Of a stretch of DNA of 64,000 nt, positions 1 through 64,000 are shown in pieces; positions within the stretch are counted from its first letter, which is position 1, and every line of letters begins with the position of its first letter. The stretch covers positions 32,001-96,000 of IMG/VR virus record IMGVR_UViG_2716884858_000003. The stretch is one strand, 5' to 3'. Position numbers and translations under genes: made by a program. This DNA comes from a virus (Duplodnaviria; Caudoviricetes). Under the pieces are notes generated by a model. The model did no database searches. It saw only the letters and a program-made list of their open reading frames with translations, and was not told the origin of the DNA.

Positions 1-1
1 C

Positions 2-610
2 AACCGCTACCTGGAGGACGCCCTGGGCCGCACCGTGGAGTTCAACGGCGGCGTGGCCACCAGGGTCTGGATGGTGGACGGCGTCCCGACCCCGGCCGCC
101 GAGCAGGCCCCCGCCGAGGAGCCCGAGGCCCCGGCCGTCGAGGAGGCCCCGGAGGCGGACGACGCCCCCGTCGAGGAGGCCCCCGAGATGGCTGCCGCCC
201 CGGCCGGGCAGGTCCAGGTGACCGCCTACACCGCCGCCCGGGAGGCCCTGCATATCAACGGCCAGGACAACGACGACCGCACCCTGACCCTGGACGCCTC
301 CGCCGTCCAGGAGACCGTGGCCGCCATGCGCCGCGTGCCCCGCTGGAACGCCGCACAGGAGCGGTTCACGGTCAACAAGGTCGCGCTGATCGTGGCCCAG
401 GACGCCCAGGGGCAGCGCGTGTGGGTGCGCGGCGAGGCCGCCCCGATCCGGGTGGACCTCGCAGGCAACCCGGTCGCCGAGGACGCCCCCGCCGAGGTCG
501 GCACCGTGGACATGGCCGCCGTCCTGGCCGCCACCCGGGTGCTGCGCCGCCGCGCGGAGGTCCGGCGGGTCATCGACAACCGCACCGCCGCCCGCGCCGC
601 CAGCGCCTGA
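2..610 (+). CDS. Hypothetical protein with acidic Pro/Ala/Glu linker; frame is open from the window edge, so probably 5'-partial
   Basis: Open frame NRYLEDALGRTVEF... from nt 2; strong GC3 codon bias. Confidence 0.7.
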   Translation, partial: NRYLEDALGRTVEFNGGVATRVWMVDGVPTPAAEQAPAEEPEAPAVEEAPEADDAPVEEAPEMAAAPAGQVQVTAYTAAREALHINGQDNDDRTLTLDASAVQETVAAMRRVPRWNAAQERFTVNKVALIVAQDAQGQRVWVRGEAAPIRVDLAGNPVAEDAPAEVGTVDMAAVLAATRVLRRRAEVRRVIDNRTAARAASA

Positions 611-700
611 CCGACCGGCCCCGCCCAGGGGGACCGGGGCGCCGGCCGTTCCGGGGCCCTCGTACGACGCACGGGTGAACCGACCATGCAACCCCACAAA

Positions 701-728
701 GCAACTTGACATTGCAATGTAGAGTTGC
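701..728 (+). promoter_or_regulatory. Palindromic operator/promoter, copy 1
   Basis: GCAACTTGACATTGCAATGTAGAGTTGC; contains TTGACA and the palindrome ACATTGCAATGT; repeated at 2407 and 3924. Confidence 0.8.
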
Positions 729-785
729 GAGAGTGTGAGTGTCAGGACGGGCGAGGGGCCCGGACGGAACCGGAGGGACAGCGCA

Positions 786-1547
786 ATGAACACCACCGCC
801 AAGGCCGCGCAGCAGATCGCCCGCCTCGTTGAGGCCGAGGACGCCCTCACCACCGCCCGCCGCGAGGAGGCCCGCACCGCCAAGACGGCGGAGCGCGCCA
901 CCGCCCGCGCCAAGGCCGCCCGCGCCAAGGTCGCCCCCGCCCGCACCGAACTGCGCAAGGCGGAGCGCGCCGGTAAGGGCGTGGCCGCCGCCACCCGCCG
1001 CCTGGCTGCCCGCATGGCCAAGGCCGCCGACCTGGCCCAGACCGCCCGGGAGGCCCGCTACGCCGCCCGCCTGGCCGCCCGCGCCGCCACCACCGCCGCC
1101 CGCCGACTGGACCGCCTGGCCCTGCGCGCCGCCACCACCGCCACCCGCATGGTGGGCGAGGTCGCCCAGCGCATGGGCGAGCGCGTGGCCACCCCCGCCG
1201 CCGAGCAGGACAAGACCCTGCCGGTGGAGGAGCTGCCCGCGGTCGCCGACATCGAGCAGCGCGCGGAGCGCTTCAAGACCCTGGACACCGAGGCCAAGGC
1301 CAAGGCCAAGCTGGCCGACGCCGAGAAGAAGTGGCTCCGCCGCCTGCCCGTGGGCACCTACGGCCGCGTGACCGTCACCCGCACCAACGGCGGCACCGTC
1401 ATCGACGCCGACCAGGTCGCCGTGGACTACCTGGACAACGGCCTGGGAGTGCCCCCGCGCAAGGGCCGCAAGGACACCTTCAAGGTCGCCCTGGAGGCCC
1501 CGGCGGTCGAGACCGCCGACCACGTGGCCCTGGTGATCGCAGCCTGA
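786..1547 (+). CDS. Hypothetical Ala/Arg-rich coiled-coil protein
   Basis: ATG at 786 after GGAGGG; GC3 bias. Confidence 0.8.
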   Translation: MNTTAKAAQQIARLVEAEDALTTARREEARTAKTAERATARAKAARAKVAPARTELRKAERAGKGVAAATRRLAARMAKAADLAQTAREARYAARLAARAATTAARRLDRLALRAATTATRMVGEVAQRMGERVATPAAEQDKTLPVEELPAVADIEQRAERFKTLDTEAKAKAKLADAEKKWLRRLPVGTYGRVTVTRTNGGTVIDADQVAVDYLDNGLGVPPRKGRKDTFKVALEAPAVETADHVALVIAA

Positions 1548-1564
1548 CCCACAACCCCCACCCC

Positions 1565-1588
1565 GCCGGGCACCGTACGGTGCCCGGC
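1565..1588 (+). terminator. Intergenic hairpin
   Basis: Perfect palindrome GCCGGGCACCGTACGGTGCCCGGC just after the stop codon. Confidence 0.6.
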
Positions 1589-1614
1589 CCCACCGAAGGA
1601 ACGGAGCACACCCC

Positions 1615-2040
1615 ATGTCGATCCTGCCCCGCTACACCCCCGAGGTTCACCTGACCGCCCTCCGCGAGGAGCTGACCGCCGCCGGCATCGAGCTGGGCCC
1701 CGTCAAGCCGGGCACCCGCGTGACCCGCGTCGTGGACCACGGCGGAATCCGCTGGGAGCTGACGTTCCTCGGAGACCGCTACGGGTGGGCCCTGCGCGGC
1801 CCCGGCATTGAGCACGGCGTGGGCATGGACGCCCCGGAGGCCGCCGAGCGCATCGCCGCCGCCGCCCTGGATGCCGAGGAGCCCGGCATCCCGGCACCGG
1901 CCACCTGGCGCGGCGTGCCCGTGCCCGAGGAGTACGCCACCCGCTGGGACAGCCCGGCCGCCGTCGCCTGGCGAGAGGGAGCAGGCGCCGCCCTGGCCGT
2001 CGCCAAGCTGACCGCCGTCGCCGCCCAGGGTGACAGCTGA
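1615..2040 (+). CDS. Hypothetical protein, 141 aa
   Basis: RBS GGAACGGAG; GC3 bias. Confidence 0.8.
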   Translation: MSILPRYTPEVHLTALREELTAAGIELGPVKPGTRVTRVVDHGGIRWELTFLGDRYGWALRGPGIEHGVGMDAPEAAERIAAAALDAEEPGIPAPATWRGVPVPEEYATRWDSPAAVAWREGAGAALAVAKLTAVAAQGDS

Positions 2041-2056
2041 CCCCCGCCCCCACCGC

Positions 2057-2081
2057 CCGGGCGCACCCGATAGGCGCCCGG
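2057..2081 (+). repeat. Conserved-loop hairpin (ACCCGAT loop), copy 1
   Basis: CCGGGCGC-ACCCGATAG-GCGCCCGG. Confidence 0.75.
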
Positions 2082-2105
2082 CCCCCCACGGAAGGAGCCA
2101 CCGCC

Positions 2106-2288
2106 ATGGCCGCACCTGCCCTGTACGGAGTCGCCGCCCGCTCCGTCGCCACCGGCGACCTGATCACCTGCGACTCCGCGTTCGACCTGGAGGACCTGCC
2201 TGCCCTGCTGGAGGGCTACCGCATCCGCTACGCGGACCGCGACGACGTGCTGATCGACCTGGACACCACCCCCCTGGCCGCCAACTGA
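2106..2288 (+). CDS. Small acidic hypothetical protein, 60 aa
   Basis: RBS AAGGAG; GC3 bias. Confidence 0.75.
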   Translation: MAAPALYGVAARSVATGDLITCDSAFDLEDLPALLEGYRIRYADRDDVLIDLDTTPLAAN

Positions 2289-2300
2289 CCCCACCCACCC

Positions 2301-2341
2301 GGGCCGGGGCGGGCGCACCCGATGGGCGCCCGCCCCGGCCC
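2301..2341 (+). repeat. Conserved-loop hairpin, copy 2
   Basis: 16-bp stem GGGCCGGGGCGGGCGC with loop ACCCGATGG. Confidence 0.75.
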
Positions 2342-2406
2342 CTGCTGCTGGAGGCCCCTGGGTGACCCGCAGGGGTGAACCTCTCGCCATGCGGCACGCA
2401 CTCCAC

Positions 2407-2440
2407 ATTGCAACTTGACATTGCAATGTCGAGTTGCAAT
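2407..2440 (+). promoter_or_regulatory. Palindromic operator/promoter, copy 2
   Basis: ATTGCAACTTGACATTGCAATGTCGAGTTGCAAT, a near-perfect 34-bp palindrome with three TTGCAA units at 13-bp spacing. Confidence 0.85.
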
Positions 2441-2496
2441 CATGGCGAACACCGGGAAGGGCGCAGGGCCCGACCGGAACCCCCCAGGAGCACCAG

Positions 2497-3012
2497 ATGG
2501 CCGCCACCACCGCCGCCCGCACCGCCACCCCGTACGCGTACCGCCAGTGCGCCGCCCGCGCCCGCGACCTAGCGGACATCCTCCGCACCCGCCTGGACGG
2601 CCACCCCCACCGCAGCGAGCTGCTGGTGTTCATCGGCCACCTGCACACCGCCGCCGAGGGGTTCGAGACCGCCGAGCCCCTGGTCATGGACGGCGTGACG
2701 ATCCCCAACGTCGCCCCCGCCGAGGGCCACCTGCCCCTGCTCATGGCCGCCGGCCACGCCGCCGACCACCCGGAGGTCGGCATCTCGGAGGCCGTGTTCG
2801 CCTACGTCACCGCCCCCGTCACCCGCCGCACCTACCGCCTGGAGCCGCTGACCGGCGGCGGCCTCGAGGACGCCGAGCTGCGCACCCGCATCGCCCTGGC
2901 GGAGCACGACCTGGCCACCGAGGGCGACCCCACCACCCGCTACGCCCTCCTGGCCACCCTCGTGCAGCTCCACGGCGACCACCTCGCCCGCGGCGGCCAG
3001 GTCGCCGCCTGA
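2497..3012 (+). CDS. Hypothetical protein
   Basis: ATG at 2497 after AGGAG; GC3 bias. Confidence 0.8.
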   Translation: MAATTAARTATPYAYRQCAARARDLADILRTRLDGHPHRSELLVFIGHLHTAAEGFETAEPLVMDGVTIPNVAPAEGHLPLLMAAGHAADHPEVGISEAVFAYVTAPVTRRTYRLEPLTGGGLEDAELRTRIALAEHDLATEGDPTTRYALLATLVQLHGDHLARGGQVAA

Positions 3013-3025
3013 CCCGCCCCCGTCA

Positions 3026-3054
3026 GGCCGGGCGCACCCGATATGCGCCCGGCC
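3026..3054 (+). repeat. Conserved-loop hairpin, copy 3
   Basis: GGCCGGGCGCA-CCCGATA-TGCGCCCGGCC. Confidence 0.75.
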
Positions 3055-3097
3055 CCCGGCCCCACTCCCCAGCGCCACCAGGAACGGAGCACCACCC

Positions 3098-3835
3098 ATG
3101 CGCTATTACGCCACCGCCCAGAACATCGGCGGCCGGGCCGTCCAGTGCGACGCCGCCGCCGTGCACACCGCCCCTGGGGGCGCACGCGCCTACGTCTTGC
3201 TTGACGGCATCGGTGACAAGCCGCACGTGCGCGACTGGACCCGCACCGCCGCCCGCCGCCTCGCCCGCAGCGCCGCCCAGCTCCTCGACGCCGCCGCCGG
3301 CCTGCGCGGGGAATACATCCGCTACGCCGCCGAGCCGGACCGCCACGGCCCCCGGGGAGCGGGCCCCATGGCGTGCGCCGTCGTGGCCGTCGAGGCCCCT
3401 GGCCGGCCGCTCACCGTCGCCTGGTGCGGCGACGTGCGCGCCTACTGGCTCGTGCGCGGCACCCTGCGCTGCCTCACCCAGGACCACAACCTGCGCCGCG
3501 TGTTCCCGCCCTGCGAGACGTACCCGGCGGGCGGCAGTCGCCACGCGGTCACCAGCTGCCTCGGCTCCGTCAATGGCGACGAGGAGCTGATGCGCGAGGT
3601 CCGGCACCCGGCCATCGAGACGGCCGCCATCGGCGCCGAGCGCGGGCGCCTGCTGCTCGCCTGCGACGGCGCATACGAGCCCCACGAGGACGCCGGACAC
3701 CAGCTCTCCGACCTGCTGTACGGCCCGCCCGCCGAGGCCGCCCGCCGCGTCGTCAACGACGCCGTGGCCACCGCCCTGACCGTCACCCACCGGCCGGACA
3801 ACGCCACCGCCCTGGTGGCCGACCTGTACGTGTAA
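3098..3835 (+). CDS. PP2C/PPM-family Ser/Thr protein phosphatase
   Basis: Motifs LLDGIG, AWCGDVRAY, LTQDHN, LLACDG and DNATA. Confidence 0.85.
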   Translation: MRYYATAQNIGGRAVQCDAAAVHTAPGGARAYVLLDGIGDKPHVRDWTRTAARRLARSAAQLLDAAAGLRGEYIRYAAEPDRHGPRGAGPMACAVVAVEAPGRPLTVAWCGDVRAYWLVRGTLRCLTQDHNLRRVFPPCETYPAGGSRHAVTSCLGSVNGDEELMREVRHPAIETAAIGAERGRLLLACDGAYEPHEDAGHQLSDLLYGPPAEAARRVVNDAVATALTVTHRPDNATALVADLYV

Positions 3836-3847
3836 CCGCAGGCCGGA

Positions 3848-3896
3848 CGATGTCCGGACGCGTCCGCCCCCTGTTCTGGGACGCGTCCGGACATCG
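3848..3896 (+). terminator. 18-bp inverted repeat
   Basis: CGATGTCCGGACGCGTCC ... GGACGCGTCCGGACATCG after the PP2C stop. Confidence 0.65.
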
Positions 3897-3923
3897 GCCC
3901 GGGGTGGCGCGCCCGACACCCAT

Positions 3924-3960
3924 ATTGCAACTTGACATTGCAATATGGAGTTGCCAATAT
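3924..3960 (+). promoter_or_regulatory. Palindromic operator/promoter, copy 3
   Basis: ATTGCAACTTGACATTGCAATATGGAGTTGCCAATAT; TTGACA-17 bp-CAATAT. Confidence 0.8.
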
Positions 3961-4009
3961 GGATCACGTGAGGGAGGGCAAACGGCCCGACCGGAACGGA
4001 GCGAACGCC

Positions 4010-4186
4010 ATGAATACCTACACCGTCGGCCAGCGCGTACGGATCACCGTCGACCTGGACCCCGAGAAGTACCCGATCGGCACCGAGACCACCGTCACCG
4101 GCCACTGTGACCTGAGCGGCTTCCCGTGCATCACCCTCGGCGGCCAGACCGTGACCATGATCCCCGGCCACCTCCTCCCCGCCTGA
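4010..4186 (+). CDS. Small beta-rich (SH3/KOW-like) protein, 58 aa
   Basis: MNTYTVGQRVRITV...; RBS GGAACGGAG. Confidence 0.7.
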   Translation: MNTYTVGQRVRITVDLDPEKYPIGTETTVTGHCDLSGFPCITLGGQTVTMIPGHLLPA

Positions 4187-4198
4187 CCCAACGCCAGG

Positions 4199-4233
4199 CG
4201 CCGGGGGCCGCACCCGATATGCGGCCCCCGGCG
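4199..4233 (+). repeat. Conserved-loop hairpin, copy 4
   Basis: CGCCGGGGGCCGCA-CCCGATA-TGCGGCCCCCGGCG. Confidence 0.75.
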
Positions 4234-4283
4234 TTCACCCACCGAGACCGGCCACCAGCCACAGGCCCCCGAAAGGAACCCCG

Positions 4284-4535
4284 ATGCGCCTGCGCTACTC
4301 GATCCCACTGCCCGGCCCGTTCTCCGTCGGCGGAGGCGTCAACCTCGGCGGCGGGGGTAAGGCGCTCGGCTACCTGTTCGTGCTCCCGATCATGCTCCTG
4401 CCCTACCTGCTGCTGGGCGAGGCGTGGCTGATGTGGTGGTGCCTCAAGCCCTGGTACATCGCCGGCGTGCTCGTACACCGCAAGGTCACCGGCCGGCCCA
4501 CGCCCATCTGGCGCTCCCGCAACGGCTGGTGGTAA
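4284..4535 (+). CDS. Small membrane protein, 83 aa
   Basis: Hydrophobic segment LGYLFVLPIMLLPYLLLG; RBS AAAGGA. Confidence 0.75.
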   Translation: MRLRYSIPLPGPFSVGGGVNLGGGGKALGYLFVLPIMLLPYLLLGEAWLMWWCLKPWYIAGVLVHRKVTGRPTPIWRSRNGWW

Positions 4536-4544
4536 CCCGCCCCC

Positions 4545-4676
4545 GGACACCGGCCGGACAACCCCGGCCGGACACGCCGGACACGACCTGACCAGCACCG
4601 ACGACCCACCAACGGACACGGGGCGGACACGCCCGCCCCACGTCCCGGACACCCGCCCCGGACACGTCTGGGACAC
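4545..4676 (+). repeat. GGACAC direct-repeat cluster
   Basis: Eight GGACAC plus one GGACAA in about 130 bp of intergenic DNA, all on the same strand. Confidence 0.75.
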
Positions 4677-4794
4677 CGCCCGCCCAGGCCGCCCCCTCCG
4701 GCCCGGGCGGGCCCTCGTCGTCCCCAGGAGCCACCTCGCCGCCCGGCGTACCCTGCTCCGCTGCCCAAGCAGCCCCCGAGCAGGGACAACGCCC

Positions 4795-5649
4795 ATGAGC
4801 CAGGCCACCTACGACCGCACCGCCGACGTGCCCCTCGGCGACCTCCGCCCGTTCCCGGGCAACGCCCGCCGCGGCGACCCGGCCGTCATCCTGCAAAGCC
4901 TGGTCCGCACCGGGCAGTTCCGCAGCCTCATCGTGCGCGACACCGGCGACAGCCTGGTGGTCCTCGCCGGTAACCACACCCTCCAGGCCCTGCTGGCCCA
5001 CGGCCCCGGCCCTTGCGGCATGACCACGACCGTGGACGGTGCGGAGCTGCCCTGCGCCCTGTGCGGCGGCCAGGAGTGGGCGCCCGCCGCGCGCTGCGAG
5101 ATCGTCACCTGTGACGACGCGACGGCGACCCGCATCAACCTCGTGGACAACCGGTCGGCGGAGCTGGGCGGGTGGGATGAGCAGGCGCTGGCGGAGCTGA
5201 TCGCCGGACTGGACGGCGACCTGGACGGCACCGGCTACACGGACGCCGACCTGGCCGACCTGGTGGCCGCCATCGAGGAGGCGTACGAGGAGGAGCCCGA
5301 GGAGGAGCAGCCGGCCCCGGCCGGGAACGCCGCACCGGCGGAGCCGGCCACCTCGAGCGCCGCCCCGGCCAGCGGCGACACCATCCCCGAGGGCCCGGCC
5401 CCCGGCACCGTCGCCCCGCCCATGCCGGACGGCACCCGCTCCATGCTGCTCACGTACCCGGCCGCCGACCGCGACGAGGCGGCCCGCCTGGTCGTCGCCG
5501 CCCGCGAGGTGTTCCCGGCCGAGGACGCCGCCGTCATCGTGCTGCGCGCCCTGCGCACCCTCGTGGCCGTCCTGGACTCCCGCCACGCCCACGACGGCGT
5601 GGTCACCGTGGCGGCCCTGCTGCGCGCCGCAGGGGCCCCAGAGTCATGA
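4795..5649 (+). CDS. ParB/Srx N-terminal-domain protein, paralog 1
   Basis: PFPGNARRGD, VVLAGNHT, DNRSAELG; Cys-rich insert. Confidence 0.85.
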   Translation: MSQATYDRTADVPLGDLRPFPGNARRGDPAVILQSLVRTGQFRSLIVRDTGDSLVVLAGNHTLQALLAHGPGPCGMTTTVDGAELPCALCGGQEWAPAARCEIVTCDDATATRINLVDNRSAELGGWDEQALAELIAGLDGDLDGTGYTDADLADLVAAIEEAYEEEPEEEQPAPAGNAAPAEPATSSAAPASGDTIPEGPAPGTVAPPMPDGTRSMLLTYPAADRDEAARLVVAAREVFPAEDAAVIVLRALRTLVAVLDSRHAHDGVVTVAALLRAAGAPES

Positions 5650-5828
5650 GCACGGCCGTCGACCTGGCCCCGCCTCGTCGGCGCCGCTCGCGCCGCCCTG
5701 AGCGCCTGCTGACCCAGAACAGCGAACTCCGGGACGAGGGCATTTGGAACTGGACGCTCCCGGCGCTGGCCACCCGGCTGCGAGACGGACGCACCGTCAA
5801 GACCTGTCCGGCTGCTGGGGTCTGCGTG
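5646..5828 (+). pseudogene. Truncated Gp88-like (phage CxxxxxC) gene
   Basis: LLTQNSELR..GIWNWTLPA...TCPAAGVC resembles the Gp88-family N-terminus; codon bias collapses immediately after, at the defence-island edge. Confidence 0.6.
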
Positions 5829-6090
5829 TCGCGTATCGCTGCAGATGCCGTGTCCCCCGCATGTGTGTCGCTTTACGCGGGACCGGAGCCCCGATGCGCC
5901 AACTCGCCATGGAGGATCAAGGTGTCTCATTCCTTCTCTGGCCTGTGGTCGAGATCACACTGCGCGGCGACAGGGCCCAGCTGCTCGATGTCCACTGGCT
6001 GATTCGGTGGTCCACCACGCTGACAGGCTTCGAAAAATACGGCAGCAGGTGCACTCGGCGTGGAGCGGCCGCCGAATGTCGAGTGCCCGG

Positions 6091-8061
6091 CTACTCGTCC
6101 TCGTCGTCGATCGGTTCAGTGATCCACTCCGGAGGTACGAGGGCCTGGCTGTTGCTGTAGCGCCAGCGCTCGACGACGTGGTCACGGAAGAGCGGATCGG
6201 CCAGGTCGGCGTGCTCGACGACGATGACCTGGAGCGCGCCGTCGAGCGCCTGGACGGTGTCATTGATGGTCCGGTAGATATCCAGCAGGTGGCTGAGGTC
6301 AGTCCCCTGGGGTGTGGGCTCGCCGGTGTAGTCGGGCGGGAAGTACACCTGGGACGGCTGGTCGAGGATCAGCGTCCGCGGGACGGGTCCGCGGTGCTCG
6401 CTGAACCACTCGTGCAGGCTCAGCAGCGTGGCGACGTGGTAGCCCAGGTGGTTCTCGGCGCTGCCCATGTCGGCGAGTCGGACGGGACCGTCGGCCGTGT
6501 CGGCGACGACAGTCAGCCGGTTGACGTCGAGGCGGATGGGCGCGTCCGAGTGGTCGAGCTCCAGCGCGGCAGCCTTGGTGCGGATGTTCTGGCTGATCAG
6601 GGACAGGTAACTGGTGAGCCGGTCGCCCTGGGTGTCGTCGCTCAGGAGCTCTTCCAGCTCAGCGATCTGTTGCTGGAGGGCGTCGCGGCGGTCTTCGACC
6701 TGCGGGGCACTCACATGCTGGGCAGTGGTGTCGAGGTAAAGGCTGATACGGCCGCGCACATGGGCGGCCCGCTGCGCCTGGTCCGGCTCCTGCTGCAGCG
6801 CGCGCAGCCCGGCGCTGATCTCGTTGATTTCGTCCTGGCTGCGGGAGAGCGCCGCGCGCAGTTGCTGTAGCTGCTCCTCCTCCAGGGCCATCTGGCGTTG
6901 CAGGGCGGGTGTGTCGCTGCCGATCACCTGTAGATCGCCGTCGAGGCGTTCGAGGTCGTGCATGATCGTCGCCACCGTGGTGTTGGCCGAGGCGATCGGG
7001 CTTTCGCACACCGGGCACTGCGCGGCCTGGGAGGTGTCTGGGGACAGTCGCATCAACCCGAGAGACGCGAGACGCCGGCGCTGCTCTCTTGCCTCGCCCG
7101 CGAAGTCGTCATTCTCCTCGACCGCGCGCTTGAGGTCGGCGATGCGGGCCCGGGACTGCCCGACGGCGCGCCGCAGTTGGGCACGCCGGCCGATGGCGGC
7201 GGTCAACGGGTCGCCGTCGTTGTCCGGTCGGGACTCCAGCTCTAGCCGGATGCTGCCTTCCAGGGCGAACCGCAGAAGGCCAAGGATCTCCTCCGCCGTC
7301 GGCTCGCTGTCGCGGTGCGGTACAAGCCCTGCCTCGACCGCCTCGGTGAGCAGTGCTCGGGCCTGGCCCGACGCTGGGCCGAGGTCGCGGGCCTGGGCGA
7401 GTTTGGCTTCAAGGTCGGAAAGGTCCCGGCGCAGGAGCCGCAGCCGGTTGCGCAGCGCTGCCTGTTCGGGGTCGACGGCGCCGAGGAAGTACGGAATCAC
7501 ACCCCGGATGGTGTTCGGTCGCCACTCCTCACCTTGGGAGTGGAACAGCAGGTCGGGGTTGGCGACCTCGTTCTGTGCCTGGAAGCAGAAGTACAGCGCG
7601 TGGCGGATCGACGGAGCGATGGTCTGGGCGCGGGCGACCGCGGGCACCTTGATGGTGCGGTCGATGCCGCAGAAGTCGCTGAGGATGTCCTTGGCGGTGT
7701 CCAGGGGCGTCGCGAAGGTCAGCTCCTCCAGCGGGGGAGGCGGGGTCTCTGGGGCCTGGGACAGGACACACAGCACGGTGCTCACGGCGTTCCCCGGCTC
7801 CGGGGCGCGCCGGGCGACGAAGAGCTGCTGGTCGGGCTTCGCCAGGGTGACGGCGTAGGCGCCCACGTACTTGCGGACCTTGCCGGCCTTGACGGGGTAG
7901 TCGGAGCTAGCCAGGCAGTAGTCGATGATGGTCAGCAGCGCGCTCTTCCCGCGCCGGGAGTCGCCCGTGACGATGTTCAGGGTGCCGGTGTGGAACGGGA
8001 CCGTGCGGACCTGTCCGGGCTGCTTGCCGTAGACGGTGACCGCTTGGATCTGAAAGGTCAC
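6091..8061 (-). CDS. lmuB: Lamassu LmuB / ABC-3C SMC-like ATPase (DUF3732 type)
   Basis: Walker A GDSRRGKS, coiled coil with CPVC hook, MGSAENHLGYH, Walker B LILDQPSQVYFP, VVEH; GTG at 8061 overlaps the upstream stop. Confidence 0.85.
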   Translation of the reverse strand: MTFQIQAVTVYGKQPGQVRTVPFHTGTLNIVTGDSRRGKSALLTIIDYCLASSDYPVKAGKVRKYVGAYAVTLAKPDQQLFVARRAPEPGNAVSTVLCVLSQAPETPPPPLEELTFATPLDTAKDILSDFCGIDRTIKVPAVARAQTIAPSIRHALYFCFQAQNEVANPDLLFHSQGEEWRPNTIRGVIPYFLGAVDPEQAALRNRLRLLRRDLSDLEAKLAQARDLGPASGQARALLTEAVEAGLVPHRDSEPTAEEILGLLRFALEGSIRLELESRPDNDGDPLTAAIGRRAQLRRAVGQSRARIADLKRAVEENDDFAGEAREQRRRLASLGLMRLSPDTSQAAQCPVCESPIASANTTVATIMHDLERLDGDLQVIGSDTPALQRQMALEEEQLQQLRAALSRSQDEINEISAGLRALQQEPDQAQRAAHVRGRISLYLDTTAQHVSAPQVEDRRDALQQQIAELEELLSDDTQGDRLTSYLSLISQNIRTKAAALELDHSDAPIRLDVNRLTVVADTADGPVRLADMGSAENHLGYHVATLLSLHEWFSEHRGPVPRTLILDQPSQVYFPPDYTGEPTPQGTDLSHLLDIYRTINDTVQALDGALQVIVVEHADLADPLFRDHVVERWRYSNSQALVPPEWITEPIDDEDE

Positions 8062-8540
8062 GCTTGGACTCCCAGGAGCGTCAGGACGGTGCTGATGCTG
8101 CCGGTGCTGGGCAGCCAGCGCCCGAGTTGGTGGGCGGCTTTCTGGATCGCGGTGTTCTGTTCGGGGCCGTCCTTGAGGGCCGTCACGGCCCGTGGCTTCA
8201 CCGTCAGCCCGGAGCCTTGAAGCCTGAGCACATCGCTCTGAAGGGCGAAGAGCAGGCCTGGTCGCACGACGGTGGCGAGGGCGGCGGCGTTGAGACCCAT
8301 GGCCACGCGGACGGCCTCGTTCTCGTCGAGCCAGTTCATCAGCCCGGTGCGGAGGGTGGCGGGCAGCGCCGTCCGGATAGACGGCTGGAGAGCCATAACC
8401 GCGGCGGTCACTGCGACTGGAAGCGGGCAGGCGGAGCGGTACTGCTTCTCGTAGCCCTGCACAGCCCGGACGCACACGAGTGCTGTGAAGGCCGGGTTGA
8501 ACAGTGCGCGCTCCTCGCGGCTGAGGTCACGCTCGGCCAT
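8058..8540 (-). CDS. lmuC: ABC-3C middle component (LmuC-like)
   Basis: 160 aa, LFNPAF motif, lies between effector and ATPase with overlapping start/stop codons. Confidence 0.75.
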   Translation of the reverse strand: MAERDLSREERALFNPAFTALVCVRAVQGYEKQYRSACPLPVAVTAAVMALQPSIRTALPATLRTGLMNWLDENEAVRVAMGLNAAALATVVRPGLLFALQSDVLRLQGSGLTVKPRAVTALKDGPEQNTAIQKAAHQLGRWLPSTGSISTVLTLLGVQA

Positions 8541-9753
8541 CAGCGGCTCCCGCCGGCTCCAGCAGAGCCGCCAGCCGGGCGCTGAAGTCCGGATGCCACC
8601 CGACCTGCAGCTCGTCCGCGAGCATTTGGTACGACCCCTTGACGACGAACACCTCTTCACAGCCTGTGCGGATGCGAAGCCGGGCCTCCCGGTCGACCCA
8701 CCTGTAGATCAGCTTGGCCTCACGCTTCATCTCTTCTTCGGTGGCTTCATCGCCGAGATCTTCACGCATCTCGGCGAAGCGCGACTGCCACTCCTCCACG
8801 AGCCTGCGCTCATACGCGCCGATCTCGCCGGCACGTAGCAGGTTCTCGTTCGCCCAGCGGGAGCGCTGAGCGAAGGCCCTCACCCAGTCCCGAACCGCGT
8901 AGCCGATCCGCTCCGCGCCCACGTCGATCAGCCGGAGCTGATGCACGAACACCTTGTCGGCGGCATCGGCAGCGGCCGGGGCCGCAGCCGTGAGCGCGGC
9001 GATATCAGGGTCGATCGGCAGATTGTGCTCACCGATCTGATTGCGCAGATCGTTGAACAGCTCGTCGAACTCGGAGCCGGTCACCGGATCCGACCCCGGG
9101 AAGCTCATCTGGACGGACGCCCGCTCGAAGAACCAGCCCTCAAGACGCTGAAGAAAGGACTCGGCGTACCGGCGCTCGACGGCCAGGCTTGCGTAACCGA
9201 GCAGGTCCTCCCTGATGGAGTTCATCCCCGGCGCGTCACCGATGACCTCGACCCGGCTGATGAGCTCGGCCCGGCGCTGCGCCCCGAGCGCGTCGAACGC
9301 CTCGAAGGCCTTGGCCAACGTCGTACTCTTCGAGGACTGCCGTGCCTGGACGAGGAGAGCCTCGGCAGCCTGCTCGTCACGGTGCCCGCTGGCCTTGGGC
9401 TGCAGGAGGAACCCCGCGCTGTCGTCCGGCAGCTCTGCGGTGGTAATCAGGTAGAGGCTTGTCTCGGCAAGGTCGATGTGCCCCTCGGTAACGGCGTGTG
9501 ACCAGACCCTGATTGTCTTCCACAGGTCCGACGACAGGTCCGTCAGTCTCACGTTGTCTGCCCGCTTCTTCAGCTGGGTCAGCTCGGTGTGCGACCCGAT
9601 GAGGGCCTGGACATCGTCCGTTGCCTCAATCGCCACACTCCACTCGATCCCGCCCCTGGAGAGCTCCACGCACCGCTGGAGCGCCACGCGGAGTTGGTAG
9701 AGGTATCCGAGCGCTGACGCCGATGCTTCGAAGGGATTCTCCGGGCTGGTCAT
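8527..9753 (-). CDS. lmuA: ABC-3C effector (LmuA-like): Cap4/PD-(D/E)xK-type nuclease N-terminus plus C-terminal domain
   Basis: ASALGYLYQ, IEATDDV, QLK, DLWKTI; C-terminus GSYQMLADE..VGWHPDF. Confidence 0.8.
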   Translation of the reverse strand: MTSPENPFEASASALGYLYQLRVALQRCVELSRGGIEWSVAIEATDDVQALIGSHTELTQLKKRADNVRLTDLSSDLWKTIRVWSHAVTEGHIDLAETSLYLITTAELPDDSAGFLLQPKASGHRDEQAAEALLVQARQSSKSTTLAKAFEAFDALGAQRRAELISRVEVIGDAPGMNSIREDLLGYASLAVERRYAESFLQRLEGWFFERASVQMSFPGSDPVTGSEFDELFNDLRNQIGEHNLPIDPDIAALTAAAPAAADAADKVFVHQLRLIDVGAERIGYAVRDWVRAFAQRSRWANENLLRAGEIGAYERRLVEEWQSRFAEMREDLGDEATEEEMKREAKLIYRWVDREARLRIRTGCEEVFVVKGSYQMLADELQVGWHPDFSARLAALLEPAGAADGRA

Positions 9754-9845
9754 GCACCCACCGCCTCCCTCTGATTACCGAGTGCAGCGATCATTCCATG
9801 GCCGCGCCGCAGGTAAAACACGGATTGCCGAACTTGCCGAACCGT

Positions 9846-10205
9846 TACGAGTGCTGGCCAGCCGCCCGTAGTAGCGGCTTGCCCGTGGTGCTCTACCTCC
9901 CCGCCGACCGCGACGAGTTGCTGCGGCGCCTGGCCGAACGCAACGAACGCGAGGACGCCAACGCGCTGACCGTCTCCCCCGAAGCCCTGGACGACTTCTT
10001 CGCCCGCTTCGATGCCCCGGCCGACTACGAGTGCTGGCCAGCCGCCCGTAGTAGCGGCCTGCCCGTGGTGCTCTACCTCCCCGCCGACCGCGACGAGTTG
10101 CTGCGGCGCCTGGCCGAACGCAACGAACGCGAGGACGCCAACGCGCTGACCGTCTCCCCCGAAGCCCTGGACGACTTCTTCGCCCGCTTCGATGCCCCGG
10201 CCGAC
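9846..10205 (+). repeat. 180-bp tandem duplication encoding the C-terminal fragment of a P-loop kinase/AAA-like protein
   Basis: 9846-10025 and 10026-10205 differ at one base seen; peptide VLYLPADRDELLRRLAERN...FDAPAD occurs twice. Confidence 0.85.
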
Positions 10206-10533
10206 GACGAAGACGTGATCATCTAAACCGGGGACCTGGACGTCCTCGTGACGGCCTCACGGAGGCCCGGGGGCGGTAAGGCGGGGCCTCGGGGCCGGTG
10301 ACGTCAGCTGCACGACCCGTACGGGGCCGTGCTGTGCGCACCCCACATGGCTGCGCCTGCACCAAGTGCCGCGCCCAGCAACCCAATCACGGCCGTCATC
10401 CATTCGCCCATGCGGACAGAGTCTGGTCGTTTCGCTCACCCCGCTGCCACCCGGAGCGACAACCCCCAGGCGGAACTTGCACCTCCGCTTATCCTTCTCC
10501 GTCGCCCAGGACACCGACCAGGGGGATAAGCCC

Positions 10534-11283
10534 ATGTCACAGGCGACGTACGTGCGCACCGCCACGGTGCCGCTCAGGGATTTGAGCCCCTACCCGGGCA
10601 ACGCCCGCAAGGGCGACGTGCGCCTCATCCTGGACAGCCTGCGCACCAGCGGCCAGTACCGATCACTGATTGCCCGTCAACCCCCGGACGGCCGCCTGGT
10701 CGTCCTCGCCGGCAACCACACCATGTTCGCCTTGGCGCTCCACGGCCGCGGCCCGTGCCTCCAGACCATCCCCATGGCCGGCCACCCGGAGCAGCCCTGC
10801 GCCATCTGCAACGGCGCCCGTTGGGAGCCCTCCGCCCGGGTGGAGGTCGTGGAGTGCGACGACGAGACCGCGCTCCGCATCAACGTCGTGGACAACCGCG
10901 CCGCCGAGAAAGGCGCCTGGGACCTGGACGCCCTCGTCGACCTGCTCTCCTACCTGCCGGACTACGACGGCACCGGCTACAGCGACCAGGACGTGGAGCG
11001 CCTCCTCGCCCCGCCCCCGACGCTCGAGGAACTGGCCGACACCTACGCCCCGCCCGCGGACTACGGCGACGACCCGCCCGCCACCGGCCGCCTCGGCATC
11101 CCGGCCGGGGACGGCAGCGGCCTGGGCGAGGGGAGCGGCCTGTGGCCCGTGCTGCGCCTGCGCGTACGCCCGCAGGTCCGTGACGACTTCTACGCAGCCA
11201 CGGCCGGCTGCCCCACCCCAGGCGACGACGGCGCCCGCCTCGCCTGGCTGCTCGAACACACCCGAGAGGACTCCCCCCGATGA
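10534..11283 (+). CDS. ParB/Srx N-terminal-domain protein, paralog 2
   Basis: MSQATY start as in paralog 1; PYPGNARKGD, VVLAGNHT, DNRAAE. Confidence 0.85.
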   Translation: MSQATYVRTATVPLRDLSPYPGNARKGDVRLILDSLRTSGQYRSLIARQPPDGRLVVLAGNHTMFALALHGRGPCLQTIPMAGHPEQPCAICNGARWEPSARVEVVECDDETALRINVVDNRAAEKGAWDLDALVDLLSYLPDYDGTGYSDQDVERLLAPPPTLEELADTYAPPADYGDDPPATGRLGIPAGDGSGLGEGSGLWPVLRLRVRPQVRDDFYAATAGCPTPGDDGARLAWLLEHTREDSPR

Positions 11284-11999
11284 CCACCGCCACCTACCTG
11301 CGCACCGACACCATCCCGGTGGACCAGCTCACCCCGTACCCGGGCAACGCCAAGCGCGGCGACGTCCCCGCCATCCTGCGCAGCCTGCGCAAGAACGGGC
11401 AGTACCGCGGCCTGGTGGTCCGTCAGCAGCCGGACGGCACCCTGGTGGTGCTCGCCGGCAACCACACCCGCATGGCGCTCGCCGAGCACGGCCCCGGCGA
11501 CTGCGGCGTCAAGGAGTGCGGCATCTGCCGCAACAGCCCGGCCTGGACTCCGGCAGCCCGCTGCGAGGTGGTCGAGTGCGACGACGCCACCGCGCTGCGG
11601 GTCAACCTGGCGGACAACCGCACGGCCGAGCTGGGCCACACCGACTACGCGGCCCTGGCCGACCTGCTCGGCACCCTGGACGACTTCGACGGCACCGGCT
11701 ACAACGACCAGGACGTCGCCGACATCACCCAGCTGATCGCGCTCCCACAGGACGACGTCAAGGGCGACCCCCGCCCGCCGTCCGGATCCACGGCGCCCGG
11801 GGACGGCCCCGGCCCGGGCAGCCACGATGACGAGGCGAGCCCAGAGGCGTTCCTGCCCGTCATCACCCTGCGCGTCAGTCACGCCACATTCGACCGCTGG
11901 CGCGACGCCCTGGACGCCCACCCGGGAGAGGACGACGCCGCCAAGCTGCTCGGCCTGCTCGCTGAGCTGGAGGCCTACCGCGCCCGGGCGGCCGCATGA
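11280..11999 (+). CDS. ParB/Srx N-terminal-domain protein, paralog 3
   Basis: PYPGNAKRGD, VVLAGNHT, DNRTAELG; ATGA overlap. Confidence 0.85.
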   Translation: MTTATYLRTDTIPVDQLTPYPGNAKRGDVPAILRSLRKNGQYRGLVVRQQPDGTLVVLAGNHTRMALAEHGPGDCGVKECGICRNSPAWTPAARCEVVECDDATALRVNLADNRTAELGHTDYAALADLLGTLDDFDGTGYNDQDVADITQLIALPQDDVKGDPRPPSGSTAPGDGPGPGSHDDEASPEAFLPVITLRVSHATFDRWRDALDAHPGEDDAAKLLGLLAELEAYRARAAA

Positions 12000-12928
12000 C
12001 CGCCACCGCGTCCATCCCCGGCCAGCCCTTCAAGGTGCTGTGCTCCTACGCCTACTTCCGCGGCCACAACTTCGGGCCTCTGCTGGAGAGCGTCCACCAG
12101 GGCCCGGCCATGGTCTTCGGGGACTCCGGCGCCCACTCCGCCCGCACCCTGGGCATCTCCCTGACCCTGGACGGCTATGCGGCCTGGTGCCACCGCTGGG
12201 ACCAGCACCTCACCCTGTACGCCAACCTGGACGTCATCGGCGCCCCAGAGGCCACCTGGCGCAACCAGCGCGCACTGGAGGAGCAGCACGGCCTCACCCC
12301 GATCCCCGTGTTCCACACCGGTGAACCGTGGAGCTACCTGGAGCGGTACATCGACGAGGGATACACGTACATCGCCCTCGGCAAGCTCCTCGGCAACCCG
12401 CTCGATGAGCTGCTGCCCTGGCTCGACAAGGCATTCAGCATCGCCGGCGACCGGGCCGTCTTCCACGGCTTCGGCATGACCGTGTGGGACGTGGTGCGCC
12501 GGCTGCCCTTCTACAGCGTGGACTCCTCCACCTGGACCCAGCCGTACCGGTTCGGGATCGTCAAGCTCTTCGACCACCACCGCGGCCAGTGGGTCAACTT
12601 CCTCATGCGGGACAAGCAGAAGGTCCTCCAGCACCGGGACCTGCTGCGGGCCCACCACACCGACCCGCTCATCTACGCCTCCCACGGAACCTACGACCGC
12701 ACCGAGGCCACCGTCACCGCGGCCGTGGCCTGGCGCCGCGCGGAGGCATTCCTGTGCGCCCGGCACGGACCCATCGCCATGCCACCCAGCGAGCGCAACC
12801 CGATCACCCGCCACGGCGGTACGGCCACGCCCGGCCTGCACCTGTACCTGGCGGAGTCCACCACCACCAACATCTACCGGGCCAGCAAGGGCGTACGGGC
12901 CCGGGCCCACCTGGAGGCCACCCGATGA
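11996..12928 (+). CDS. dpdA: DpdA-like (TGT-fold) DNA guanine transglycosylase
   Basis: GDSGAHS, NLDVIG, PIPVFH, YIALG, FHGFG, YSVDSSTW; adjacent to queD, queE and folE. Confidence 0.8.
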   Translation: MTATASIPGQPFKVLCSYAYFRGHNFGPLLESVHQGPAMVFGDSGAHSARTLGISLTLDGYAAWCHRWDQHLTLYANLDVIGAPEATWRNQRALEEQHGLTPIPVFHTGEPWSYLERYIDEGYTYIALGKLLGNPLDELLPWLDKAFSIAGDRAVFHGFGMTVWDVVRRLPFYSVDSSTWTQPYRFGIVKLFDHHRGQWVNFLMRDKQKVLQHRDLLRAHHTDPLIYASHGTYDRTEATVTAAVAWRRAEAFLCARHGPIAMPPSERNPITRHGGTATPGLHLYLAESTTTNIYRASKGVRARAHLEATR

Positions 12929-13434
12929 GCGGCACCCCAACCCCGCAGCCCTGCGAGATCCCCCACGCGACCAGGCAGGAAGAGGAGGAATGCGAGCGGC
13001 GCCGCCTCGCCGCACCGGACACCACCACCCTCATCCGCACCGTCACGGTCGGCCCCATCGCGATCTTCTTCACCAACGTCAACCGGGCCATGGGCCTGCG
13101 CGCCCACTCCCACACCGGTGCCGTCACCGTCGTCTACGACACCATCGGCCGCCACGGCTACCCCTCCTTCGCGGAGACGAACGCCGCCCTGGAGCGCCGC
13201 ATCCACGAGCTGACCCGGGCCGTGTTCAAGGACGCCACCAACGAGGACATCGCCGACCGCCTGTTCGCCCACCTCGACGGCTACACGGCGCCGGAGTGGG
13301 AGAGCTGGGGCGGGGCCTACGACCTGCGCGGCGTCCACCTTGACGTCATCGGCGTCCGGGACGCCATCGGCCACGACACCGGCACCACCCGCTACACCGT
13401 CGCCCGCACCCACCCCCAGGAGCACCAGTCATGA
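12925..13434 (+). CDS. Divergent QueD-like T-fold protein (candidate DpdL-like)
   Basis: HxH motif (RAHSH) and ATNEDIA, similar to the QueD HGH and PTxE motifs; translationally coupled between dpdA and queD. Confidence 0.55.
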   Translation: MSGTPTPQPCEIPHATRQEEEECERRRLAAPDTTTLIRTVTVGPIAIFFTNVNRAMGLRAHSHTGAVTVVYDTIGRHGYPSFAETNAALERRIHELTRAVFKDATNEDIADRLFAHLDGYTAPEWESWGGAYDLRGVHLDVIGVRDAIGHDTGTTRYTVARTHPQEHQS

Positions 13435-13883
13435 GCCACCACGTCACGGTCCGGCACAACTTCGAGACCGCCCACCGCGTGCCGCACCTGCCCGGCAAGT
13501 GCACCAACCTGCACGGCCACTCCTGGTGGGCAGAGATCACCGTCACCGCACCAGAGCTGTCCCGCGGCGGCATGGTCGTGGAGTTCGGCGCCTTCAAGAA
13601 GCTGCTGCGCCGGTGGATCGATGACTACCTGGACCACGGCGCCATGCTCGGCGCCCAGGACGCCCTGCTGCCCATCCTGCGCGCCCACGGCTCCAAGGTG
13701 TACGAGGTGACCGGCTGGCCCACCGTGGAGGCCACGGCCGAGCTGCTCGCCCACGTCGCCGGCGACATCCTCACGGACCTGGTGCGCGCGGAGGGCGCCT
13801 ACGTCTCCCGAGTCCACGTCACCGAGACCCACGTCAACGGCGCCACCTGGACCGCGCCCGCCCCGGCCGGGGCGACCGCATGA
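13431..13883 (+). CDS. queD: 6-carboxy-5,6,7,8-tetrahydropterin synthase
   Basis: FETAHR, KCTNLHGHSW, LDH, PTVE. Confidence 0.92.
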   Translation: MSHHVTVRHNFETAHRVPHLPGKCTNLHGHSWWAEITVTAPELSRGGMVVEFGAFKKLLRRWIDDYLDHGAMLGAQDALLPILRAHGSKVYEVTGWPTVEATAELLAHVAGDILTDLVRAEGAYVSRVHVTETHVNGATWTAPAPAGATA

Positions 13884-14611
13884 CCCCCGACACCGTCACC
13901 GTCGACACCACCGACACCCTCGTCATCCGAGAAGTGTTCGGCTGCACCGTGCAAGGAGAGGGACCCTCCTGCGGGCGGCGCTGCTCGTTCATCCGCCTGG
14001 GCGGCTGCAACCTGACCTGTGGCTGGTGCGACACCCCGGAGACCTGGGACGCGGGCCGATTCGACCTGCGCCAGACCCTCACCCGCACCCCCGTCGCCGA
14101 GATCGTCACCCGCGCCCTGGAGGGCGACCCCGGCATGGTCGTCATCACCGGCGGGGAACCCCTGCTCCACCAGCGCAAGGACGGCTGGCGCTCCCTCCTC
14201 GGCGCGCTCATCCTCGCCGGCACGGAGATCGAGGTGGAGACCAACGGCACCCAGGAGCCCGAGGAGCACACCGCCCGCTGGGTGACCCGCTTCAACGTCT
14301 CGCCCAAGCTCGCCCACGCCGGCGACCCCGCGGACAAGCGCATCCGCCCCGGCGCCCTGTACGCCCTGCACGACACCCACAAAGCCGTCTTCAAGTTCGT
14401 CTGCTGCAACACCGCCGACGTCCATGAGGTACAGGCGTTCACCGCCGCCCACGGCATCCCGCCCGGCCTGGTGTGGGTGATGCCCGAGGGCACCGACACC
14501 GCCACCATCTCCACCCGCCTGGGGGAGATCGCCGACCCGGCCATCGCCGCCGGATTCAACCTGAGCACCCGCCTGCATGTACATGCCTGGGGCGACGAGA
14601 AAGGCCGATAG
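13880..14611 (+). CDS. queE: 7-carboxy-7-deazaguanine synthase (radical SAM)
   Basis: QGEG, FIRLGGCNLTCGWCDT, ITGGEPLL, VETNGT, VSPK, RLH. Confidence 0.93.
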   Translation: MTPDTVTVDTTDTLVIREVFGCTVQGEGPSCGRRCSFIRLGGCNLTCGWCDTPETWDAGRFDLRQTLTRTPVAEIVTRALEGDPGMVVITGGEPLLHQRKDGWRSLLGALILAGTEIEVETNGTQEPEEHTARWVTRFNVSPKLAHAGDPADKRIRPGALYALHDTHKAVFKFVCCNTADVHEVQAFTAAHGIPPGLVWVMPEGTDTATISTRLGEIADPAIAAGFNLSTRLHVHAWGDEKGR

Positions 14612-14615
14612 ACCC

Positions 14616-15287
14616 ATGACCACCACCGAGCCCAAGGGCCTGCGGATCGCCCCCGGCGCCCTCACCCCCAAGCCCTCCCGCTCCATCACCGTCCCGGCCC
14701 CCGCCTACCCGGGCGACCCGCTGCCCGGCGCCGTGGCGCTCCAGGCCGGCGTACGGGCCTGGCTGGAGGCCCGCGGCCTGGACGCGGACGCCCCGGACCT
14801 GGTGGACACCCCCGCCCGCGTGCTCCGGGCCCTCAACGAGATGACCGCCGGCTACGACGAGGACCCCGCCCAGCACCTCGCCCGGACGTTCCCGGCCCAG
14901 CACGCCGGGACGCCGATCGTCGTCACCGGCGTGCCGTTCACGTCGCTCTGCGCCCACCACCTGCTCCCGTTCACCGGGCACGCCGATATCGCCTACCAGC
15001 CCCGCTTGGGCGACCCCGTGGCCGGACTGTCCAAGCTCCCCCGCGTCCTGGACGTGTACGCCCGCCGCCTCCAGACCCAGGAAGACCTCACCCGCCAGGT
15101 GACCGCCGCCCTGGACGAGCACCTGGCTCCCCTCGGCGCCGCGTGCGTCATCCGCTCCGAACACGGCTGCCTCGCCCACCGAGGGGCCCGCAAGCCCGGC
15201 GCCGTCATGGTCACCGCCTCCTACACCGGGTGCTTCGACGCCGACGTGTACCGGCGGGAGGAGCTGCACCGCCTCATGTCCGGCTGA
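14616..15287 (+). CDS. folE: GTP cyclohydrolase I
   Basis: DTPARV, SLCAHHLLPF, GLSKLPR, ARRLQTQE, HGCLAHRG. Confidence 0.93.
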   Translation: MTTTEPKGLRIAPGALTPKPSRSITVPAPAYPGDPLPGAVALQAGVRAWLEARGLDADAPDLVDTPARVLRALNEMTAGYDEDPAQHLARTFPAQHAGTPIVVTGVPFTSLCAHHLLPFTGHADIAYQPRLGDPVAGLSKLPRVLDVYARRLQTQEDLTRQVTAALDEHLAPLGAACVIRSEHGCLAHRGARKPGAVMVTASYTGCFDADVYRREELHRLMSG

Positions 15288-15334
15288 CCCCCCGATATGC
15301 GAACCAATAGGCACATGCGAACGGAGGGCACCCG

Positions 15335-15784
15335 ATGAGCGCCAGCAGGGCCAAGCGCGCCCAGGTCGCGGAGCGCCGCGCCAAGGCCATCGCCATGGTG
15401 CTGGCCGGAGTCGATTACGAGACGATCGCCGACCGGCTCGGCTACGCGAGCAGAGGCGCCGCGCACACCGACGTGGACCGCGCCCTGGCCGCGAACCTCA
15501 CCGACCTGGAGACCTCGGCGGGCAGCCTGCGGGAGGTCCAGTTCATGCGCTACCAGCGGCTGCTGGCCGCCGTGTGGCCCAAGGCCCTCAAGGGCGACCT
15601 GAAAGCGGTGGAGGGAGCGGCGCGGCTGGTCGACCGCATCGTGAAGCTTTGGGGCCTGGCCGAGCCGGAGCGGCTGGACCTCAACGTGGACGCCCAGAGC
15701 CTGGGGGACGAGATCCTGGCGCTCCTGCGCGAGCAGACCAGCGACGGCGACGAGGGCGACGAGGATGCGTCTGACCTGCCGTAA
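15335..15784 (+). CDS. Probable terminase small subunit (HTH)
   Basis: AGVDYETIADRLGY HTH; directly upstream of terL. Confidence 0.7.
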   Translation: MSASRAKRAQVAERRAKAIAMVLAGVDYETIADRLGYASRGAAHTDVDRALAANLTDLETSAGSLREVQFMRYQRLLAAVWPKALKGDLKAVEGAARLVDRIVKLWGLAEPERLDLNVDAQSLGDEILALLREQTSDGDEGDEDASDLP

Positions 15785-15915
15785 CGACCCTGTACCAGGG
15801 CACCGTTGGCGTGATCTTGGAGGCCGCTGCGCCCCTACCATTTCAGGCGAAAGCCCCGTAGCGGCGGCCACCGCCACGGGGCACTGCCAGACCTGAAGAC
15901 ACGTGAGGTCCGACG

Positions 15916-18567
15916 TTGCAGAACAGTACAGACCGCCTGAGCGCCGTCGAGGCGCAGCTCGCCGCTCTCGTGCGCGCGGGGGACACCAAGGCCCTCCGCG
16001 CGCTGCGGGACCGCGTCAAGGCCCAGCACACCACCAAGCGCGCTCGCCGCGCCGTGCACTATTACAAGGACCCGGCCGGGTGGGCGCGGGACGCCATCGA
16101 CTGGGGCAGCGACGGCGGCCTGACGGCCTACCAGGCGGACATCCTGGGCGAGCTGCCCGCCCGCAGGCGCGTGGCCGTGCGCGGACCCCACGGCCTCGGC
16201 AAGGCGCAGCCGTACGGCCTCCTCATCGACACCCCGTCCGGGCCCCGGAAGTTCGGGGAGCTCCAGGTGGGTGACACCGTGTTCGGCTCGGACGGCCGAC
16301 CCACGTCCGTCATCGGCGTGTACGAGCGTGGCGAAATGGACGTCTACCGCGTGACGTTCGATGACGGCACCTCCACCCTGTGCTCCGCAGACCACCTCTG
16401 GACCGTCAAGCGGTTCACCTGGTCAAGGAACGCCCCCGTGGAGTGGGTGACGAAACCCCTCTCGGAGATCATGGCGGAGGGCGTCGACCGCTCGAACGGG
16501 AAGGGTCGGGCCCGTAAGTGGGCGCTGCCCACCGCGGAGCCGCTGGAGTACCCGTTTCGGTGGGTGCCCGTGGACCCGTACACCCTCGGCGCCTGGCTCG
16601 GCGACGGGTCCAGCGGTAAGGGCACGATCAGCGGCAAGGACCGGGAGGTGGCGGAACGCGTCCGGCACGCCGGGTACCACGTCGTGGAGCGGGAGACACG
16701 CACCTGCCAGGAGTGGTCCGTCTACGGCCTCGGCCCTGCCCTCCGCCGCCTCGGCCTCCTCGGCACCAACGTCCGCGCGAAGGCTGTCCCGGACGTCTAC
16801 CGCTACAACATCCCGGAGGTGCGTCGGGAAGTGCTCCGCGGCCTCCTGGACACGGACGGCACGGTCACGCCCGAGGGCACCATCACGTTCACCAGCGTCA
16901 GCCGACAGCTCGCGGATGACGTCGCCTGGCTCGCCCGCTCCCTGGCCGGTACGGCTGCCGTCCACCGCCGGGTGAAGCGGCGGGAGGGCGAGGAGCCGTA
17001 TGAGTTCTACGTCGTCCGGCTCACCCTCCCGGAGGGCCGCTGGTTCCACATCGAGCGCAAGCAGGCTCGCGTCAAGCCGGTGAGTCAGAAGCGCTACCTG
17101 TGGCGGTGGATCGCCTCCGTGGAGCACGTGGGCGCGGGGCCCGTCCGCTGCATCCAGGTCGCCGCGCCGGACGGCCTGTACGTGTGCAACGACGTCATCG
17201 TGACCCACAACACCGGCCTGGCCGCCATCACCATTCTGTGGTTCGCCACCACTAGGGAGGCGGCGGCCGTCGACTGGAAGGTCATTTGCACCGCCTCCGC
17301 CTGGAGACACCTGCAAGTTTTCTTGTTCCCGGAAGTGCACAAGTGGGCACGCCGCATTCGCTGGGACGTGCTGGGCCGAGAGCCGTTCTCGGAGCTGACG
17401 GAGCTGCTGGCGCTCAACCTCAAGCTCCACCACGGCGCCGCCTCGGCCGTCGCCTCCAATAAGGCCGAGCTGATCGAGGGCGCGCACGCGGACTCCCTCA
17501 TGTACCTCATTGATGAGGCCAAGATCGTGCCCGATGGCACGTGGGACGCCATTGAAGGCGCGTTCTCGGGCGGCCGGGACGAGGGCCTGCCCGAGTCGTT
17601 CGCCCTGGCCATCTCGACGCCGGGCCCGCCCGCCGGCCGGTTCTACGAGATCCACAAGCGCGCCCCGGGCCTCGAAGACTGGCACGTACGGCACGTGACG
17701 CTCGAGGAGGCCATCGCCGCCGGCCGCATCTCGCCCCAGTGGGCCGAGCAGCGCGCCAAGCAGTGGGGCACCGACTCCGCCATGTTCGCCAACCGCGTCC
17801 TGGGGGAGTTCCACGCCTCCGACGAGGACAGCGTCATCCCCCTCTCGTGGGTGGACGCTGCGATCGAGCGGTGGCACGAGTGGGACCAGGCCGGCCGCCC
17901 CGAGCCGGACGGCCGCCGCGTGCTGGGTGTCGACGTCGCCCGAGCCGGCGGGGACTCCACCGTCCTGGCGCACCGCTGGGGCCTGGTCGTCGCGGAGCTG
18001 GAGATCCACGACCGTGAGGACACCATGCAGACCACCGCCCGCGTCCAGGGCGCCCTGGGCGAGGAGCCCGGCGGTGCCGTCGCCGTGGTCGACTCCGTGG
18101 GAGTGGGCGGTGGCGTCATCGACCGCTCCCGGGAGCTGCGCGTGCCCGTGCTGGCCTACACCGGCGCGGCCGGGACCAAGCTGCGCACCCGCGACGGGCA
18201 GTACGGGTTCACCAACACCCGCAGCGCCGCGTACTGGAGGCTGCGGGAGCTGCTCGACCCCGCCTTCGGCGCCCGGCTCGCCCTCCCGCCGGACGACCTG
18301 CTGGTGTCCGACCTGACGACGCCGACGTGGGACATCACCACCGGGGTGCCGCCCAAGATCAAAGTGGAGCCCAAGGACGACGTGGTCGCCCGCCTCGGCC
18401 GCTCCCCGGACAGGGGCGATGCGGTGGCCATGGCCATGTACGCGGACCACCTGGCCGCGTCCAAGGTCCACGCCCCCGGCGGCCAGCGCGACGGCCGGTC
18501 CTCCCGTGCCGCTGCTCGCTACGGCCGCCCGACGACCCAGGGCCTGCCACCGTCCAAGTTCACCTAA
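15916..18567 (+). CDS. terL: Terminase large subunit containing an intein
   Basis: Walker A GPHGLGK/T split by the intein; Walker B LIDEA; ISTP; nuclease motifs LGVDVAR.GGDST and SPDRGDA. Confidence 0.9.
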   Translation: MQNSTDRLSAVEAQLAALVRAGDTKALRALRDRVKAQHTTKRARRAVHYYKDPAGWARDAIDWGSDGGLTAYQADILGELPARRRVAVRGPHGLGKAQPYGLLIDTPSGPRKFGELQVGDTVFGSDGRPTSVIGVYERGEMDVYRVTFDDGTSTLCSADHLWTVKRFTWSRNAPVEWVTKPLSEIMAEGVDRSNGKGRARKWALPTAEPLEYPFRWVPVDPYTLGAWLGDGSSGKGTISGKDREVAERVRHAGYHVVERETRTCQEWSVYGLGPALRRLGLLGTNVRAKAVPDVYRYNIPEVRREVLRGLLDTDGTVTPEGTITFTSVSRQLADDVAWLARSLAGTAAVHRRVKRREGEEPYEFYVVRLTLPEGRWFHIERKQARVKPVSQKRYLWRWIASVEHVGAGPVRCIQVAAPDGLYVCNDVIVTHNTGLAAITILWFATTREAAAVDWKVICTASAWRHLQVFLFPEVHKWARRIRWDVLGREPFSELTELLALNLKLHHGAASAVASNKAELIEGAHADSLMYLIDEAKIVPDGTWDAIEGAFSGGRDEGLPESFALAISTPGPPAGRFYEIHKRAPGLEDWHVRHVTLEEAIAAGRISPQWAEQRAKQWGTDSAMFANRVLGEFHASDEDSVIPLSWVDAAIERWHEWDQAGRPEPDGRRVLGVDVARAGGDSTVLAHRWGLVVAELEIHDREDTMQTTARVQGALGEEPGGAVAVVDSVGVGGGVIDRSRELRVPVLAYTGAAGTKLRTRDGQYGFTNTRSAAYWRLRELLDPAFGARLALPPDDLLVSDLTTPTWDITTGVPPKIKVEPKDDVVARLGRSPDRGDAVAMAMYADHLAASKVHAPGGQRDGRSSRAAARYGRPTTQGLPPSKFT
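16204..17211 (+). mobile_element. Class-3 intein (336 aa) with LAGLIDADG homing endonuclease
   Basis: Ala1 (AQP); block B DHLW; block F VRCIQV; block G VTHN followed by +1 Thr; LGAWLGDG and LRGLLDTDG. Confidence 0.88.
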
Positions 18568-18815
18568 AGCCTCGGACGCGAGACCCGGACCAGCTCCCGG
18601 GCGTCCAGCAGCTCAACAACAGGCTTGCCGACACACCTGTCGCTTGGCAAGGCTCGGGCGTGCGGCGAGGGAATTCCCCGTATGGCTGCGGCCAGCTGCA
18701 TGCCGGCGACCGGGAAGTGTTGAGGGGGCGGCTTACGGTGTAGAGGAGCGGACTCACCTCCGCTGGCGCGGAGAGCACTTCGCGACCAGGTGCCACAGGC
18801 GGATGAGTTGCGACC

Positions 18816-18837
18816 CACCTCCGCTCGAGCGGAGGTG
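18816..18837. repeat. Perfect 22-bp palindrome
   Basis: CACCTCCGCTCGAGCGGAGGTG; half-site CACCTCCGCT also at 18755. Confidence 0.6.
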
Positions 18838-18914
18838 AACCGGTCGCCGCGCGTGGCTTCTGGTCCGAAAATGAAAGGTGAGCCCAGGTCCGCGAGGTAG
18901 TGGGTGGGGTGTGT

Positions 18915-20159
18915 TCATGCGGCTTCGATGGGGTCGAAGCGGACGGTGAAGCCGAGGGCGTTGGCCTGCCGGGTGATGCGTCGCATGGCGCGTTCCGGGT
19001 TGTGCCTGGCGTAGTAGTCGCCGCCGAGGTCGTGGAAGGCGACGTTGTCGGTGAGGATGTGCCAGACAGCGGTCAGCAGGGTGTGTTCGAGGGCAACGAG
19101 GGCTTTCTTCTTGCCGAGACGGGGCACGAGGCGGTGGTAGCGGGCGCCGGGGTAGGTGCTCTTCCTGGTGTGGGAGGCGGCCATGGCGGCGGTGCCGAGC
19201 GTGGCGCCCAGCCAGCGGTTTCCGTGGCGCCGACGTCCGGACTTGTGTTTCCCGGCGGACTCATGGTGGCCAGGGCAGACCCCGGCCCACGAGGCCAGAT
19301 GGCCCGCGGTGCGGTAACGGGCCATGTCCCCGCCGGTCTCGGCGATGATGACCTCAGCGACGGCCCTGCCGACACCGGGAATGGTCTGCAGCAGCTCAAT
19401 CTGCTGGGAGAAAGGGAACATCTCGGCCTCGATCCGTGCGGACAGCTCCCCGATCGCCTCGGTGAGATGGTCGATCCGCTCCAGATGCAGCCGGCACAGG
19501 AAAGCGTGATGCTCACCGAAGTTCCCGGTCAGTGCCTCCACCAGTGCGGGGATCTTCGGCCGCATCCGGGCTTTGGCCATCCCCGCCAGGGCGTGGACAT
19601 CGCGCTCCCCCTCGATGAGCGCGTCCAGCATCGCCCGCCCGGAGACGCCCATGATGTCGGTGGCCACGCTGGAGAGCTTGATGCCCGCGTCCTCCAGCTC
19701 CTTCTCCAGGCGCTGGACTTCCCGGGACCGCTCCGCGGTCAGGCTGGCGCGGTAGCGGGTCAGATCCCGTAGGTGCCGGACCGGCTCGGGCGGCACGAAC
19801 GACGCCTTGAGCAGGCCGCATTCGCCGAGCTGGCACAACCAGGCGGCATCGGCGACGTCGGTCTTGCGGCCGGGCAGGCCCTTGGCGTGCGCGGCGTTGA
19901 CCAGGATCACGTTCAGGCAGTCCTCCAGCAGGTAGAACGCACCTCGCCAGTAGTCGCCCGTCGCTTCCAACACCACGAGGGTGACCTTCTCGGCGAGCAG
20001 CCAGTCCCGCAACTCGAGCAGGGAGTTGGTTACGGTGGCGAACGTACGGATCTCCTGCCGGCGCGAACGCCTGCCGGAAGGATTCGGGGTGCGGACGCAC
20101 GCCTTGAGGTCCTTCTTGCCGATATCCAGCGCGGCACACCGCTCATGCAGTACGTCCAC
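18915..20159 (-). CDS. IS110 DEDD recombinase, 414 aa
   Basis: ALDIGK, LEATG, KTDVAD, HESAGK; GTG start at 20159. Confidence 0.93.
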   Translation of the reverse strand: MDVLHERCAALDIGKKDLKACVRTPNPSGRRSRRQEIRTFATVTNSLLELRDWLLAEKVTLVVLEATGDYWRGAFYLLEDCLNVILVNAAHAKGLPGRKTDVADAAWLCQLGECGLLKASFVPPEPVRHLRDLTRYRASLTAERSREVQRLEKELEDAGIKLSSVATDIMGVSGRAMLDALIEGERDVHALAGMAKARMRPKIPALVEALTGNFGEHHAFLCRLHLERIDHLTEAIGELSARIEAEMFPFSQQIELLQTIPGVGRAVAEVIIAETGGDMARYRTAGHLASWAGVCPGHHESAGKHKSGRRRHGNRWLGATLGTAAMAASHTRKSTYPGARYHRLVPRLGKKKALVALEHTLLTAVWHILTDNVAFHDLGGDYYARHNPERAMRRITRQANALGFTVRFDPIEAA

Positions 20160-20189
20160 GAATCCCTCCCAGGCAACGACGTGACATGC

Positions 20190-20385
20190 CAACGGCACGC
20201 CGTCCGGAGGGACCACAGGGCTGAAGAGTCTGGTCCGCGTGCTGCCGCAACAATTGACGGTCCCTGTCAGCGATCCCCATCGCCATCCTGACACGCGAGC
20301 TCACAAGGCATCACAGTGAAACCGGCGTTCCGGACGGAGCAGACTCATTTTCCCGCCTCCACGGCGGCCCGCGCAGCGGCCTGGG
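20190..20385 (-). ncRNA. Putative bridge RNA of IS110 element 1 (approximate ends)
   Basis: Conserved non-coding region upstream of the recombinase; contains CTGGTCCG (20230) matching the element end. Confidence 0.6.
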
Positions 20386-20431
20386 TTCCTGGTCCGAAAA
20401 TAACGTCTGAGCCTCCGCTGGGCAGGCGGTG

Positions 20432-21676
20432 TCATGCGGCCTCGATGGGATCGAAGCGGACGGTGAGGCCGAGGGCGTTGGCTTGCCGGGTGATGCGGCG
20501 GAGGGCTCGTTCGGGGTCGTGCTTGGCGTAGTAGTCGCCGCCGAGGTCGTGGAAGGCGGCGTCATGGGTGAGCATGTGCCAGACCGCGGTCAGCATCGAG
20601 TGCTCCAGGGCGACCAGGGCTTTCTTCTTGCCCAGGCGGGGCATCAGACGCATGTAGCGGGCGCCGAGGTAGGTGCGATCGCGGGTGCGGGAGGCGGCCA
20701 TGGCCGCGGTGCCCAGGGCGGCGCCGAGCCACCGGTTGCCGTGTCGTCTGCGGCCGGACTTCTGTTTGCCGGCGGATTCGTGGTGGCCGGGGCAGACACC
20801 GGCCCAGGAGGCGAGGTGCCCGGCGGTGCGGAAGCGGGACATGTCGGCGCCGGTCTCCGCGATCAACACCTCCGCGACGGCCTGCCCGACTCCGGGGATG
20901 GTCTGGAGCAGCTCAACCTGGCGGGCAAAAGGGTGCATCTCCTCCTCGATCCGCGCGGAGATCTCCGCGATGGTGGCCTTGAGGTGGTCGATGCGCTCCA
21001 GGTGCAGACGGCACAGGAAGGCGTGGTGCTCGCCGAAGTTCCCGGTCAGCGCCTCCATCAGTTCGGGGATCTTGGGGCGCATGCGGGCCTTGGCCATCTG
21101 GGCCAGGGTGTGCACGTCGCGTTCCCCGTCGATGAGCGCGTCGAGCATGGCCCGGCCGGAGACGCCGAGGATGTCGGTGGCCACCGCGGAGAGCTTGATG
21201 CCTGCGTCCTCGAGTTCCTTCTCCAGCCGCTGGGCCTCGCGGCTCAGCTCGCCGGCGAGGGTGGTGCGGTAGCGGGTGAGGTCGCGCAGGTGCCGGATGG
21301 GCTCCGGCGGCACGAACGAGGCTTTCAGCAGCCCGCACTCGCCCAGCTGGCACAGCCAGGCCGCGTCCGCGACGTCCGTCTTGCGGCCGGGCAGGCCCTT
21401 GGCGTGGGCTGCGTTCACGAGGATGACGTTGAGGCAGTCCTCCAACAGGTAGAACGCGCCGCGCCAGTAGTCGCTGGTGGCCTCCATGACCACCAGGGTG
21501 ATGTTCTCCGCGACCAGCCAGTCCCGCAGCTCCAACAGGGCGTTGGTGGTGGTGGCGAAGGTTCGGATCTCCTGGCGACGGCTGCGGCGTCCGCTCGGGG
21601 AAGGGGTGCGCACGCACGCCTTGAGGTCCTTCTTGCCGATGTCCAGCGCGGCGCACCGCTCGTGCAGCACGTCCAT
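20432..21676 (-). CDS. IS110 DEDD recombinase, 414 aa
   Basis: Same motifs; close paralog of 18915-20159. Confidence 0.93.
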   Translation of the reverse strand: MDVLHERCAALDIGKKDLKACVRTPSPSGRRSRRQEIRTFATTTNALLELRDWLVAENITLVVMEATSDYWRGAFYLLEDCLNVILVNAAHAKGLPGRKTDVADAAWLCQLGECGLLKASFVPPEPIRHLRDLTRYRTTLAGELSREAQRLEKELEDAGIKLSAVATDILGVSGRAMLDALIDGERDVHTLAQMAKARMRPKIPELMEALTGNFGEHHAFLCRLHLERIDHLKATIAEISARIEEEMHPFARQVELLQTIPGVGQAVAEVLIAETGADMSRFRTAGHLASWAGVCPGHHESAGKQKSGRRRHGNRWLGAALGTAAMAASRTRDRTYLGARYMRLMPRLGKKKALVALEHSMLTAVWHMLTHDAAFHDLGGDYYAKHDPERALRRITRQANALGLTVRFDPIEAA

Positions 21677-21704
21677 GAGAGCCCTCCCCGTCTACGGCCG
21701 ACAG

Positions 21705-21900
21705 CAACAGCGTGCCGTCCGGAGGGGCCACAGGGCTGAAGAGTCTGGTCCGCGTGCTGCAGCAACAATTGACGGTTCCTGTCAGCGGCCCCCGACGCCA
21801 TACTGACGCTCGAGCTCATAGGCATCACAGATTCGCCGGCGTCCCGGACGGACACGCCCCCATTTTCCCGGCCTCACGGCGGCCGCGCAGCGGCCTGGGT
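21705..21900 (-). ncRNA. Putative bridge RNA of IS110 element 2 (approximate ends)
   Basis: Homologous to the element 1 non-coding region; CTGGTCCG at 21745 and CTGACGC at 21803. Confidence 0.6.
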
Positions 21901-21994
21901 TACTGACGCGTAAATAGATCCTGTTCAGGGTGGGTGTGGGTAGGGCTGGGCGCCCGGTGACCGTGGCGGGGCCGCCGGGTGTCCGGTTTGTCGG

Positions 21995-23239
21995 TCAGGC
22001 TGTGTTCTCCCTCGGGTTGAGGGTGACGGTGTAGCCGAGCTGGTTGAGCTGGTTGATGGCTCGGCGGGTGGCGCGTTCGGGGTCGCGTTGGGTGAAGTAG
22101 GTGCCGCCGAGCTCGTGGTAGGGGACGTTGTCGGTGAGCATGTGCCAGATCGCGGTGATGATCGAGTGCTCGACGGCGACCAGTGCCCTGAGCGGGCCGC
22201 GGCGGGCGGTCAGACGCTTGTAACGGGCCTGCAGGTAGGTGTCCTTGGTTCTCACCGCGCCGAATGCCGCGAGGCCGAGGGCGCCTTTGAGGTAGGGGTT
22301 GCCGGGCCGGACCTTGGTGTTCTTGGTGCGGCCGGCGGATTCGTGGTGGCCCGGGCAGACCCCGGCCCAGGACGCGAGGTGCTTGGCCGTCGCGAAGCGG
22401 GTCATGTCGCCGCCGGTCTCCGCGACGATCACTTCGGCGGTCGCCTGGTTGATCCCGGGGATGGTGTCGAGCAGGTCGAGGGCGTCACGAAAGGGAGCCA
22501 TCGCCTCCTCAACCCGCCCGGAGAGCTGGTCGATCATGGAGGTGAGCTGGTCGTACTGGTTCAGATGCAGGCGTGTCAGGAACGCGTGGTGCTCGCGGAA
22601 GCGTCCGGTCAGGGCCTCGGTGAGTTCGGGGATCTTGTTGCGGAGCTTGCGCTTGGCCAGGTCCGCGAGGACCTGCGGGTCGGCTTCGCCGCTGATGAGG
22701 GCTTCGAGCATGGCCCGGCCGGAGACGCCCATGATGTCGGAGGCGACCGCGGAGAGTTTGATGCCGGTGTCCTCCAGCAGTTTCTCCAGCCGCTGCACCA
22801 CGCGGGAGCGTTCGCGGGTGGCGGTGGTCCGGGCCCGGGTGAGGTCGCGTAGTTCACGGACCGGTTCGGGCGGCACGAAGGAGGGCCTCACCAGGCCGTG
22901 GGCACCGAGCTGGGCCAGCCAGGCCGCGTCCGAGACATCCGTCTTGCGGCCGGGCAGGTTCTTGACCTGCCGGGCGTTGACCAGGATCACGTTCAAGCCC
23001 TCGGACAGCACGTAGTAGAACGGCTTCCAGTAGTCCGAGGTCGCCTCGATCACCACCAGCGTCACCCGTGCGGCGAGCAGATGGTCGCGCAGGGCGAGGA
23101 CCGCGTTCGTCGTCGATCCCCACGTCGTGGTCTCGGTCGTGAAGGACCCCCGCCGCTTCGTACTCGGAGTACGGACACATGCCTTGGCGTCCTTCTTGCT
23201 GATATCGAGGCCCACGCAGCGTTCGTGCAGCACGTCCAC
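21995..23239 (-). CDS. IS110 DEDD recombinase, 414 aa
   Basis: GLDISK, IEATS, KTDVSD, HESAGR. Confidence 0.93.
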   Translation of the reverse strand: MDVLHERCVGLDISKKDAKACVRTPSTKRRGSFTTETTTWGSTTNAVLALRDHLLAARVTLVVIEATSDYWKPFYYVLSEGLNVILVNARQVKNLPGRKTDVSDAAWLAQLGAHGLVRPSFVPPEPVRELRDLTRARTTATRERSRVVQRLEKLLEDTGIKLSAVASDIMGVSGRAMLEALISGEADPQVLADLAKRKLRNKIPELTEALTGRFREHHAFLTRLHLNQYDQLTSMIDQLSGRVEEAMAPFRDALDLLDTIPGINQATAEVIVAETGGDMTRFATAKHLASWAGVCPGHHESAGRTKNTKVRPGNPYLKGALGLAAFGAVRTKDTYLQARYKRLTARRGPLRALVAVEHSIITAIWHMLTDNVPYHELGGTYFTQRDPERATRRAINQLNQLGYTVTLNPRENTA

Positions 23240-23269
23240 GGCCTTGCTCCCTCCCGTGCCGAACAGCCG

Positions 23270-23530
23270 AGTACGCCGTTCCGGGAGGGCCAGGGTGAAT
23301 CAGGAATTCTGACGCACGTGCTCACAACAACACTCCACGGTTCCCGTGGACGGCCCCCAGCACCACGCTGACCTGCGAGCTCACCGGCATCACAGAAATA
23401 TCGGTTTCGGCCGGAACGGACACCACCACGATCCCGAACGGCATCACCCCAGGTCAGGGCAGACAGAAGCACCTCCGGCGCGCACACGGGATTTACCACG
23501 CCCCCGGCGCGCACCGAAGGTGCGCTGGAT
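23270..23530 (-). ncRNA. Putative bridge RNA of IS110 element 3 (approximate ends)
   Basis: CTGACGC at 23309 equals its own end; CGCTGACCTGCGA at 23366 equals the junction at 23531. Confidence 0.6.
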
Positions 23531-23562
23531 CGCTGACCTGCGAAAAAGGGAAGCTTGAGGCA

Positions 23563-23640
23563 GGGGCGGGAAGATCGCGGACGATCCTCAAAGGACTCAT
23601 AATCCGTCGGCCGTGGGTTCGAGTCCCACCCGCCCCACCA
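23563..23640 (+). tRNA. tRNA-Ile2/Met(CAT)-derived sequence with intact 3' half and non-canonical 5' half; likely att site or pseudo-tRNA
   Basis: GGACTCATAATCC anticodon arm, GTGGGTTCGAGTCCCAC T-arm, CCGCCCCACCA end; GGGGCGG can pair as the acceptor stem but the D-arm is atypical. Confidence 0.7.
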
Positions 23641-23994
23641 CAAGCATGCCCTGGCCTGCGGAAACGTTCCTCGTCGGGTGTTGGAGCGTCAACTTCCGTC
23701 CAGCGGACGGAATCCGCTGCTCGCGTGCTTGGGGTCGTAGCGGTCTGTGGCGGTCGGCACTCCGCTGACCTGCGGGGACGTATCGATCCGCTCGTGGCCC
23801 GAGCCATCGCGGGTCGCCGGTCTGGCGACGGAACGGTGATTTGAGGACGCTGGCAGGTCGCGGGGACCGGAAGTGTCCTCGAGGGTCGGTGGGTGCGGTG
23901 TGTGCCTGCTGTGGAGCGCAAGGTGTTCCTGGCCCTACGGCAGGGCCCCGCCGCTCCTGGTGGGTGCGGCGGGGCCCGGGTGTCGGTGGTGGGG

Positions 23995-26900
23995 TCAGTG
24001 CAGTGCGCCGACCTCGGTTGCTGAGAGCGTCCGTGGGTAGACGTGGAGGTCGGCGACGGAGCCGGGGAAGGCCAGGTAGGGGCTGGTGGCTGCTGCGCTG
24101 TTGACGCAGCCGCCGATGGTCAGGGGCATGGAGGAGTCGTACTGGGGGCTGAGGTTGGTGGCGGTCCCCATGAGGGTCCCGTTTTGGTAGAGGGCCATCG
24201 AGCCGGTGCCGGACTTTCCGGCGACGGGTGCCCGGTAGGCGGCGACGAGGTGGGTCCAGGTGCCGATGGGGCCGGTGTTGGGGTCTCCTTCTGCGGTGGG
24301 GAAGTCGGAGTTCTCGTCGTTGGTGGTGGTGGTCTGGAACATCCAGGCGCCACTGGGTTTGTCGTAGGAGATGTAGAACGCCTGGTGTTGGGTGGTGCCC
24401 TGGCAGACAGCGGTGGTGCCGAGGGCTGAGTTGATCTTCACCCAGGCGGAGACGGTGTAGTCGCCGAGTGTGTTCACCGCGCTCTGCTTGCTCTTGAGGA
24501 AGCCGGTGTTCCCGTCGAAGGCGACGCTGCCGGCCATCCCGCTCGGTGCGTCGGTGCCGTAGGTGGCGCTGCCGGAAGCGGTGAACGGGTTGAGGGCGGC
24601 GGTGTCGGTCCCGCTGGTGGCGAGCTTCCATTCGTCCTCGGGCATCCCGTTGCCCCAGCCCGCCGGCACGATCACGCTGTCTGCGCCGGCCTGGTCGCTC
24701 GGCATGGCGTACGGGTAGGTGTGAACGTCGGCCACGGAGCCGGGGAAGGCGGCGTACGGCGTGGTCGCGTCGACGCTGTTGACGCAGCCGCCGATGGTCA
24801 GGGGCATGGACGAGTCGTACTGCGGGGTGACGTTGTTGGCCGTCCCCATCAGGGTGCCGTTCTGGTAGAGCGACATCACGCCCGTGCTGGAGTCGCCGTC
24901 GACCGGGGCCGTGTACGTGACCAGCAGGTGCGCCCAGGTGCCTACGGCGGCGGTGTTGCTGTCTCCCTCTGCGGTGGGGAAGTCGGCGCTGGCGTCGTTG
25001 GTGGTCGTGGTCTGGAACATCCAGCCCTTGTTGCCGCTGTCGTAGCCGATGTAGAGGGCCTGGTGCTGGCTGGTGCCCTGGCAGATGGCGGTGGCGCCGA
25101 CATCTGAATTGATCTTCACCCAGGCGGAGATGGTGTAGTCGCCGGAGGTGTTGACGGCGGTGTGGTCGCTCTCCAGGAATCCGGTGCTGCCGTCGAACGA
25201 CGCCGAGCCGGCGCCGGCGTTGACCGCGTTGGGGCCGTCGGAGCTGAAGGTCGCGCTGCCGACTGCGGTGAGCGGGTTGTCTGTGTTGCTGTCGGTGCCG
25301 TCGGTGGCCAGCTCCCAGTCGTCCTCGGGGGTGTCGCTGCCGGTGGCGAGCGGGACGATCAGGTTCGGCTTGATGTCGACCACGGTGTTGGTGTCGTTGA
25401 GGTACTGGCTGGCGAGGTCGGTGTAGTAGGCGTTGGAGGGGTTGCCGCCTGAGAGGTCGGCCGCTTTCACGGTTGAGGAGGTGGTGTTGCCGTCCGTGGA
25501 GACCGCGGCGGCGAAGTCGATGACCTGGGTGGAGAAGCTGTCGAACAGGTAGCCGTTGACCAGCTGACGTGCGGATTCCTGGGTTGCTGTGCCTGGGTGG
25601 GCGGCGGTGAAGGGCGGGATGGTGGCGAGGTAGACGGTGATGTTGGAGTTCTGGGTGATCGGATTGTTGTTGGCGTCGTAGGTCTGGCTGTCGTCGGTGT
25701 AGTACGAGCTCAGCTGGCTGTTGAGGGAGGCCAGTCCGTTCTCCACGTTGGTGGCGCAGGTTCTGGCGTCGCTGGTGCAGTTGAGGAGGTCGGCGGCGCC
25801 GGTGGAGACGAGGACGGTGCGCACGTTGCCCTGGGCCAGCACGTTGCGGTCCACGGGGTTGAGCGCGTCTTTCGGGACGACGCTGTTGGTGATCTGGGGC
25901 AGCAGGTTGTTGCTCAGGCTGGTGCTGTTGGTGCCCGCGTTGAGGACGCCGTAGTCCACGGAGTTGTCCCCGTTGGTGTCACTGACCAGAGCGTTGGTGA
26001 TGGCGTCGCTGAGGTGGTATGGGCTGTTGCTGCTGCCTGCGGTATCACCGTTGATGCTCTGGTCGCCGTAGAGGACCAGCGAGCCGGTGGGGGTGGAGGT
26101 GGGGGTGTAGCTGGGGGTGGTGACGTCGATGCCGGTGAGGTAGGGCAGACCGGTGTAGGTGGTCTGCGTGTAGTTGGTGGCGGCGGTGTCACTGGTGCGG
26201 TTGGCGGCATCGCTGGCCCAGACGGGGGTCTGGGCCACGGCGTGGCCGGGCATCGCCGACGTTGAGCCGTGCACCTGCAGGCTGATCAGGACGGTCGCCT
26301 GTTGTGTGACGGGCAGGGTCACTGGGTTGCTGGTGGCGTCGCCACCTGCCGGGATGGTGACGGAGGGGGAGGCGGGGGTGCCGAAGGTCAGCGGGGTCGG
26401 GGTTGCGGTCGCGGTGGCGCCGCCTGCTGTGGTGTCCTGCAGTGCGACGGAGGCCGCGTCGAAGGTCACCGGGGTGGTGCCCATGGCGTTGGACAGGTGG
26501 ATGCGTACGCCGTTGCCGGTGTCGGTACCGACACTGACGTGCGCTGGGATACGGAGCGTCTGCCCTGCGTTGATGCTGGCGGTGTTGCCGTTGGACTGCT
26601 GCACCTTGGCGGTGTCCTGGACCGAGGCCCAGGTGCCGACCCAGTGCTGGGGGCTTGATCCGCCGGTGAGGGTCATCGGCCGCAGGCCGAGCCCGAGGAC
26701 GTGCAGGGAGGGCTGGCCTGCCTGGACGCCGTTGGTGAACAGCGGCAGGGAGATGCTGCTGACGACCGAGCCGGGGCATTGCAGCGGGACGCTGATGGCG
26801 TAGATCTTGGGGCCGGGGCTCGGGCTGGTCTGTGTGTTGTTGCTGTGGTTCTCGTGGACCAGGCTGATGGAGGCCGCGGAGGCCGGGCCGGAGAGCCAGT

Positions 26901-29900
26901 CGGGCACGGTGTCCAGTTGGTAGGGCTGATCGAATGGGTTGTTTTGGTCCGCGCAGTTGTTCTTGGCGTAGGTGATGGTGCCGCCGGTGCCCTTGGCGGC
27001 GCCGCCGGTGGCGAAGGCGAGGAAGACCAGGGCGTCGCCGGTGTTGACCACTCCGCTGCCCGGCAGGGTGATGGTCTGGCCGGAGGCCAGCATGTTGTCG
27101 TACGTGCCGGTGCCGAACTTCGGCAGTGTGACGGTGGCGCCGTCGACGGTGACGGTCTTGTTGCTCTGCCAGCCCGACGTGCTCGTCAGGTCGGATGAGT
27201 TGATGCTGTTGCCGGAGCCGTCGGCGTCCGCTGTGCTGGTTGTGGTGGTGAAGGTGCTGGTGGCGGTGTTGTTCAGGCAGCTGCTGGTGTCGTTGATCGC
27301 GCACGTGAGTGCCGAGCCGAGGCGCAGTACGTCGATGCCGGCCTGGTAGCCGGTGGAACTGGGGTTCTTGCCGCTCAGAGTGAGGGTGAGGGTGTGTACG
27401 CCTTGTTTGAGGGTGAGCAGCTGGCCGCCGGCGTCCTTGGGGATGCCGAGGTTGAGGAACTGGGTGGTGGTGTAGGAGTTGTAGGCGTCGAAGCCGCTGA
27501 TCAGGGTGGACTGGGTGCTCTGGCCCGCGTCCAGGACCAGGCGGTAGATCCCGTAGTCCTTGCCCTTGGTCAGGTTCGCTCCGAAGCTCCAGGGGCCGTC
27601 CTTGGGGATGTCGAAGCTGAAGGTGGCGCTGTCACCGCTGATGACCTTCGAGGTGGTGCTCTTGTTGGCGAGCATGGCCTGGTAGCCGTCGGCGAAGTCG
27701 TAGCCGCTGAAGGCCGCCTGGCTGATCAGCTGGCCGCCGGTGCTGGTGGTCGTGGCCTTGGGTACGGCAGTGGTGGTGCCGTCAGTGTTGGTCGCGGTCC
27801 AGCCGCTGATCATCTTGTCGCCGTAGGCGTAGGTCGGGGTGCTGGTCCCAGCGTAGAAGACGTAGGACGTCTCGGAGAGGGACGTCGAGCCGGCCTGGTC
27901 CACCGCCTTGGCGTACAGCGTGTGAGGTCCGGCCGAGCCGGGGGCGAAAACGGGGGAGGCACTGCCGTTGAGGACCGAGGTCCCGGTGCCGGGACCGTTG
28001 TCGGACGTGGCGTAGTAGATGTTGCCCTTTGTGATTTTCGTGCTTGCTGTCAAGTGGATGACGCCGCTGCTGGTGTACACCGTGCTGGCGAGTGTGGCGT
28101 CCAGGGAGAACAGGTAGCCGGTGATGTTGTTGGTGTGGTTGTTGCCCAGGACGAAGGTGCCCTGGTCGCCGAAGGCGGCGCCGATCTGCTTGGCGGGGAA
28201 CTGACTGGAGGTCACCGTGGGGGAGGGTGGGGCGCTGGTGTCCACGGTGAAGGTCTGGGTCTTGGTCCAGATGCCGGAGCCGGGGCCGACCCAGTAGCCT
28301 GCCGCGTTCTGTGCGGTGGCCTTCCAGGTGTAGGTGCCGTCCGGCAGGTGCGGGGTTGTCCAGTCGCTGCCGTTGGTGTTGTAGCGTGCGCGTTTTTTGG
28401 AGTCGAGGTTGGGGCCGAAGCCCTGGCCCACGAGGGTGCCTGAGGAGTTGTAGACGCTGTAGTCGATGCGCACCAGCTCGCTGCCGCCGGCCAGGTCGGG
28501 GTCGACCGCGCGGGCGGACAGCGTCGGGGTGTGGGTGGTGGTCATCGTCTTGCCCGAGCTGACGATGGACGGCTTGATGGCGGGGGTACCGGTGCCGTTC
28601 TTGAGCTTGGGCCGGTAGCTGTAGGTGACCGACAGGGTGGCGCCCCCGCCGTAGGCGAGCTGCTTCCACTGGTAGGGGTCGTTCATGTCGGGCGACTGGA
28701 CCATCAGCGTCATGCTGCTCCAGCTGCCGCCCGCCGCGCTCTGGGCCCGGGAGGTGACATCGAACTCCAGCGACGGCGGGCTGACCCAGGAGTTGGACCC
28801 CTCTTTGACCGGGCAGGTGCCGGCCTCCTTGCTCTTCGGGTCGGTGCCGAGGGCGCCGGTGCGCCCGCCGGGCTCATGCCCCCAGTACAGCGAGGAGGAG
28901 TTCCATCCGGCGGGGCGGTCGGTGCCGTAGACGGCGGCCGGGGTGTCGTCGCAGGAGGCGGCGGAGAGCTGGGTCACGTACAGCGAGGCATGACTGACCA
29001 CGGCGCCCTTGATGCCGCTGGTGTTGATCTGGTAGTAGGTGCGGGCGCGCTCACCGTTGCCGGGGGCGGTGTTGTCCCATCCCTCCCGGGCGTTGGTCGC
29101 TCCGCTGGTGGACGTCGAGTTGTAGACGTTCCACCCGTTGTCGGAGATCCGGGCCCAGTCCAGCTGGGAGGGCCTGCCGCTCCACTCCGGGTCCACGTAG
29201 ACCGGGTAGGTGGTGGTCTTGGCGGTGAGCAGGGACTTGTCCAGGCCGAGCAGCTGCTTGCCGTGCTTGAGAGTCACATGCACCCGGGCACGGTGCGTGC
29301 CGACCCTGGCTGCGGCGGTGTGCTCGGCCCGCGCGGCAGAGACGGTCGCCGTCCGGGCGAGCGCCTTGCCTCCGGCCTTCTGGCCGGTGCTGTCCCACAT
29401 CAGCGCGGTGTCGCTGTGGAACACCGTCTTACCGGTCTGCTTGTCGGTGGCCTGGGCGCCGCCGTTCGCGGTGGCGGCCAGCTTGAGGTTGGCCGCAGTG
29501 GTGTTCCATGCGAGGCTTTGCAGCCGCGGATCGGCTGCGGCCTTGGGGGTCTTGACCACCAGGATCGAGGAGTAGCCGGAGGCGTCCGCGGTCAGCTGGA
29601 GGTCGACCCCGGGCAGCACCTCCGGGTAGGTGGCGGTGTCTTTGGAGATCACCGGTTTGGGGAGTGCGCCCGGCCAGGAGAAGCCCAGCTTGTCGGCCCC
29701 GTCGCGCATCGTGACCAGCGCGCCGGAGCCACCGTCGGAGAAGGCCACGTGCGTGACGGCGGCCTTGGGTGCCCAGGTCCCGTCCGGCTGCCGCACCAGG
29801 GTGGTGTCGATGGGGACCCATTTGCCTTGCTGCTGCACACGCTGGGGCATCGAGGTATCGGTCCGGGTGAAGGTGCCGTCCGGGTTGGCCACCACCTGGG

Positions 29901-30174
29901 TCCCGGTGCCGGTGAGCTGGTTGATGGTCACCGGCTGGCCGGTCGCCTTCGCCTGCGCGGACGCCGACTCCGTGGGGTTGAGGCGCCTGGCCGCGGGCTG
30001 GGCGCGGTCGCTTGGCGACGTGGCCTGGTGTGAGGAGGCCGGCGCGTCGGATGCGGCGTGGGCCGGTGCCGTGGCGGCCAGTGATCCGGCAGCCAGGGTG
30101 GCGACGACGGCGGCGGCGATCGGTCTCGACGTGGGGCGTCTGGACGCGTGCACGGTTTTGCGAGAAGCGGACAT
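23995..30174 (-). CDS. Large secreted protein (2059 aa) with Ig/FN-like regions, degenerate SGNH-like domain and two C-terminal LamG domains; RHS partner
   Basis: Signal peptide AHA-A; ANPDGTFT; YPVYVDP; duplicated YTxSAWVK...WxHL...LTIGG domains. Confidence 0.85.
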   Translation of the reverse strand: MSASRKTVHASRRPTSRPIAAAVVATLAAGSLAATAPAHAASDAPASSHQATSPSDRAQPAARRLNPTESASAQAKATGQPVTINQLTGTGTQVVANPDGTFTRTDTSMPQRVQQQGKWVPIDTTLVRQPDGTWAPKAAVTHVAFSDGGSGALVTMRDGADKLGFSWPGALPKPVISKDTATYPEVLPGVDLQLTADASGYSSILVVKTPKAAADPRLQSLAWNTTAANLKLAATANGGAQATDKQTGKTVFHSDTALMWDSTGQKAGGKALARTATVSAARAEHTAAARVGTHRARVHVTLKHGKQLLGLDKSLLTAKTTTYPVYVDPEWSGRPSQLDWARISDNGWNVYNSTSTSGATNAREGWDNTAPGNGERARTYYQINTSGIKGAVVSHASLYVTQLSAASCDDTPAAVYGTDRPAGWNSSSLYWGHEPGGRTGALGTDPKSKEAGTCPVKEGSNSWVSPPSLEFDVTSRAQSAAGGSWSSMTLMVQSPDMNDPYQWKQLAYGGGATLSVTYSYRPKLKNGTGTPAIKPSIVSSGKTMTTTHTPTLSARAVDPDLAGGSELVRIDYSVYNSSGTLVGQGFGPNLDSKKRARYNTNGSDWTTPHLPDGTYTWKATAQNAAGYWVGPGSGIWTKTQTFTVDTSAPPSPTVTSSQFPAKQIGAAFGDQGTFVLGNNHTNNITGYLFSLDATLASTVYTSSGVIHLTASTKITKGNIYYATSDNGPGTGTSVLNGSASPVFAPGSAGPHTLYAKAVDQAGSTSLSETSYVFYAGTSTPTYAYGDKMISGWTATNTDGTTTAVPKATTTSTGGQLISQAAFSGYDFADGYQAMLANKSTTSKVISGDSATFSFDIPKDGPWSFGANLTKGKDYGIYRLVLDAGQSTQSTLISGFDAYNSYTTTQFLNLGIPKDAGGQLLTLKQGVHTLTLTLSGKNPSSTGYQAGIDVLRLGSALTCAINDTSSCLNNTATSTFTTTTSTADADGSGNSINSSDLTSTSGWQSNKTVTVDGATVTLPKFGTGTYDNMLASGQTITLPGSGVVNTGDALVFLAFATGGAAKGTGGTITYAKNNCADQNNPFDQPYQLDTVPDWLSGPASAASISLVHENHSNNTQTSPSPGPKIYAISVPLQCPGSVVSSISLPLFTNGVQAGQPSLHVLGLGLRPMTLTGGSSPQHWVGTWASVQDTAKVQQSNGNTASINAGQTLRIPAHVSVGTDTGNGVRIHLSNAMGTTPVTFDAASVALQDTTAGGATATATPTPLTFGTPASPSVTIPAGGDATSNPVTLPVTQQATVLISLQVHGSTSAMPGHAVAQTPVWASDAANRTSDTAATNYTQTTYTGLPYLTGIDVTTPSYTPTSTPTGSLVLYGDQSINGDTAGSSNSPYHLSDAITNALVSDTNGDNSVDYGVLNAGTNSTSLSNNLLPQITNSVVPKDALNPVDRNVLAQGNVRTVLVSTGAADLLNCTSDARTCATNVENGLASLNSQLSSYYTDDSQTYDANNNPITQNSNITVYLATIPPFTAAHPGTATQESARQLVNGYLFDSFSTQVIDFAAAVSTDGNTTSSTVKAADLSGGNPSNAYYTDLASQYLNDTNTVVDIKPNLIVPLATGSDTPEDDWELATDGTDSNTDNPLTAVGSATFSSDGPNAVNAGAGSASFDGSTGFLESDHTAVNTSGDYTISAWVKINSDVGATAICQGTSQHQALYIGYDSGNKGWMFQTTTTNDASADFPTAEGDSNTAAVGTWAHLLVTYTAPVDGDSSTGVMSLYQNGTLMGTANNVTPQYDSSMPLTIGGCVNSVDATTPYAAFPGSVADVHTYPYAMPSDQAGADSVIVPAGWGNGMPEDEWKLATSGTDTAALNPFTASGSATYGTDAPSGMAGSVAFDGNTGFLKSKQSAVNTLGDYTVSAWVKINSALGTTAVCQGTTQHQAFYISYDKPSGAWMFQTTTTNDENSDFPTAEGDPNTGPIGTWTHLVAAYRAPVAGKSGTGSMALYQNGTLMGTATNLSPQYDSSMPLTIGGCVNSAAATSPYLAFPGSVADLHVYPRTLSATEVGALH

Positions 30175-30512
30175 CGCGGTTGGGGTCCTTCGCGGGTTTC
30201 ATGCGGTTCCCCCCGTGGGCCCCGCGCCGCTGTGCATTCTGTGTGGCTGGTGTGTGCGGGGTCCATCGTCCATGGATTGCCAAGTGCCCGTCTGTGGTTC
30301 GTTTTTGACGCATTGGGGTCAACTTGAGTTCCAGTTTGGGTGATTCCTTTGTTCTTCCTGTGGAGATACTTTGCGTATCGGGTCGATCTCAGGCCGTAGC
30401 GTGAGCCCCCGCGGGGGACTTGATCGACGTGTGCCTCCGTTTTGACGTGCACTCAAATCGCCGCAGTTGAGGGGAACTTGGGCGGTTCGGGGCTGGGGAG
30501 GGGACGCACAGC

Positions 30513-33500
30513 ATGGCGGGGATTTCGGGGTGGAGACGCGGTCGGGCGGCCTGGGCTGCCCGGAGGGTTCGTCGCACGGCAGTGGTGATGGCCGGTGCCT
30601 TGGTGGTGGGCCTGCTGCCCGCCGGCGTGGCCGCGGCCACGCCGGTGAAGCCGCACGTGGCGGCTCCCGCCGCTCCGCACAACAAACGGGTTCCCTTGGC
30701 CCGGCCCTGGCCCAAGCGGAGTTCATCTCCCAAGCGGTTCAAGCACTTCGACCCCAGCGGGCACACGAAGCTCCCCTCGCCGGGCAGCGCCGTGGTGACC
30801 CTGCCCAACGCGGCTGCCTCCGCGAGCCTGAGCGCCAAGGCGGCTCAGGTACGGGCCGGAAATCTGCCTGTCCTGCTCGGTGCTGCCGCGGGCTCGCAGG
30901 CCCGGTCTGCCGCCGTCATCGGGTCGCAGCGGGTACGGGTGACGATGCTGGCCCAGACGTCCGCGCGCGCGGCCGGTGTCCACGGTGTGCTGTTCACGCT
31001 GCAGCGCACCAGCCCGGGGAGCGGGAAGGTCGCGCTGCGGGTGGACGACTCCTCGTTCCGCTACGCCTTCGGCGGTGACTTCGCCTCGCGCCTGCACTTG
31101 GTTCAGCTGCCCGCCTGTGCGCTGACCACGCCGAAGCTGGCCAAGTGTCAGGCTCAGGCCGCGGTGCGCACCACCCCCGGAACGCCGCTGACCGCCCAGG
31201 TCTCGGTGCCGGGCTCTTCCGCCGCCTCCGGCACGGGGGTCTCTCCTCGCTCGGCAACGGCTGCGTCCAGTGCGATGGTCGTCATGGCGGCGACCGCAGG
31301 CTCTTCCGGGTCATCCGGTGACTACTCGGCGACCGCTCTGTCGCCGGGCGGCTCCTGGTCGACCTCGGGGAACACCGGCGCGTTCACCTACAGCTACCCG
31401 ATCGCCGTGCCGCGGGCGATCGGCGGAGCGGCCCCGAATGTGGACCTGTCGTACAGCTCCGCCAGCCAGGACGCGCGCACCGAGGGGACGAACAATCAGC
31501 CCTCGTGGCTGGGTGACGGCTGGACCTCGACGGAGAACTACGTCGAGCGCACCTACAAGTCGTGCGACGACGACTCCTCGTCCGGCGCGCCGAAGAACGA
31601 CGGCGACGAGTGCTGGGCGGGGCAGATCCTGACCCTGTCGCTGAACGGCACCTCCACCGACATCGTCTATGACGACGCGACCAAGACCTTCCGTCCCGCC
31701 GACGACAACTCCACCACCAAGATCGAGGACCTGAGCAACGGCACGAACGGCACCAAGAACGGTGAGTACTTCAAGGTCACCGAGGGTGGCGTGCAGTACT
31801 TCTTCGGCCTCAACCGCCTGCCGGGCTGGTCCAGCGGCAAGGACGAGACGAAGTCCGTGTGGACCGTGCCGGTGTACCACGCGCACAGCGGAGTGTCCGA
31901 CTGCCCGGACAGCACCGACTTCGCCTCCACCTCCTGCACGCTGGGCTACCGCTTCAACCTGGACTACGCGGTCGACACCCACGGCAACGCCACCGCCTGG
32001 TACTACACGCCGGAGACCGGCTACTACGGCGCGGACCTGAAGGACACCGCGGTGCCCTACACCCGCGGCGGCACCCTGTCCCGCATCGACTACGGCATGA
32101 CCGCCACAACGATCTACTCCGGCACGGCGCCGGAGCAGATCGTGTTCGACGCCTCCGCCGAACGCTGCATCGCCGGCACGCCCTCCGGCAACACCTGCGC
32201 GGAAAACCAGTTCACGACCGCCAACGCCGCGTACTGGCCGGATGTGCCGATCGACCTCAACTGCACCAAGGACTCCACCACCTGTACCAACCACGGCCCG
32301 AGCTTCTGGTCGCGCAAGCGCCTGACGTCGATCACCACCCAGATCCAGACCGGCGGGGCGACCCAGCAGGTCGACAAGTACAGCTTCATCCAGTCCTTCC
32401 CCGACGGCGGCGACCACGCCCCCACTCTGTGGCTGGACTCCATCCAGCACACCGGCCTGGACACTCTCGGCGGTGCATCGGGCAGCACCTCCACACCGGC
32501 AGTGAACTTCGACCCACCGCTGCAGCTGCCCAACCGGGTCGGAACCATCCCGCAGATGCCGCTGATGTACCACGACCGCATCCAGACGGTCACCAGCGAG
32601 ACCGGCGCCCAGACCACCGTCACCTACGACCGTCCCAACTGCTCCAGCGCCCCGGCCAGTGACCCCAACGACCCGACGGACGCGGCCGCCCGGACCTTCG
32701 CGTCGACCAACACACTGTCGTGCTTCCCGGTGTATTGGACGCCCGACGGGCAGCCGGCGCCGTGGATGGACTGGTTCTACAAGTACAAGGTCACCGCAGT
32801 CGTCACCGAAGATAAGCACAACTCCTATCAGGACGGCACCGAGCCCAAGCTGGAGACGGACTACGCCTACAAGGGCAGCCCCGGCTGGCACTACGACGAC
32901 AACGAGGTCGTCAAGGCCAAGTACCGCACCTGGGGACAGTTCCGGGGCTACCCGGAGGTAGACGTCACTACCGGTGACCCCAGTGTGTTCCACCTGACCG
33001 ACGGCGCCAACGTCTACGACCAGAAAACCCTGAGTAAGACCTACTACTTCCTGGGCATGAACGGCGACACTCTGCCCGGCGGGAAGACCCGCTCGGTGCC
33101 GGCGCTGACCAGCCAGGACGGTGCGACCTCCGTCGCGGACGACAAGGCGCTGGCCGGGCAGGTCTTCGAGACCGACACCTACGCCAGCGCCACCGGCAGC
33201 CTGAATGCAGCCACCGTCACCGTGCCCACGATCATCGGGCCCACGGCCTCCCGGTCCCGCAGCGGCCTGCCGGACCTCACAGGGCAGATGGTCCGCACCG
33301 TCAAAAGCCTCACCCGGCAGGTGGTCTCCTCCGGCTGGCGCAAGACCGAGACCGACACCTTCTACAACACCACCCTGGGCAAGCCGACGACCGGCATGCC
33401 CGTCCAGGCCGACGACCGCGGCGAGACCGCAGCCAGCGACAACGTCACCAGCTGCACGTACAACCGCTACGTCACCGGCAGCGTGGACACCCTCGTACTG

Positions 33501-36500
33501 CCTGCCGAGACCATCGCCACCGACCAGGACTGTTCCGCAGCCGGAGCGACTCCCGGCGGCACACTGATCTCCGACGTCCGCACCTCCTACGACAGCAACG
33601 CCTTCACCTACGACGGGGACGGCCAGCAGAACCCGACGCTTCCCAAGACCGGTGACGTCACCCTGGTCCAGAAAGCGTCCGCTGCCACCGGCGCCACCGC
33701 GACCGCGTTCGTCGACGAGTCATCCGTCACCTACGACGGCTACGGCCGCGTCACACTGACCACACGCACGCCCCACTCCACCGCTCCCAACGGCGCCAGC
33801 CTGTCCCAAAACACCGCCACCGGCTACACGCCGGCCACGGGAGAGCTCCCGACCGGCATCGTCACCGCCACCCAGGTCACCCCCGGAGCCACCTGCACCA
33901 CCGCCACGACCAGCTCCAAGGACTGCCAGGTCGCCACCAGCACCATGGACCCGGCCCGCGCCCAGCCCACCGCCCAGACAAATGCGGCCGGCCGGCTCAC
34001 CTCACTCACCTACGACGCGCTCGGCCGCCTCAATGGGGCATGGCTACCCAACGAGAGCAAGATCAACGGCGCGCCCGCGAACACGACCTACACCTACAGC
34101 CTGTCCCAGACAGGACCCTCGATCGTTGCCGCCAACTCTCTCCTGGACAACGACAGCTACGCGACCACCGAAACGCTGTACGACGCCATGCTGCGCCCCC
34201 TGCAGACGCAGGCGACCGCAGAGAACTCGAGCATGACGGTCAGCGACACCCAGTACGACTCGCACGGCTGGACCGTTGTCACCAACAACGCCTACAACGT
34301 CGCGGGCAGCCCCCGCAACATCCCGGTCCCCGTCTCCCAGCTGAGCATCCCCGACGCCACCGTCACCGACCACGACGGAATGGGCCGCGCAGACCTGGTC
34401 ACCGAGCAGCACAACGGCCTCAAGACCTGGGCCACGACCACCGCCTACACCGGAGACAAGACCACCGTCCTGCCCCCCAAGGGCGGCGCGGCCACCACCA
34501 CGGTCGTCAACGCACGCGGCCAGAGCACCGAACTCGACCAGTACAGCACCGCCCCCACCCTCTCCGGCACCGCGGCCAACGGGTTCACCGCCACCGGCGG
34601 CACCCCCTCACCCACCACCTATGGCTACGACGCCGCCGGACAGCAGCACCAGGTCACCGGCCCCGACCACACCATATGGACGTTCAACTACGACCTGCTC
34701 GGACGCAAGACATCCCAGAACGACCCGGACGTGGGCAAGAGCAGCTACGGCTACGACGACGCCGGCAACCTCGTGTCCACCACCGACGACGCCAAGCAGA
34801 TCGAACTCGACTACACCTACGACCTCCTGGGCCGCAAACTCACCGGCAGCGACAAGTCGAAGTCCAACTTCCAGTTCGCCTCCTGGCTGTACGACACGAA
34901 GCGCATCGGCCTGCCGACCTCCTCGACCCGCTACGTCCAGGGCACCACTGGCGGCTACACGATCGCCGCCACCGGCTACACCGCCCTCGGCAAGCCGACC
35001 GGCACGACGATCACCCTGCCGGCCTCCGAGACGCCGCTGCCGTCGACCTACACAACGACCTACACCTACACCATCAACAACCAGCTGCTCCAGACCCAGA
35101 CGGACCCGCGTACCCAGGGGCTGACAAGCGAGGGCATCACCTACGACCACGACGTTCTGGGCAACCCGACGAAAACCAGCAGCAGCGCCAACATCTACGT
35201 CGATTCGACCGTCTACACGGACTTCGGTACACCGTCCGTGATCACCCAGGGCGCCTCGACCAACCCGGCCTGGACCACCTACGACTACGACGCCCAGACA
35301 CGCCGACTGACCGACCGCGTGATCAAACGGACCCAGGCTCCCGGCCCGACAGTCGATGACACCAAGTACTTCTACGACGCCTCCGGTAATCCGACCTCCA
35401 TCACCGACCTGCAGTCGGAGACCGGTAACACCGTCACCGACCAGCAGTGCTACAGCTACGACGCCCTGGACCGGCTCACGGATGCCTGGACCGGCAATAA
35501 CTGCACTGTCAACCCGCCCACGGCCGGCACCCTCACCACAACGCCCGGCTCCTACTGGCAGTCCTTCAGCTACGACGCCATAGGCAACCGCCACCAGAGC
35601 GTCGACCACGCCATCGGCAGCTCCGGCACCACCGCCACCACCACCTACAACAACGGGTGCACCGCCAACTGCAACTCCACCGGCGCCCAGCCCCACACCC
35701 TCACCGCCACCACCGGCGGCACCAACCCCACGACCTTCGGCTACGACGAAAACGGCAACCTGCACACCCGCACCCCCACCACCGGACCCGGCCAGACCCT
35801 GACCTGGGACGACGAAGGCCACCTGGCCCAGGTGGACACGGGCGGCTCCACCCCCACGACCACCAAGTACCTCTACGACGCCGACGGCAACCAGCTCATC
35901 CGCCGCGACCCCGGCCAGACCACCCTCTTCGCCGGCGACACCCAGATCGTCGTCAACACCAGCGTCACCCCCAACGTCCTCCTCGGCGCCGTCCGCACCT
36001 ACACCCACGGCGGCGCCGGGACCCCCGTGGCCGTCCACTCCAGCCTCGCAAACGGCGGAGTGAAGTACCTCTTCAACGACCCCAACGGCACCGCGACCCT
36101 CTCGATGGACACCACCACCCAGCAGGTCGCCCGCCAGCAGAACACCCCCTACGGCCAGCCACGAGCCAGCTCCAACACCACCACCTGGCCCGACCCCACC
36201 CACTCCTACCTCGGCAAACCCCAGGACACCACCACCGGCTACACCGACGTCGGCGCCCGCAAATACGACCCCACCCTGGGCCGCTTCATCAGCGCCGACC
36301 CACTCCTCCAGCCAGCCAGCCCGCAGTCACTCGGCGGCTACACCTACGCAGACGACAACCCCCTCACCAACAGCGACCCAAGCGGCCTGATGGCCTGCGC
36401 AAGCCCTGACGAGTGCGGTGGCGGAGCCCAGTACGGCAACAACACCCCAACCCTGAACAGTGGCGGCAAGGCGCTCAACGACGCTTCCTGGGGCTGCAAC

Positions 36501-37250
36501 GGCTGTGACGTTGTCAACAGCTCCAACAGCGACCCGAACAACCAGGGAGAGGTGGACGCCAGCAGACGCCACGCTGCCAGCGCTGCCTTCCACAAGAAAT
36601 ACATGGAGATCTACCCGCAGGTCTTCATCCCCCGCAACTGGAAATACGCCAACCAGTTCGCCAAGATCTTCAACCAAGAGACCGACACCGCGTGCCGGGA
36701 CTTTGGTTGGGACTGCCTGGCTAACCCGCAGGACGCTTCAGAAGACGAGGCCAACCAGCACATCCTTACCCACCTGAAATTCCTCACCTGCGCGGCACTC
36801 GGCCACGGAACCGGCTGCCTGGGTAAGACTGGTACCTCCATTGGGATGGCCGCAGCGGCTATCTTCGCACTCACAGGGGGAGGCGGCGAAGGTCATGGCC
36901 TGGGCGGTTTCAAGGTTGGTGTGACCTCGGATGAAATCGCGCAGATAAATCGTGGATTTGGCGGAGAGACGCTTATGGGTACTGCCTCGCCTACGGGGAC
37001 AATGCTTACCGCAAGTATGTACGACAGCTTCTGGGATAAGGCGGCGGTTGTGATCCGCGATATTGCTGGAGGGCACATGTTCAACAATGGGAATAAGCGG
37101 ACCGCGCAAGCTACTGTGGAGCGGTTGATGGAGCGCAACGGGATTGTCAGTGGCCCGACCTCGGGCGACCTGCGGAGCGTTATTGATAGGGTTGGGAAGG
37201 GTCAGCTACGCGAAGTGGATGACATTTCGTCCGCGCTGAGGGGCTATTAG
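30513..37250 (+). CDS. Secreted RHS/YD-repeat polymorphic toxin with Fic/Doc C-terminal domain
   Basis: YD repeats (YDALGR, YDAAGQ); core ARKYDPTLGRFISADP...DPSGL; C-terminal HMFNNGNKRTA. Confidence 0.9.
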   Translation: MAGISGWRRGRAAWAARRVRRTAVVMAGALVVGLLPAGVAAATPVKPHVAAPAAPHNKRVPLARPWPKRSSSPKRFKHFDPSGHTKLPSPGSAVVTLPNAAASASLSAKAAQVRAGNLPVLLGAAAGSQARSAAVIGSQRVRVTMLAQTSARAAGVHGVLFTLQRTSPGSGKVALRVDDSSFRYAFGGDFASRLHLVQLPACALTTPKLAKCQAQAAVRTTPGTPLTAQVSVPGSSAASGTGVSPRSATAASSAMVVMAATAGSSGSSGDYSATALSPGGSWSTSGNTGAFTYSYPIAVPRAIGGAAPNVDLSYSSASQDARTEGTNNQPSWLGDGWTSTENYVERTYKSCDDDSSSGAPKNDGDECWAGQILTLSLNGTSTDIVYDDATKTFRPADDNSTTKIEDLSNGTNGTKNGEYFKVTEGGVQYFFGLNRLPGWSSGKDETKSVWTVPVYHAHSGVSDCPDSTDFASTSCTLGYRFNLDYAVDTHGNATAWYYTPETGYYGADLKDTAVPYTRGGTLSRIDYGMTATTIYSGTAPEQIVFDASAERCIAGTPSGNTCAENQFTTANAAYWPDVPIDLNCTKDSTTCTNHGPSFWSRKRLTSITTQIQTGGATQQVDKYSFIQSFPDGGDHAPTLWLDSIQHTGLDTLGGASGSTSTPAVNFDPPLQLPNRVGTIPQMPLMYHDRIQTVTSETGAQTTVTYDRPNCSSAPASDPNDPTDAAARTFASTNTLSCFPVYWTPDGQPAPWMDWFYKYKVTAVVTEDKHNSYQDGTEPKLETDYAYKGSPGWHYDDNEVVKAKYRTWGQFRGYPEVDVTTGDPSVFHLTDGANVYDQKTLSKTYYFLGMNGDTLPGGKTRSVPALTSQDGATSVADDKALAGQVFETDTYASATGSLNAATVTVPTIIGPTASRSRSGLPDLTGQMVRTVKSLTRQVVSSGWRKTETDTFYNTTLGKPTTGMPVQADDRGETAASDNVTSCTYNRYVTGSVDTLVLPAETIATDQDCSAAGATPGGTLISDVRTSYDSNAFTYDGDGQQNPTLPKTGDVTLVQKASAATGATATAFVDESSVTYDGYGRVTLTTRTPHSTAPNGASLSQNTATGYTPATGELPTGIVTATQVTPGATCTTATTSSKDCQVATSTMDPARAQPTAQTNAAGRLTSLTYDALGRLNGAWLPNESKINGAPANTTYTYSLSQTGPSIVAANSLLDNDSYATTETLYDAMLRPLQTQATAENSSMTVSDTQYDSHGWTVVTNNAYNVAGSPRNIPVPVSQLSIPDATVTDHDGMGRADLVTEQHNGLKTWATTTAYTGDKTTVLPPKGGAATTTVVNARGQSTELDQYSTAPTLSGTAANGFTATGGTPSPTTYGYDAAGQQHQVTGPDHTIWTFNYDLLGRKTSQNDPDVGKSSYGYDDAGNLVSTTDDAKQIELDYTYDLLGRKLTGSDKSKSNFQFASWLYDTKRIGLPTSSTRYVQGTTGGYTIAATGYTALGKPTGTTITLPASETPLPSTYTTTYTYTINNQLLQTQTDPRTQGLTSEGITYDHDVLGNPTKTSSSANIYVDSTVYTDFGTPSVITQGASTNPAWTTYDYDAQTRRLTDRVIKRTQAPGPTVDDTKYFYDASGNPTSITDLQSETGNTVTDQQCYSYDALDRLTDAWTGNNCTVNPPTAGTLTTTPGSYWQSFSYDAIGNRHQSVDHAIGSSGTTATTTYNNGCTANCNSTGAQPHTLTATTGGTNPTTFGYDENGNLHTRTPTTGPGQTLTWDDEGHLAQVDTGGSTPTTTKYLYDADGNQLIRRDPGQTTLFAGDTQIVVNTSVTPNVLLGAVRTYTHGGAGTPVAVHSSLANGGVKYLFNDPNGTATLSMDTTTQQVARQQNTPYGQPRASSNTTTWPDPTHSYLGKPQDTTTGYTDVGARKYDPTLGRFISADPLLQPASPQSLGGYTYADDNPLTNSDPSGLMACASPDECGGGAQYGNNTPTLNSGGKALNDASWGCNGCDVVNSSNSDPNNQGEVDASRRHAASAAFHKKYMEIYPQVFIPRNWKYANQFAKIFNQETDTACRDFGWDCLANPQDASEDEANQHILTHLKFLTCAALGHGTGCLGKTGTSIGMAAAAIFALTGGGGEGHGLGGFKVGVTSDEIAQINRGFGGETLMGTASPTGTMLTASMYDSFWDKAAVVIRDIAGGHMFNNGNKRTAQATVERLMERNGIVSGPTSGDLRSVIDRVGKGQLREVDDISSALRGY

Positions 37251-37507
37251 TGGGAGTGCGCGTAATGGATATCGAGCAGCTTATGGAAAAGCTCGGCCAC
37301 TGTGGTGTTACCGTAATCCTCAAGATGGATGATGAGAGGATGGCAGAAAATGGTGAGCCGTGGACAGTGGTCATGTCGGGAAGAGGTCTAGGGGAGCAGG
37401 GATTTATCCGGGCTGAATCATCAAGTCTCGATGATTGCCTGGGGCAGGCGCTCGACCGGCTGCGTGCTCGTCCGGGAGACTGGGAATGGCTGGGAGAGAT
37501 TTCATAA
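37250..37507 (+). CDS. Putative cognate immunity protein
   Basis: Small acidic ORF overlapping the toxin stop; same lower-GC composition as the toxin tip. Confidence 0.7.
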   Translation: MGVRVMDIEQLMEKLGHCGVTVILKMDDERMAENGEPWTVVMSGRGLGEQGFIRAESSSLDDCLGQALDRLRARPGDWEWLGEIS

Positions 37508-37700
37508 TTGATGCCGAGCGGGCCCAGTGGAAGTTGGGTGCTCTCTAGGAGTCGTCGCAACATGTGGCTGGTTTGATCAGGCCGCGAGTAGCTTATGCAG
37601 GCAGCTCTGCTGAAGCTTCCCCTTGATCGTGGACACCTGGAGACTGGGACGTGAGAGCCCAGAGGAAGCAGTGCCAGGTGTCCACGATCAAGGGGAAGCT

Positions 37701-37901
37701 TCACTCGGCGGCTACACCTACGCCGACGACAACCCCGTCACCAACAGCGACCCGAGCGGCCTGATGGGCTGCGCGTCTCCTGGCGAATGCGGCGGCGGAG
37801 CCCAGTACGGCAACAACACCCCAACCCTGAACAGCGGCGGCAAGGCGCTCAACGACGATTCCTGGGGCTGTAACGGCTGTGACGTTGTCAACAGCTCCAA
37901 C
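37701..37901 (+). pseudogene. Orphan RHS core fragment (201-bp near-copy of 36327-36527)
   Basis: SLGGYTYADDNP.TNSDPSGLM...DVVNSSN is duplicated. Confidence 0.85.
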
Positions 37902-38082
37902 CGGCCGCCGTCCTCGGCAGGTACCTCCACGAGGAGCAGCGGCGGCCCCTCCAGGGTCTCCAGGCGACCCGTCAGGACGTCCCAGTCTATCTCGCCGTTA
38001 ACGGACATACCGTCACGATAAAAGCGCGGCAGGGGGCGTGTGTAGGGGATTTGTGAAATGCGCCGGGCGGGGGAGGGGCGCT

Positions 38083-38112
38083 GGCGGGCAGGGCGTGTAC
38101 GCCTGCGCCGCC
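38083..38112. repeat. 30-bp direct repeat, copy 1 (imperfect hairpin)
   Basis: GGCGGGCAGGGCGTGTACGCCTGCGCCGCC, identical at 39227. Confidence 0.8.
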
Positions 38113-38113
38113 G

Positions 38114-38602
38114 TCAGGCAACCGGGGGTGGCTGTGGCGGTTGGGCTTGCCCAGCAGCGTTGGTGGAGAGCCGTGATGCCCCTGCCACCGCCTTCATATC
38201 GTCCGGGTCGCTTCGGCCCAGGACGAAGACCTTGGCGAGAGCGAGCAAGCTCGGACCGCACAGGAGCGTGGACAACCACCAGGACTCCGGAGCCACGTAT
38301 ATGCCGCCCCCGAGCATGGCCAATGCGATCACTGCTCCGACGGTCAACTCGATGGTGCGCCGACGGTCCGCCCGCTGCTGCTGACGCTCCACGTGTTGTC
38401 GCTGGTTCTCCTCGCGCTGGAAGTCAAGTTGCGCCATCCGCTGGCGGTGCTCGCGGCGGAGTTCAGGCTCCATGGCGCGCAGCGCTGCACCAAGCTGCTC
38501 GGCCCCAAGGTCCCGCCATTGCATGGCGATACGTGCGCCGGCCGACAGGACGGTGTCCTCGCCAGATGGCTGCTGGGCAGGCAACTGCCCCTCAGTGCTC
38601 AC
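38114..38602 (-). CDS. Two-TM membrane protein with coiled N-terminus
   Basis: Hydrophobic LTVGAVIALAMLGGGIYV and WLSTLLCGPSLLALAKVFV; coupled to the upstream ORF. Confidence 0.7.
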   Translation of the reverse strand: MSTEGQLPAQQPSGEDTVLSAGARIAMQWRDLGAEQLGAALRAMEPELRREHRQRMAQLDFQREENQRQHVERQQQRADRRRTIELTVGAVIALAMLGGGIYVAPESWWLSTLLCGPSLLALAKVFVLGRSDPDDMKAVAGASRLSTNAAGQAQPPQPPPVA

Positions 38603-38871
38603 AGCGCTGATCCCCCGCCGCTGCTCGACACGGGAGCGAAGTCTCCGTTTGCGCTCTGGGGCGGAGGGCCGAGCCGCAGGAACAACCGCGCCAGCGTGTG
38701 GTTGATCGTGTCAGCCGTTCGCTCGGCGACGAGCCGTTCGTCTTCCGTGGACAGGTGACCGGCCTCGTCCGCCAGGAGTTCGGCGTCATCATCGCCCTCG
38801 AATTGTCGGGCCTCTTCCACGGCGGCATCTCGAATATCCCCGTAGGGCGGCAGGGGCCCATAAGTAGTCAT
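38599..38871 (-). CDS. Small acidic hypothetical protein (start uncertain)
   Basis: MTTYGPLPPYGD...; stop overlaps the start of 38114-38602. Confidence 0.5.
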   Translation of the reverse strand: MTTYGPLPPYGDIRDAAVEEARQFEGDDDAELLADEAGHLSTEDERLVAERTADTINHTLARLFLRLGPPPQSANGDFAPVSSSGGGSAL

Positions 38872-39226
38872 TGGGCCGTCGCGAGTGATGACGATGGACC
38901 CATTTCCCTGAAACACGGTTGCGCTACCGGAGGCCCTGGCGTGCTGGGTGACTGTGTGATCTTTGCCGCGGGTTCCGGCCGCGGCGTGCGCAATCAGCGT
39001 CACCAGGCGGTCTATGGCCGTCATCAGGCCGTCTACGGCCCGGAGGGGAAGCGTCACCAGGCGGTCCATGACCGTCACCGAGCGGTCTATGGCTCGGAGG
39101 AGAAACGACACCAGGCGTTCTGAAGTCCCCAACACGGCGTCCCCCCGAGGGCCGAGACACACGGCACGCGGCCACCATATCCGCGAAGTGGCCAAGGGTG
39201 GCAGTACTTCACAAGAGAGAGGCGCC

Positions 39227-39256
39227 GGCGGGCAGGGCGTGTACGCCTGCGCCGCC
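39227..39256. repeat. 30-bp direct repeat, copy 2
   Basis: Identical to 38083-38112. Confidence 0.8.
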
Positions 39257-39446
39257 CGGGCACTGCATCGGCACTTCCGCCGGCGCCCGCCTGTCCCCGC
39301 TCGGAACCCGGCCCACGCTATCAGTCGCTCGTGATCGAACTCCGGGCGCTGACCTGCACGTTCACGCCCACAGGGGCAGTCCGGCGGGTGGCCTATCATG
39401 CTCCGCCGACCGAAACCGGAAGCATACGTTCCGCCTGGGGGCGACC

Positions 39447-39788
39447 TTGATCCCACTGACCCACCTCGCCCTGCTCGGGCTGGCCGGCTACCGCGGCACC
39501 CAGCTTGCCGTCCACGACACCATCCTCGAACCCGTCCGCGACCGGGTGTTCACGTGGCACGAGCGCCGCCAGGACTCCGCCATCCGCACCGCCGTGGTGA
39601 CGCTCATCTCCTGCGTGTACTGCATGGGCTGGTGGATCTCCGGGGCGCTCCTCGCCACGTACCTGCTCGCCCTCGGCAGCTTCGACGGCACCCCGCTCCT
39701 CGTCCACGGCCTGGAGTGGCTGGCAGTCGCCGGCCTGGCCGTCCTGCTCAACCGCCTGGACGACACGCTGGGACGGATCCACGGATGA
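39447..39788 (+). CDS. DUF1360-like small membrane protein
   Basis: YRGTQLAVHDTILEPVR and LISCVYCMGWW; TTG start. Confidence 0.75.
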   Translation: MIPLTHLALLGLAGYRGTQLAVHDTILEPVRDRVFTWHERRQDSAIRTAVVTLISCVYCMGWWISGALLATYLLALGSFDGTPLLVHGLEWLAVAGLAVLLNRLDDTLGRIHG

Positions 39789-41575
39789 CCGCACCCACCC
39801 GGCCGCGCCGCGGGGAGCTGACCGCCTCCGCCGCCCGCTACACCGCACGCCGCCTGCGCAGCAAGCCCGTTGACGGCTCCTGGCAAGAGCGCGCCTGGCT
39901 GTTCTACGACGAGACCCCAGAGGTGCGGTTCGCCGCCCGCTGGTACTCCAACGCCATGAGCCGCGCCAAGCTGTTCGCCGGCCGCCGGGACGAGGAGGGC
40001 AACGTCGTCCCCCTCCCGCCCGACCACCGGGCGACGGAGCTGGTGGCCGAGATCGCCGGCGGCCTCAACGGCCAGTCACAGCTCCTCGGTTCCTTCGGCC
40101 CCCACCTCGTCGTGCCCGGTGAGGCGTGGATCGTCGTCCGGCCGAAGGAGGACGCCCGCGGCAACGCCGTGGCCGCGGACTGGCGGGTGCTGTCCACCCA
40201 GGAGGTCAAGCCGCAGGGCAACAAGCTGCTGGCCGAGATCGACGGGGAGGACGTGGCCATCCCCGGCGCGGAGGACGACAGCGCCCCCCTGGACAGCGAC
40301 GAGCCGGTGGCCATCCGCGTGTGGGAGCCCCACCCCCGCCGCCACCTGGAGGCGGACAGCGCCGTACGGTCCAGCCTCGGCCTGCTGGAGGAGCTGAAGC
40401 TCCTCAACGCCGCCGTGGCCGCCATCGCCCGCTCCCGGCTGACCGGCCGGGGCATCGTGCTCGTGCCCCAGGGCACCAAGTTCCCCACCACGCCCAACCA
40501 GGGGGACGAGGAAGACGACCTGATCGAGGTCCTGATGACGGTCGCCGAGACCGCCTACAAGGAACCCGACAGCGCCGCGGCCACCGTCCCGATCATCCTG
40601 GAGGTGCCGGCCGACCAGATCCCCAACATCAAGCGCCTGACGTTCGAGTCCGACTTCGACACGCTCGCCATCCAGTTGCGCGAGGAGGCCATCACCCGCT
40701 TCGCCAACGGCCTGGAGGTGCCAGCGGAGATCCTGCTGGGCCAGGGCGACATCAACCACTGGGGCCAGTGGGCCCTCAAGGACGAGGCAATCACCCTGGG
40801 CGTGGAGCCCAAGCTGGCCACCGTCGCGGACGCCCTGACGGCCCAGTACCTCCAGCCGATTCTGGAGGCCGAGAACGTCGAGGACGCCCTGGAGTGCCTG
40901 GTCTGGTACGACACCAGCCCCCTGCGGGTGCGCACCAACCGCGCCGAGACCGCGCTGAAGGTCCACGAGGCGGGCGCCATCTCGGACGCCGCGCTGCGCC
41001 GGGAGACCGGGTTCACCGACGCGGACGCCCCCACCGAGGAGGAGCGCGCCCGCCGCAAGCAGCAGCCGGCCGACAACGGCCAGGACCCGAACCTGCCGGT
41101 GGACGAGAGCAACGCCGAACCCGAGCAGCCCGCCAGCGACCCGGCCGAGGAGGGCCCGGACGTGGGCCTGGCCGCCGCCGTAGTGGTGGAGCCGGTGGAC
41201 GTGGCCGCGCTGCGCTACCTGGTGGTGCTGGCCGCCATCGACGGCGTGATCCACAACGCCATGTGCATGGTCGGCGAGAAGATCCGCGTCAAGCCGGCCT
41301 GCCCGCGCAGCGAGCGCGGCCGGTCCCGGGAGATCCCGCCAGGGGAGCTGCACACCCACTTCCCCGTCTCGGACGAGCAGGTCGACCAGTGGCACCTGCT
41401 CATCAGCGCTTGGGACCGCGTCCCGGAGATGGCCCAGCGGTACGGGTTCGAGGCGGAATGCCTCATCGACACTCTGGACAACTACGCCCGCGCCCTGATT
41501 GCCGCCCGCATGAAGCACACCTATGAGGAGACCGTGCGCCTGCTGCGGTCCTCCTGCCTGGGGCTGGCGGCGTGA
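39785..41575 (+). CDS. Probable portal protein
   Basis: WQERAW.FYD..PEV, PHP...EADS, E.LLG.GD.NHW; about 596 aa; precedes the head genes. Confidence 0.8.
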   Translation: MTAPTRPRRGELTASAARYTARRLRSKPVDGSWQERAWLFYDETPEVRFAARWYSNAMSRAKLFAGRRDEEGNVVPLPPDHRATELVAEIAGGLNGQSQLLGSFGPHLVVPGEAWIVVRPKEDARGNAVAADWRVLSTQEVKPQGNKLLAEIDGEDVAIPGAEDDSAPLDSDEPVAIRVWEPHPRRHLEADSAVRSSLGLLEELKLLNAAVAAIARSRLTGRGIVLVPQGTKFPTTPNQGDEEDDLIEVLMTVAETAYKEPDSAAATVPIILEVPADQIPNIKRLTFESDFDTLAIQLREEAITRFANGLEVPAEILLGQGDINHWGQWALKDEAITLGVEPKLATVADALTAQYLQPILEAENVEDALECLVWYDTSPLRVRTNRAETALKVHEAGAISDAALRRETGFTDADAPTEEERARRKQQPADNGQDPNLPVDESNAEPEQPASDPAEEGPDVGLAAAVVVEPVDVAALRYLVVLAAIDGVIHNAMCMVGEKIRVKPACPRSERGRSREIPPGELHTHFPVSDEQVDQWHLLISAWDRVPEMAQRYGFEAECLIDTLDNYARALIAARMKHTYEETVRLLRSSCLGLAA

Positions 41576-41784
41576 CCACCCCGCCACGCCCGCCGACCGA
41601 GCCGCGCCCGGCCGAGGTCAGCGCCTCGGCGGCCAACGTCACCGCCGAATGGTGCAGCAGCTGCAAGGCGTACACGCTCCTGGCCGGGGAGATCGTCCTG
41701 CTCACCCAGGACGGCGTGGCCACGGTCGGCTACTGGGCGTGGTGCGAGACCTGCGACCCCCCGGAGGTATCCCGTGTCGGCTGA
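41572..41784 (+). CDS. Small Zn-ribbon protein
   Basis: CSSC...CETC; GTGA overlap. Confidence 0.7.
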   Translation: MTTPPRPPTEPRPAEVSASAANVTAEWCSSCKAYTLLAGEIVLLTQDGVATVGYWAWCETCDPPEVSRVG

Positions 41785-42001
41785 CCACTGCCCGGACCAC
41801 GTGGAGCGCCTGGACCTGTGCCCCCAGTGCCAGGGCCTGACCGTCACCGGCATGACCCGCCTGACCGGCGTCACCGACGTCCGCATCGACGGTCCGGCCG
41901 GGCCCCTCAAGCTCAACGGCCCCGTGGTCATGTACCTGGGCCCCGTGGAGCCGTGCCCGAACAGGGCGGCCCTCGAGGAAGGAGCTGCCCGCGATGTGTA
42001 A
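41774..42001 (+). CDS. Small Cys-containing protein
   Basis: CPQC...EPCP; RBS GGAGG. Confidence 0.65.
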   Translation: MSADHCPDHVERLDLCPQCQGLTVTGMTRLTGVTDVRIDGPAGPLKLNGPVVMYLGPVEPCPNRAALEEGAARDV

Positions 42002-42376
42002 CCGCCCGAGCCCGCCGCCGAGCACGCCCCGGAGCTGTGGGGGCACTCCGCCTCCGCCCACCGCGTACACGGCTGGTGCGCGGACTGCCCAGGCCACGAC
42101 CTGGCAGAGGAGACGGTGGCCTGGCGTGTACGGGAGAACCGCCGCCACGACGCCGAGCAGGCCGCGTTGGCCGCCTCCGCCGCCAACCGCAACACCGTGG
42201 ACCTGGCCGCCACCCATGACCACCTGTGCCCCGTGTGCGGCCACGAGGCCCTGACCGTCGTCCGCGTCGCCCTGGTCGTCGACAGCGGCGAGCAGCGCCC
42301 GGCCGGCGGGTGGGCCCACTGCACCGCCTGCGACGCAACACCCCACCCCACGCTGGAGGAGCCCGACCGTGGCTGA
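41994..42376 (+). pseudogene. Two-module Zn-binding protein with an apparent frameshift near the start
   Basis: ATG at 41994 is out of frame with HRVHGWCADC...CPVC...CTAC, which begins after TAA 42001. Confidence 0.55.
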
Positions 42377-42599
42377 CATCACCGAGACCACCCCCAATGG
42401 GCGGCCTCCGGAGCGCACCGCGCCGCCCGGACACAGCCTGATCGCCCACCAGGTGCACGGGTGGTGCAGCAAGTGCCCGGACGTGGAGCTGTGGGAGGAG
42501 CTGCTGGCCTGGCGCCAGCGCGAGCGCGCCCGTGTGGACGACGCGCCGTTCACGGACCGCGCCCCGGAGCCGTCCCCGAAGGTGGCCCGCCATGGATGA
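42369..42599 (+). CDS. Small HxxHGWCxxC protein
   Basis: AHQVHGWCSKCP, paralogous to the preceding module. Confidence 0.7.
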   Translation: MADITETTPNGRPPERTAPPGHSLIAHQVHGWCSKCPDVELWEELLAWRQRERARVDDAPFTDRAPEPSPKVARHG

Positions 42600-45500
42600 G
42601 CTGGAGGAGGCCCTGGCCGCGGCCGAGGAGGACGTTGCGGCCGAAGCGCGGGCTGTACTGGAGGAGGTGGCGGAGGAGTTCGCCGCCGCCCTCGATGGCG
42701 CCACGGAGCTGGTGGCGGCCCGGTTCTCCGTCTCCCGTATCGGGGCGATGTTCCGCCAGCGGGTGCCGCGCCTCGTGCGCCGGTTGCTGGGCGTCACCGA
42801 GCAGGCCGCCGAGTCTGCGGCCGGCCAGGTGGACGCGGAGCTGCCGGACGGGTGGGACGACCTGCCCGGCCGCCAGGACCGCGGCGAGGAACTCCCCGAC
42901 GGCATCGGCCAGTACGTCGACAGCACGGAGCACCTGCTGCGCGCCGTGGGCGACCGCCTCGCCGAGGTGGCCGTGCGCGAGCTCGCCGCCGGTGTAGACG
43001 CGGGGGAGGACCTGGAGGCCCTGCGGGCCCGCCTGCTGGCCGTGTTCGCCCGCGAGGGGGCGCAGCTCGGGGAGGGCCGGGAGGCGCTGATCTCGACCAC
43101 CGAGGCGGCCCGCGCCTGGAACACCGCCACCCTGGCCGCCGCCCAGGCCCTCACCGGCCCGGACCGGCCGATCGTCAAGCAGTGGCAGACCCGCCGCGAC
43201 ACCAAGGTGCGAGACGCCCACCACGACGTGGACGGGTTCGTGCGCATCCTCGACGACGCGTTCGAGGTGGCCGGCGTCGACATGCAGCACCCCGGAGACC
43301 CGAGCGCACCCCCGGCCCTGGTGTGCAACTGCCGGTGCATCCTGCGCCTCCAACACGCCCCGGACCGCAGCGCCTCCGCCCTTGCAATCCCAGCCGCCGG
43401 ACCGAGTGACGCTTTCGAAACCACGGCCGCCGCGACCGAGCACACCGGCGCCATGATCGCCCTCGTACCCTCCGCCGCCGACGTGGAGCGCCTGGCCCTC
43501 GACAACGGAGAGCCCGCGGAGGAGCTGCACTGCACCCTGTGGTTCCTCGGCACCGCCGCCGACTGGACCGAGGACCAGCGCAACGAGCTGATCGCAGGCG
43601 TCCGCGCCCGGGCCACCAGCCTGGCCGGGCCCGTGCGGGCGGTGTCGTTCGGAGTCAACCACTGGAACCCGTCCAGCCCAGACCCCGCCTGGGTGTGGGC
43701 CATCGGCGACGACGCCGACGCAGGCGACGAGGACCCGACCCTGCACGAGGCGCGCGCCGTCGCCCAGGACGCCCTGGAGGACGGCCACAACAACCCGGAC
43801 CTGCCCCGCCAGCACACCCCTTGGGTCGCCCACACAACCGCTGCCTACACCACGGAGACATGGCCCTTGGAGGCCATGGCCGACCGCCTGGGCCCGCTCA
43901 CCTTCGACCGTATCCGCGTCGCGTTCGCCGGCGAGGTCACGGACATCCCACTCGGCCCCGAGGAGGAGCCCCCCATGGACAACCCGACCGCCGCGGCCCT
44001 GACGGCCGCGCTGCCGGTCCGCACCTGGTCCACCCCGGACGGCGCGGCCCTGGCATTCGAGAACACCGAGACCGGCGACGGCCGGATCTTCGCGCCCAAG
44101 GCCCTGTACTGGGACGGCTCCGGGCCCTGGCCCCTCCAGTACGCGGAGGAGATGGGCATGGGCCACGAGGGCGCCGAACTCGCCGGCGCCATCGGCAAGT
44201 ACGGCCGGGACGGCGACCGCATCACCGGCAACGGCGTGCTCTACCTCTCCCAGCGCGCCGGATACGACGCCGTGACCCTGCTGGAGCAGGAGGCCCCCCT
44301 GGGCGTGTCCGTCGACCTGGACTCCGTCGACGTGGAGTTCGTGGACAAGACGCTCACCGAGGACGAGGACGGCATGCTGGTGCTCGCCGCGTCCATCCCA
44401 TACGCCAGCGTGATGCGCCTGCCTGACGGGGCGTGGGTCATCAACGCCGCCACCAGCGTGGAGGCCACCGCCGCCGGAACGTCCTTCACTCGCCGCCAGT
44501 CCCTGGCCCAGCTCATCACCGGCCCCGGCGGCCGGATCTCCGCCGCCGCCCTGGCAGTGTTCGACGGGGCCCGCCTGCCCAAGCTGACGGCCGCCGCCGG
44601 CGACCCGGACGACGCGGACGGCGTTGTCCTGCACTCCGAGCAGGCCGGGGACTTCCTGGTCCGCATCACCAAGGCCCGCGTCCGCGGAGCCACCCTCGTG
44701 AGCATGCCCGCCTACGACCAGGCGCGCATCGTGCTGGACCCGCCCGAGGTGGACGGGGAGGCCGCCGCCGCGGTGACGGCCGCCCTCACCGCCGCCTCCG
44801 CCCCGGGGGAGACCCGCCAGCGCGTCATCAAGTACGTACGCGCCTGCCCCGGACCCGTCGGCGCGGGCGAGATCGCCAAGTCCCTGGGCCTCACCGTGGA
44901 GACCGCCCGCAAGCACCTGCGCGCCGCGTCCAAGGACGGCCAATTGGTGCGCCTGGCCGCCGGCCTGTACGTCGGCGCCTCCACCATCCCGGAGGGCCCG
45001 CAGGTCGCCGCCAGCGCGGCCGTGACGGACGGGGAGGACGCGGCCCTGACGGAGCTGGTGGCGTCCGCCTGGACGGCCATGCGCGACCTGCCCCCGATGC
45101 CCGCTGCCTGGTTCGCGGAGCCCACCGCTGAGGAACTGCCGCCAGGGAGCGGCGGGGTGCACTACGCGGACGGCCGGATCTACGGGTGGGTGGCCCAGGC
45201 CGGGGAGCCGCACGCCGGGTTCTCCAACCGGAAGCTGACCATCGACAGCCTCGGCGAGATCGACACCACGCACTTCCTGCGCGCCCGGTTCCGTCTCGAC
45301 AACGGGGAGACCGTCAAGGCCGGCGCCTTCACCATGAACGCCCCCCACGACCGTGACGGGGCGGAGTGCAACGACGTGGCGTGCCAGTTCGATGACTCCC
45401 GCACCGTCGCCGGCATCGTCACCGTGGGCATGAACGAGCGCGGCATGTGGTTCTCCGGTGCTGCCGCGCCCTGGCTGTCCGACTGGGACCGCACCGTGTT

Positions 45501-45942
45501 CATGGGGTGCCAGCCCAGCTATCACATGAAGAAGGGCACAGACGGCCGCTGGCAGCTGCGCGCCGTGCTCTCCGTGCCGGTGCCGGGCCACTCCTCGCCG
45601 CTGCTCGCCTCCGTCGTGGAGCGTGGCAACCTCGCCCTGGCCGCCAGCGCCGCCGCCGTCCTGGATAACCCGGCGGACACGTCCGGACACGGCGCGGCCC
45701 TGTCCGGGCACGCTATCCGGCGCGCTCTGGCGGACGGCCTTGACCTGCCCGGACAGCGCCCGGACACCGTGCCCGGACACGTCCCGGACAACCCGGCTGC
45801 CCTGCTCGACGACCCGGCGTTCCTTGACGGCCTGTCCGCCGCCCTGGCCCGCCGGGAGAACGAACGACGCCAGGAGGTGGAGGCCATGGCCGCCGCCGTC
45901 CTCGCGCCCACCACCGACACCAACCCGAAGGGGGACCAGTAG
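42592..45942 (+). CDS. MuF minor head protein + 2H phosphoesterase + capsid maturation protease + HTH fusion
   Basis: KQWQTRRD..VRDAH...CNCRC; LHCTL and AHTTA; ETGDGR, GVSVDLD, GATLV..PAY; AGEIAKSLGL HTH. Confidence 0.8.
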   Translation: MDELEEALAAAEEDVAAEARAVLEEVAEEFAAALDGATELVAARFSVSRIGAMFRQRVPRLVRRLLGVTEQAAESAAGQVDAELPDGWDDLPGRQDRGEELPDGIGQYVDSTEHLLRAVGDRLAEVAVRELAAGVDAGEDLEALRARLLAVFAREGAQLGEGREALISTTEAARAWNTATLAAAQALTGPDRPIVKQWQTRRDTKVRDAHHDVDGFVRILDDAFEVAGVDMQHPGDPSAPPALVCNCRCILRLQHAPDRSASALAIPAAGPSDAFETTAAATEHTGAMIALVPSAADVERLALDNGEPAEELHCTLWFLGTAADWTEDQRNELIAGVRARATSLAGPVRAVSFGVNHWNPSSPDPAWVWAIGDDADAGDEDPTLHEARAVAQDALEDGHNNPDLPRQHTPWVAHTTAAYTTETWPLEAMADRLGPLTFDRIRVAFAGEVTDIPLGPEEEPPMDNPTAAALTAALPVRTWSTPDGAALAFENTETGDGRIFAPKALYWDGSGPWPLQYAEEMGMGHEGAELAGAIGKYGRDGDRITGNGVLYLSQRAGYDAVTLLEQEAPLGVSVDLDSVDVEFVDKTLTEDEDGMLVLAASIPYASVMRLPDGAWVINAATSVEATAAGTSFTRRQSLAQLITGPGGRISAAALAVFDGARLPKLTAAAGDPDDADGVVLHSEQAGDFLVRITKARVRGATLVSMPAYDQARIVLDPPEVDGEAAAAVTAALTAASAPGETRQRVIKYVRACPGPVGAGEIAKSLGLTVETARKHLRAASKDGQLVRLAAGLYVGASTIPEGPQVAASAAVTDGEDAALTELVASAWTAMRDLPPMPAAWFAEPTAEELPPGSGGVHYADGRIYGWVAQAGEPHAGFSNRKLTIDSLGEIDTTHFLRARFRLDNGETVKAGAFTMNAPHDRDGAECNDVACQFDDSRTVAGIVTVGMNERGMWFSGAAAPWLSDWDRTVFMGCQPSYHMKKGTDGRWQLRAVLSVPVPGHSSPLLASVVERGNLALAASAAAVLDNPADTSGHGAALSGHAIRRALADGLDLPGQRPDTVPGHVPDNPAALLDDPAFLDGLSAALARRENERRQEVEAMAAAVLAPTTDTNPKGDQ

Positions 45943-45944
45943 CC

Positions 45945-46313
45945 ATGGGATGCGCCTGCAACCAGCGCGGCCGTACACAGTTCGAGGTGGCCATGGAGGC
46001 CGGCCGTGGCCGCGTCGCCTTCACCAGCGGCAGCAAGCCGACCGCCACCACCGTGGCCCAGCGCTACGCCGGCAGCGCCGTCCGCATCAAGGGCAGCGAC
46101 GAACTGGTCCACCACACCGAGAAGTACGAGGTGGCCAAGGACGGCGGCACCGGCCCGGTGGTGTTCGCCCACTCCCTCAAGGCCCAGGCCGTCGCCCACG
46201 CCAAGACCCTGGACGGCGCCGTCGTCCGGGAACGGGAGACCGGCAACTTGGTGCACCCCGCACCCGAAACGCCCGCCGCGGACCTGACCAAGACCGAGCA
46301 GGCGCCCGCGTAG
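45945..46313 (+). CDS. Small virion-region protein with MGCAC N-terminus and internal duplication
   Basis: FEV..GRVAF and YEV..GPVVF repeat; lies before the capsid gene. Confidence 0.75.
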   Translation: MGCACNQRGRTQFEVAMEAGRGRVAFTSGSKPTATTVAQRYAGSAVRIKGSDELVHHTEKYEVAKDGGTGPVVFAHSLKAQAVAHAKTLDGAVVRERETGNLVHPAPETPAADLTKTEQAPA

Positions 46314-46323
46314 CGCCCTGCCA

Positions 46324-46358
46324 CACGCCCCGGGCGACCACCCTCCGCCCGGGGCGTG
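46324..46358 (+). terminator. Hairpin terminator
   Basis: CACGCCCCGGGCG ... CGCCCGGGGCGTG. Confidence 0.65.
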
Positions 46359-46464
46359 CTGCAAACCTCAGAACCTGCTCAGAACGTGCACTGGGGACAG
46401 CGCGACGGGGGATCCTTCACGCAGCGCGCCTCAATTGGGCGCCAGGCCGGACGGGGGGACCAAC

Positions 46465-47055
46465 ATGTCGGATCCGGACAACGTCGCGCGTCTCATCGCC
46501 GTAGGCAGTGCCCTTGCTACCGTCGCCAACATGTCGGTGGGCTACGCGAGCTACCGGCGGAAGCGGCCTCGGCTGGGGGCCAAACTACAGGCGCAACGCC
46601 CCGGCTTCGACGTGCAGGGGGAACGCAAGCCAGTCTTTGAGCTCCTGCTGACGAACCGTAGCGAGACGCCGGTACGGATCAACTGGGCGTACCTGACCAC
46701 GCGCGATGCTGCCCCCGCCGCGTTGCCCAGATGGCTTGTGCGAGTGCGCGTGATGACCACAACCGGCTTGGTCTTCCTGGACGGTAGCCACGTGCGCACC
46801 ACCTGTGAGTTCCCATTCCAACTCGGTGGCATGGAAGAGGAAGCGGTGACGCTCACCGTCCCTGACTGCCTTGCCTTCTTGAACGATCCCGTTCAGAAGG
46901 AGTGCCGCGTGACCGTTGGGCTGTCCAGCGGCAGGGTTGTGCGCACGGGGTGGGAGCGCAAGAGAAACTATGGATTCGACTGTGTGTGCCCTTCCTGCTG
47001 CGAGGAGGGGGACGGGCAGCAGCTGAGCTTTGACGACCTTCTACAGGGCAGCTGA
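46465..47055 (+). CDS. Moron-like protein with N-terminal TM anchor
   Basis: Lower GC3; hydrophobic N-terminus followed by RRKRPR; Cys-rich C-terminus. Confidence 0.65.
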   Translation: MSDPDNVARLIAVGSALATVANMSVGYASYRRKRPRLGAKLQAQRPGFDVQGERKPVFELLLTNRSETPVRINWAYLTTRDAAPAALPRWLVRVRVMTTTGLVFLDGSHVRTTCEFPFQLGGMEEEAVTLTVPDCLAFLNDPVQKECRVTVGLSSGRVVRTGWERKRNYGFDCVCPSCCEEGDGQQLSFDDLLQGS

Positions 47056-47123
47056 CGCGCGCCTCGCCCGGCCTACACCGCCGCCGGCCACTCCGCCCCA
47101 AGACATGCACACCAAGCGGAAGC

Positions 47124-47156
47124 TAGTATTCCGTTTGATCGCTGGTTCAGGGCCGG
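47124..47156 (+). promoter_or_regulatory. Putative late promoter -10 plus GCTGGTTCAGGGCCGG leader motif
   Basis: TAGTAT followed by a motif repeated at 61580, 63781 and 63807. Confidence 0.6.
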
Positions 47157-47187
47157 ATCTTCACGCGCATACCGCTGGAGATCCCGT

Positions 47188-48846
47188 ATGGACTTCGAGA
47201 TTCCCGAGGACGTCACCGCTCTCGACGACGAGGCCCTGGCCCAGGCACTGGACGGCGCCCGCGCCGCCTTCGCCACCCTGTCCGGCCAGGACGTCATCGA
47301 TGGCGACGCCATGGGCCGCATGCGCGCCCTGGCCGGGTGCGTCGAGGACATCCGTACCGAGCAGACCGCTCGCGTGGAGGCCGCCACCCAGGCCGCCGCC
47401 GAGATCGAGGCACTCGCCGCCCAGGTGCGTGGCGAGGAGGCCACCCCGCAGGCCCCGGCCGCCCCTGCTGCGGAGGGAGAGGAGCCGGCCGAGCCGGTCG
47501 CCGCAGCCACCGAGCAGCCCCCGGCCCCGGAGGCGCCGGCCGCCCCGGAGGCCACGGCGTCCGCCGTCGTCGTCCCGACCCGCCCCGCGCTCAACCTGCG
47601 CGCCGTACGCCGCGCCCAGCCGCGCGTCCTGCCGGAGGCCCCGCCCCCGGGCACCACCATCACCGCGGCCGTGGACGTCCCCGGCTACACCCCCGGCTCG
47701 GACCTGGTCTTCGACGACGTGGTCAAGGGCATCAACTCCCGCGCCACCGCCCTCAAGACGGCCGGCGGCGGCGTGGGCCAGGTGATCAGCTATCACCACC
47801 CGTACCCGGCGGACACGATCGTCACGGACTCCAGCAGCGCGCCCGAGGGCACCACCGTGGCCATGGTCGCCTCCAGCCAGTCCCGGCTGCCCCAGGGCGA
47901 CCTGGTCGCGTCCGGCGGCTGGTGTGCCCCGTCCGAGACGCTCTATGAACTGACGGACACGTCCTGCCCGGACATGCTGTGGGACGCCCCGGAGATCCAG
48001 CTGAGCCGGGGCGGCCTGCGCTACTACAAGCCGCTGTCCCTGGACGTCTCCCAGCTCACGTGGGTGCACACCGAGGCCGACGACATCGCCGGCAACACCA
48101 AGCCGTGTTTCCGCATCCCCTGCCCGGACCCGGTGGAGGTGCGCTGTGACGCGGTCGGCGTCTGCCTGGAGGCAGGCATCCTGACCCAGCGTCATTTCCC
48201 GGAGCTCATCGCCTGGTACCTGCGCAACAGCATGGTGGCCCACGAGATCCGGCTGCGGCAGGTGCTGTTCCAGAAGGCGCTGGCGACGGCCACCCCGGTG
48301 ACCATCCCAGCGTCCATGGCCGCCGTCTCCGCCGTGTTCGGCGCGGTCGCCCTCCAGGCCGCGGACATGATCGAGCGTCACAGCCTGTGCGACAGCACGG
48401 CGCTGGAGGTCGTGTTCCCGTGGTGGTCCAAGAACATGTTCCTGGCGGACCTGGCCAGGAGGAACGGCTGCTGCCCCTCCGAGGTGAGCGCCCAGGACGT
48501 GCAGGACCTGTTCAGCCCGCTGGGCGTGCGCATCCAGTGGGCGCGCGGCCTGGCCCCGGCCGTCCCCACCGACATCGGCGGCACCACCGCGGCCACCGAC
48601 TGGCCGTCCACCATCCAGTTCCTCATGTACCCGGCCGGCTCCCTGGTCATCGGGCGCGGCGAGGACGTGAACCTGGGCGTAATTCACGACTCGACCAAGT
48701 TCAGCCGCAACGACTACACGGCCCTCTTCGCCGAAGAGTGCGTGGCGCTTGTTGACAGGTCCGTCGACACGCGCCTCGTGACCGTGCCCGTCTGCGCGTC
48801 CGGTGAGACCGGCGCCCAGACGCTGGTCGCCTGCCCGACCGCCTGA
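47188..48846 (+). CDS. Major capsid protein with N-terminal scaffold-like domain
   Basis: Coiled/Pro-Ala N-terminus; LVASGGWCAPSETLY; PEIQLSRGGLRY; ND..ALFAEE; position after the protease. Confidence 0.8.
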   Translation: MDFEIPEDVTALDDEALAQALDGARAAFATLSGQDVIDGDAMGRMRALAGCVEDIRTEQTARVEAATQAAAEIEALAAQVRGEEATPQAPAAPAAEGEEPAEPVAAATEQPPAPEAPAAPEATASAVVVPTRPALNLRAVRRAQPRVLPEAPPPGTTITAAVDVPGYTPGSDLVFDDVVKGINSRATALKTAGGGVGQVISYHHPYPADTIVTDSSSAPEGTTVAMVASSQSRLPQGDLVASGGWCAPSETLYELTDTSCPDMLWDAPEIQLSRGGLRYYKPLSLDVSQLTWVHTEADDIAGNTKPCFRIPCPDPVEVRCDAVGVCLEAGILTQRHFPELIAWYLRNSMVAHEIRLRQVLFQKALATATPVTIPASMAAVSAVFGAVALQAADMIERHSLCDSTALEVVFPWWSKNMFLADLARRNGCCPSEVSAQDVQDLFSPLGVRIQWARGLAPAVPTDIGGTTAATDWPSTIQFLMYPAGSLVIGRGEDVNLGVIHDSTKFSRNDYTALFAEECVALVDRSVDTRLVTVPVCASGETGAQTLVACPTA

Positions 48847-48859
48847 CCCCCACACAGCA

Positions 48860-48890
48860 GTGCCGGGCCCCCTTCACGCGGGCCCGGCAC
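48860..48890 (+). terminator. Hairpin after the capsid gene
   Basis: GTGCCGGGCCC ... GGGCCCGGCAC. Confidence 0.65.
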
Positions 48891-48924
48891 GCCGCCACCG
48901 GAGGAGGTGAGGCAGGTGAACGCG

Positions 48925-49662
48925 TCAGCGCGTCAGCGGCACGCCGCAGTGGAACGGCCGGTCAGCGAACACGTCCCCGTACTTGCGGAGGCGCTGCTCG
49001 TGGCCGTCACACAGCGGCTCCCCGCCGTTGAGGACGACGTACGGCCTGCCGCACCCCTTCACGGAACAACCGTCGTCCACCGGACGGCCGTTGCTGGAAC
49101 GCTCCGCGCTCACGTTGACGGCGTGTGTCACGGCCTTGAGGTGGGCCGGGTTCACACACCGTCGGTGCGGGCACGTGGGGCCGCCTGCGCACTCCTTCGG
49201 GTCATGGCAGGCGTGATCTACCACCAGGCCAGGAGGGATGCTGCCGTGTTGCAGCGAGTAGGCGTAGCGGTGCGCCGGGGAGTGCAGGAAGCTCCCGTAC
49301 CCGTGGACCGTGATGGTGCCCTCCCAGGGCCAGCACGCGTCCAGATCGCCGCCCTGGGTGTCGACCAGGGTCCAGAAGTCGGCGTTGAGATCGCCGGTGT
49401 AGTTGAACTGGCGCCGGAGCAGTTCCAGCGTTCCGTTGCGGTACAGCCGGGTGTAGTGCTTGCGGCACAGCCCCTTGGCGATCGAAGTGCTGCCGCACTC
49501 GTCAACCGAGCAGGGCGCGTTAGCCGCCTTGCGTGTGCGTACGGTCAGCGGGTCGCCGGTGCGCTGCCACCGGACGTAGTGCTTGTTACACCAGCTGCGG
49601 GCGATGGGCGGGCGCGGGCAGCGGGCTCCGTTCTCGACAGCGGAACAGGTAACGTCGGCCAA
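48925..49662 (-). CDS. Free-standing HNH homing endonuclease with three CxxxxC..CxxH fingers
   Basis: CWPWEG, GYG, AHRYAY, VVDHAC, CVNPAHL. Confidence 0.85.
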   Translation of the reverse strand: MADVTCSAVENGARCPRPPIARSWCNKHYVRWQRTGDPLTVRTRKAANAPCSVDECGSTSIAKGLCRKHYTRLYRNGTLELLRRQFNYTGDLNADFWTLVDTQGGDLDACWPWEGTITVHGYGSFLHSPAHRYAYSLQHGSIPPGLVVDHACHDPKECAGGPTCPHRRCVNPAHLKAVTHAVNVSAERSSNGRPVDDGCSVKGCGRPYVVLNGGEPLCDGHEQRLRKYGDVFADRPFHCGVPLTR

Positions 49663-49793
49663 GGCCGGACTCCTTCTATCTACAGGCCGGAAGGGTTCGG
49701 TTTGGGTCGGCAGCGTGTGGAGCGCTGTCGACCCTCACACTCTGTTCAACGCGGCAGGTCAGAGCGTCGGTTGCACCCCGAGGGGGTGAACTG

Positions 49794-50636
49794 ATGCCTG
49801 CTGGCCTGCGCCAAGTCGTCCCCGGCATTAGCGGCACGCCACTCCCGCACGGCATCCTCGGCGCCTCATGTACGCAGGTCATCGACGTCAGCGAGGACGA
49901 GATCCACCAGCTCAACGGCGTGGAGTGGCTGGCCATGGGCTGCTGCCCGGCCCGGGACTGGCCGGACCCGTGCGAGGACCCCGTGCCCGGGGCCCCGACC
50001 GATAAGGAGTTCTGCCACCCCACCACCGAGCACGCCACGCCCATCACCGTCTACGCCGGCGCGGAGTGCTCAGCCCCCGGGTTCTCGTATGAGGAGGCGC
50101 GCGCCCAGGCGCTGGCCTCCCTGGCGCTCGGCGAGCAGCACGCCATTGAGGCCGGGTTCATGCGGACCAAGCTCACGGCGGACGCGGTGGACATCACCCC
50201 GCCCGAGGGGCCGCTGAACATCGCCCAGGGCGTGGCCGCGCTGGAGGGCTGCCTGGCCGAGAACTACGGCGGCCAGGGCGTGCTGCACGTGCCCGCCGGG
50301 GTGGCGGCGCTGCTCGGCTGCTGCAACGTGGTCCGCGAGGACCCCGCCAGCGGCGGCCTGTACACGCTGGCCGGGAACTGCGCCGTCATCGGCGCCGGTT
50401 ACTCCTACCTCAACCAGGGCCCCGGCGGTATCCCCGCCGACCCGGGCGCCGCCTGGCTGTACATCACCGGGCCCCTGGTGGTGCGCCGCGGCCCGGTCGA
50501 CGTGATCCCGGACCGCTCCCGCGCGTCCGCCTCCGTGAACATCAGGAACAACGACCGCAGGGTGTTGGCGGAGCGCACGGTTGTCGTGGGCACCACCTGC
50601 ACGATCTGCGCAGTGCAGGTGATGGCGTGTCCATGA
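49794..50636 (+). CDS. Probable minor capsid/decoration protein
   Basis: Follows the MCP; Cys-rich; GC3 bias. Confidence 0.65.
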   Translation: MPAGLRQVVPGISGTPLPHGILGASCTQVIDVSEDEIHQLNGVEWLAMGCCPARDWPDPCEDPVPGAPTDKEFCHPTTEHATPITVYAGAECSAPGFSYEEARAQALASLALGEQHAIEAGFMRTKLTADAVDITPPEGPLNIAQGVAALEGCLAENYGGQGVLHVPAGVAALLGCCNVVREDPASGGLYTLAGNCAVIGAGYSYLNQGPGGIPADPGAAWLYITGPLVVRRGPVDVIPDRSRASASVNIRNNDRRVLAERTVVVGTTCTICAVQVMACP

Positions 50637-51103
50637 ACATGATCACTGTCAAGCCCGAGCGGTCCCGGCTCCTCGCGTTCGCCCGCTGGGCCACCGCCCA
50701 GACGCCCAAGGTCGGCACCGTGGGCCTGGGGGAGTTCGGCGTACCGGCGGACCTGTTCGTCCAGGCCCCGGAGGAGGTGCTGGTGGGCTCCCTCGTGGAC
50801 GGCCACCGGTACGTGTCCCCGGCCGAGGACGCCGCCAACGGCGTGCCCGAGCCCGGCGACCACGAGCCGGGCCAGGAGCTGCTGGGCGTCGCCACCCCCG
50901 AGGCACTGGTGTCGCCGGCGGAGCGGGCCGGCGACTTCGCGCCGCTCGAGGATGCCCCCGCCGACGACGAGGAGCCCGGCGGCCAGGACGACGAGCAGGC
51001 CGCCGACGACGGCAGCCCCTACGCGTGCGACCTGTGCACCCGAGAGTTCACCACCGAGCGCGGCCGGGACAGCCACCGCCGCCAGGTCCACCGGGAGGAC
51101 TGA
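50633..51103 (+). CDS. Acidic protein with C-terminal C2H2 zinc finger
   Basis: YACDLCTREFTTERGRDSHRRQVH. Confidence 0.75.
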   Translation: MNMITVKPERSRLLAFARWATAQTPKVGTVGLGEFGVPADLFVQAPEEVLVGSLVDGHRYVSPAEDAANGVPEPGDHEPGQELLGVATPEALVSPAERAGDFAPLEDAPADDEEPGGQDDEQAADDGSPYACDLCTREFTTERGRDSHRRQVHRED

Positions 51104-51106
51104 CGG

Positions 51107-54100
51107 ATGCCCGTAGAGCCGATCCCCTGCGGACCGGACGGCGGCACCGGCACGCCCGGCGCCTGCTCCTGCTCGCCGTCCATCGCCTCCAGCCCCCTGT
51201 GCCGGGCGGACGGCTCCACCGTGCTGGTGGTGCTGCGCTCCGGGTGCGTGGACTGCTCCGCCACCCCGACCGACCCGGCCGTCATCGGGTGGGTGGACCC
51301 CCTCACCGGAGCGTTCACCGCCGGCCCGGTACCGCCGGACGCCGGCCCCTGCTCCATCGGCTGCTCCTGCTCGCCGAGCATCGCCACCACGCCCCTGTGC
51401 CGCGCGGACGGCTCCACCGTGCTCCTGGTCGTGCGCAACGACTGCGCGGACTGCGACACCCCCGCCCCGGACCCGGTAGTCGTCGGCTGGCTGGACCCGC
51501 TCACCGGCGTGTTCACGCCCGGGGCGGCGCCCCCGGACGCCGGGCCCTGCGACCCCGGGTGTGTGGACACCGTCTGTCGGCAACTGTGTGACGACACCGA
51601 CGGCGACGGCCAGCCGGATGCCACCTACAGCGAGCTGTGGTGCATCAAGGCGGACGGCTCCGCCTCCCTCGTCCTCACCTACCAGGACGACCCCTCACAG
51701 CCGTACACGCCCGTGGCACCGGTCGACTGCACGTATGGCTGCCCCGAGACCGAGACCGTCACCCTGTGCGACGCGTCCGGGCCGTTCCTGCGCCGCTTCA
51801 CCTGGCTCGCCGGGGTGGGCACGTACGAGGACGTCGCCCTGGACGGCCAGACACCGCACGTCGTCAACGGCACCGTCGGGGTGTGCGCCGGCGACAGCGG
51901 CACCCCGGGCACGCCGTGCGCCGAGCAGACCACGCCCGCCGCCACGCTCGGCCTGTGCCTGGCGGACGGCACGCCCATCGCGGTCATCCTCACCCGCGAC
52001 TGCGACGGCACGGTCACCCAGGACGGGTGGCTCAACCTCACCACCGGCACCTACAGCGCCGGCGCGCCCCCGGCCGGGGCCGCCGCGTGCGGAGACTCCC
52101 GCGCCTTCGAGCTGGCCGGGCTGCTGTGCGACGTCGACCCGGCAACCGGCGACGTCCTCGGCCTGGTCCTCGTCGAGTACGAGTACAACCCGGACGGCAG
52201 CCTCGCCCACGTGCGGCTCGTGGACCCCGGCACCGGCAGCACGTACACCCTGCAAGGGGAGCTGCGGTACTGCCCGGCCGGGACTGCCGAGGCCGCCGCC
52301 GACCTGGACCTCACCGTGCTGTGCGACGTCCAGGCGGACGGCACGGTCACCCCGTTCGTACGGGACTACCGGCGCGACGCCGTCACCGGCCAGATCAACG
52401 GGCACACGGACTACGGCCTGGACGGCACGCCGTACACCCCGACCGGCACCGCCGGCGTCTGCTCCCCGGAGGCGGAGCCGTGCCGCAACGCCAGCACGCT
52501 CCTGCTGTGCGACCTGCCCACCGACGGTGAGCCGGCCCCGACCATCACCGACACCCCCGGCGGGCCGTACTACCCCTACACCACGGGCGCGGCTATGGCC
52601 GGGGCCCAAACCCTGTGGGACGGCGGCACACTGACCTTGCCGGACGCGGCGGGTCCGCAGCCGGGCACAAGGGGGACCGTCCGCACCGCCGCGGCGATCA
52701 TCCAGGCTCCCCGGCCGGTCTGTGACGCCGGCACGGCGCACGTGAAGGTGCAGGTCGACGTCACCCAGCTCGGCCCTGACACCGGATGCCGTGCCACCGG
52801 TTTCCTCGGCCTCTACAACGGCCCCGGTGACGCGAACCGGGTAGCCCTCGCGCTGGCCCCGCCCGATACGCCTGTCGGGTGGGCCGGAACGCTCACCGCC
52901 GAGGCCGACGTCCCGGCCGCCGATCTCGCCGCCGGGAACATCGTCGTCGTGGTGGCGTTCGACGCCTACGACGACAGCGGCACAGTCTGCCCGCCGCCGC
53001 GCCGCACCGCATGGCAGCTGTCCGCCTTCACCGCGACGACGGTCTACGACCAGACCGGTTGCGACACGCAGTTTCTCCGCAACGTCATCACCGACTGTGA
53101 GACGGGCGCCGTCACCGCCGTCACCGACACCACGCTGGACGGGCAGCCGTACACGCCCACGGGCGCGCCCGGCCAGTGCACCCCGGACAGCAGCGGCAGC
53201 CCGGCCGCCAAGCCGTGCGGGGACACCGAGATTGCGCAGCTGTGTGACCTGACCTACGACCCGCAGGCCCCCATTCCCACGCCGGCTGGCGACTTCACGC
53301 TGACCGGCAACGTGGTGGCGGCCGACGGCGGCGAGACGCTGTGGTTCGCTCAGGCCAACCAGCCCGCCAACGGCGTGGCCGAGCTGCTCGTGAGCGGGCT
53401 GCTGCCCACCGTGCGGTACGAGTTCCGGTTCGCCTCCGCGTGGATCGGCGCGGGGGCCCCCAACCCGGCCAACAACAACGCCATCTATCTGCTGGAGATC
53501 CTGGACGGCGCCGCGGTGCTGGCCGCGAGGAATCGGAACGTCTCCAACGGTTCGAACGCTTTCCCGGGCGGCGCGCTGACCGAAGACCTGCCGCCGCTGG
53601 CGTTCATCGCCCCCGCCACGGGCGCAGTCACCATCCGGTTCACCGACCAGACGACCGGCGGCCCGGTCAACGATCGCGACCTGTTCCTGATGCCGCTGGA
53701 GGTGCGGACAGAGGCACTGACTGTCAAGCGCACCCCGTTCCTGCGGCGCTTCACCTTCGGCTGCGACGGCGACCTCACCTCAACCGAGGATCTTGGCCTG
53801 GACGGCATCACGCCGTACGCCGTGCAGGGCGAGGTGGGCTCGTGCGCCGCTGACGGCGAGGCAGCCGGGACGCCGGTCACGCCTTGCGACGTGCAGAACG
53901 TCTTGGAGGCGTGCCGCTGTGACGACGCCGACGGGGACGGCGTCCCCGAGGTCGGCTACGTGGAGCTGCTCGGCGTCGACTGCACCGGCACCGTTACGAG
54001 CCTGGGCACATACACCAGCGACCTCACCGGCCCCTACTCGCCGGTCGCCCCGATGGACTGCAACACCGGGGACGACGAGGAGGGCGCGGAGCCGGCGTTC

Positions 54101-54364
54101 GGCGCCCAGGCCCACCGCGTGGAACTCACCGGCACCGCCACCTGGAGCGCCGCCGCCTGGCCGACCCTTCAGTCCGTCACCGCCGTTGCCCACGGCGGCA
54201 CCGGCACCATCACGACCGCTGACGGCCCTTCAACCCTCCACCAGGGCGAGGCAGCCACCTGGAGCATCGCGCGGGACGAGGACGCCCGCCTTACCGGCCC
54301 GCTCGTCATCGCAGCGAGCACCGGCACCGTGACAGTCACCTGGACCCAAGGAGTCACCCTGTGA
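51107..54364 (+). CDS. Cys-rich repetitive structural protein (1085 aa)
   Basis: Duplicated CSCSPSIA..PLCRADG unit; LCD..DG..LDG.PY.PTG modules; DxDGDG loops. Confidence 0.8.
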   Translation: MPVEPIPCGPDGGTGTPGACSCSPSIASSPLCRADGSTVLVVLRSGCVDCSATPTDPAVIGWVDPLTGAFTAGPVPPDAGPCSIGCSCSPSIATTPLCRADGSTVLLVVRNDCADCDTPAPDPVVVGWLDPLTGVFTPGAAPPDAGPCDPGCVDTVCRQLCDDTDGDGQPDATYSELWCIKADGSASLVLTYQDDPSQPYTPVAPVDCTYGCPETETVTLCDASGPFLRRFTWLAGVGTYEDVALDGQTPHVVNGTVGVCAGDSGTPGTPCAEQTTPAATLGLCLADGTPIAVILTRDCDGTVTQDGWLNLTTGTYSAGAPPAGAAACGDSRAFELAGLLCDVDPATGDVLGLVLVEYEYNPDGSLAHVRLVDPGTGSTYTLQGELRYCPAGTAEAAADLDLTVLCDVQADGTVTPFVRDYRRDAVTGQINGHTDYGLDGTPYTPTGTAGVCSPEAEPCRNASTLLLCDLPTDGEPAPTITDTPGGPYYPYTTGAAMAGAQTLWDGGTLTLPDAAGPQPGTRGTVRTAAAIIQAPRPVCDAGTAHVKVQVDVTQLGPDTGCRATGFLGLYNGPGDANRVALALAPPDTPVGWAGTLTAEADVPAADLAAGNIVVVVAFDAYDDSGTVCPPPRRTAWQLSAFTATTVYDQTGCDTQFLRNVITDCETGAVTAVTDTTLDGQPYTPTGAPGQCTPDSSGSPAAKPCGDTEIAQLCDLTYDPQAPIPTPAGDFTLTGNVVAADGGETLWFAQANQPANGVAELLVSGLLPTVRYEFRFASAWIGAGAPNPANNNAIYLLEILDGAAVLAARNRNVSNGSNAFPGGALTEDLPPLAFIAPATGAVTIRFTDQTTGGPVNDRDLFLMPLEVRTEALTVKRTPFLRRFTFGCDGDLTSTEDLGLDGITPYAVQGEVGSCAADGEAAGTPVTPCDVQNVLEACRCDDADGDGVPEVGYVELLGVDCTGTVTSLGTYTSDLTGPYSPVAPMDCNTGDDEEGAEPAFGAQAHRVELTGTATWSAAAWPTLQSVTAVAHGGTGTITTADGPSTLHQGEAATWSIARDEDARLTGPLVIAASTGTVTVTWTQGVTL

Positions 54365-57300
54365 GTGGATGCTGCGGGCAGGGGCCCGTCATCGTCAGCC
54401 AGGCCGCGGCAGCGACCGCCCGCGTGGACGTGGAGCCGCTGCTCCTGTGTGACGTGCTCCCGGACGGCACGATCGCCGGCCTCGCGCAGGTGGAGTCCGT
54501 CTACGACGCGAACACAGGCGCCCGGCTGAGCACGCGCATCGTCAACCCCACCACCGGGGCGACCTACACCCCCACCGGCACGCTCGGCCTGTGCTCGCCG
54601 CCGGCCGACGAGTGCGCCCGGCAGATCACCCAGGTGACCCGCTGCGACGACACCACCGGCGACGGCGTCGGCGACACCGAGTATGTCGAGGTGTGGGCCC
54701 TGGACCCGTGCGACGGCGGTACGCCCCAACTGGTGGGCACCTACCTCGCCGGGGACTACAGCAGCGCCTACACGCCGACCGCGCCCGCCCCATGCCCGAC
54801 CCAGACGCCGGACACCCCGGTCGTCCTGGGCACCGTCTGCTACGACGACGGCGCTGGCGGCACCGGCACGGCGGCCGTCCTCAAGTGCGCCGCCTGCGGG
54901 GACCCGGCCGTCACGTACCTCGATCTCGCCACCGGCGCCGTGCTGACCGCGCCGGCCATCGTGCCGTGCCCGGCCGCAGCAGACCGGACGACGCAACTCC
55001 TGTGCGACGTCCAGGCCGATGGCACCTCCTCCCCGCTCCTGCGCACGTTCACCACCGACGACACCGGCACCACCACGGCGGACACGCTCCTCGACGGCAC
55101 CACGGCCTACACACCGACGGGCACCGTCGGCGTCTGCCTGCCGGTCAACGACTGCGCCTCACCGACCACCCCGACCGCCACCATCGGCCTGTGCCTGCCG
55201 GACGGGACACCGATCGCCGTCACCGTCGTCCGCGACTGCGACGGCGTAGTCACCTCCGAGGGATGGATCAACCTCCAGACCGGCGCCTACAGCGCGGGCG
55301 CGCCACCGGTCGGCACCGTCGCCTGCGGCAGCTCCCAGAGCGTCCAGGTCTCGGGAACCTTCTGCGACGTCAACGCGACCGGCGACGTCGTCGGCCTGGT
55401 GCTGATCGAGTACAGCTACGCCGCGGGCGGCACGATCGACAGCGTCCGCCTGGTCGACGCCACCACCGGCGCCACCTACACCCCCACCGGCACCGTCACC
55501 ACCTGCCCGGTCGGCGTCGAGCAGCCGGAACAGGACGTCGTCCAGCTCTGTGACACGGCCGCGGACGGCACCGTCACCGCGATGGTCCGGGATTACCGGA
55601 GGGACGAGACCGGCGCCATCGTCGGGCACTCGGACTACCTCCTCGACGGCAGCCCGTACGTGCCGACGGGCACGGTCGGGGACTGCCAGCCCGACCCGCA
55701 GCCGGAGCGGGACCTGGCCGTCCTGTGCGACGTCCAGGCGAACGGCAGCGTGACGACGTTCCTGCGCGACTACGCCCGGGATGCGGCCGGCACCGTCACC
55801 GGCCACGCGGACTATGCCCTCAACGGCTCCGCCCCGTACGCCCCGACCGGCACCGTGGGCGTCTGCCAGCCGCCGCCCTGCAAGGACTGCGAGACGCTGC
55901 TCCTGTGCGATGACGGGGCCGACGACCCGGCCCTCATCACCGGGACAGCCTCGTCCGGAACCCTCTCCAACGGCGTCACCTGGCAGGCAACGGGCCCCTC
56001 CCCGTTCTCGCCGGGACGGAACAACGCTGACGGCTCCTGGTGGGGCCTGGGCACCTTCCCCAACTCGGTCACGCCCAACACGACATGGACGTTCAACCGG
56101 CCGGTCGACGTCGAATTCAGCGTCATCATCCGCCACGCGGGGGGCACCGGGCCCACGGACAACACGGCGCAGATCCCGGCCGGCGCGGAGGTGGTGAGCC
56201 TGCCGTACGGCTACCACTATGACCCGGCCACCCGCATCCTGTCGGCCGACTCCACCGTGACCGACTGCGCGGTCCTCGCCACCCCCAGCCAGGCAGCAGG
56301 CGCACGGTTCCGCCTCACGAACCCCGTCACCTCCTTCAGCCTGCGCTACCTCGGGGCGCGCGTCGCCAACTGCGGCCAGTTCGGCAACTGGTACTTCGGC
56401 GCGATCACGGTCACCTCGTCCGGACAGTTCCTCCGCACCCTGTGCCGCGACTGCACCGGCGCGGTCGTCAGTACCACGGACACCGGCCTCGACGGCGTCA
56501 CCCCGTACACGCTCCTCGGCACGCCCGGCCTGTGCGCAGACACCGGCGCGGAAGCGGACAGCGCCGACGTGGACCCGCTACTCCTGTGCGACACCGACAC
56601 CGCCGGCACCGTGACGCAGTTCCTACGGCACTACGTGTACGACGGCAGCACCGGCGCTCTCGACAGCTTCCGGGACACCGGCCTCGACGGCTCCACCCCC
56701 TACGTCCCGAGCACCGGCGGCACGGTGGGCCAGTGCCAGCCCACTGCATGCGAGTTCACCCCGGTCTGCGTCCGCCCCTCCGGGCGGGTGGAGTTCCTGA
56801 GCAACCCGGCCGGGGGCACCAGCGGAGTCGATGCCGACTGGACATGGGGGCAGAGCCTCGCCGGCCCCTGGTTCCCGACCTACCGGGTCGGCGTATACCC
56901 CGGCTGGACGACCGTCGACCTGGGCACAGCGGAGGGGACGGCGCACTGGATCGCGCCGCACCCGGACAGTCAGCTCGCGAACACCGGCCAGCCGGGCGAG
57001 GGCCCGGCCATCACCGCCGCCACGCCCGACTGGTACGGGCGCGCCTCGTTCCAGCTCCCTTCGTTCGCCGACCCGGCCACCATCCGCATCTCGGCGACCG
57101 CGCTGAACGCGGACCAGCTCGCCGTCGAGTGGCGGTTGAACGGCGGCGCCTGGCAGCCCGTCAACAGCAGCCACGCCCAGCCGCCGTACACCCTCGCGCC
57201 GACGGCCGTACCCGGGGCGCAGGCGGGCCTTAACGAGATCGTCGTCCACGTCCGGGAGACGGTGTTCCCGACGGGCGCGGCCGGGATCCTCCTGCACGTC

Positions 57301-57927
57301 ATCGCCGAGTACGACGTCGACGCCTCCGCCTACCTCCAGTGGACACAGGTCGTCTGCACCGACGGCGCGATGTACTACCTCGACGACCTCGGCGCACGAC
57401 AGGACGCCATCCCCGACGGGGCGACGATCGTGCCATGCCCGGGGAGCACGGAGACGTGCGCGAAGACGGTCATCGAGCGGTGCGGCTGCGACGACACCGA
57501 CGGCGACGGCATCGGTGACGTCCAGTACACCGAGCTGTGGGCCGTCGACCCCTGCGACGGCGCCGCCCCGACCCTGCTGGGTACCTACCTCGACGGCGAC
57601 CTCACCCAGCCGTACACGCCGGTCTCGCCGGTCGACTGCACCGCGGCGGAGGCGCTGCCGGGGCCGCTGAGCACCGGTGTACGGGCCGTGACCGGCACGG
57701 CGGCGCAAAACATCGCGGGCAGCTTCCCCGGTGTCCAGAGCGTCAGCCTTACCGTCTTGAGTGGGAGCGTCGCGGCCACCATGTCGGACGGCTCGGCAGT
57801 GCCGATCCCGGCCGGGGTGACGATGACGTGGTCCGTCGCCCAGGACAGTGACACCGCCCTCGCCGCGGCCTCCTTCGCCGGGGCGACCGCGGCAGCGAGC
57901 TACCTCCTGAACTGGACGTACCGCTGA
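54361..57927 (+). CDS. Cys-rich repetitive structural protein (1188 aa), paralog of the preceding gene
   Basis: MSGCC N-terminus; many LCD modules; CDDTxGDG loops; shared C-terminal QSV...TWSxAxD domain. Confidence 0.8.
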   Translation: MSGCCGQGPVIVSQAAAATARVDVEPLLLCDVLPDGTIAGLAQVESVYDANTGARLSTRIVNPTTGATYTPTGTLGLCSPPADECARQITQVTRCDDTTGDGVGDTEYVEVWALDPCDGGTPQLVGTYLAGDYSSAYTPTAPAPCPTQTPDTPVVLGTVCYDDGAGGTGTAAVLKCAACGDPAVTYLDLATGAVLTAPAIVPCPAAADRTTQLLCDVQADGTSSPLLRTFTTDDTGTTTADTLLDGTTAYTPTGTVGVCLPVNDCASPTTPTATIGLCLPDGTPIAVTVVRDCDGVVTSEGWINLQTGAYSAGAPPVGTVACGSSQSVQVSGTFCDVNATGDVVGLVLIEYSYAAGGTIDSVRLVDATTGATYTPTGTVTTCPVGVEQPEQDVVQLCDTAADGTVTAMVRDYRRDETGAIVGHSDYLLDGSPYVPTGTVGDCQPDPQPERDLAVLCDVQANGSVTTFLRDYARDAAGTVTGHADYALNGSAPYAPTGTVGVCQPPPCKDCETLLLCDDGADDPALITGTASSGTLSNGVTWQATGPSPFSPGRNNADGSWWGLGTFPNSVTPNTTWTFNRPVDVEFSVIIRHAGGTGPTDNTAQIPAGAEVVSLPYGYHYDPATRILSADSTVTDCAVLATPSQAAGARFRLTNPVTSFSLRYLGARVANCGQFGNWYFGAITVTSSGQFLRTLCRDCTGAVVSTTDTGLDGVTPYTLLGTPGLCADTGAEADSADVDPLLLCDTDTAGTVTQFLRHYVYDGSTGALDSFRDTGLDGSTPYVPSTGGTVGQCQPTACEFTPVCVRPSGRVEFLSNPAGGTSGVDADWTWGQSLAGPWFPTYRVGVYPGWTTVDLGTAEGTAHWIAPHPDSQLANTGQPGEGPAITAATPDWYGRASFQLPSFADPATIRISATALNADQLAVEWRLNGGAWQPVNSSHAQPPYTLAPTAVPGAQAGLNEIVVHVRETVFPTGAAGILLHVIAEYDVDASAYLQWTQVVCTDGAMYYLDDLGARQDAIPDGATIVPCPGSTETCAKTVIERCGCDDTDGDGIGDVQYTELWAVDPCDGAAPTLLGTYLDGDLTQPYTPVSPVDCTAAEALPGPLSTGVRAVTGTAAQNIAGSFPGVQSVSLTVLSGSVAATMSDGSAVPIPAGVTMTWSVAQDSDTALAAASFAGATAAASYLLNWTYR

Positions 57928-58181
57928 TGGCCACCCCCCTTCTCCAGACCGCCGACCAGGAGGCGCTGATGAGCGACGACACCACCGAGACCACGCCCGG
58001 CCCGGCGCCCGGCCCGCGCTACTTCACGAAGGGGGGCGAGAGCGTGCAGGTCGTCTACCACCTGAAGGACCCGGCGCCGTACTTCGAGCTGGGCTACGAG
58101 GAGGTAGACGAGGCCGCCTATCTCGCGAGCCTGCCGGACGTCTTCGCCTCGCCGCTCCCCACCGCCCCGGAGGGCGACTGA
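57927..58181 (+). CDS. Small acidic protein (fibre-chaperone-like)
   Basis: RYF...GYEEVDEAAY, similar to 63547-63723. Confidence 0.65.
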   Translation: MATPLLQTADQEALMSDDTTETTPGPAPGPRYFTKGGESVQVVYHLKDPAPYFELGYEEVDEAAYLASLPDVFASPLPTAPEGD

Positions 58182-58828
58182 TGGCGGGGAGCTGCTGCGG
58201 GTCAACCCGCGTCGTCCCGCGCCTGGACCCGGCGCCGTGCAACGCGCTCACACAGGCGGCGGCCGGGCTCCTCGTGCCACGTGCCGAGGTCGCCGGGATC
58301 GCCCCCGGTGGCGCGGTCTCGGCGACGCGCTCGGTCGACGTGGACGTGCAGGCTCCGGCCGCCGGTGCCTGCCCGCAGACCTGGACGGTCGGGGCGCGCC
58401 TCACCCCGGTCAGCGGTGAAGCCTTCGGAGCGGATGCGAACCTGCAAGCCGTTGCCTCCGGAACGTGGGTGGCAACGAGTGCCCAGGTCGTGCTGCCCGA
58501 GGCGGGGACGTACGCCCTTTCCGCCGACTTCTATTCGCACATTGCCGCGACCACGCCGTGGGCGGTGGCGATCAACGCCCGTCTGGTCAACGTCACCGCC
58601 GGAACGCCCGTGACTGGTAGCACCAGGCGGATTCAGTTCGGCAACATCAACGACGGCGGTGGCACGGTGATGGCGCTGCAGAACGCCGGCAGCCTCAGCA
58701 CCGTCCTCACCGTCACCGGGCCGACGACGATCCGCGTGGAAGGGCAGCGGCAGTACGTCGGCTTCAACGACTCCACTCAGGCGCTCCTCGGAGGACCACG
58801 CCTCGGCTTCGTGAAGGTGAGCGACTGA
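58181..58828 (+). CDS. Fibre/receptor-binding-like paralog 1 (constant N-terminus, variable beta-rich C-terminus)
   Basis: GIAPGGAVS..RSVD..PAAGACP..W.VG.RLTPV; LPEAGTY; ends KVSD. Confidence 0.75.
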   Translation: MAGSCCGSTRVVPRLDPAPCNALTQAAAGLLVPRAEVAGIAPGGAVSATRSVDVDVQAPAAGACPQTWTVGARLTPVSGEAFGADANLQAVASGTWVATSAQVVLPEAGTYALSADFYSHIAATTPWAVAINARLVNVTAGTPVTGSTRRIQFGNINDGGGTVMALQNAGSLSTVLTVTGPTTIRVEGQRQYVGFNDSTQALLGGPRLGFVKVSD

Positions 58829-59475
58829 TGGCGGGCGCATGCGGGCGTACGTACCGCGTCGACGCGCCCGTGGACCCGGCGCCGTGCAACGCCCTCACCC
58901 GGACGGCGGCCGGGCTCCTCGTGCCGCACACCGCCCTCCAAGGCATCGCCCCCGGCGGCGCGGTGTCGGCGCAGCGCTCGGTCGACATCGACGTCACGGC
59001 GCCTGCCGCCGGAGCGTGCCCGGAGACGTGGGCGGTCGGCGGCCGGCTCACGCCGGTGAGCGGGCAGACATCCGGAGCTGTCGGCCTTGGCGCTGCCCCC
59101 TTCGACACGTGGACCCCTGTCACCGGGGCCCAGCTGACGCTGCCCGAAGCAGGCGTCTACGAAGTGATCGCTGACATGCAGGGCGGCGTGATCATGCAGG
59201 GCAGTGTCTCCAACGCGTGGCTCCAAGCCCGGCTCTTTGACGTCACTGCCAACGCCGCGGTACCGCTCACTACGCGGACCATCACCCTCTTCGCCGCTAC
59301 GCCCGCAGTCGGCGTCATCCACACCCTCCACGGCAACGCCTCGGCAGCGGCGTTGTACCAGGTGGCGGGGCCGACAACGATTCGAGTTGAGGGCCTGAAG
59401 CACGTCGACAGCGGAACCACAAGCGGGCAAGCCGTCTGGGCACTGAACTTCCGGTTCAAGAAGGTGAGCGACTAA
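58828..59475 (+). CDS. Fibre/receptor-binding-like paralog 2
   Basis: Same constant region; LPEAGVY; ends KVSD. Confidence 0.75.
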   Translation: MAGACGRTYRVDAPVDPAPCNALTRTAAGLLVPHTALQGIAPGGAVSAQRSVDIDVTAPAAGACPETWAVGGRLTPVSGQTSGAVGLGAAPFDTWTPVTGAQLTLPEAGVYEVIADMQGGVIMQGSVSNAWLQARLFDVTANAAVPLTTRTITLFAATPAVGVIHTLHGNASAAALYQVAGPTTIRVEGLKHVDSGTTSGQAVWALNFRFKKVSD

Positions 59476-60164
59476 TGGCGGGCGCATGCGGGCGTACGTA
59501 CCGCATCGACCCGAAGCTGGACCTGGCAACGTGCAACGGCCTGACGCAGACGGCGAGCGGCCTCCTCGCGCCGCGTACGCAGGTGGCGGGCATCGCCCCC
59601 GGCGGCGCGGTGTCGACGGAGCGCTCGGTAGACGTGGACGTGACGCCCCCGGCCGCCGGGGCGTGCCCGGAGAGCTGGCAGGTGGGGGCGCGGCTCACGC
59701 CCGTGTTCGGGACCCGTAACGCCGGGCAGGCGGACCTCCGCACCTCGGCTCTGGGTCAGCAAGTGGTGCTGCCGAACAGTCAGGTCCTGCTCCCCGAGCC
59801 GGGCGTCTACCGGCTCACCGCCCACCTGTTCGGTATTGCGACCTGGAACTTCAACGGCAGGCACATCGCCTCCATCTCGGCGCTGTGGTTCAACACCACA
59901 ACGAACGCCTTCGTCCCCGGCAGCCCGCGGTGGGTGCTCCTCCACGACGCGCCCGGCAGGGTGAGCCCGGAAACCGGCCTCAAGAGCATCGGCGGGAACG
60001 CGGTGTGCGAAGGGGTCGTCACCATCACGGCTCCGACGAGTTACGAGATCCGAGCACTGCGAGGCACTGGCGACGCGGGAACGCAGGCCAACGCCAACCT
60101 CCAGCACTACCTGACCGGCGGCATCCCCCAGCAGGGGATCTTTTGGCAGAAGGTGAGCGACTGA
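59475..60164 (+). CDS. Fibre/receptor-binding-like paralog 3
   Basis: Same constant region; LPEPGVY; ends KVSD. Confidence 0.75.
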   Translation: MAGACGRTYRIDPKLDLATCNGLTQTASGLLAPRTQVAGIAPGGAVSTERSVDVDVTPPAAGACPESWQVGARLTPVFGTRNAGQADLRTSALGQQVVLPNSQVLLPEPGVYRLTAHLFGIATWNFNGRHIASISALWFNTTTNAFVPGSPRWVLLHDAPGRVSPETGLKSIGGNAVCEGVVTITAPTSYEIRALRGTGDAGTQANANLQHYLTGGIPQQGIFWQKVSD

Positions 60165-60655
60165 TGACGGGAACGGCCGCGAGTCTCAACCGGGTTGACG
60201 GAGCGTGGGCAGAGTCGACCGCGCTCAACTTCCTGCACACGCTCACCGGGGCACTCCGGGCGTGGGAGGCCGTGCCCGAGGTGCCGTTGCTGACCATCCC
60301 GCGCGCCGGCGTGTGGGAGGTAAATATCCAGGTGCGCGGTGTCGCGTCGCTCCCAGCGCCGGGCGCGGCGGCCAGCGACACAGGCGTCGTGGCCGGCATG
60401 TACAAGAACGGGGCCCTCGTCCCCGGTACGGAGGCCATGGTCATCTACCACAGCGAGGGGGCGGGCGACCAGGGCAAACAGATCCAGGCGACGGGCTCGC
60501 GGCAGTTCATGCACTTGTTCGCTGCCGGGGACACGGTGGGGCTCGGCGCCTATCGCCTCGGCACGTTCGGCAGCGCCGCGGTGGTCAGCAACGGGGACGG
60601 ACGCACGTACATCTCGGCTCACTGGGTCGCTCCGGAAGGAGACACCCCGGCATGA
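60164..60655 (+). CDS. C1q/BclA-like beta-jelly-roll protein
   Basis: LTIPRAGVWEV, LFAAGDTVGL; TGATG coupling. Confidence 0.7.
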   Translation: MTGTAASLNRVDGAWAESTALNFLHTLTGALRAWEAVPEVPLLTIPRAGVWEVNIQVRGVASLPAPGAAASDTGVVAGMYKNGALVPGTEAMVIYHSEGAGDQGKQIQATGSRQFMHLFAAGDTVGLGAYRLGTFGSAAVVSNGDGRTYISAHWVAPEGDTPA

Positions 60656-60714
60656 CCGGAACAGCAGCCAGTCTCGACACCGGCGGTAGCGGCTTCGCCG
60701 CTCTACCGGCATAA
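60652..60714 (+). pseudogene. 20-codon remnant of a paralog of 60164-60655
   Basis: Starts MTGTAASL like the upstream gene, then stops. Confidence 0.5.
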
Positions 60715-60741
60715 CCCCTCACCCCTCCTGGAGGTCTCCTC

Positions 60742-61224
60742 ATGTCCGGTACCAGCGGCAGCGTTTCGGCAGCAGCGGCAGCCGATGCCGAGTACGAGAT
60801 CCTGTGCGACGTGCAGGTCGATGGCACCAGCACGCCGTTCCTGCGGCACTACACCACCAGCGGCACCGGCGCCCCGGCCGTCTCGGACACCGCGCTGGAC
60901 GGCACCACGCCGTACGCGCCGACCGGCACCGTCGTACGCTGCGGCGCCTCGCCCAATCCACAGATCGACTCCTCGGCGCAGCGGCAGACCGGCGCCGGCA
61001 ACGTCACCATCACGGCCGGGGCGCGCTCGGTGACGCTGCTGGTGTTCGCCGGCTCGCCCACGGTGGCGATCGGCGGAGGGGCGGCCGTCGCCTTCCCCGC
61101 GGGCAGCTCCGGCACGTGGTCGGTGGACCAGGGCGGGAAGAACGGCGAGAAACTCCAGGACGCTTTCGTGTTCACCGGGGTGGCGGGCTCGGATTTCATC
61201 GTCCTGTCCACGCGCGAGCTGTAA
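60742..61224 (+). CDS. Short protein with one LCD module plus the shared C-terminal domain
   Basis: ILCDVQVDGTSTPFLRHY...LDGTTPYAPTG. Confidence 0.75.
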   Translation: MSGTSGSVSAAAAADAEYEILCDVQVDGTSTPFLRHYTTSGTGAPAVSDTALDGTTPYAPTGTVVRCGASPNPQIDSSAQRQTGAGNVTITAGARSVTLLVFAGSPTVAIGGGAAVAFPAGSSGTWSVDQGGKNGEKLQDAFVFTGVAGSDFIVLSTREL

Positions 61225-61233
61225 CCGCGGCCG

Positions 61234-61542
61234 ATGCCCACGAACGGCACCTACACACCGCCCTCACCGCGCATCGAGCGCGCGACCGGGGTGACGGACG
61301 GCAGCGGGAACGTGACCTTCACCTGGCCCGCCGGGGCGTTCCCCGCTCCGCCTGTGGTGACGCACTCCATTGAGGCGGCGCCGGTCGGGGTGCGCACCGC
61401 GCGGATCACCGCTAACAGCGCGACCGCGACCACCTTCCAGGTGCTCGTCACGACCGGCGTGACCGTGCTCGGGATCAGCGTCCTGGGCCCCGGTGTCGCC
61501 GCGTCCGGGGTCACGGTGCACGCCCACGCTGTCGCCCCCTGA
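61234..61542 (+). CDS. Small beta-sandwich (fibre-tip-like) protein
   Basis: VTFTWPAGAFPAPPVV pattern. Confidence 0.65.
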   Translation: MPTNGTYTPPSPRIERATGVTDGSGNVTFTWPAGAFPAPPVVTHSIEAAPVGVRTARITANSATATTFQVLVTTGVTVLGISVLGPGVAASGVTVHAHAVAP

Positions 61543-61560
61543 CGGCCGCTCCTCGCGGCC

Positions 61561-61595
61561 TAGACTCGAACTGCACGTCGCTGGTTTAGGGCCGG
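61561..61595 (+). promoter_or_regulatory. TAGACT -10 plus GCTGGTTTAGGGCCGG leader motif
   Basis: Motif shared with 47141 and 63781. Confidence 0.6.
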
Positions 61596-61623
61596 ACGCG
61601 ACTCCTCCACCAGGAGCCCCCTC

Positions 61624-63534
61624 ATGGCCAAGTGCTGCGGCGTCCAGCCGTGCAACTGCCGCGTCGTTGCTGGGACCGGGACCACGGTCACCGGGAACGG
61701 CTCCGCGGCGAACCCCTACACGATCAGCGCGGACGGCGCCGGTGCAACCGCGCTCGCCGTCCAGGACACCCCCACCGTCGATCTCACCCTCACGGGTACC
61801 GGCGCGGCCGGCGACCCCTACGAGGTGAGTGCCGCCGTCGTCCTGGACCCCACCCCGCCCCAGGGCGGCACCAACCTCATCGGCAGCGGCCCCGAGGGCC
61901 TGTTCCTGGAGTGCGCGGATGTACGCGGCTGCATCTCCGCAGGGGACGGAGCGAGCTACGACCTGGCCACCGGGGTGGTGGAGGCCCGCGTCTCGACGGA
62001 CGCCGGGAACTCGGTCGCGTTCGGCAGCGACGGAGGCTTGTACGCCCCGCCCGCGAGCGGCGGCGCGCCCAGCGTCGTCACGGCCGGGGACACCGACACG
62101 GCGAACAACACTGTCACCGGCACCGGCGCGGCCGGCGACCCGTACGTGGTCACCACCGACGTCATCGTGGACCCGGCCCCGCCCGCCGGGGGAATCAACC
62201 TGCTCAACGCCGGGCCTGACGGCCTGTACGTGGAGTGCGCGGACTTGCGGCAGTGTTTCTCCGCCGGGGACGGGGCGGCCTACGACCCGGCCACGGGGGA
62301 GATCTCGGCGCGGGTGTCCGCTGACGCGGGCAACACCACGACCATCGGCGCGGACGGCGGCCTCTACACCCCCGCCGCGGCGACGGCGCTCGTGTCCGCC
62401 GACACCCCCACGGTGGACGTGACCGTGACCGGCAGCGGCGCGGCCGGCGACCCGTACCAGGTGGCCGCCGCGGTAATTCTCGACTCCACCCCACCTGGTG
62501 GTGGCAGCAACCTCCTGGAGGAGGGCCCGGGCGGGCTCTACGTGGAGTGCGCCGACGTGCGGCAGTGCTTCTCCGCCGGGGACGGCGCCGCGTACGACCC
62601 GGCCACCGGGGAGTTCTCCGCGCGCCTGTCGACCGACGCCGGCAACACCGTGGCGTTCGGTTCGGACGGCGGCCTGTACTCGACCGGCGGCACGCCCACG
62701 GCGCTCCAGGCCGCGGACACCCCGACGCTCAACGCCACGGTGACCGGCACGGGGGCCGCGGGGGATCCGTACATCGTCTCTGGGGACGTCGTGGTCGCCC
62801 CGGAGCCCAACGGCGTGGAGGCGGCTGCAAACGGGCTCCTGGTGGCCCCCAGCGCGGACACCGGGAACCGGTTGGCGTTCGGCGCGGACGGCCGGCTGTT
62901 CGTGCCGTCGGTCCCGCCGCCGGAGGTCGGCTGCGGCCTCCAGGGCGACGGCACCGCCGCCTCTCCGCTGGCCGCGTTTCCCATCGCCGGCTCCCAGTCG
63001 TGGACGGACGACTGGAACTGTGACCCGGTCGCCAACAGCACGCTGAAGTGCGACCCGAGCAGCGGCGCCCTGTGGACGCCGCCCGAGCACAGCTCGGCCG
63101 CCGCCACCCTTCAGCAGAACCACCCGCTGGGCACGCCGACCATCGCTGTCACGGGCGGGTTCGTCCTCGTCGACTCCACCGCCTGGTCCGAGGGCACCTA
63201 CACAGCGGACTCCCTGAGCGCCTGCCGTGGCATCAGTTTCTCCACCCGGTTCACCGGCCACGTGGAACTCACCTGGCCGGCGAACGCTCAGTTCGACCTC
63301 GGGTATGCCGTGCAGATCAACGGCGGCGCCCTGGCCGTGCGGCAGACGCACAGCGTTCTCGCCAACGGCCCGGCCCGCCACGAGCGGTACAGCTTCGGCG
63401 TCTCGCAGGCGACTGTCCTGCCCCCGCACACCGGCTACGCGGTGCGCGTCTATCCGGCGATCCGCGTGACGGCCGGCACCGTCACGATCAACCAGTGGAT
63501 CACCGACACCGACCTCATCGCCATGACCCGCTAA
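61624..63534 (+). CDS. Repetitive fibre-like structural protein (636 aa)
   Basis: MAKCCGVQPCNC; three to four repeats of about 100 aa: DT.T...TG.GAAGDPY...GP.GL..ECAD.R.C.SAGDG. Confidence 0.8.
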   Translation: MAKCCGVQPCNCRVVAGTGTTVTGNGSAANPYTISADGAGATALAVQDTPTVDLTLTGTGAAGDPYEVSAAVVLDPTPPQGGTNLIGSGPEGLFLECADVRGCISAGDGASYDLATGVVEARVSTDAGNSVAFGSDGGLYAPPASGGAPSVVTAGDTDTANNTVTGTGAAGDPYVVTTDVIVDPAPPAGGINLLNAGPDGLYVECADLRQCFSAGDGAAYDPATGEISARVSADAGNTTTIGADGGLYTPAAATALVSADTPTVDVTVTGSGAAGDPYQVAAAVILDSTPPGGGSNLLEEGPGGLYVECADVRQCFSAGDGAAYDPATGEFSARLSTDAGNTVAFGSDGGLYSTGGTPTALQAADTPTLNATVTGTGAAGDPYIVSGDVVVAPEPNGVEAAANGLLVAPSADTGNRLAFGADGRLFVPSVPPPEVGCGLQGDGTAASPLAAFPIAGSQSWTDDWNCDPVANSTLKCDPSSGALWTPPEHSSAAATLQQNHPLGTPTIAVTGGFVLVDSTAWSEGTYTADSLSACRGISFSTRFTGHVELTWPANAQFDLGYAVQINGGALAVRQTHSVLANGPARHERYSFGVSQATVLPPHTGYAVRVYPAIRVTAGTVTINQWITDTDLIAMTR

Positions 63535-63546
63535 GGAGCCCTGACC

Positions 63547-63723
63547 GTGCGCTACTTCCTGCACAACAACGGCGGCTGGCTGACCGTCAGCGGCGACGCC
63601 GACGTGTTCAACGTCGTGCCCGACGGCTACCGCGAGGTGACCGAGGCCGAGTACAACGAGGCGGCCGGCGTCATCATCGTGGAGCTGCCGACCGGCAGCG
63701 ACGGCGACCAGCCGGCCGCCTGA
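63547..63723 (+). CDS. Small acidic protein, 58 aa (fibre-chaperone-like)
   Basis: GTG after AAGGAG; RYF...GYREVTEAEY. Confidence 0.65.
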   Translation: MRYFLHNNGGWLTVSGDADVFNVVPDGYREVTEAEYNEAAGVIIVELPTGSDGDQPAA

Positions 63724-63765
63724 AAGCTGCCTGCTCGCGGCCGGGTTCCAGGGCCCGGCCGCAGC

Positions 63766-63822
63766 TAGACTGAACTCGCCGCTGGCTTCGGGCCGGGCAA
63801 CATGTCGCTGGTTGAGGGCCGG
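63766..63822 (+). promoter_or_regulatory. TAGACT -10 plus two copies of the leader motif
   Basis: GCTGGCTTCGGGCCGG (63781) and GCTGGTTGAGGGCCGG (63807). Confidence 0.6.
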
Positions 63823-63847
63823 GCTTCCTGCACGTAGGAGGCACGGC

Positions 63848-64000
63848 ATGTCCTGCCCGCTCATCGCGAACGCGGACGTCATGCGCATCACCCGGGTTGA
63901 CCAGTGTGGCAACCCGATCCCCGGCCCCGACAACGGCTATGTGTTCGACTGCTTTTCGAGCCTGGCCATGAACAACAACTCCGACGACGGCGACGACATC
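63848..64000 (+). CDS. Probable major tail protein, 3'-partial
   Basis: RBS AGGAGG; MRITRVDQCG resembles actinophage major tail N-termini. Confidence 0.55.
   Translation, partial: MSCPLIANADVMRITRVDQCGNPIPGPDNGYVFDCFSSLAMNNNSDDGDDI

Follow-up and report, generated by a model that had tools for sequence, protein, structure and literature searches.

The boxB hairpins of lambdoid nut sites are bound by the N protein, and recognition goes through the loop rather than the stem; lambda has two nut sites, each of them promoter-proximal and paired with a boxA, and the boxB loop is a GNRA-like pentaloop. The RNase III sites of phage T7 lie in the leader, between early cistrons and at the operon end, where the polycistronic RNA is cut into stable hairpin-ended units; RNase III reads double-stranded stems and internal loops over about two helical turns and not the terminal loop. 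Integron cassettes are single small co-oriented genes, each followed by an imperfect palindrome (attC). In high-GC actinobacteria, as in their phages, many genes are followed by hairpins without a U tract, and it is disputed if these end transcripts at all and in what way; Ingham and colleagues are said to have reported, in 1995, terminators lacking a U tract in the early region of the actinophage phiC31. Finally, the PeSL (promoter-early stem-loop) regulatory cassettes are elements of T4-type phages (Arbiol et al. 2010, PMC2839356; Comeau et al. 2014, PMC4122927), for which mini-circles have been reported (PMC2839356).

The locus described here resembles the PeSL cassettes, as far as these accounts present them. 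In both, a plastic early region holds small genes without known function, bordered by strong early promoters of sigma-70-like type that recur and by stable stem-loops in the intergenic space; the stem-loops are placed after a stop codon and ahead of the following ribosome-binding site, and insertions, deletions and replacements between related phages end in the repeats (here a 3.2-kb difference at a promoter repeat, and the junctions at hairpin H4, the fifth copy and the leftmost copy). It differs in that promoter and hairpin are mostly separate and many hairpins lie inside operons, whereas the PeSL is a composite motif, and in that the loop is invariant, whereas the portions of the PeSL description that deal with the stems give G and C tracts and no fixed loop (PMC2839356). 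The phage also differs, being temperate with a high-GC actinomycete host and not T4-type; a scan of 98 ORFs gave no T4-type identity.

The window, that is, the whole stretch of 64,000 nucleotides that was analysed, is contained in a virus record of 114,478 bases (G000), whose relatives are one Streptomyces prophage and one Streptomyces phage. The source is a Streptomyces-type temperate phage. The loop studied here is carried by this record and by two syntenic relatives, G001 and G002, the three showing 66-96% nucleotide identity in segments aligned by BLAST; the G002 copies sit in a prophage of a Streptomyces genome. The more distant relatives considered were G003, G004 and phage TurkishDelight. 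The punctuated early genes are ORFs with high third-position GC and occupy positions 786 to 4535 of the window on the + strand:

786-1547, + strand: 253-aa gene (ORF)
1615-2040, + strand: 141-aa gene (ORF)
2106-2288, + strand: 60-aa gene (ORF)
2497-3012, + strand: 171-aa gene (ORF)
3098-3835, + strand: 245-aa PP2C-like phosphatase gene (ORF and Pfam PP2C)
4010-4186, + strand: 58-aa gene (ORF)
4284-4535, + strand: 83-aa gene (ORF)

The PP2C match at 3098-3835 was the only one that Pfam gave for these genes, and a PHROGs search of the same set returned no named function. A search with the 171-aa protein alone found no further relatives; with an alignment of five sequences of this protein, only G001 and G003 were found.

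Four hairpins punctuate this array, all at the places after stop codons where the earlier note had put them, except that the fourth stem starts at 4197 and not at 4199:

2057-2081, + strand: hairpin H1, 8-bp stem (2057-2064 / 2074-2081), loop 2065-2073; read from the sequence
2301-2341, + strand: hairpin H2, 16-bp stem (2301-2316 / 2326-2341), loop 2317-2325; from sequence, fold and covariance model
3026-3054, + strand: hairpin H3, 11-bp stem (3026-3036 / 3044-3054), loop 3037-3043; from sequence, fold and covariance model
4197-4235, + strand: hairpin H4, 16-bp stem including 2 G-T pairs (4197-4212 / 4220-4235), loop 4213-4219; from sequence and fold

They begin 10-16 nt after TGA stops (2038-2040, 2286-2288, 3010-3012 and 4184-4186), and the predicted RNA folds of all four present the loop. 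H1 starts 16 nt past the stop of the 141-aa gene and ends 25 nt ahead of the next ATG; its stem arms are CCGGGCGC and GCGCCCGG, and its 9-nt loop, ACCCGATAG, is a CCCGATA core closed by an A.G mismatch. Its predicted fold (-17.3 kcal/mol, z -1.1) is the only one of the four that is not better than shuffles; it scores 47.0 bits with the covariance model and has orthologues in G001 and G002, and in two isolate read sets its 5' arm is longer by 5 extra bases. H2 starts 12 nt past the stop of the 60-aa gene, has a predicted fold of -46.3 kcal/mol (z -5.6) and carries the loop ACCCGATGG, the only copy with the core CCCGATG; its orthologue has CCCGATA in G001 and has lost the 3' arm in G002. H3, between the 171-aa gene and the phosphatase gene, has the stem GGCCGGGCGCA / TGCGCCCGGCC, the 7-nt loop CCCGATA and a predicted fold of -27.2 kcal/mol (z -4.1), and its stem-loop is identical in G001 and G002. 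H4 has the same CCCGATA loop on a stem, GGCGCCGGGGGCCGCA, of a different sequence type from H1-H3, with a predicted fold of -36.6 kcal/mol (z -5.6).

The family, first described as having four members, has four in the window, where the covariance model with filters off found no further copies, and is larger in the whole record, which has seven post-stop copies and one copy in a 5' leader, just downstream of a promoter. G001 has seven post-stop copies, and G002 has six and one leader copy. In all three genomes every copy lies on the coding strand, with a stop 6-16 nt upstream and the following start 22-50 nt downstream. A chance origin of the recurrence is excluded: GCACCCGATRKGC occurs exactly four times against 0.03 expected (none of 100 shuffles reaches 4), and ACCCGAT occurs 14 times against 6.56 expected (none of 100 shuffles reaches 14), the remaining 10 of these 14 matches forming no hairpin. 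The TGACC context of the stop codons was considered as part of the element and rejected because it is common genome-wide (27 of 81 ORFs). As a separate observation, a remnant-like CCCGATATGCG without a stem lies after the GTP cyclohydrolase gene (window 15291-15301).

The second repeated component consists of early promoters, of which window positions 700-4235 hold four copies beside the four hairpins (there are six promoter copies in G001 and five in G002), and of a leader motif:

701-734, + strand: early promoter repeat P1, GCAACTTGACATTGCAA, 17-nt spacer, GAGAGT, with palindromic TTGCAA boxes
2405-2443, + strand: early promoter repeat P2, TTGACA, 17 nt, AATCAT, with three TTGCAA boxes; 10 of 12 consensus positions
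3920-3960, + strand: early promoter repeat P3, TTGACA, 17 nt, CAATAT
1598-1607, 3081-3090 and 3993-4002, + strand: shared leader or ribosome-binding motif GGAACGGAGC, exact repeats

The same 17-mer of P1 is present in the relatives. The 3.2-kb difference in gene content from G001 and G002 ends at P2, and the BLAST segments overlap on its repeat; in the three-genome alignment P3 and its leader are conserved while the gene behind them is replaced. That several downstream genes share a leader was borne out, with three exact copies of GGAACGGAGC against 0.26 expected (1 of 100 shuffles reaches 3). We regard it as a shared ribosome-binding leader because each copy lies 8-10 nt before an ATG.

The explanation that we propose, and to which we give about an even chance, joins three parts. 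The hairpins would be transcribed intercistronic RNA stem-loops of early operons whose promoters bear the TTGCAA boxes, sited in the 5' leader, between cistrons and at the operon end, and they would punctuate the mRNA, either by setting and shielding the ends of transcripts, as barriers or as processing sites, or by attenuating read-through. The CCCGAUA loop may be the docking site for a sequence-specific trans-acting factor peculiar to this lineage, which could be a protein of antitermination, termination or RNA processing, or else a partner RNA. The conserved elements, each about 40 bases long, and the repeated promoters may incidentally act as homology patches for the exchange, gain and loss of single genes among related phages, probably via the phage's own RecT/YqaJ recombination system (the domain scan found both YqaJ and RecT encoded by the phage). 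The likeness to boxB is that of a short, phage-specific hairpin in early transcripts whose loop is the putative recognition element, with one copy just downstream of a promoter. As in nut/boxB-type sites, a conserved loop sits on a variable stem in predicted early transcripts. The differences are that there are here 7-8 copies, mostly after stop codons, that the loop has 7 nt, and that no boxA-like partner or N-like protein was identified; the leader position is taken by one of the eight copies of the record, and the flanks show no common motif beyond C-rich sequence. With the RNase III sites of T7 the hairpins share their places in the leader, between early cistrons and at the end of an early operon; unlike those sites, H1 has a stem of only 8 bp and the conserved part is the terminal loop.

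The sequence and the folds place a GC-rich hairpin directly downstream of the gene, as for a terminator. However, no T run follows any of the stems, C-rich sequence being found instead, and no terminator-like site (0) was detected in window positions 1-6000. Among the post-stop copies only H2 precedes a promoter, P2, instead of a gene; what comes next after the others, at a distance of 22-50 nt, is a gene that has a ribosome-binding site and no recognisable promoter. In the experiments described for purified mycobacterial RNA polymerase, there was no termination at hairpins without a U tract (PMC3993855). The hairpins are not classical intrinsic terminators. They share with the U-less actinobacterial "terminators", such as those reported for phiC31, the GC-rich stem right after a stop, the missing T run and the setting in the early region of a Streptomyces phage; that class needs no loop sequence, whereas the conserved loop found here would offer a handle for a factor-dependent mechanism.

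The strongest competitor of the proposed punctuation by a recognized loop, although we consider it rather unlikely, is that these are ordinary terminator or stabiliser hairpins that lack a U tract and are not recognized through the loop, a single module having spread by duplication and repeat recombination in the manner of PeSL cassettes, so that the shared loop would be the inherited baggage of a young lineage. The comparison of loop and stem bears on this directly. The loop had been described as an invariant ACCCGAT; it is indeed retained, but the common core is the heptaloop CCCGAT(A/G), and because two copies in the record are closed by a G-C pair and not by A-T, the invariant part is reduced to these seven positions. 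When orthologous copies are compared (G000 against G001 and G002), differences affect 1 of 119 loop positions, 33 of 408 stem positions and 265 of 612 flank positions. Conservation of the loop exceeds that of the stems (Fisher p = 0.0024) and, by a wide margin, that of the flanks, which argues against inherited baggage, though these counts are not independent, since the loop is known in only three genomes, all of them related, a restriction that in itself suits the ordinary-hairpin explanation.

The stems were said to differ while staying paired. Of the stem cells, 84.6% are paired as against 68.8% in shuffles, 10 of 14 stem pairs show changes on both sides, and none of 500 shuffles reaches the observed values; in an alignment of 15 copies the outer stems are variable and the centre is invariant, and the leftmost copy shows one orthologous C-G to T-A double change. 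The pairing and the covariation thus stand, as does the distinct stem of H4, but the variability is not general, since H1, H2 and H3 share the stem core CGGGCGC. These three, which with the extra G002 copy have a common stem core, may be recent duplicates, as simple duplication of one module would have it. Against duplication, the stems that bear the identical loop belong to at least four types with no alignment to each other, among them those of the G-C-closed and the leader copies, so that gene conversion cannot easily account for its identity; conversion tracts of 7 bases between unlike stems are implausible. Individual copies are dispensable: the 3' arm of H2 is missing from G002, and the stability of H1 in G000 hardly exceeds that of shuffled sequence. 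In our explanation, the heptaloop CCCGAUA is held by purifying selection.

Other hairpins in the same genomes served as controls:

1565-1588, + strand: control hairpin after the 253-aa gene, GCCGGGCACC gtac GGTGCCCGGC; same position class, other loop
3842-3899, + strand: long control hairpin between the phosphatase gene and P3; G000, G001 and G002 have different loops

The first of these has the loop ccta in G001. At all three orthologous places with control hairpins (after the 78-aa, 253-aa and phosphatase genes) the loops change among G000-G002, which an ordinary hairpin carrying inherited baggage does not readily explain for the fixed CCCGATA loop beside them. In the distant relatives G003, G004 and TurkishDelight, hairpins occupy matching places with other loops, and gene families that carry CCCGATA hairpins in G000-G002 have other loops (gtac, cacc and one longer) in G003 and G004. 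The expectation that the loop would be conserved in homologous loci therefore holds for the close relatives G001 and G002 and fails in these three distant ones: loop identity tracks the genome and not the gene. That the distant relatives function with other loops weighs against the proposed docking site. The phage group at large has intergenic hairpins with the stem GGCCGGGCGC(C) and the loops acca, cacc, acccc, ccacc, gacc, ccgtc and gtac, and such assorted loops at matching intergenic places are what hairpins without loop recognition would show. Wherever TurkishDelight and G004 repeat a loop, exactly or nearly so, the stem is identical as well, for which reason we consider these copies duplicates; this, too, suits the ordinary-hairpin explanation, as does the fact that promoter repeats demonstrably bound the 3.2-kb gene-content difference.

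The searches confine the element to one phage lineage. A covariance-model search of 151 Streptomyces genomes gave true matches only in the G002 prophage; in three other Streptomyces matches CACCCG forms part of the stem. The many chromosomal copies expected of a host REP-like repeat were not found in these 151 genomes, and the element is not a host feature. Rfam 15 gave no match at the gathering score, its three matches (E-values 0.15-1.6) being all far below it and one of them overlapping a hairpin (H2, window 2307-2335, minus strand). No match better than an E-value of 0.09 came from a BLAST search of cultured phages and plasmids with H3 and its flanks. In the viral collection the H1-H3 pattern returned 22 loci, of which two, both in G001, were related, and the H4 pattern returned 10 loci, one of them related. 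A longer pattern run against metagenome contigs gave 10 loci, none related; these were other hairpins rich in GC, and in several of them the stem reaches into the motif.

The proposal that the loop is recognized by a protein, on RNA or on single-stranded DNA, gained from the loop, which is conserved above all other parts of the element, recurs on at least four types of stem and sits beside controls that change; it did not gain a candidate factor. The proteins restricted to the three loop-bearing genomes, according to a presence table and PHROGs, are an integrase, an excisionase, a RuvC-like resolvase and two small unknowns, and no RNA-binding or NusG-like domain was found among the 98 ORFs scanned. 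As a partner RNA, we considered a 10-base exact complement of the loop and its closing bases at genome positions 31419-31428, upstream of the first early promoter. It is conserved in G002, and we treat it as coincidence because the T-to-C change that G001 shows there is not mirrored in its loops. Judged by eye, the loop matches neither a tRNA anticodon loop, which would need a U at its second position, nor a T loop, which would need a U-A pair of positions 1 and 5, nor the reported preference of mycobacterial RNase E.

The conserved loop agrees with a site that is recognized by its sequence on a folded strand, and orientation and position together would favour RNA. We consider it improbable that the signal is instead read in single-stranded DNA, either as a hairpin extruded from the non-template strand or from a replication or recombination intermediate and bound by a DNA-binding protein in the manner of ops, or as the nick site of an HUH-type nuclease. 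The strand-specific orientation and the fixed single-stranded heptamer atop a stem would suit such a signal, although orientation cannot tell DNA from RNA because nearly all genes of the phage are on one strand. Nor do the non-Watson-Crick stem positions, counted by hand as two T-G versus two A-C, speak for the RNA sense, which counts against our own explanation. A promoter lies immediately upstream of one copy, a location at which recruitment elements occur, and CCCGATA resembles CTTGATA, the nick sequence of rolling-circle replicons of the pC194 type. However, no HUH, Rep, relaxase or NusG-like domain appeared in the 98 ORFs, eight dispersed copies are unexpected for an origin, and a literature search on the nick motif gave nothing for Streptomyces.

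Gene content does shift at the hairpins, in partial agreement with the earlier note. In the three-genome alignment about 40 bases at H4 are identical, with non-homologous genes on both sides, and in isolate contigs the similarity spans 4179-4232 and then ends. G002 has one extra unit of gene plus hairpin and lacks another. Mosaic junctions are flush with H4, the fifth copy and the leftmost copy. The one resolvable junction, however, that of the extra G002 cassette, lies in the C-rich spacer past the hairpin and not in the loop, and the largest difference (3.2 kb) ends in promoter repeats. The array resembles integron cassettes in its single small co-oriented genes, each with a palindrome after it, and in a content that varies by single units; it differs in that no integron integrase or attI was found, that the conserved part is the loop and not the stem-base cores, that promoters and ribosome-binding sites lie within the array, and that the junction is outside the site. 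That a recombinase reads the folded or duplex hairpins as integron-like or lox-like sites and shuttles single genes, which would agree with inverted arms round an invariant asymmetric centre of 7-9 bases, all in direct orientation, and with the units gained, lost or replaced at G002 and on both sides of H4, is most improbable: the sole tyrosine recombinase in the 98 ORFs is the 602-aa phage integrase at the far left end (genome 1-1809), beside the excisionase and about 32 kb from the window hairpins; known recombinase sites have conserved arms and a variable centre, the opposite of these hairpins; conserved core sites at the stem bases were not seen in the 15-copy alignment, nor were the chimeric hairpins with unpaired arms expected from crossover in the loop between stem types; and the strong promoters inside the array, the junction in the spacer and the promoter-bounded difference count against it as well. 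The earlier note's integron-like array is not supported, no cassette integrase having been found in the 98 ORFs, and we prefer the proposed punctuation of the early mRNA with exchange as a by-product.

The locus offers a compact testable case: eight hairpins with differing stems carry one heptaloop that shows clear selection, next to controls with free loops and relatives with other loops, and this combination points to a specific partner that would be recoverable with the RNA. Going further, we tentatively raise a possibility to which we give less than an even chance, namely that the CCCGAUA hairpins serve an actinophage as cis sites of an RNA-recognition system that is lineage-specific and has not been described before. 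In it, a phage-made factor would dock at every early gene border and decide between stopping and read-through by RNA polymerase, or the place of cleavage, at hairpins without a U tract. If true, this would be a multi-site counterpart of N/boxB and a concrete case of factor-dependent 3'-end formation at the disputed U-less hairpins of actinobacteria. A possible use is as insulated expression parts for Streptomyces, with promoter and hairpin as a pair. For the phages themselves, the finding is that a temperate actinophage has its single early genes exchanged at borders marked by repeated promoters and hairpins, which extends the PeSL picture beyond T4-type phages.

Four hairpins with the loop core CCCGATA or CCCGATG are located in the window, each with a TGA stop 10-16 nt upstream:

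H1: window 2057-2081, plus strand, post-stop hairpin
H2: window 2301-2341, plus strand, post-stop hairpin
H3: window 3026-3054, plus strand, post-stop hairpin
H4: window 4197-4235, plus strand, post-stop hairpin

The motif GCACCCGATRKGC is present in 4 copies where 0.03 are expected, a count reached by 0/100 shuffles, and lies within the loop in 4/4 of the predicted folds; H1 (-17.3 kcal/mol, z -1.1) is alone among the four in folding no better than shuffled sequence. The earlier note had described hairpins after stop codons with differing stems. The hairpins stand, as all four were located and are non-random, but H1, H2 and H3 have the stem core CGGGCGC in common, with a different stem in H4, so the stems are less varied than that note believed. 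The shared leader GGAACGGAGC that it reported is real (3 copies vs 0.26 expected) and is a ribosome-binding leader, 8-10 nt ahead of ATG codons.

The window hairpins are located within a run of short operons, whose strong promoter is present in four copies (genome 31468, 32706, 34415 and 35932) and is composed of GCAACTTGACATTGCAA and, 3' of it, a -10 box, accompanied by palindromic TTGCAA boxes. Each short intergenic region reads stop codon, GC-rich hairpin, C-rich spacer, ribosome-binding site and next start; no T run was found 3' of any hairpin, and a promoter follows the hairpin at H2 only. Outside the window, the same record carries 3 further post-stop hairpins (loop starts at genome 14916, 16645 and 17190) and a shorter, imperfect 5'-leader copy at genome 13768-13774, directly 3' of another such promoter. 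Every copy lies on the coding strand, and a covariance model built from 15 copies found no additional copy in the window with filters off. Two of the extra-window copies have a G-C closing pair in place of A-T, which reduces the invariant core to CCCGAT(A/G). The promoter repeats, 4-5 in all (window 700-745, 2405-2445 and 3920-3960; outside it, genome 31468 and 13711), are laid out as TTGACA, a 17-nt spacer and a -10 box amid the TTGCAA boxes, candidate operators for a single repressor, and the promoter 17-mer is retained in five related phages or prophages.

The window belongs to a single virus record of 114,478 bases and 70.8% G+C which, judged by Pfam and PHROGs scans of 98 ORFs, is a temperate tailed phage. 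The left end of the record encodes a tyrosine integrase together with an excisionase, and the scans also recognized a YqaJ exonuclease and RecT, WhiB, a ParB-like protein (window 4795-5649), 7-deazaguanine synthesis genes, a terminase-sized ORF with a LAGLIDADG insertion, and a Mu F-like head protein, an amidase and a holin. The host is probably Streptomyces. Relatives were sought with the promoter 17-mer, a query independent of the hairpins, which gave three high-GC viral contigs (G001, 61 kb; G003, 95.6 kb; G004, 55 kb) out of 21 loci, and 6 Streptomyces genome records out of 58 loci. Among named genomes, the closest syntenic relative is a prophage in Streptomyces sp. NPDC096040, and Streptomyces phage TurkishDelight was the only cultured relative found. 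The closer relatives G001 and G002 share synteny with the record (66-96% identity over aligned segments), and additional relatives are present in two isolate read sets, X3 and X9.

Both G001 and G002 carry CCCGATA hairpins in orthologous positions, 7 in the former and 6 plus one leader copy in the latter, where the 3' arm of H2 is lost and one additional copy is present. The more distant G003 and G004, together with TurkishDelight, share this architecture; the stem is often GGCCGGGCGC(C), and the loops are acca, cacc, acccc, ccacc, gacc, ccgtc and gtac; no CCCGATA hairpin was found in these three. Among 151 Streptomyces genomes searched with the covariance model, true matches occurred in the G002 prophage only, so the motif is not a host feature, and nothing was found in Rfam or in the cultured-phage and plasmid collections. 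In the alignment of 15 copies, pairing holds for 84.6% of stem cells vs 68.8% in shuffles and 10/14 stem pairs are changed on both sides, values reached by 0/500 shuffles. Ungapped comparison of orthologues gave 1/119 differences in the loop (0.8%), 33/408 in the stems (8.1%) and 265/612 in the flanks (43.3%, raised by insertions and deletions), with p = 0.0024 for loop vs stems in Fisher's test, the counts not being independent because the genomes are related. Three other hairpins at orthologous positions in the same genomes differ in their loops in all 3 cases. The loop follows the genome and not the gene: the 171-aa and 131-aa genes have a CCCGATA hairpin 3' in this lineage, and one with the loop gtac, cacc or longer in G003 and G004. 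The feature is real, non-random and under selection; of the invariant ACCCGAT loop first proposed, conservation holds and the leading A does not.

The earlier note proposed to check whether gene content shifts precisely at the hairpins; shifts do occur there, flush with some copies. At H4, the record, G001 and G002 are identical in the upstream promoter and leader and in the 33-base hairpin core, while the gene between them is swapped (58 aa in the record, an unrelated 62-aa protein in both relatives) and the sequence 3' is also unrelated; H4 is an island of identity between differing sequences. In X3 and X9 contigs similarity extends over 4179-4232, ending at the H4 3' foot, a replacement in G001 abuts the fifth hairpin copy, and the leftmost gene and hairpin are replaced in G002. 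Against this, an additional gene-plus-hairpin unit 3' of H4 in G002 has its junction in the C-rich spacer, outside the loop, and two additional operons (3.2 kb), which lie between H2 and the 171-aa gene in G001 and G002 and are absent from the record, end in promoter copies, since the aligned segments overlap at the promoter repeat (genome 34409-34445).

Several other features of the record were observed. A 10-base stretch at genome 31419-31428 (581-572 bases ahead of the window start), in a divergent control region upstream of the first early promoter, is exactly reverse-complementary to the hairpin loop with its closing bases; it is retained in G002 and has one change in G001, whose loops have no matching change. 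CGGACAC is repeated 7 times within 122 bases (window 4544-4665) just 5' of the ParB-like gene and may be a centromere-like or iteron array; relatives have similar GTCCGGAC-rich palindromes. A DUF3732 protein (794 aa) adjoining a 408-aa protein with Cap4-like nuclease and ABC-3C CTD7 domains (window 6091-9753, minus) is likely a prophage-borne defence system. Clustered genes for a 6-pyruvoyl-tetrahydropterin synthase family (QueD-like) protein, a radical-SAM protein and GTP cyclohydrolase I (window 13431-15287) suggest 7-deazaguanine synthesis; CCCCGATATGCG, directly 3' of the GTP cyclohydrolase I stop (15288-15301) and without a stem, may be a decayed hairpin copy. Behind this cluster, an 883-aa LAGLIDADG ORF (15916-18567) can be aligned with relatives over only about half of its length, a pattern that an intein or homing-endonuclease insertion would produce. 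A row of three transposase genes of the IS110 family (459, 414 and 414 aa) occupies 18915-23239 (minus), followed by two divergent giant ORFs that are unusual phage cargo, one of 2059 aa with a C-terminal Laminin_G_3 domain (23995-30174, minus) and one of 2245 aa with an RHS repeat and a weak match to Fic/DOC (30513-37250, plus), in a region of lower G+C (62-69%) with strong GC skew, opposite on either side. Left of the window (L001, genome coordinates), the gene between two left-hand hairpins (15704-16615) fuses a LuxR/GerE-type HTH to an HNH-endonuclease-like region (PHROG 826), and a small protein (11670-11969) with a sub-threshold Acb2/Tad1 hairpin domain match (25.6 bits vs a cut-off of 27) may be an anti-defence sponge.

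From their position, strand, covariation and lack of a T run, the hairpins would be transcribed and would punctuate a polycistronic early RNA; copies occupy leader, intercistronic and operon-end positions. In two published studies, purified mycobacterial RNA polymerase is not stopped by hairpins without a U tract (PMC3993855), and in Streptomyces stable 3'-region stem-loops build up as decay intermediates (PMC4681348). On these accounts the putative function we favour is that of elements that define ends or protect the RNA, or of factor-dependent attenuators, rather than that of intrinsic terminators. That the loop is conserved on stems that differ points to a specific partner; none was found among proteins limited to the three loop-bearing genomes, in PHROGs or in the domain scan of 98 ORFs. 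That the hairpins are instead a DNA-level single-strand signal is improbable, and the 98 ORFs scanned yielded no supporting protein. The integron-like array of the earlier note failed its defining tests: among the 98 ORFs scanned the only tyrosine recombinase is the phage integrase, and the 15 aligned copies have a fixed centre and variable outer stems. In coinciding with mosaic junctions, the hairpins resemble the PeSL (promoter-early stem-loop) cassettes of T4-type phages (PMC2839356, PMC4122927), and the coincidence fits homology-driven exchange in a phage that has RecT and YqaJ. Intercistronic phage hairpins and repeated regulatory cassettes are kinds of element already known; what is unusual here is the invariant heptaloop.

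Follow-up and report, generated by a model that had tools for sequence, protein, structure and literature searches.

The window analysed here, a 64,000-nucleotide stretch of a Streptomyces phage-like contig, carries three intact IS110-family elements between positions 18860 and 23534 of the minus strand, stacked nose to tail in the gene order IS3, IS2, IS1 (Table 1). The units abut without spacer, and at each of the four junctions the neighbours have a single CT in common, which is AG in gene sense; on the plus strand these junctions read ...ggctt-CT-ggtccg (18860), ...gggttc-CT-ggtccg (20389), ...gggtta-CT-gacgcg (21903) and ...ggatcg-CT-gacctgcg (23533). Each of the three ORFs exceeds the curated Pfam cut-offs both for DEDD_Tnp_IS110 (PF01548, 72.5–97.6 bits, cut-off 29) and for Transposase_20 (PF02371, 75.1–79.9 bits, cut-off 21.3). 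The boundaries are those of IS110 elements, as terminal inverted repeats are absent, the same core dinucleotide stands at both ends and there is no longer target duplication. The ends themselves differ: on the left the elements begin with (G/T)AACCCAGG or CGATCCAGCG, and on the right they finish with ATTTTCGGACCAG or TATTTACGCGTCAG. The crossover lies somewhere within a shared CAG or GTCAG. Junction sequences and Pfam matches thus bear out the spacer-free head-to-tail trio with shared CT cores that an earlier note on this DNA had described.

The three elements are related to different degrees. IS1 and IS2 share 82.0% of their DNA sequence and IS3 is 68–71% identical to either (70.9% and 68.4%), while the IS2 and IS3 proteins are 87% and 62% identical to that of IS1. 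Contigs from public soil and rhizosphere runs bridge two of the junctions, namely record 5 of run X1, which covers 20241–20553 (IS2/IS1) with 0 differences and whose run may be the sample of origin, and record 17 of run X3, which covers 21776–22000 (IS3/IS2) with 5 differences; an assembly artefact is therefore unlikely. In X2 and X3 the right end of IS2 also occurs with 0 differences and then continues into flanks unlike those of the window, which points to near-identical IS2 copies at other sites. A comparison with the whole contig of the window found the three copies of the train only, and hence no extra flanks were available from there.

Table 1. Features of the IS110 train and of the region beside it (positions in the window; guides in RNA sense)
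Feature	Position	Strand	Remarks
IS1, IS110-family "group A" element	18860–20390	-	1529 bp
IS1 transposase	18915–20159	-	414 aa, intact, GTG start at 20159; Pfam
IS1 donor guide CGGACCAG-AC	20228–20237	-	equals own right terminus (18860–18867) and IS2 terminus, 8/8
IS1 target guide CGUGUCAG-GA	20286–20295	-	8/8 to IS3 terminus CGCGTCAG with one U.G wobble
IS2, IS110-family "group A" element	20389–21904	-	1514 bp
IS2 transposase	20432–21676	-	414 aa, intact; Pfam
IS2 donor guide CGGACCAG-AC	21743–21752	-	equals own right terminus (20389–20396)
IS2 target guide AGCGUCAG-UA	21801–21810	-	7/8 to IS3 right terminus CGCGTCAG, plus own first bases TA
IS3, IS110-family "group B" element	21903–23534	-	1630 bp between CT cores 21903–04 and 23533–34
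IS3 transposase / bridge recombinase	21995–23239	-	414 aa, intact; PF01548 97.6 bits, PF02371 75.1 bits
IS3 left-end non-coding region, bridge-RNA-like scaffold	23240–23532	-	conserved anchors, covarying stems
IS3 donor guide UGCGUCAG-AA	23307–23316	-	matches own right terminus CGCGTCAG at 21903–21910
IS3 target guide CGCAGGUC-AG-CG	23366–23377	-	identical to junction 23531–23542
IS3 candidate short right-target-flank guide AUAUUU-CU	23394–23401	-	immediately 5' of GUGAUGCC; within-group permutation
att-like tRNA-Met fragment	23563–23640	+	ARAGORN call tRNA-Met; 30 bp from IS3 left junction
Unoccupied one-mismatch copy CGCAGGCCAG	23651–23660	-	just past tRNA 3' end
Unoccupied exact IS3 target word CGCAGGTCAG	23765–23774	-	exact 10-mer match

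By transposase orientation, we call the flank beside the left end of an element LT, its first bases RD, its last bases LD and the flank beside its right end RT. Seventy-nine related loci were collected, and 73 elements (70 from these loci and the three of the window) carry both of the anchors GUGAUGCC..GAGCUCG and GUUGC..AGCACG, each of which precedes an N8-AG-N2 slot. Each upstream non-coding region contains two such long guides, one matching LT and the other the element's own right terminus, LD. In the extra genome regions the loose anchor pattern gave mostly noise, and of these L132 and the one clear element of L129 were used.

The slots quoted in the earlier note lie where it had placed them (CTGGTCCG at 20230 and 21745, CTGACGC at 21803 and 23309, CGCTGACCTGCGA at 23366 and 23531, CTGACACG at 20288), and its proposal that they act as guides for the own terminus and the adjoining target stands up to permutation tests on LT and LD as well as to the comparison with the flanks of other copies which it had suggested. 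With kinship between the elements left in all comparisons, the target slot agrees with the real LT at 273 of 324 non-core positions (207.6 expected, 0/10,000 permutations; 54 unique element/flank combinations) or, by guide type (16 distinct), at 89 of 96 (68.4 expected, 0/10,000), the N2 agree with the element's own first two bases at 83 of 86 positions (39.0 expected, 0/10,000), and the donor slot agrees with the real LD at 49 of 54 (36.4 expected, 5/10,000). The pairs can be wholly different, as in L077, where the guide CAAACGAG stands against the flank CAAACGAG, or show a compensating change, as in L003, where the flank CGTGTCAG goes with the guide CGUGUCAG. Taken together, these sequence comparisons support the view that the two slots act as putative bridge-RNA guides, and we infer that such an RNA is transcribed and taken up by the recombinase.

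The right-hand arms are less pronounced. A candidate short right-target guide gives 50 of 75 matches within the group of IS3 (38.2 expected, 0/5000 within-group permutations), with IS3 itself matching at 2 of its 6 first bases, and a weak 23 of 56 in group A (14.6 expected, 34/5000), where the first position does not fit in IS1 and its relatives. The dinucleotide that follows the donor guide shows no correspondence with RT (45/116 against 44.5). A right-donor guide was searched for by eye in both groups, on the 3' side of the donor guide and, as the target loop would suggest, on the 5' side of the hairpin in the donor loop; neither complementarity to the first bases nor a segment following the variable left-end bases 3–6 was found.

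A fold and covariation analysis, likewise suggested in the earlier note, was done with RNAalifold on 61 sequences and yielded a stem (columns 79–86/146–154) and a hairpin (88–93/97–102) in which pairs change on both sides, e.g. GC 31 / AU 18 / GU 12 or CG 30 / GC 27. As the alignment is offset between the two groups, a long-range 8-bp stem was missed by the program; a separate check found it perfect in 60 of the 61 sequences. The structured upstream region with target and donor loops that is typical of IS110 elements is hence present as far as the left-arm guides are concerned, while the right-target guide is short and weaker. A cmscan search of 18000–24500 against Rfam at E <= 1 returned weak matches on the tRNA-like fragment only.

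IS3 occupies a site cognate to its own target guide, as had been proposed: the guide comprises 8 nt of left-end flank, the core and 2 nt that equal the first two bases of the element. IS3 and its relatives L031–L079 have the group B ends in common, the left beginning with CGATCCAGCGCACC and the right closing with TATTTACGCGTCAG. The claim that the target motif TGACCTGC recurs in the window holds insofar as the window has three copies of the exact 10-mer CGCAGGTCAG, one in the guide, one at the occupied junction and one at the empty site 23765, but all of them lie within about 400 bp around the att-like tRNA fragment; if one mismatch is tolerated, the 10-mer has 24 matches against 10.6 expected. 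The copy CGCAGGCCAG has the same relative position as, and a flank similar to, the L071 site, which holds an IS3-like element.

Among 31 viral-contig loci, only the 3' ~46 nt of the att-like fragment correspond to genuine Streptomyces tRNA-Met and the 5' half of the real gene differs; the hybrid form is also found in L122–L124. That 4.7 kb of intact stacked insertion sequences should lie beside the att region of a phage-like element is in itself unusual. The 16-base word inferred for the state before insertion is present in 17 viral contigs, none of which has the flanks of the window, and a BLAST search with both window flanks gave the TurkishDelight terminase as the sole match. As no empty site was found among the viral contigs, the single original site is deduced from the logic of the guides.

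The relatives show that such stacking also occurs in other actinobacterial genomes. Another IS110 transposase lies directly upstream on the same strand in 20 of the 32 assessable group A (IS1/IS2-type) elements and in none of the 28 assessable group B (IS3-type) elements. The closest relatives of IS1, L001–L003 from three other Streptomyces assemblies (91–92% DNA identity), directly follow IS3-like right ends. In L001, the upstream element is a 376-bp 3' remnant only, and L006 and L008 show only ~15 nt of an IS3-type terminus, with no transposase match upstream and, in L008, no further IS3 homology; strictly speaking, these elements therefore target that terminal sequence rather than another IS as such. 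Chains are also frequent in the metagenome-assembled genome G003, where 30 of 51 IS110 DEDD matches belong to same-strand chains, including two chains with three members. A plasmid collection contained 13 records with single IS3-like or IS2-like copies, none of which spans a junction of the IS3/IS2 type.

These data agree with the claim that IS2 is programmed for the end of another IS110 element, as its target guide fits an IS3-type terminus and insertion at such termini is supported, by the sequences compared, as a recurrent habit of the IS1/IS2 lineage. For IS1, the earlier note had remarked that the target slot does not match its neighbour IS2. The guide is 5/8 identical to the adjoining IS2 terminus CGGACCAG (7/8 with wobbles, two of the pairs being wobbles), and the apparent mismatch largely dissolves when the guide is set against the IS3 terminus, with which all eight positions pair, and when L001–L003 are considered. 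The right terminus and donor guide shared by IS1 and IS2 were also confirmed, and the left neighbour of IS1 accordingly fits its donor guide (8/8) better than its target guide, so that at least one step may not have been driven by the target loop.

Nose-to-tail stacking is to be expected if one lineage has a guide RNA that fits the right-hand tip of another. From the fit of guides and flanks and from the trains in relatives, we conclude that three different elements of the IS110 family (bridge-recombinase elements) were probably inserted one after another, guided by RNA, at what was originally a single site, each later arrival entering at the right junction of a resident. IS3 would first have entered its cognate site TTTTTCGCAGGTCAG followed by AAGCC, which belongs to a motif that occurs next to tRNA-Met and att sites, thereby creating a junction of its right terminus TATTTACGCGTCAG and the old right flank. 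A group A target guide, CG[U/C]GUCAG or AGCGUCAG, would pair with this terminus and, with a short and permissive recognition of the right flank, a resident IS3-type right junction would be a good target. Both group A elements would then have entered there one after the other, giving IS3-IS2-IS1, presumably by way of circles as in IS621. Two orders of arrival fit: IS1 may have preceded IS2, with the target loop used for both insertions, or IS2 may have preceded IS1, which then entered by a "half-match" of its donor arm with the IS2 terminus. The first base of the right flank favours one order and the wobble counts the other.

The second of these orders raises the question whether stacking in general could be due to the donor arm, with incoming circles recombining with resident junctions that bear an LD like their own and without any part for the target loop. 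The IS2/IS1 boundary would suit such an event, as the IS2 terminus equals the IS1 donor guide at every position, and half-match insertion of IS621, with LD-only events among the cases, is reported in 10.64898/2026.08.31.748434, as are LD-only matches at tandem-unit boundaries in 10.64898/2026.08.14.744561. Of the 13 distinct combinations seen at train junctions, three, those of IS1, L004, L011 and L029, have an upstream terminus that agrees better with the donor guide, and two have one that fits both guides equally. In the remaining eight the upstream terminus fits the target guide better, i.e. for IS2 after IS3, L001–L003, L016–L022, L025, L026, L028 and L075, where the donor guide is 5–6/8 and the target guide 7–8/8 identical, and the donor arm also leaves unexplained why group A as a whole has target guides equal to the group B terminus. 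We consider this account unlikely for the train as a whole, though deserving of more weight than the two that follow.

The train, or a part of it such as IS2 with IS1 or a group A element together with a remnant of IS3, might also have arrived as one co-transposing unit. A circle from the left end of IS2 to the right end of IS1 would have a normal donor junction given their shared terminus and donor guide, the same upstream IS110 accompanies 6 of 7 copies of one element in G003, and several kinds of circles are described for ISPpu9 in PMC13626964. No second copy of any pair from the train was found, however, the contig of the window has these three copies only, and L001–L003 carry IS3-like and IS1-like elements without IS2 at four different right flanks; joint arrival therefore seems improbable. 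Tandem duplication with later divergence, or homologous recombination between dispersed copies, would need no targeted insertion and has a parallel in the two tandem copies of one element type in L132. Yet the units of the train are only 82% and ~70% identical with different ends and guides, their junctions are exact abutments at the shared core, the unchanged right end of IS2 runs into other flanks elsewhere, IS1 is closer to L001–L003 than to its neighbours and the left-end region of IS3 is essentially identical to those of L042, L054 and L056, all of which makes this origin very improbable.

The features of the preferred reading, serial guided insertion, can be compared with those of known systems. 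Durrant (2024) and Hiraizumi (2024) are said to have described IS621 and IS110-group bridge recombinases that work with a bridge RNA. As in that group, the elements of the train encode a DEDD and Tnp recombinase with the non-coding region upstream of the gene, have a 2-nt core at both ends, lack inverted repeats and possess paralogous target and donor guide loops, whose long dominant arms correspond to the left-end flank and the right terminus and in which the dinucleotide beside the core complement reads the other substrate. In contrast to IS621, the core in gene sense is AG instead of CT, and the form N8-AG-N2, which is that of the IS621 right guides with handshake dinucleotide, reads LT and LD here. 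The short segment for the right target precedes the long guide on its 5' side and the N2 follow the long LT or LD guide, whereas the IS621-type order is left-target guide, right-target guide and handshake dinucleotide; it agrees when the train is read in the CT frame (plus strand), but the gene cassette is then inverted. The absence of a right-donor guide by eye and of an Rfam match also sets the elements apart. The logic of LT-RD and LD-RT junctions, guides and handshake dinucleotides is described in PMC13626964, where position 53 of the IS621 bridge RNA belongs to the left-target guide and positions 74–76 to the right-target guide, and according to 10.64898/2026.08.31.748434 one matching arm is enough for insertion of IS621, whose native right-target guide has 4 bp only.

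Expanded or tandem IS110 loci have been reported as well and attributed to half-match recombination (10.64898/2026.08.14.744561, 10.64898/2026.08.31.748434). They share with the train repeated insertion into an occupied locus, the lack of target immunity and LD-type matches at the boundaries, and the IS1 step may be exactly such a case. Their copies are at least 95% identical and are credited in those texts to the resident's own donor arm, whereas the elements here are of different lineages (82% and ~70% identical), and in most related trains the target guide of the incomer matches the terminus of the resident. In the choice of a conserved piece of another mobile element, group A resembles members of the same superfamily which belong to a different subgroup with a downstream non-coding region and subterminal inverted repeats; as they prey on a transposon inverted repeat or on attC rather than on a sister IS110 terminus, head-to-tail trains do not arise. 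Similarly, ISPpu9, ISPpu10 and IS621 insert into REP, a guide-matched multi-copy repeat of the host genome, instead of an IS terminus (group A) or a motif beside tRNA-Met or att (IS3). Literature searches turned up no account of a heterologous IS110 train with a target guide that matches the terminus of another IS110 element; supplements, especially that of 10.64898/2026.08.14.744561, may hold cases.

The earlier note had further proposed that the tandem junctions mimic circle junctions which could switch on expression. Over the 14 right-end terminal bases compared, the IS2/IS1 junction does have the sequence of a would-be IS1 circle junction, but the proposed effect on expression finds no support in a consensus scan of 18700–23700, which gave no sigma-70-like promoter; in a high-G+C actinomycete such a negative is a weak indication.

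Our results suggest an ecological rule, namely that the landing site of one IS110 lineage is the terminus of another. Such a rule would explain heterologous IS110 trains, which the model of duplication and half-match in the recent preprints does not cover. More tentatively, actinobacterial group A may be an IS hyper-parasite with target loops set to the right termini of sister IS110 elements, mutual-end networks building trains of two to three or more and recognition being almost entirely left-armed. If so, resident elements would be safe landing pads for group A, and the left-armed recognition (8 nt, core and 2 nt) would be a natural "half-site" programming with a guide layout permuted relative to IS621.

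Bridge recombinases are under development as tools for programmable genome writing, and for this reason the natural rules of acceptance matter. In the locus and its 70 relatives, nature has reprogrammed the guides of a single scaffold many times over, which gives a series with 16 target-guide types of which each flank is known and in which the tolerance of wobbles and bulges can be seen; specificity in this series rests on one long arm and two bases. Internal train junctions would be permanent donor-like sites, ready-made in a chromosome or phage, that could yield multi-element circles and read-through of a downstream guide RNA and could drive deletions, inversions and composite mobilisation.

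The three abutting IS110-family elements IS1, IS2 and IS3 are located on the minus strand of the window, within a virus-record contig of 114,478 bases. As the earlier note had described, they form a head-to-tail train without any spacer between the units (IS1 1529 bp, IS2 1514 bp, IS3 1630 bp), and the junctions, at 18860, 20389, 21903 and 23533, share the dinucleotide CT of the + strand, which is AG in the sense of the genes. Read in gene direction, IS3 is followed by IS2 and then by IS1. All three transposases contain DEDD_Tnp_IS110 and Transposase_20 domains that score well over the Pfam cut-offs. IS1 and IS2 are 82.0% identical at the DNA level and IS3 shows 68–71% identity to either of them, while the protein identity to IS1 is 87% for IS2 and 62% for IS3. 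No further copies of the three elements were found elsewhere in the contig, and the empty site before insertion would have read ...GGCTT-CT-GACCTGCG... The right ends of both groups of relatives, the IS1/IS2-like group A and the IS3-like group B, have kept the stretch ATTT(T/A)CG 7–13 bases ahead of the core. The range of donor-guide pairing stops short of this stretch, which might, speculatively, serve as a -10-like box or contact a protein.

Features of the IS110 train and of its surroundings (positions in the window)
Feature	Position	Strand	Remarks
883-aa ORF, LAGLIDADG_3 domain at residues 301-362	15916-18567	+	left of the train
IS1 transposase ORF, 414 aa	18915-20159	minus	Pfam
IS2 transposase ORF, 414 aa	20432-21676	minus	Pfam
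IS3 transposase ORF, 414 aa	21995-23239	minus	Pfam
Conserved ATTT(T/A)CG right-end stretch, examples	18868-18876, 20397-20405, 21911-21917		
tRNA-Met call	23563-23640	+	ARAGORN; right of the IS3 left junction, at a distance of 30 bases
Three motif copies around the att-like fragment	23533-23549, 23651-23667, 23765-23781		

Relatives were collected by scanning a single genome of each species, which gave 170 pattern matches, of which 137 were confirmed. The best 80 of these 137 yielded 79 loci, and 70 of their elements together with the three of the window make up a set of 73 (group A 37, group B 36). In these 73 elements the upstream, bridge-RNA-like non-coding region contains an anchor CUGUGAUGCC..GAGCUCG followed by a variable first slot, the target guide, and an anchor GUUGC..AGCACG followed by a second variable slot, the donor guide, both of the form N8-AG-N2.

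It had been proposed from the sequence of the window that one such slot reads the element's own end and the other the adjoining target, and comparison with the flanks of other copies bears this out. Over the 54 unique combinations among the 73 elements (window and best 80 of 137 relatives), the first slot agrees with the actual sequence that flanks the left end (LT) at 273/324 non-core positions, against a mean of 207.6 and a maximum of 229 (0/10,000) in permutations that preserve the column make-up and not relatedness and thus overstate independence; if U.G and G.T bottom-strand pairs are admitted, the values are 296/324 versus 244.2. By the same kind of permutation, the N2 of the first slot matches the initial dinucleotide of its own element at 83/86 positions versus 39.0 (0/10,000) and the second slot equals the element's last bases (LD) at 49/54 positions versus 36.4 (5/10,000), while the N2 of the second slot does not track the flank beside the right end (RT; 45/116 versus 44.5). 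More telling than these are the test at the level of the 16 distinct guide types, where the first slot agrees with LT at 89/96 positions versus 68.4 (0/10,000), and the odd-one-out L077, a locus whose unrelated guide CAAACGAG stands beside the flank CAAACGAG. Examples of group B guide types are CAGGUCAG, CUGGUCAG and CACGACAG; in group A, guide UCGGUCAG occurs with flank CCGGTCAG, UGGACCAG with CGGACCAG and UAGACCAG with CAGACCAG.

In addition, the six-base segment that directly precedes CU-GUGAUGCC shows complementarity to the beginning of RT above expectation, in group B at 50/75 positions over three bases versus 38.2 (0/5000) and in group A at 23/56 over two bases versus 14.6 (34/5000), with a covarying pair visible in AGTCA of locus L037 versus AGTCG of L046. 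A guide for the element's first bases (RD) beyond N2 was looked for in the non-coding regions and not found. Bases 1-2 of the group B left end are held by the N2 of the guide; bases 3-6 vary freely among otherwise nearly identical elements (L031-L079, window 23527-23532), with CGATCC, CGACTC, CGAACC, CAGCGC, CAACGC and other variants, which fits the absence of pairing there.

Just upstream of the IS3-like left junction in locus L063, at 1150-1201, lies the inverted right end of a second IS3-like element, accompanied by the right flank AGTCAAGCT. The group A locus L006 has the same flank, and so do five group B loci besides L063 (L033, L036, L037, L041 and L051; only in part in L033 and L051, at contig ends), suggesting a repeated host or mobile target.

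The non-coding regions had been taken for putative bridge RNAs, and for 61 distinct sequences RNAalifold predicts stems with covarying pairs. A stem around the donor slot joins columns 79-86 with 146-154 (pair types GC 31 / AU 18 / GU 12 and GC 50 / AU 9) and encloses a hairpin of columns 88-93 with 97-102 (CG 47 / UA 10, CG 30 / GC 27 and GC 30 / AU 19). Two paralogous small hairpins are predicted as well, each of which runs into the first bases of one long guide. A long-range stem of CCGUCCGG with CCGGACGG in group A, to which group B adds a U and an A, one per side, is a perfect 8-bp duplex in 60/61 sequences. No Rfam family matched the non-coding regions.

For IS621, PMC13626964 distinguishes LT-RD from LD-RT junctions and describes two loops, with handshake dinucleotides located 3' of the right guides; a native right-target guide of just 4 bp is reported in 10.64898/2026.08.31.748434. 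The elements of the window resemble IS621 in their long arms LT and LD. However, their long guides take the form of right guides (arm, AG, N2) and are located 3' of the short right-flank segment, the core being AG in the gene sense. In the CT frame of the window's + strand, which the earlier note used, the order is that of IS621, but the cassette of RNA and recombinase is then turned around; the strand that is cut first would decide between the two descriptions. According to the seekRNA paper (PMC11187229), IS1111-type RNAs have their guides in the reverse order of IS110-type RNAs, and layout differences within the superfamily are therefore already known.

To the left of the train, part of the 883-aa ORF shares 77% DNA identity with the terminase gene of Streptomyces phage TurkishDelight, and the ORF is probably an intein-bearing large terminase. 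A perfect 22-bp palindrome, CACCTCCGCTCGAGCGGAGGTG (18812-18833, + strand), lies behind it, some 30 bp ahead of the first junction; a related half-copy is located at about 18746-18770. The palindrome may act as a terminator or represent a repeat following the terminase gene. To the right, two very long ORFs were noted, one of 2059 aa (23995-30174, minus strand) ending in a Laminin_G_3 / concanavalin-like domain and one of 2245 aa (30513-37250, + strand).

The tRNA-Met call was compared with 31 viral-contig loci (L098-L128) that contain its last 24 bases. A working tRNA-Met is ruled out, since solely the 3' ~46 nt match the genuine Streptomyces gene, while the 5' half is unrelated to it and common to L122-L124; Rfam gave a sub-threshold tmRNA-like match (26.6 bits versus a cut-off of 47). 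This hybrid make-up points to an att-type fragment, and the sequence resembles an att site as used by integrative elements. A motif, for example TTCTGACCTGCGGAAAC, directly follows the tRNA in many of the 31 loci. Its general type is (A)GAAAC(C/G)TTCT(G/C/T)ACC(T/A)GCG(G)AAAC, it often forms a small hairpin (CGTTTC..GAAACG), and its reverse complement is the IS3 target. The recurrence of this target in the window, as claimed before, holds for the exact CGCAGGTCAG, which occurs three times, but these include the IS3 guide itself and the occupied junction, leaving one empty site at 23765. A copy with one mismatch at 23651 corresponds in relative position to the occupied site in locus L071.

The guides of the train can be read against the neighbouring termini. 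The 13-mer reported for IS3 was recovered, as its guide CGCAGGUC-AG-CG is identical to the IS3 left junction along 12 bases, and the base directly upstream matches as the 13th. IS2 had been thought to be programmed for the end of another IS110 element, and its guide AGCGUCAG-UA indeed equals the IS3 right terminus at 7/8 positions, UA being its own TA. The guide of IS1, CGUGUCAG-GA, pairs with 8/8 positions of the IS3 terminus, one of them as U.G. Its mismatch to the actual neighbour, the IS2 terminus CGGACCAG, stands as far as identity is concerned (5/8) but shrinks to 7/8 with wobbles, and the donor guide of IS1 matches this terminus at 8/8.

Since IS1 and IS2 rely on the IS3 terminus or on each other's, IS3 must, as judged from these matches, have been the first arrival. 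For the other two, both orders are rated about equal. IS1 might have inserted into the IS3 right junction and IS2 later into the same junction between them; both insertions would then be driven by the target loop, but IS2 would have to accept G as the first base of its right flank, where its short guide and the donor-side N2 predict A. Alternatively, IS2 might have come first and IS1 have followed at the IS2 right junction, a step that would require a half-match of the donor arm or a wobble-tolerant target guide. The IS2 right end is matched with 0 differences by contigs of other runs that continue into different flanks, suggesting that IS2 was recently mobile; these contigs do not decide the arrival order. 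Across the last 14 bases of the right end, the stretch compared, the IS2|IS1 junction is identical to a circle junction of IS1, and thus constitutes a standing donor-like site. The earlier note had supposed that such tandem junctions could switch on expression, here of the IS1 RNA; no promoter-like site passed a consensus scan, a test that is weak for Streptomyces.

Papers or preprints already cover bridge RNAs, the programmability of their guides, insertion by half-match and tandem IS110 modules, and IS1111-group elements targeting parts of other mobile elements are known. Full-text literature searches revealed neither heterologous IS110 trains arising via a sister-terminus target guide nor the present guide layout (short right-flank segment, then N8-AG-N2), although paper supplements may contain such cases.

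Among the best 80 of 137 relatives, an IS110 transposase lies directly upstream on the same strand in 20/32 assessable group A elements (five further ones with insufficient upstream sequence or stretches of N were left out) and in 0/28 assessable group B elements. Each of the closest relatives of IS1 in this set, L001-L003 (91–92% DNA identity), lies directly behind a right end of IS3 type; L003 combines guide CGUGUCAG with flank CGTGTCAG and L002 guide CGCGUCAG with flank CGCGTCAG. In the 13 distinct train-junction combinations, the upstream terminus is the better fit to the target guide of the incoming element in 8 cases and to the donor guide in 3, with 2 being equal. Two tandem copies of a single group A element, whose guide regions are identical, also exist in L132 (G004:C5:348500-355000; near 1580 and 3240); the right terminus of the first copy, CGGACCAG, is the target-guide word of this type, and its own donor guide specifies CGGGUCAG. 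In the metagenome-assembled actinobacterial genome G003, from which L016-L022 originate, 30/51 IS110 DEDD matches are arranged in 14 same-strand chains with 900-2000 bp spacing (e.g. L129, C6:389000-396500), compared with 2/16, 0/5, 2/16 and 0/18 chained matches in four other searched genomes; two of the chains are triple and mix distant IS110 lineages (44–79% identity to IS1). The upstream IS3-like element is reduced to a 376-bp remnant in L001, just ~15 nt of terminus (TATTTACGCGTCAG) are present in L006 and L008, and in the public sequencing run X6 an IS2-like copy follows the same short stretch; the target is therefore the terminal sequence, irrespective of how much of its element remains. 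Judging from these loci, stacking behind IS110 termini is a general pattern among the group A relatives.
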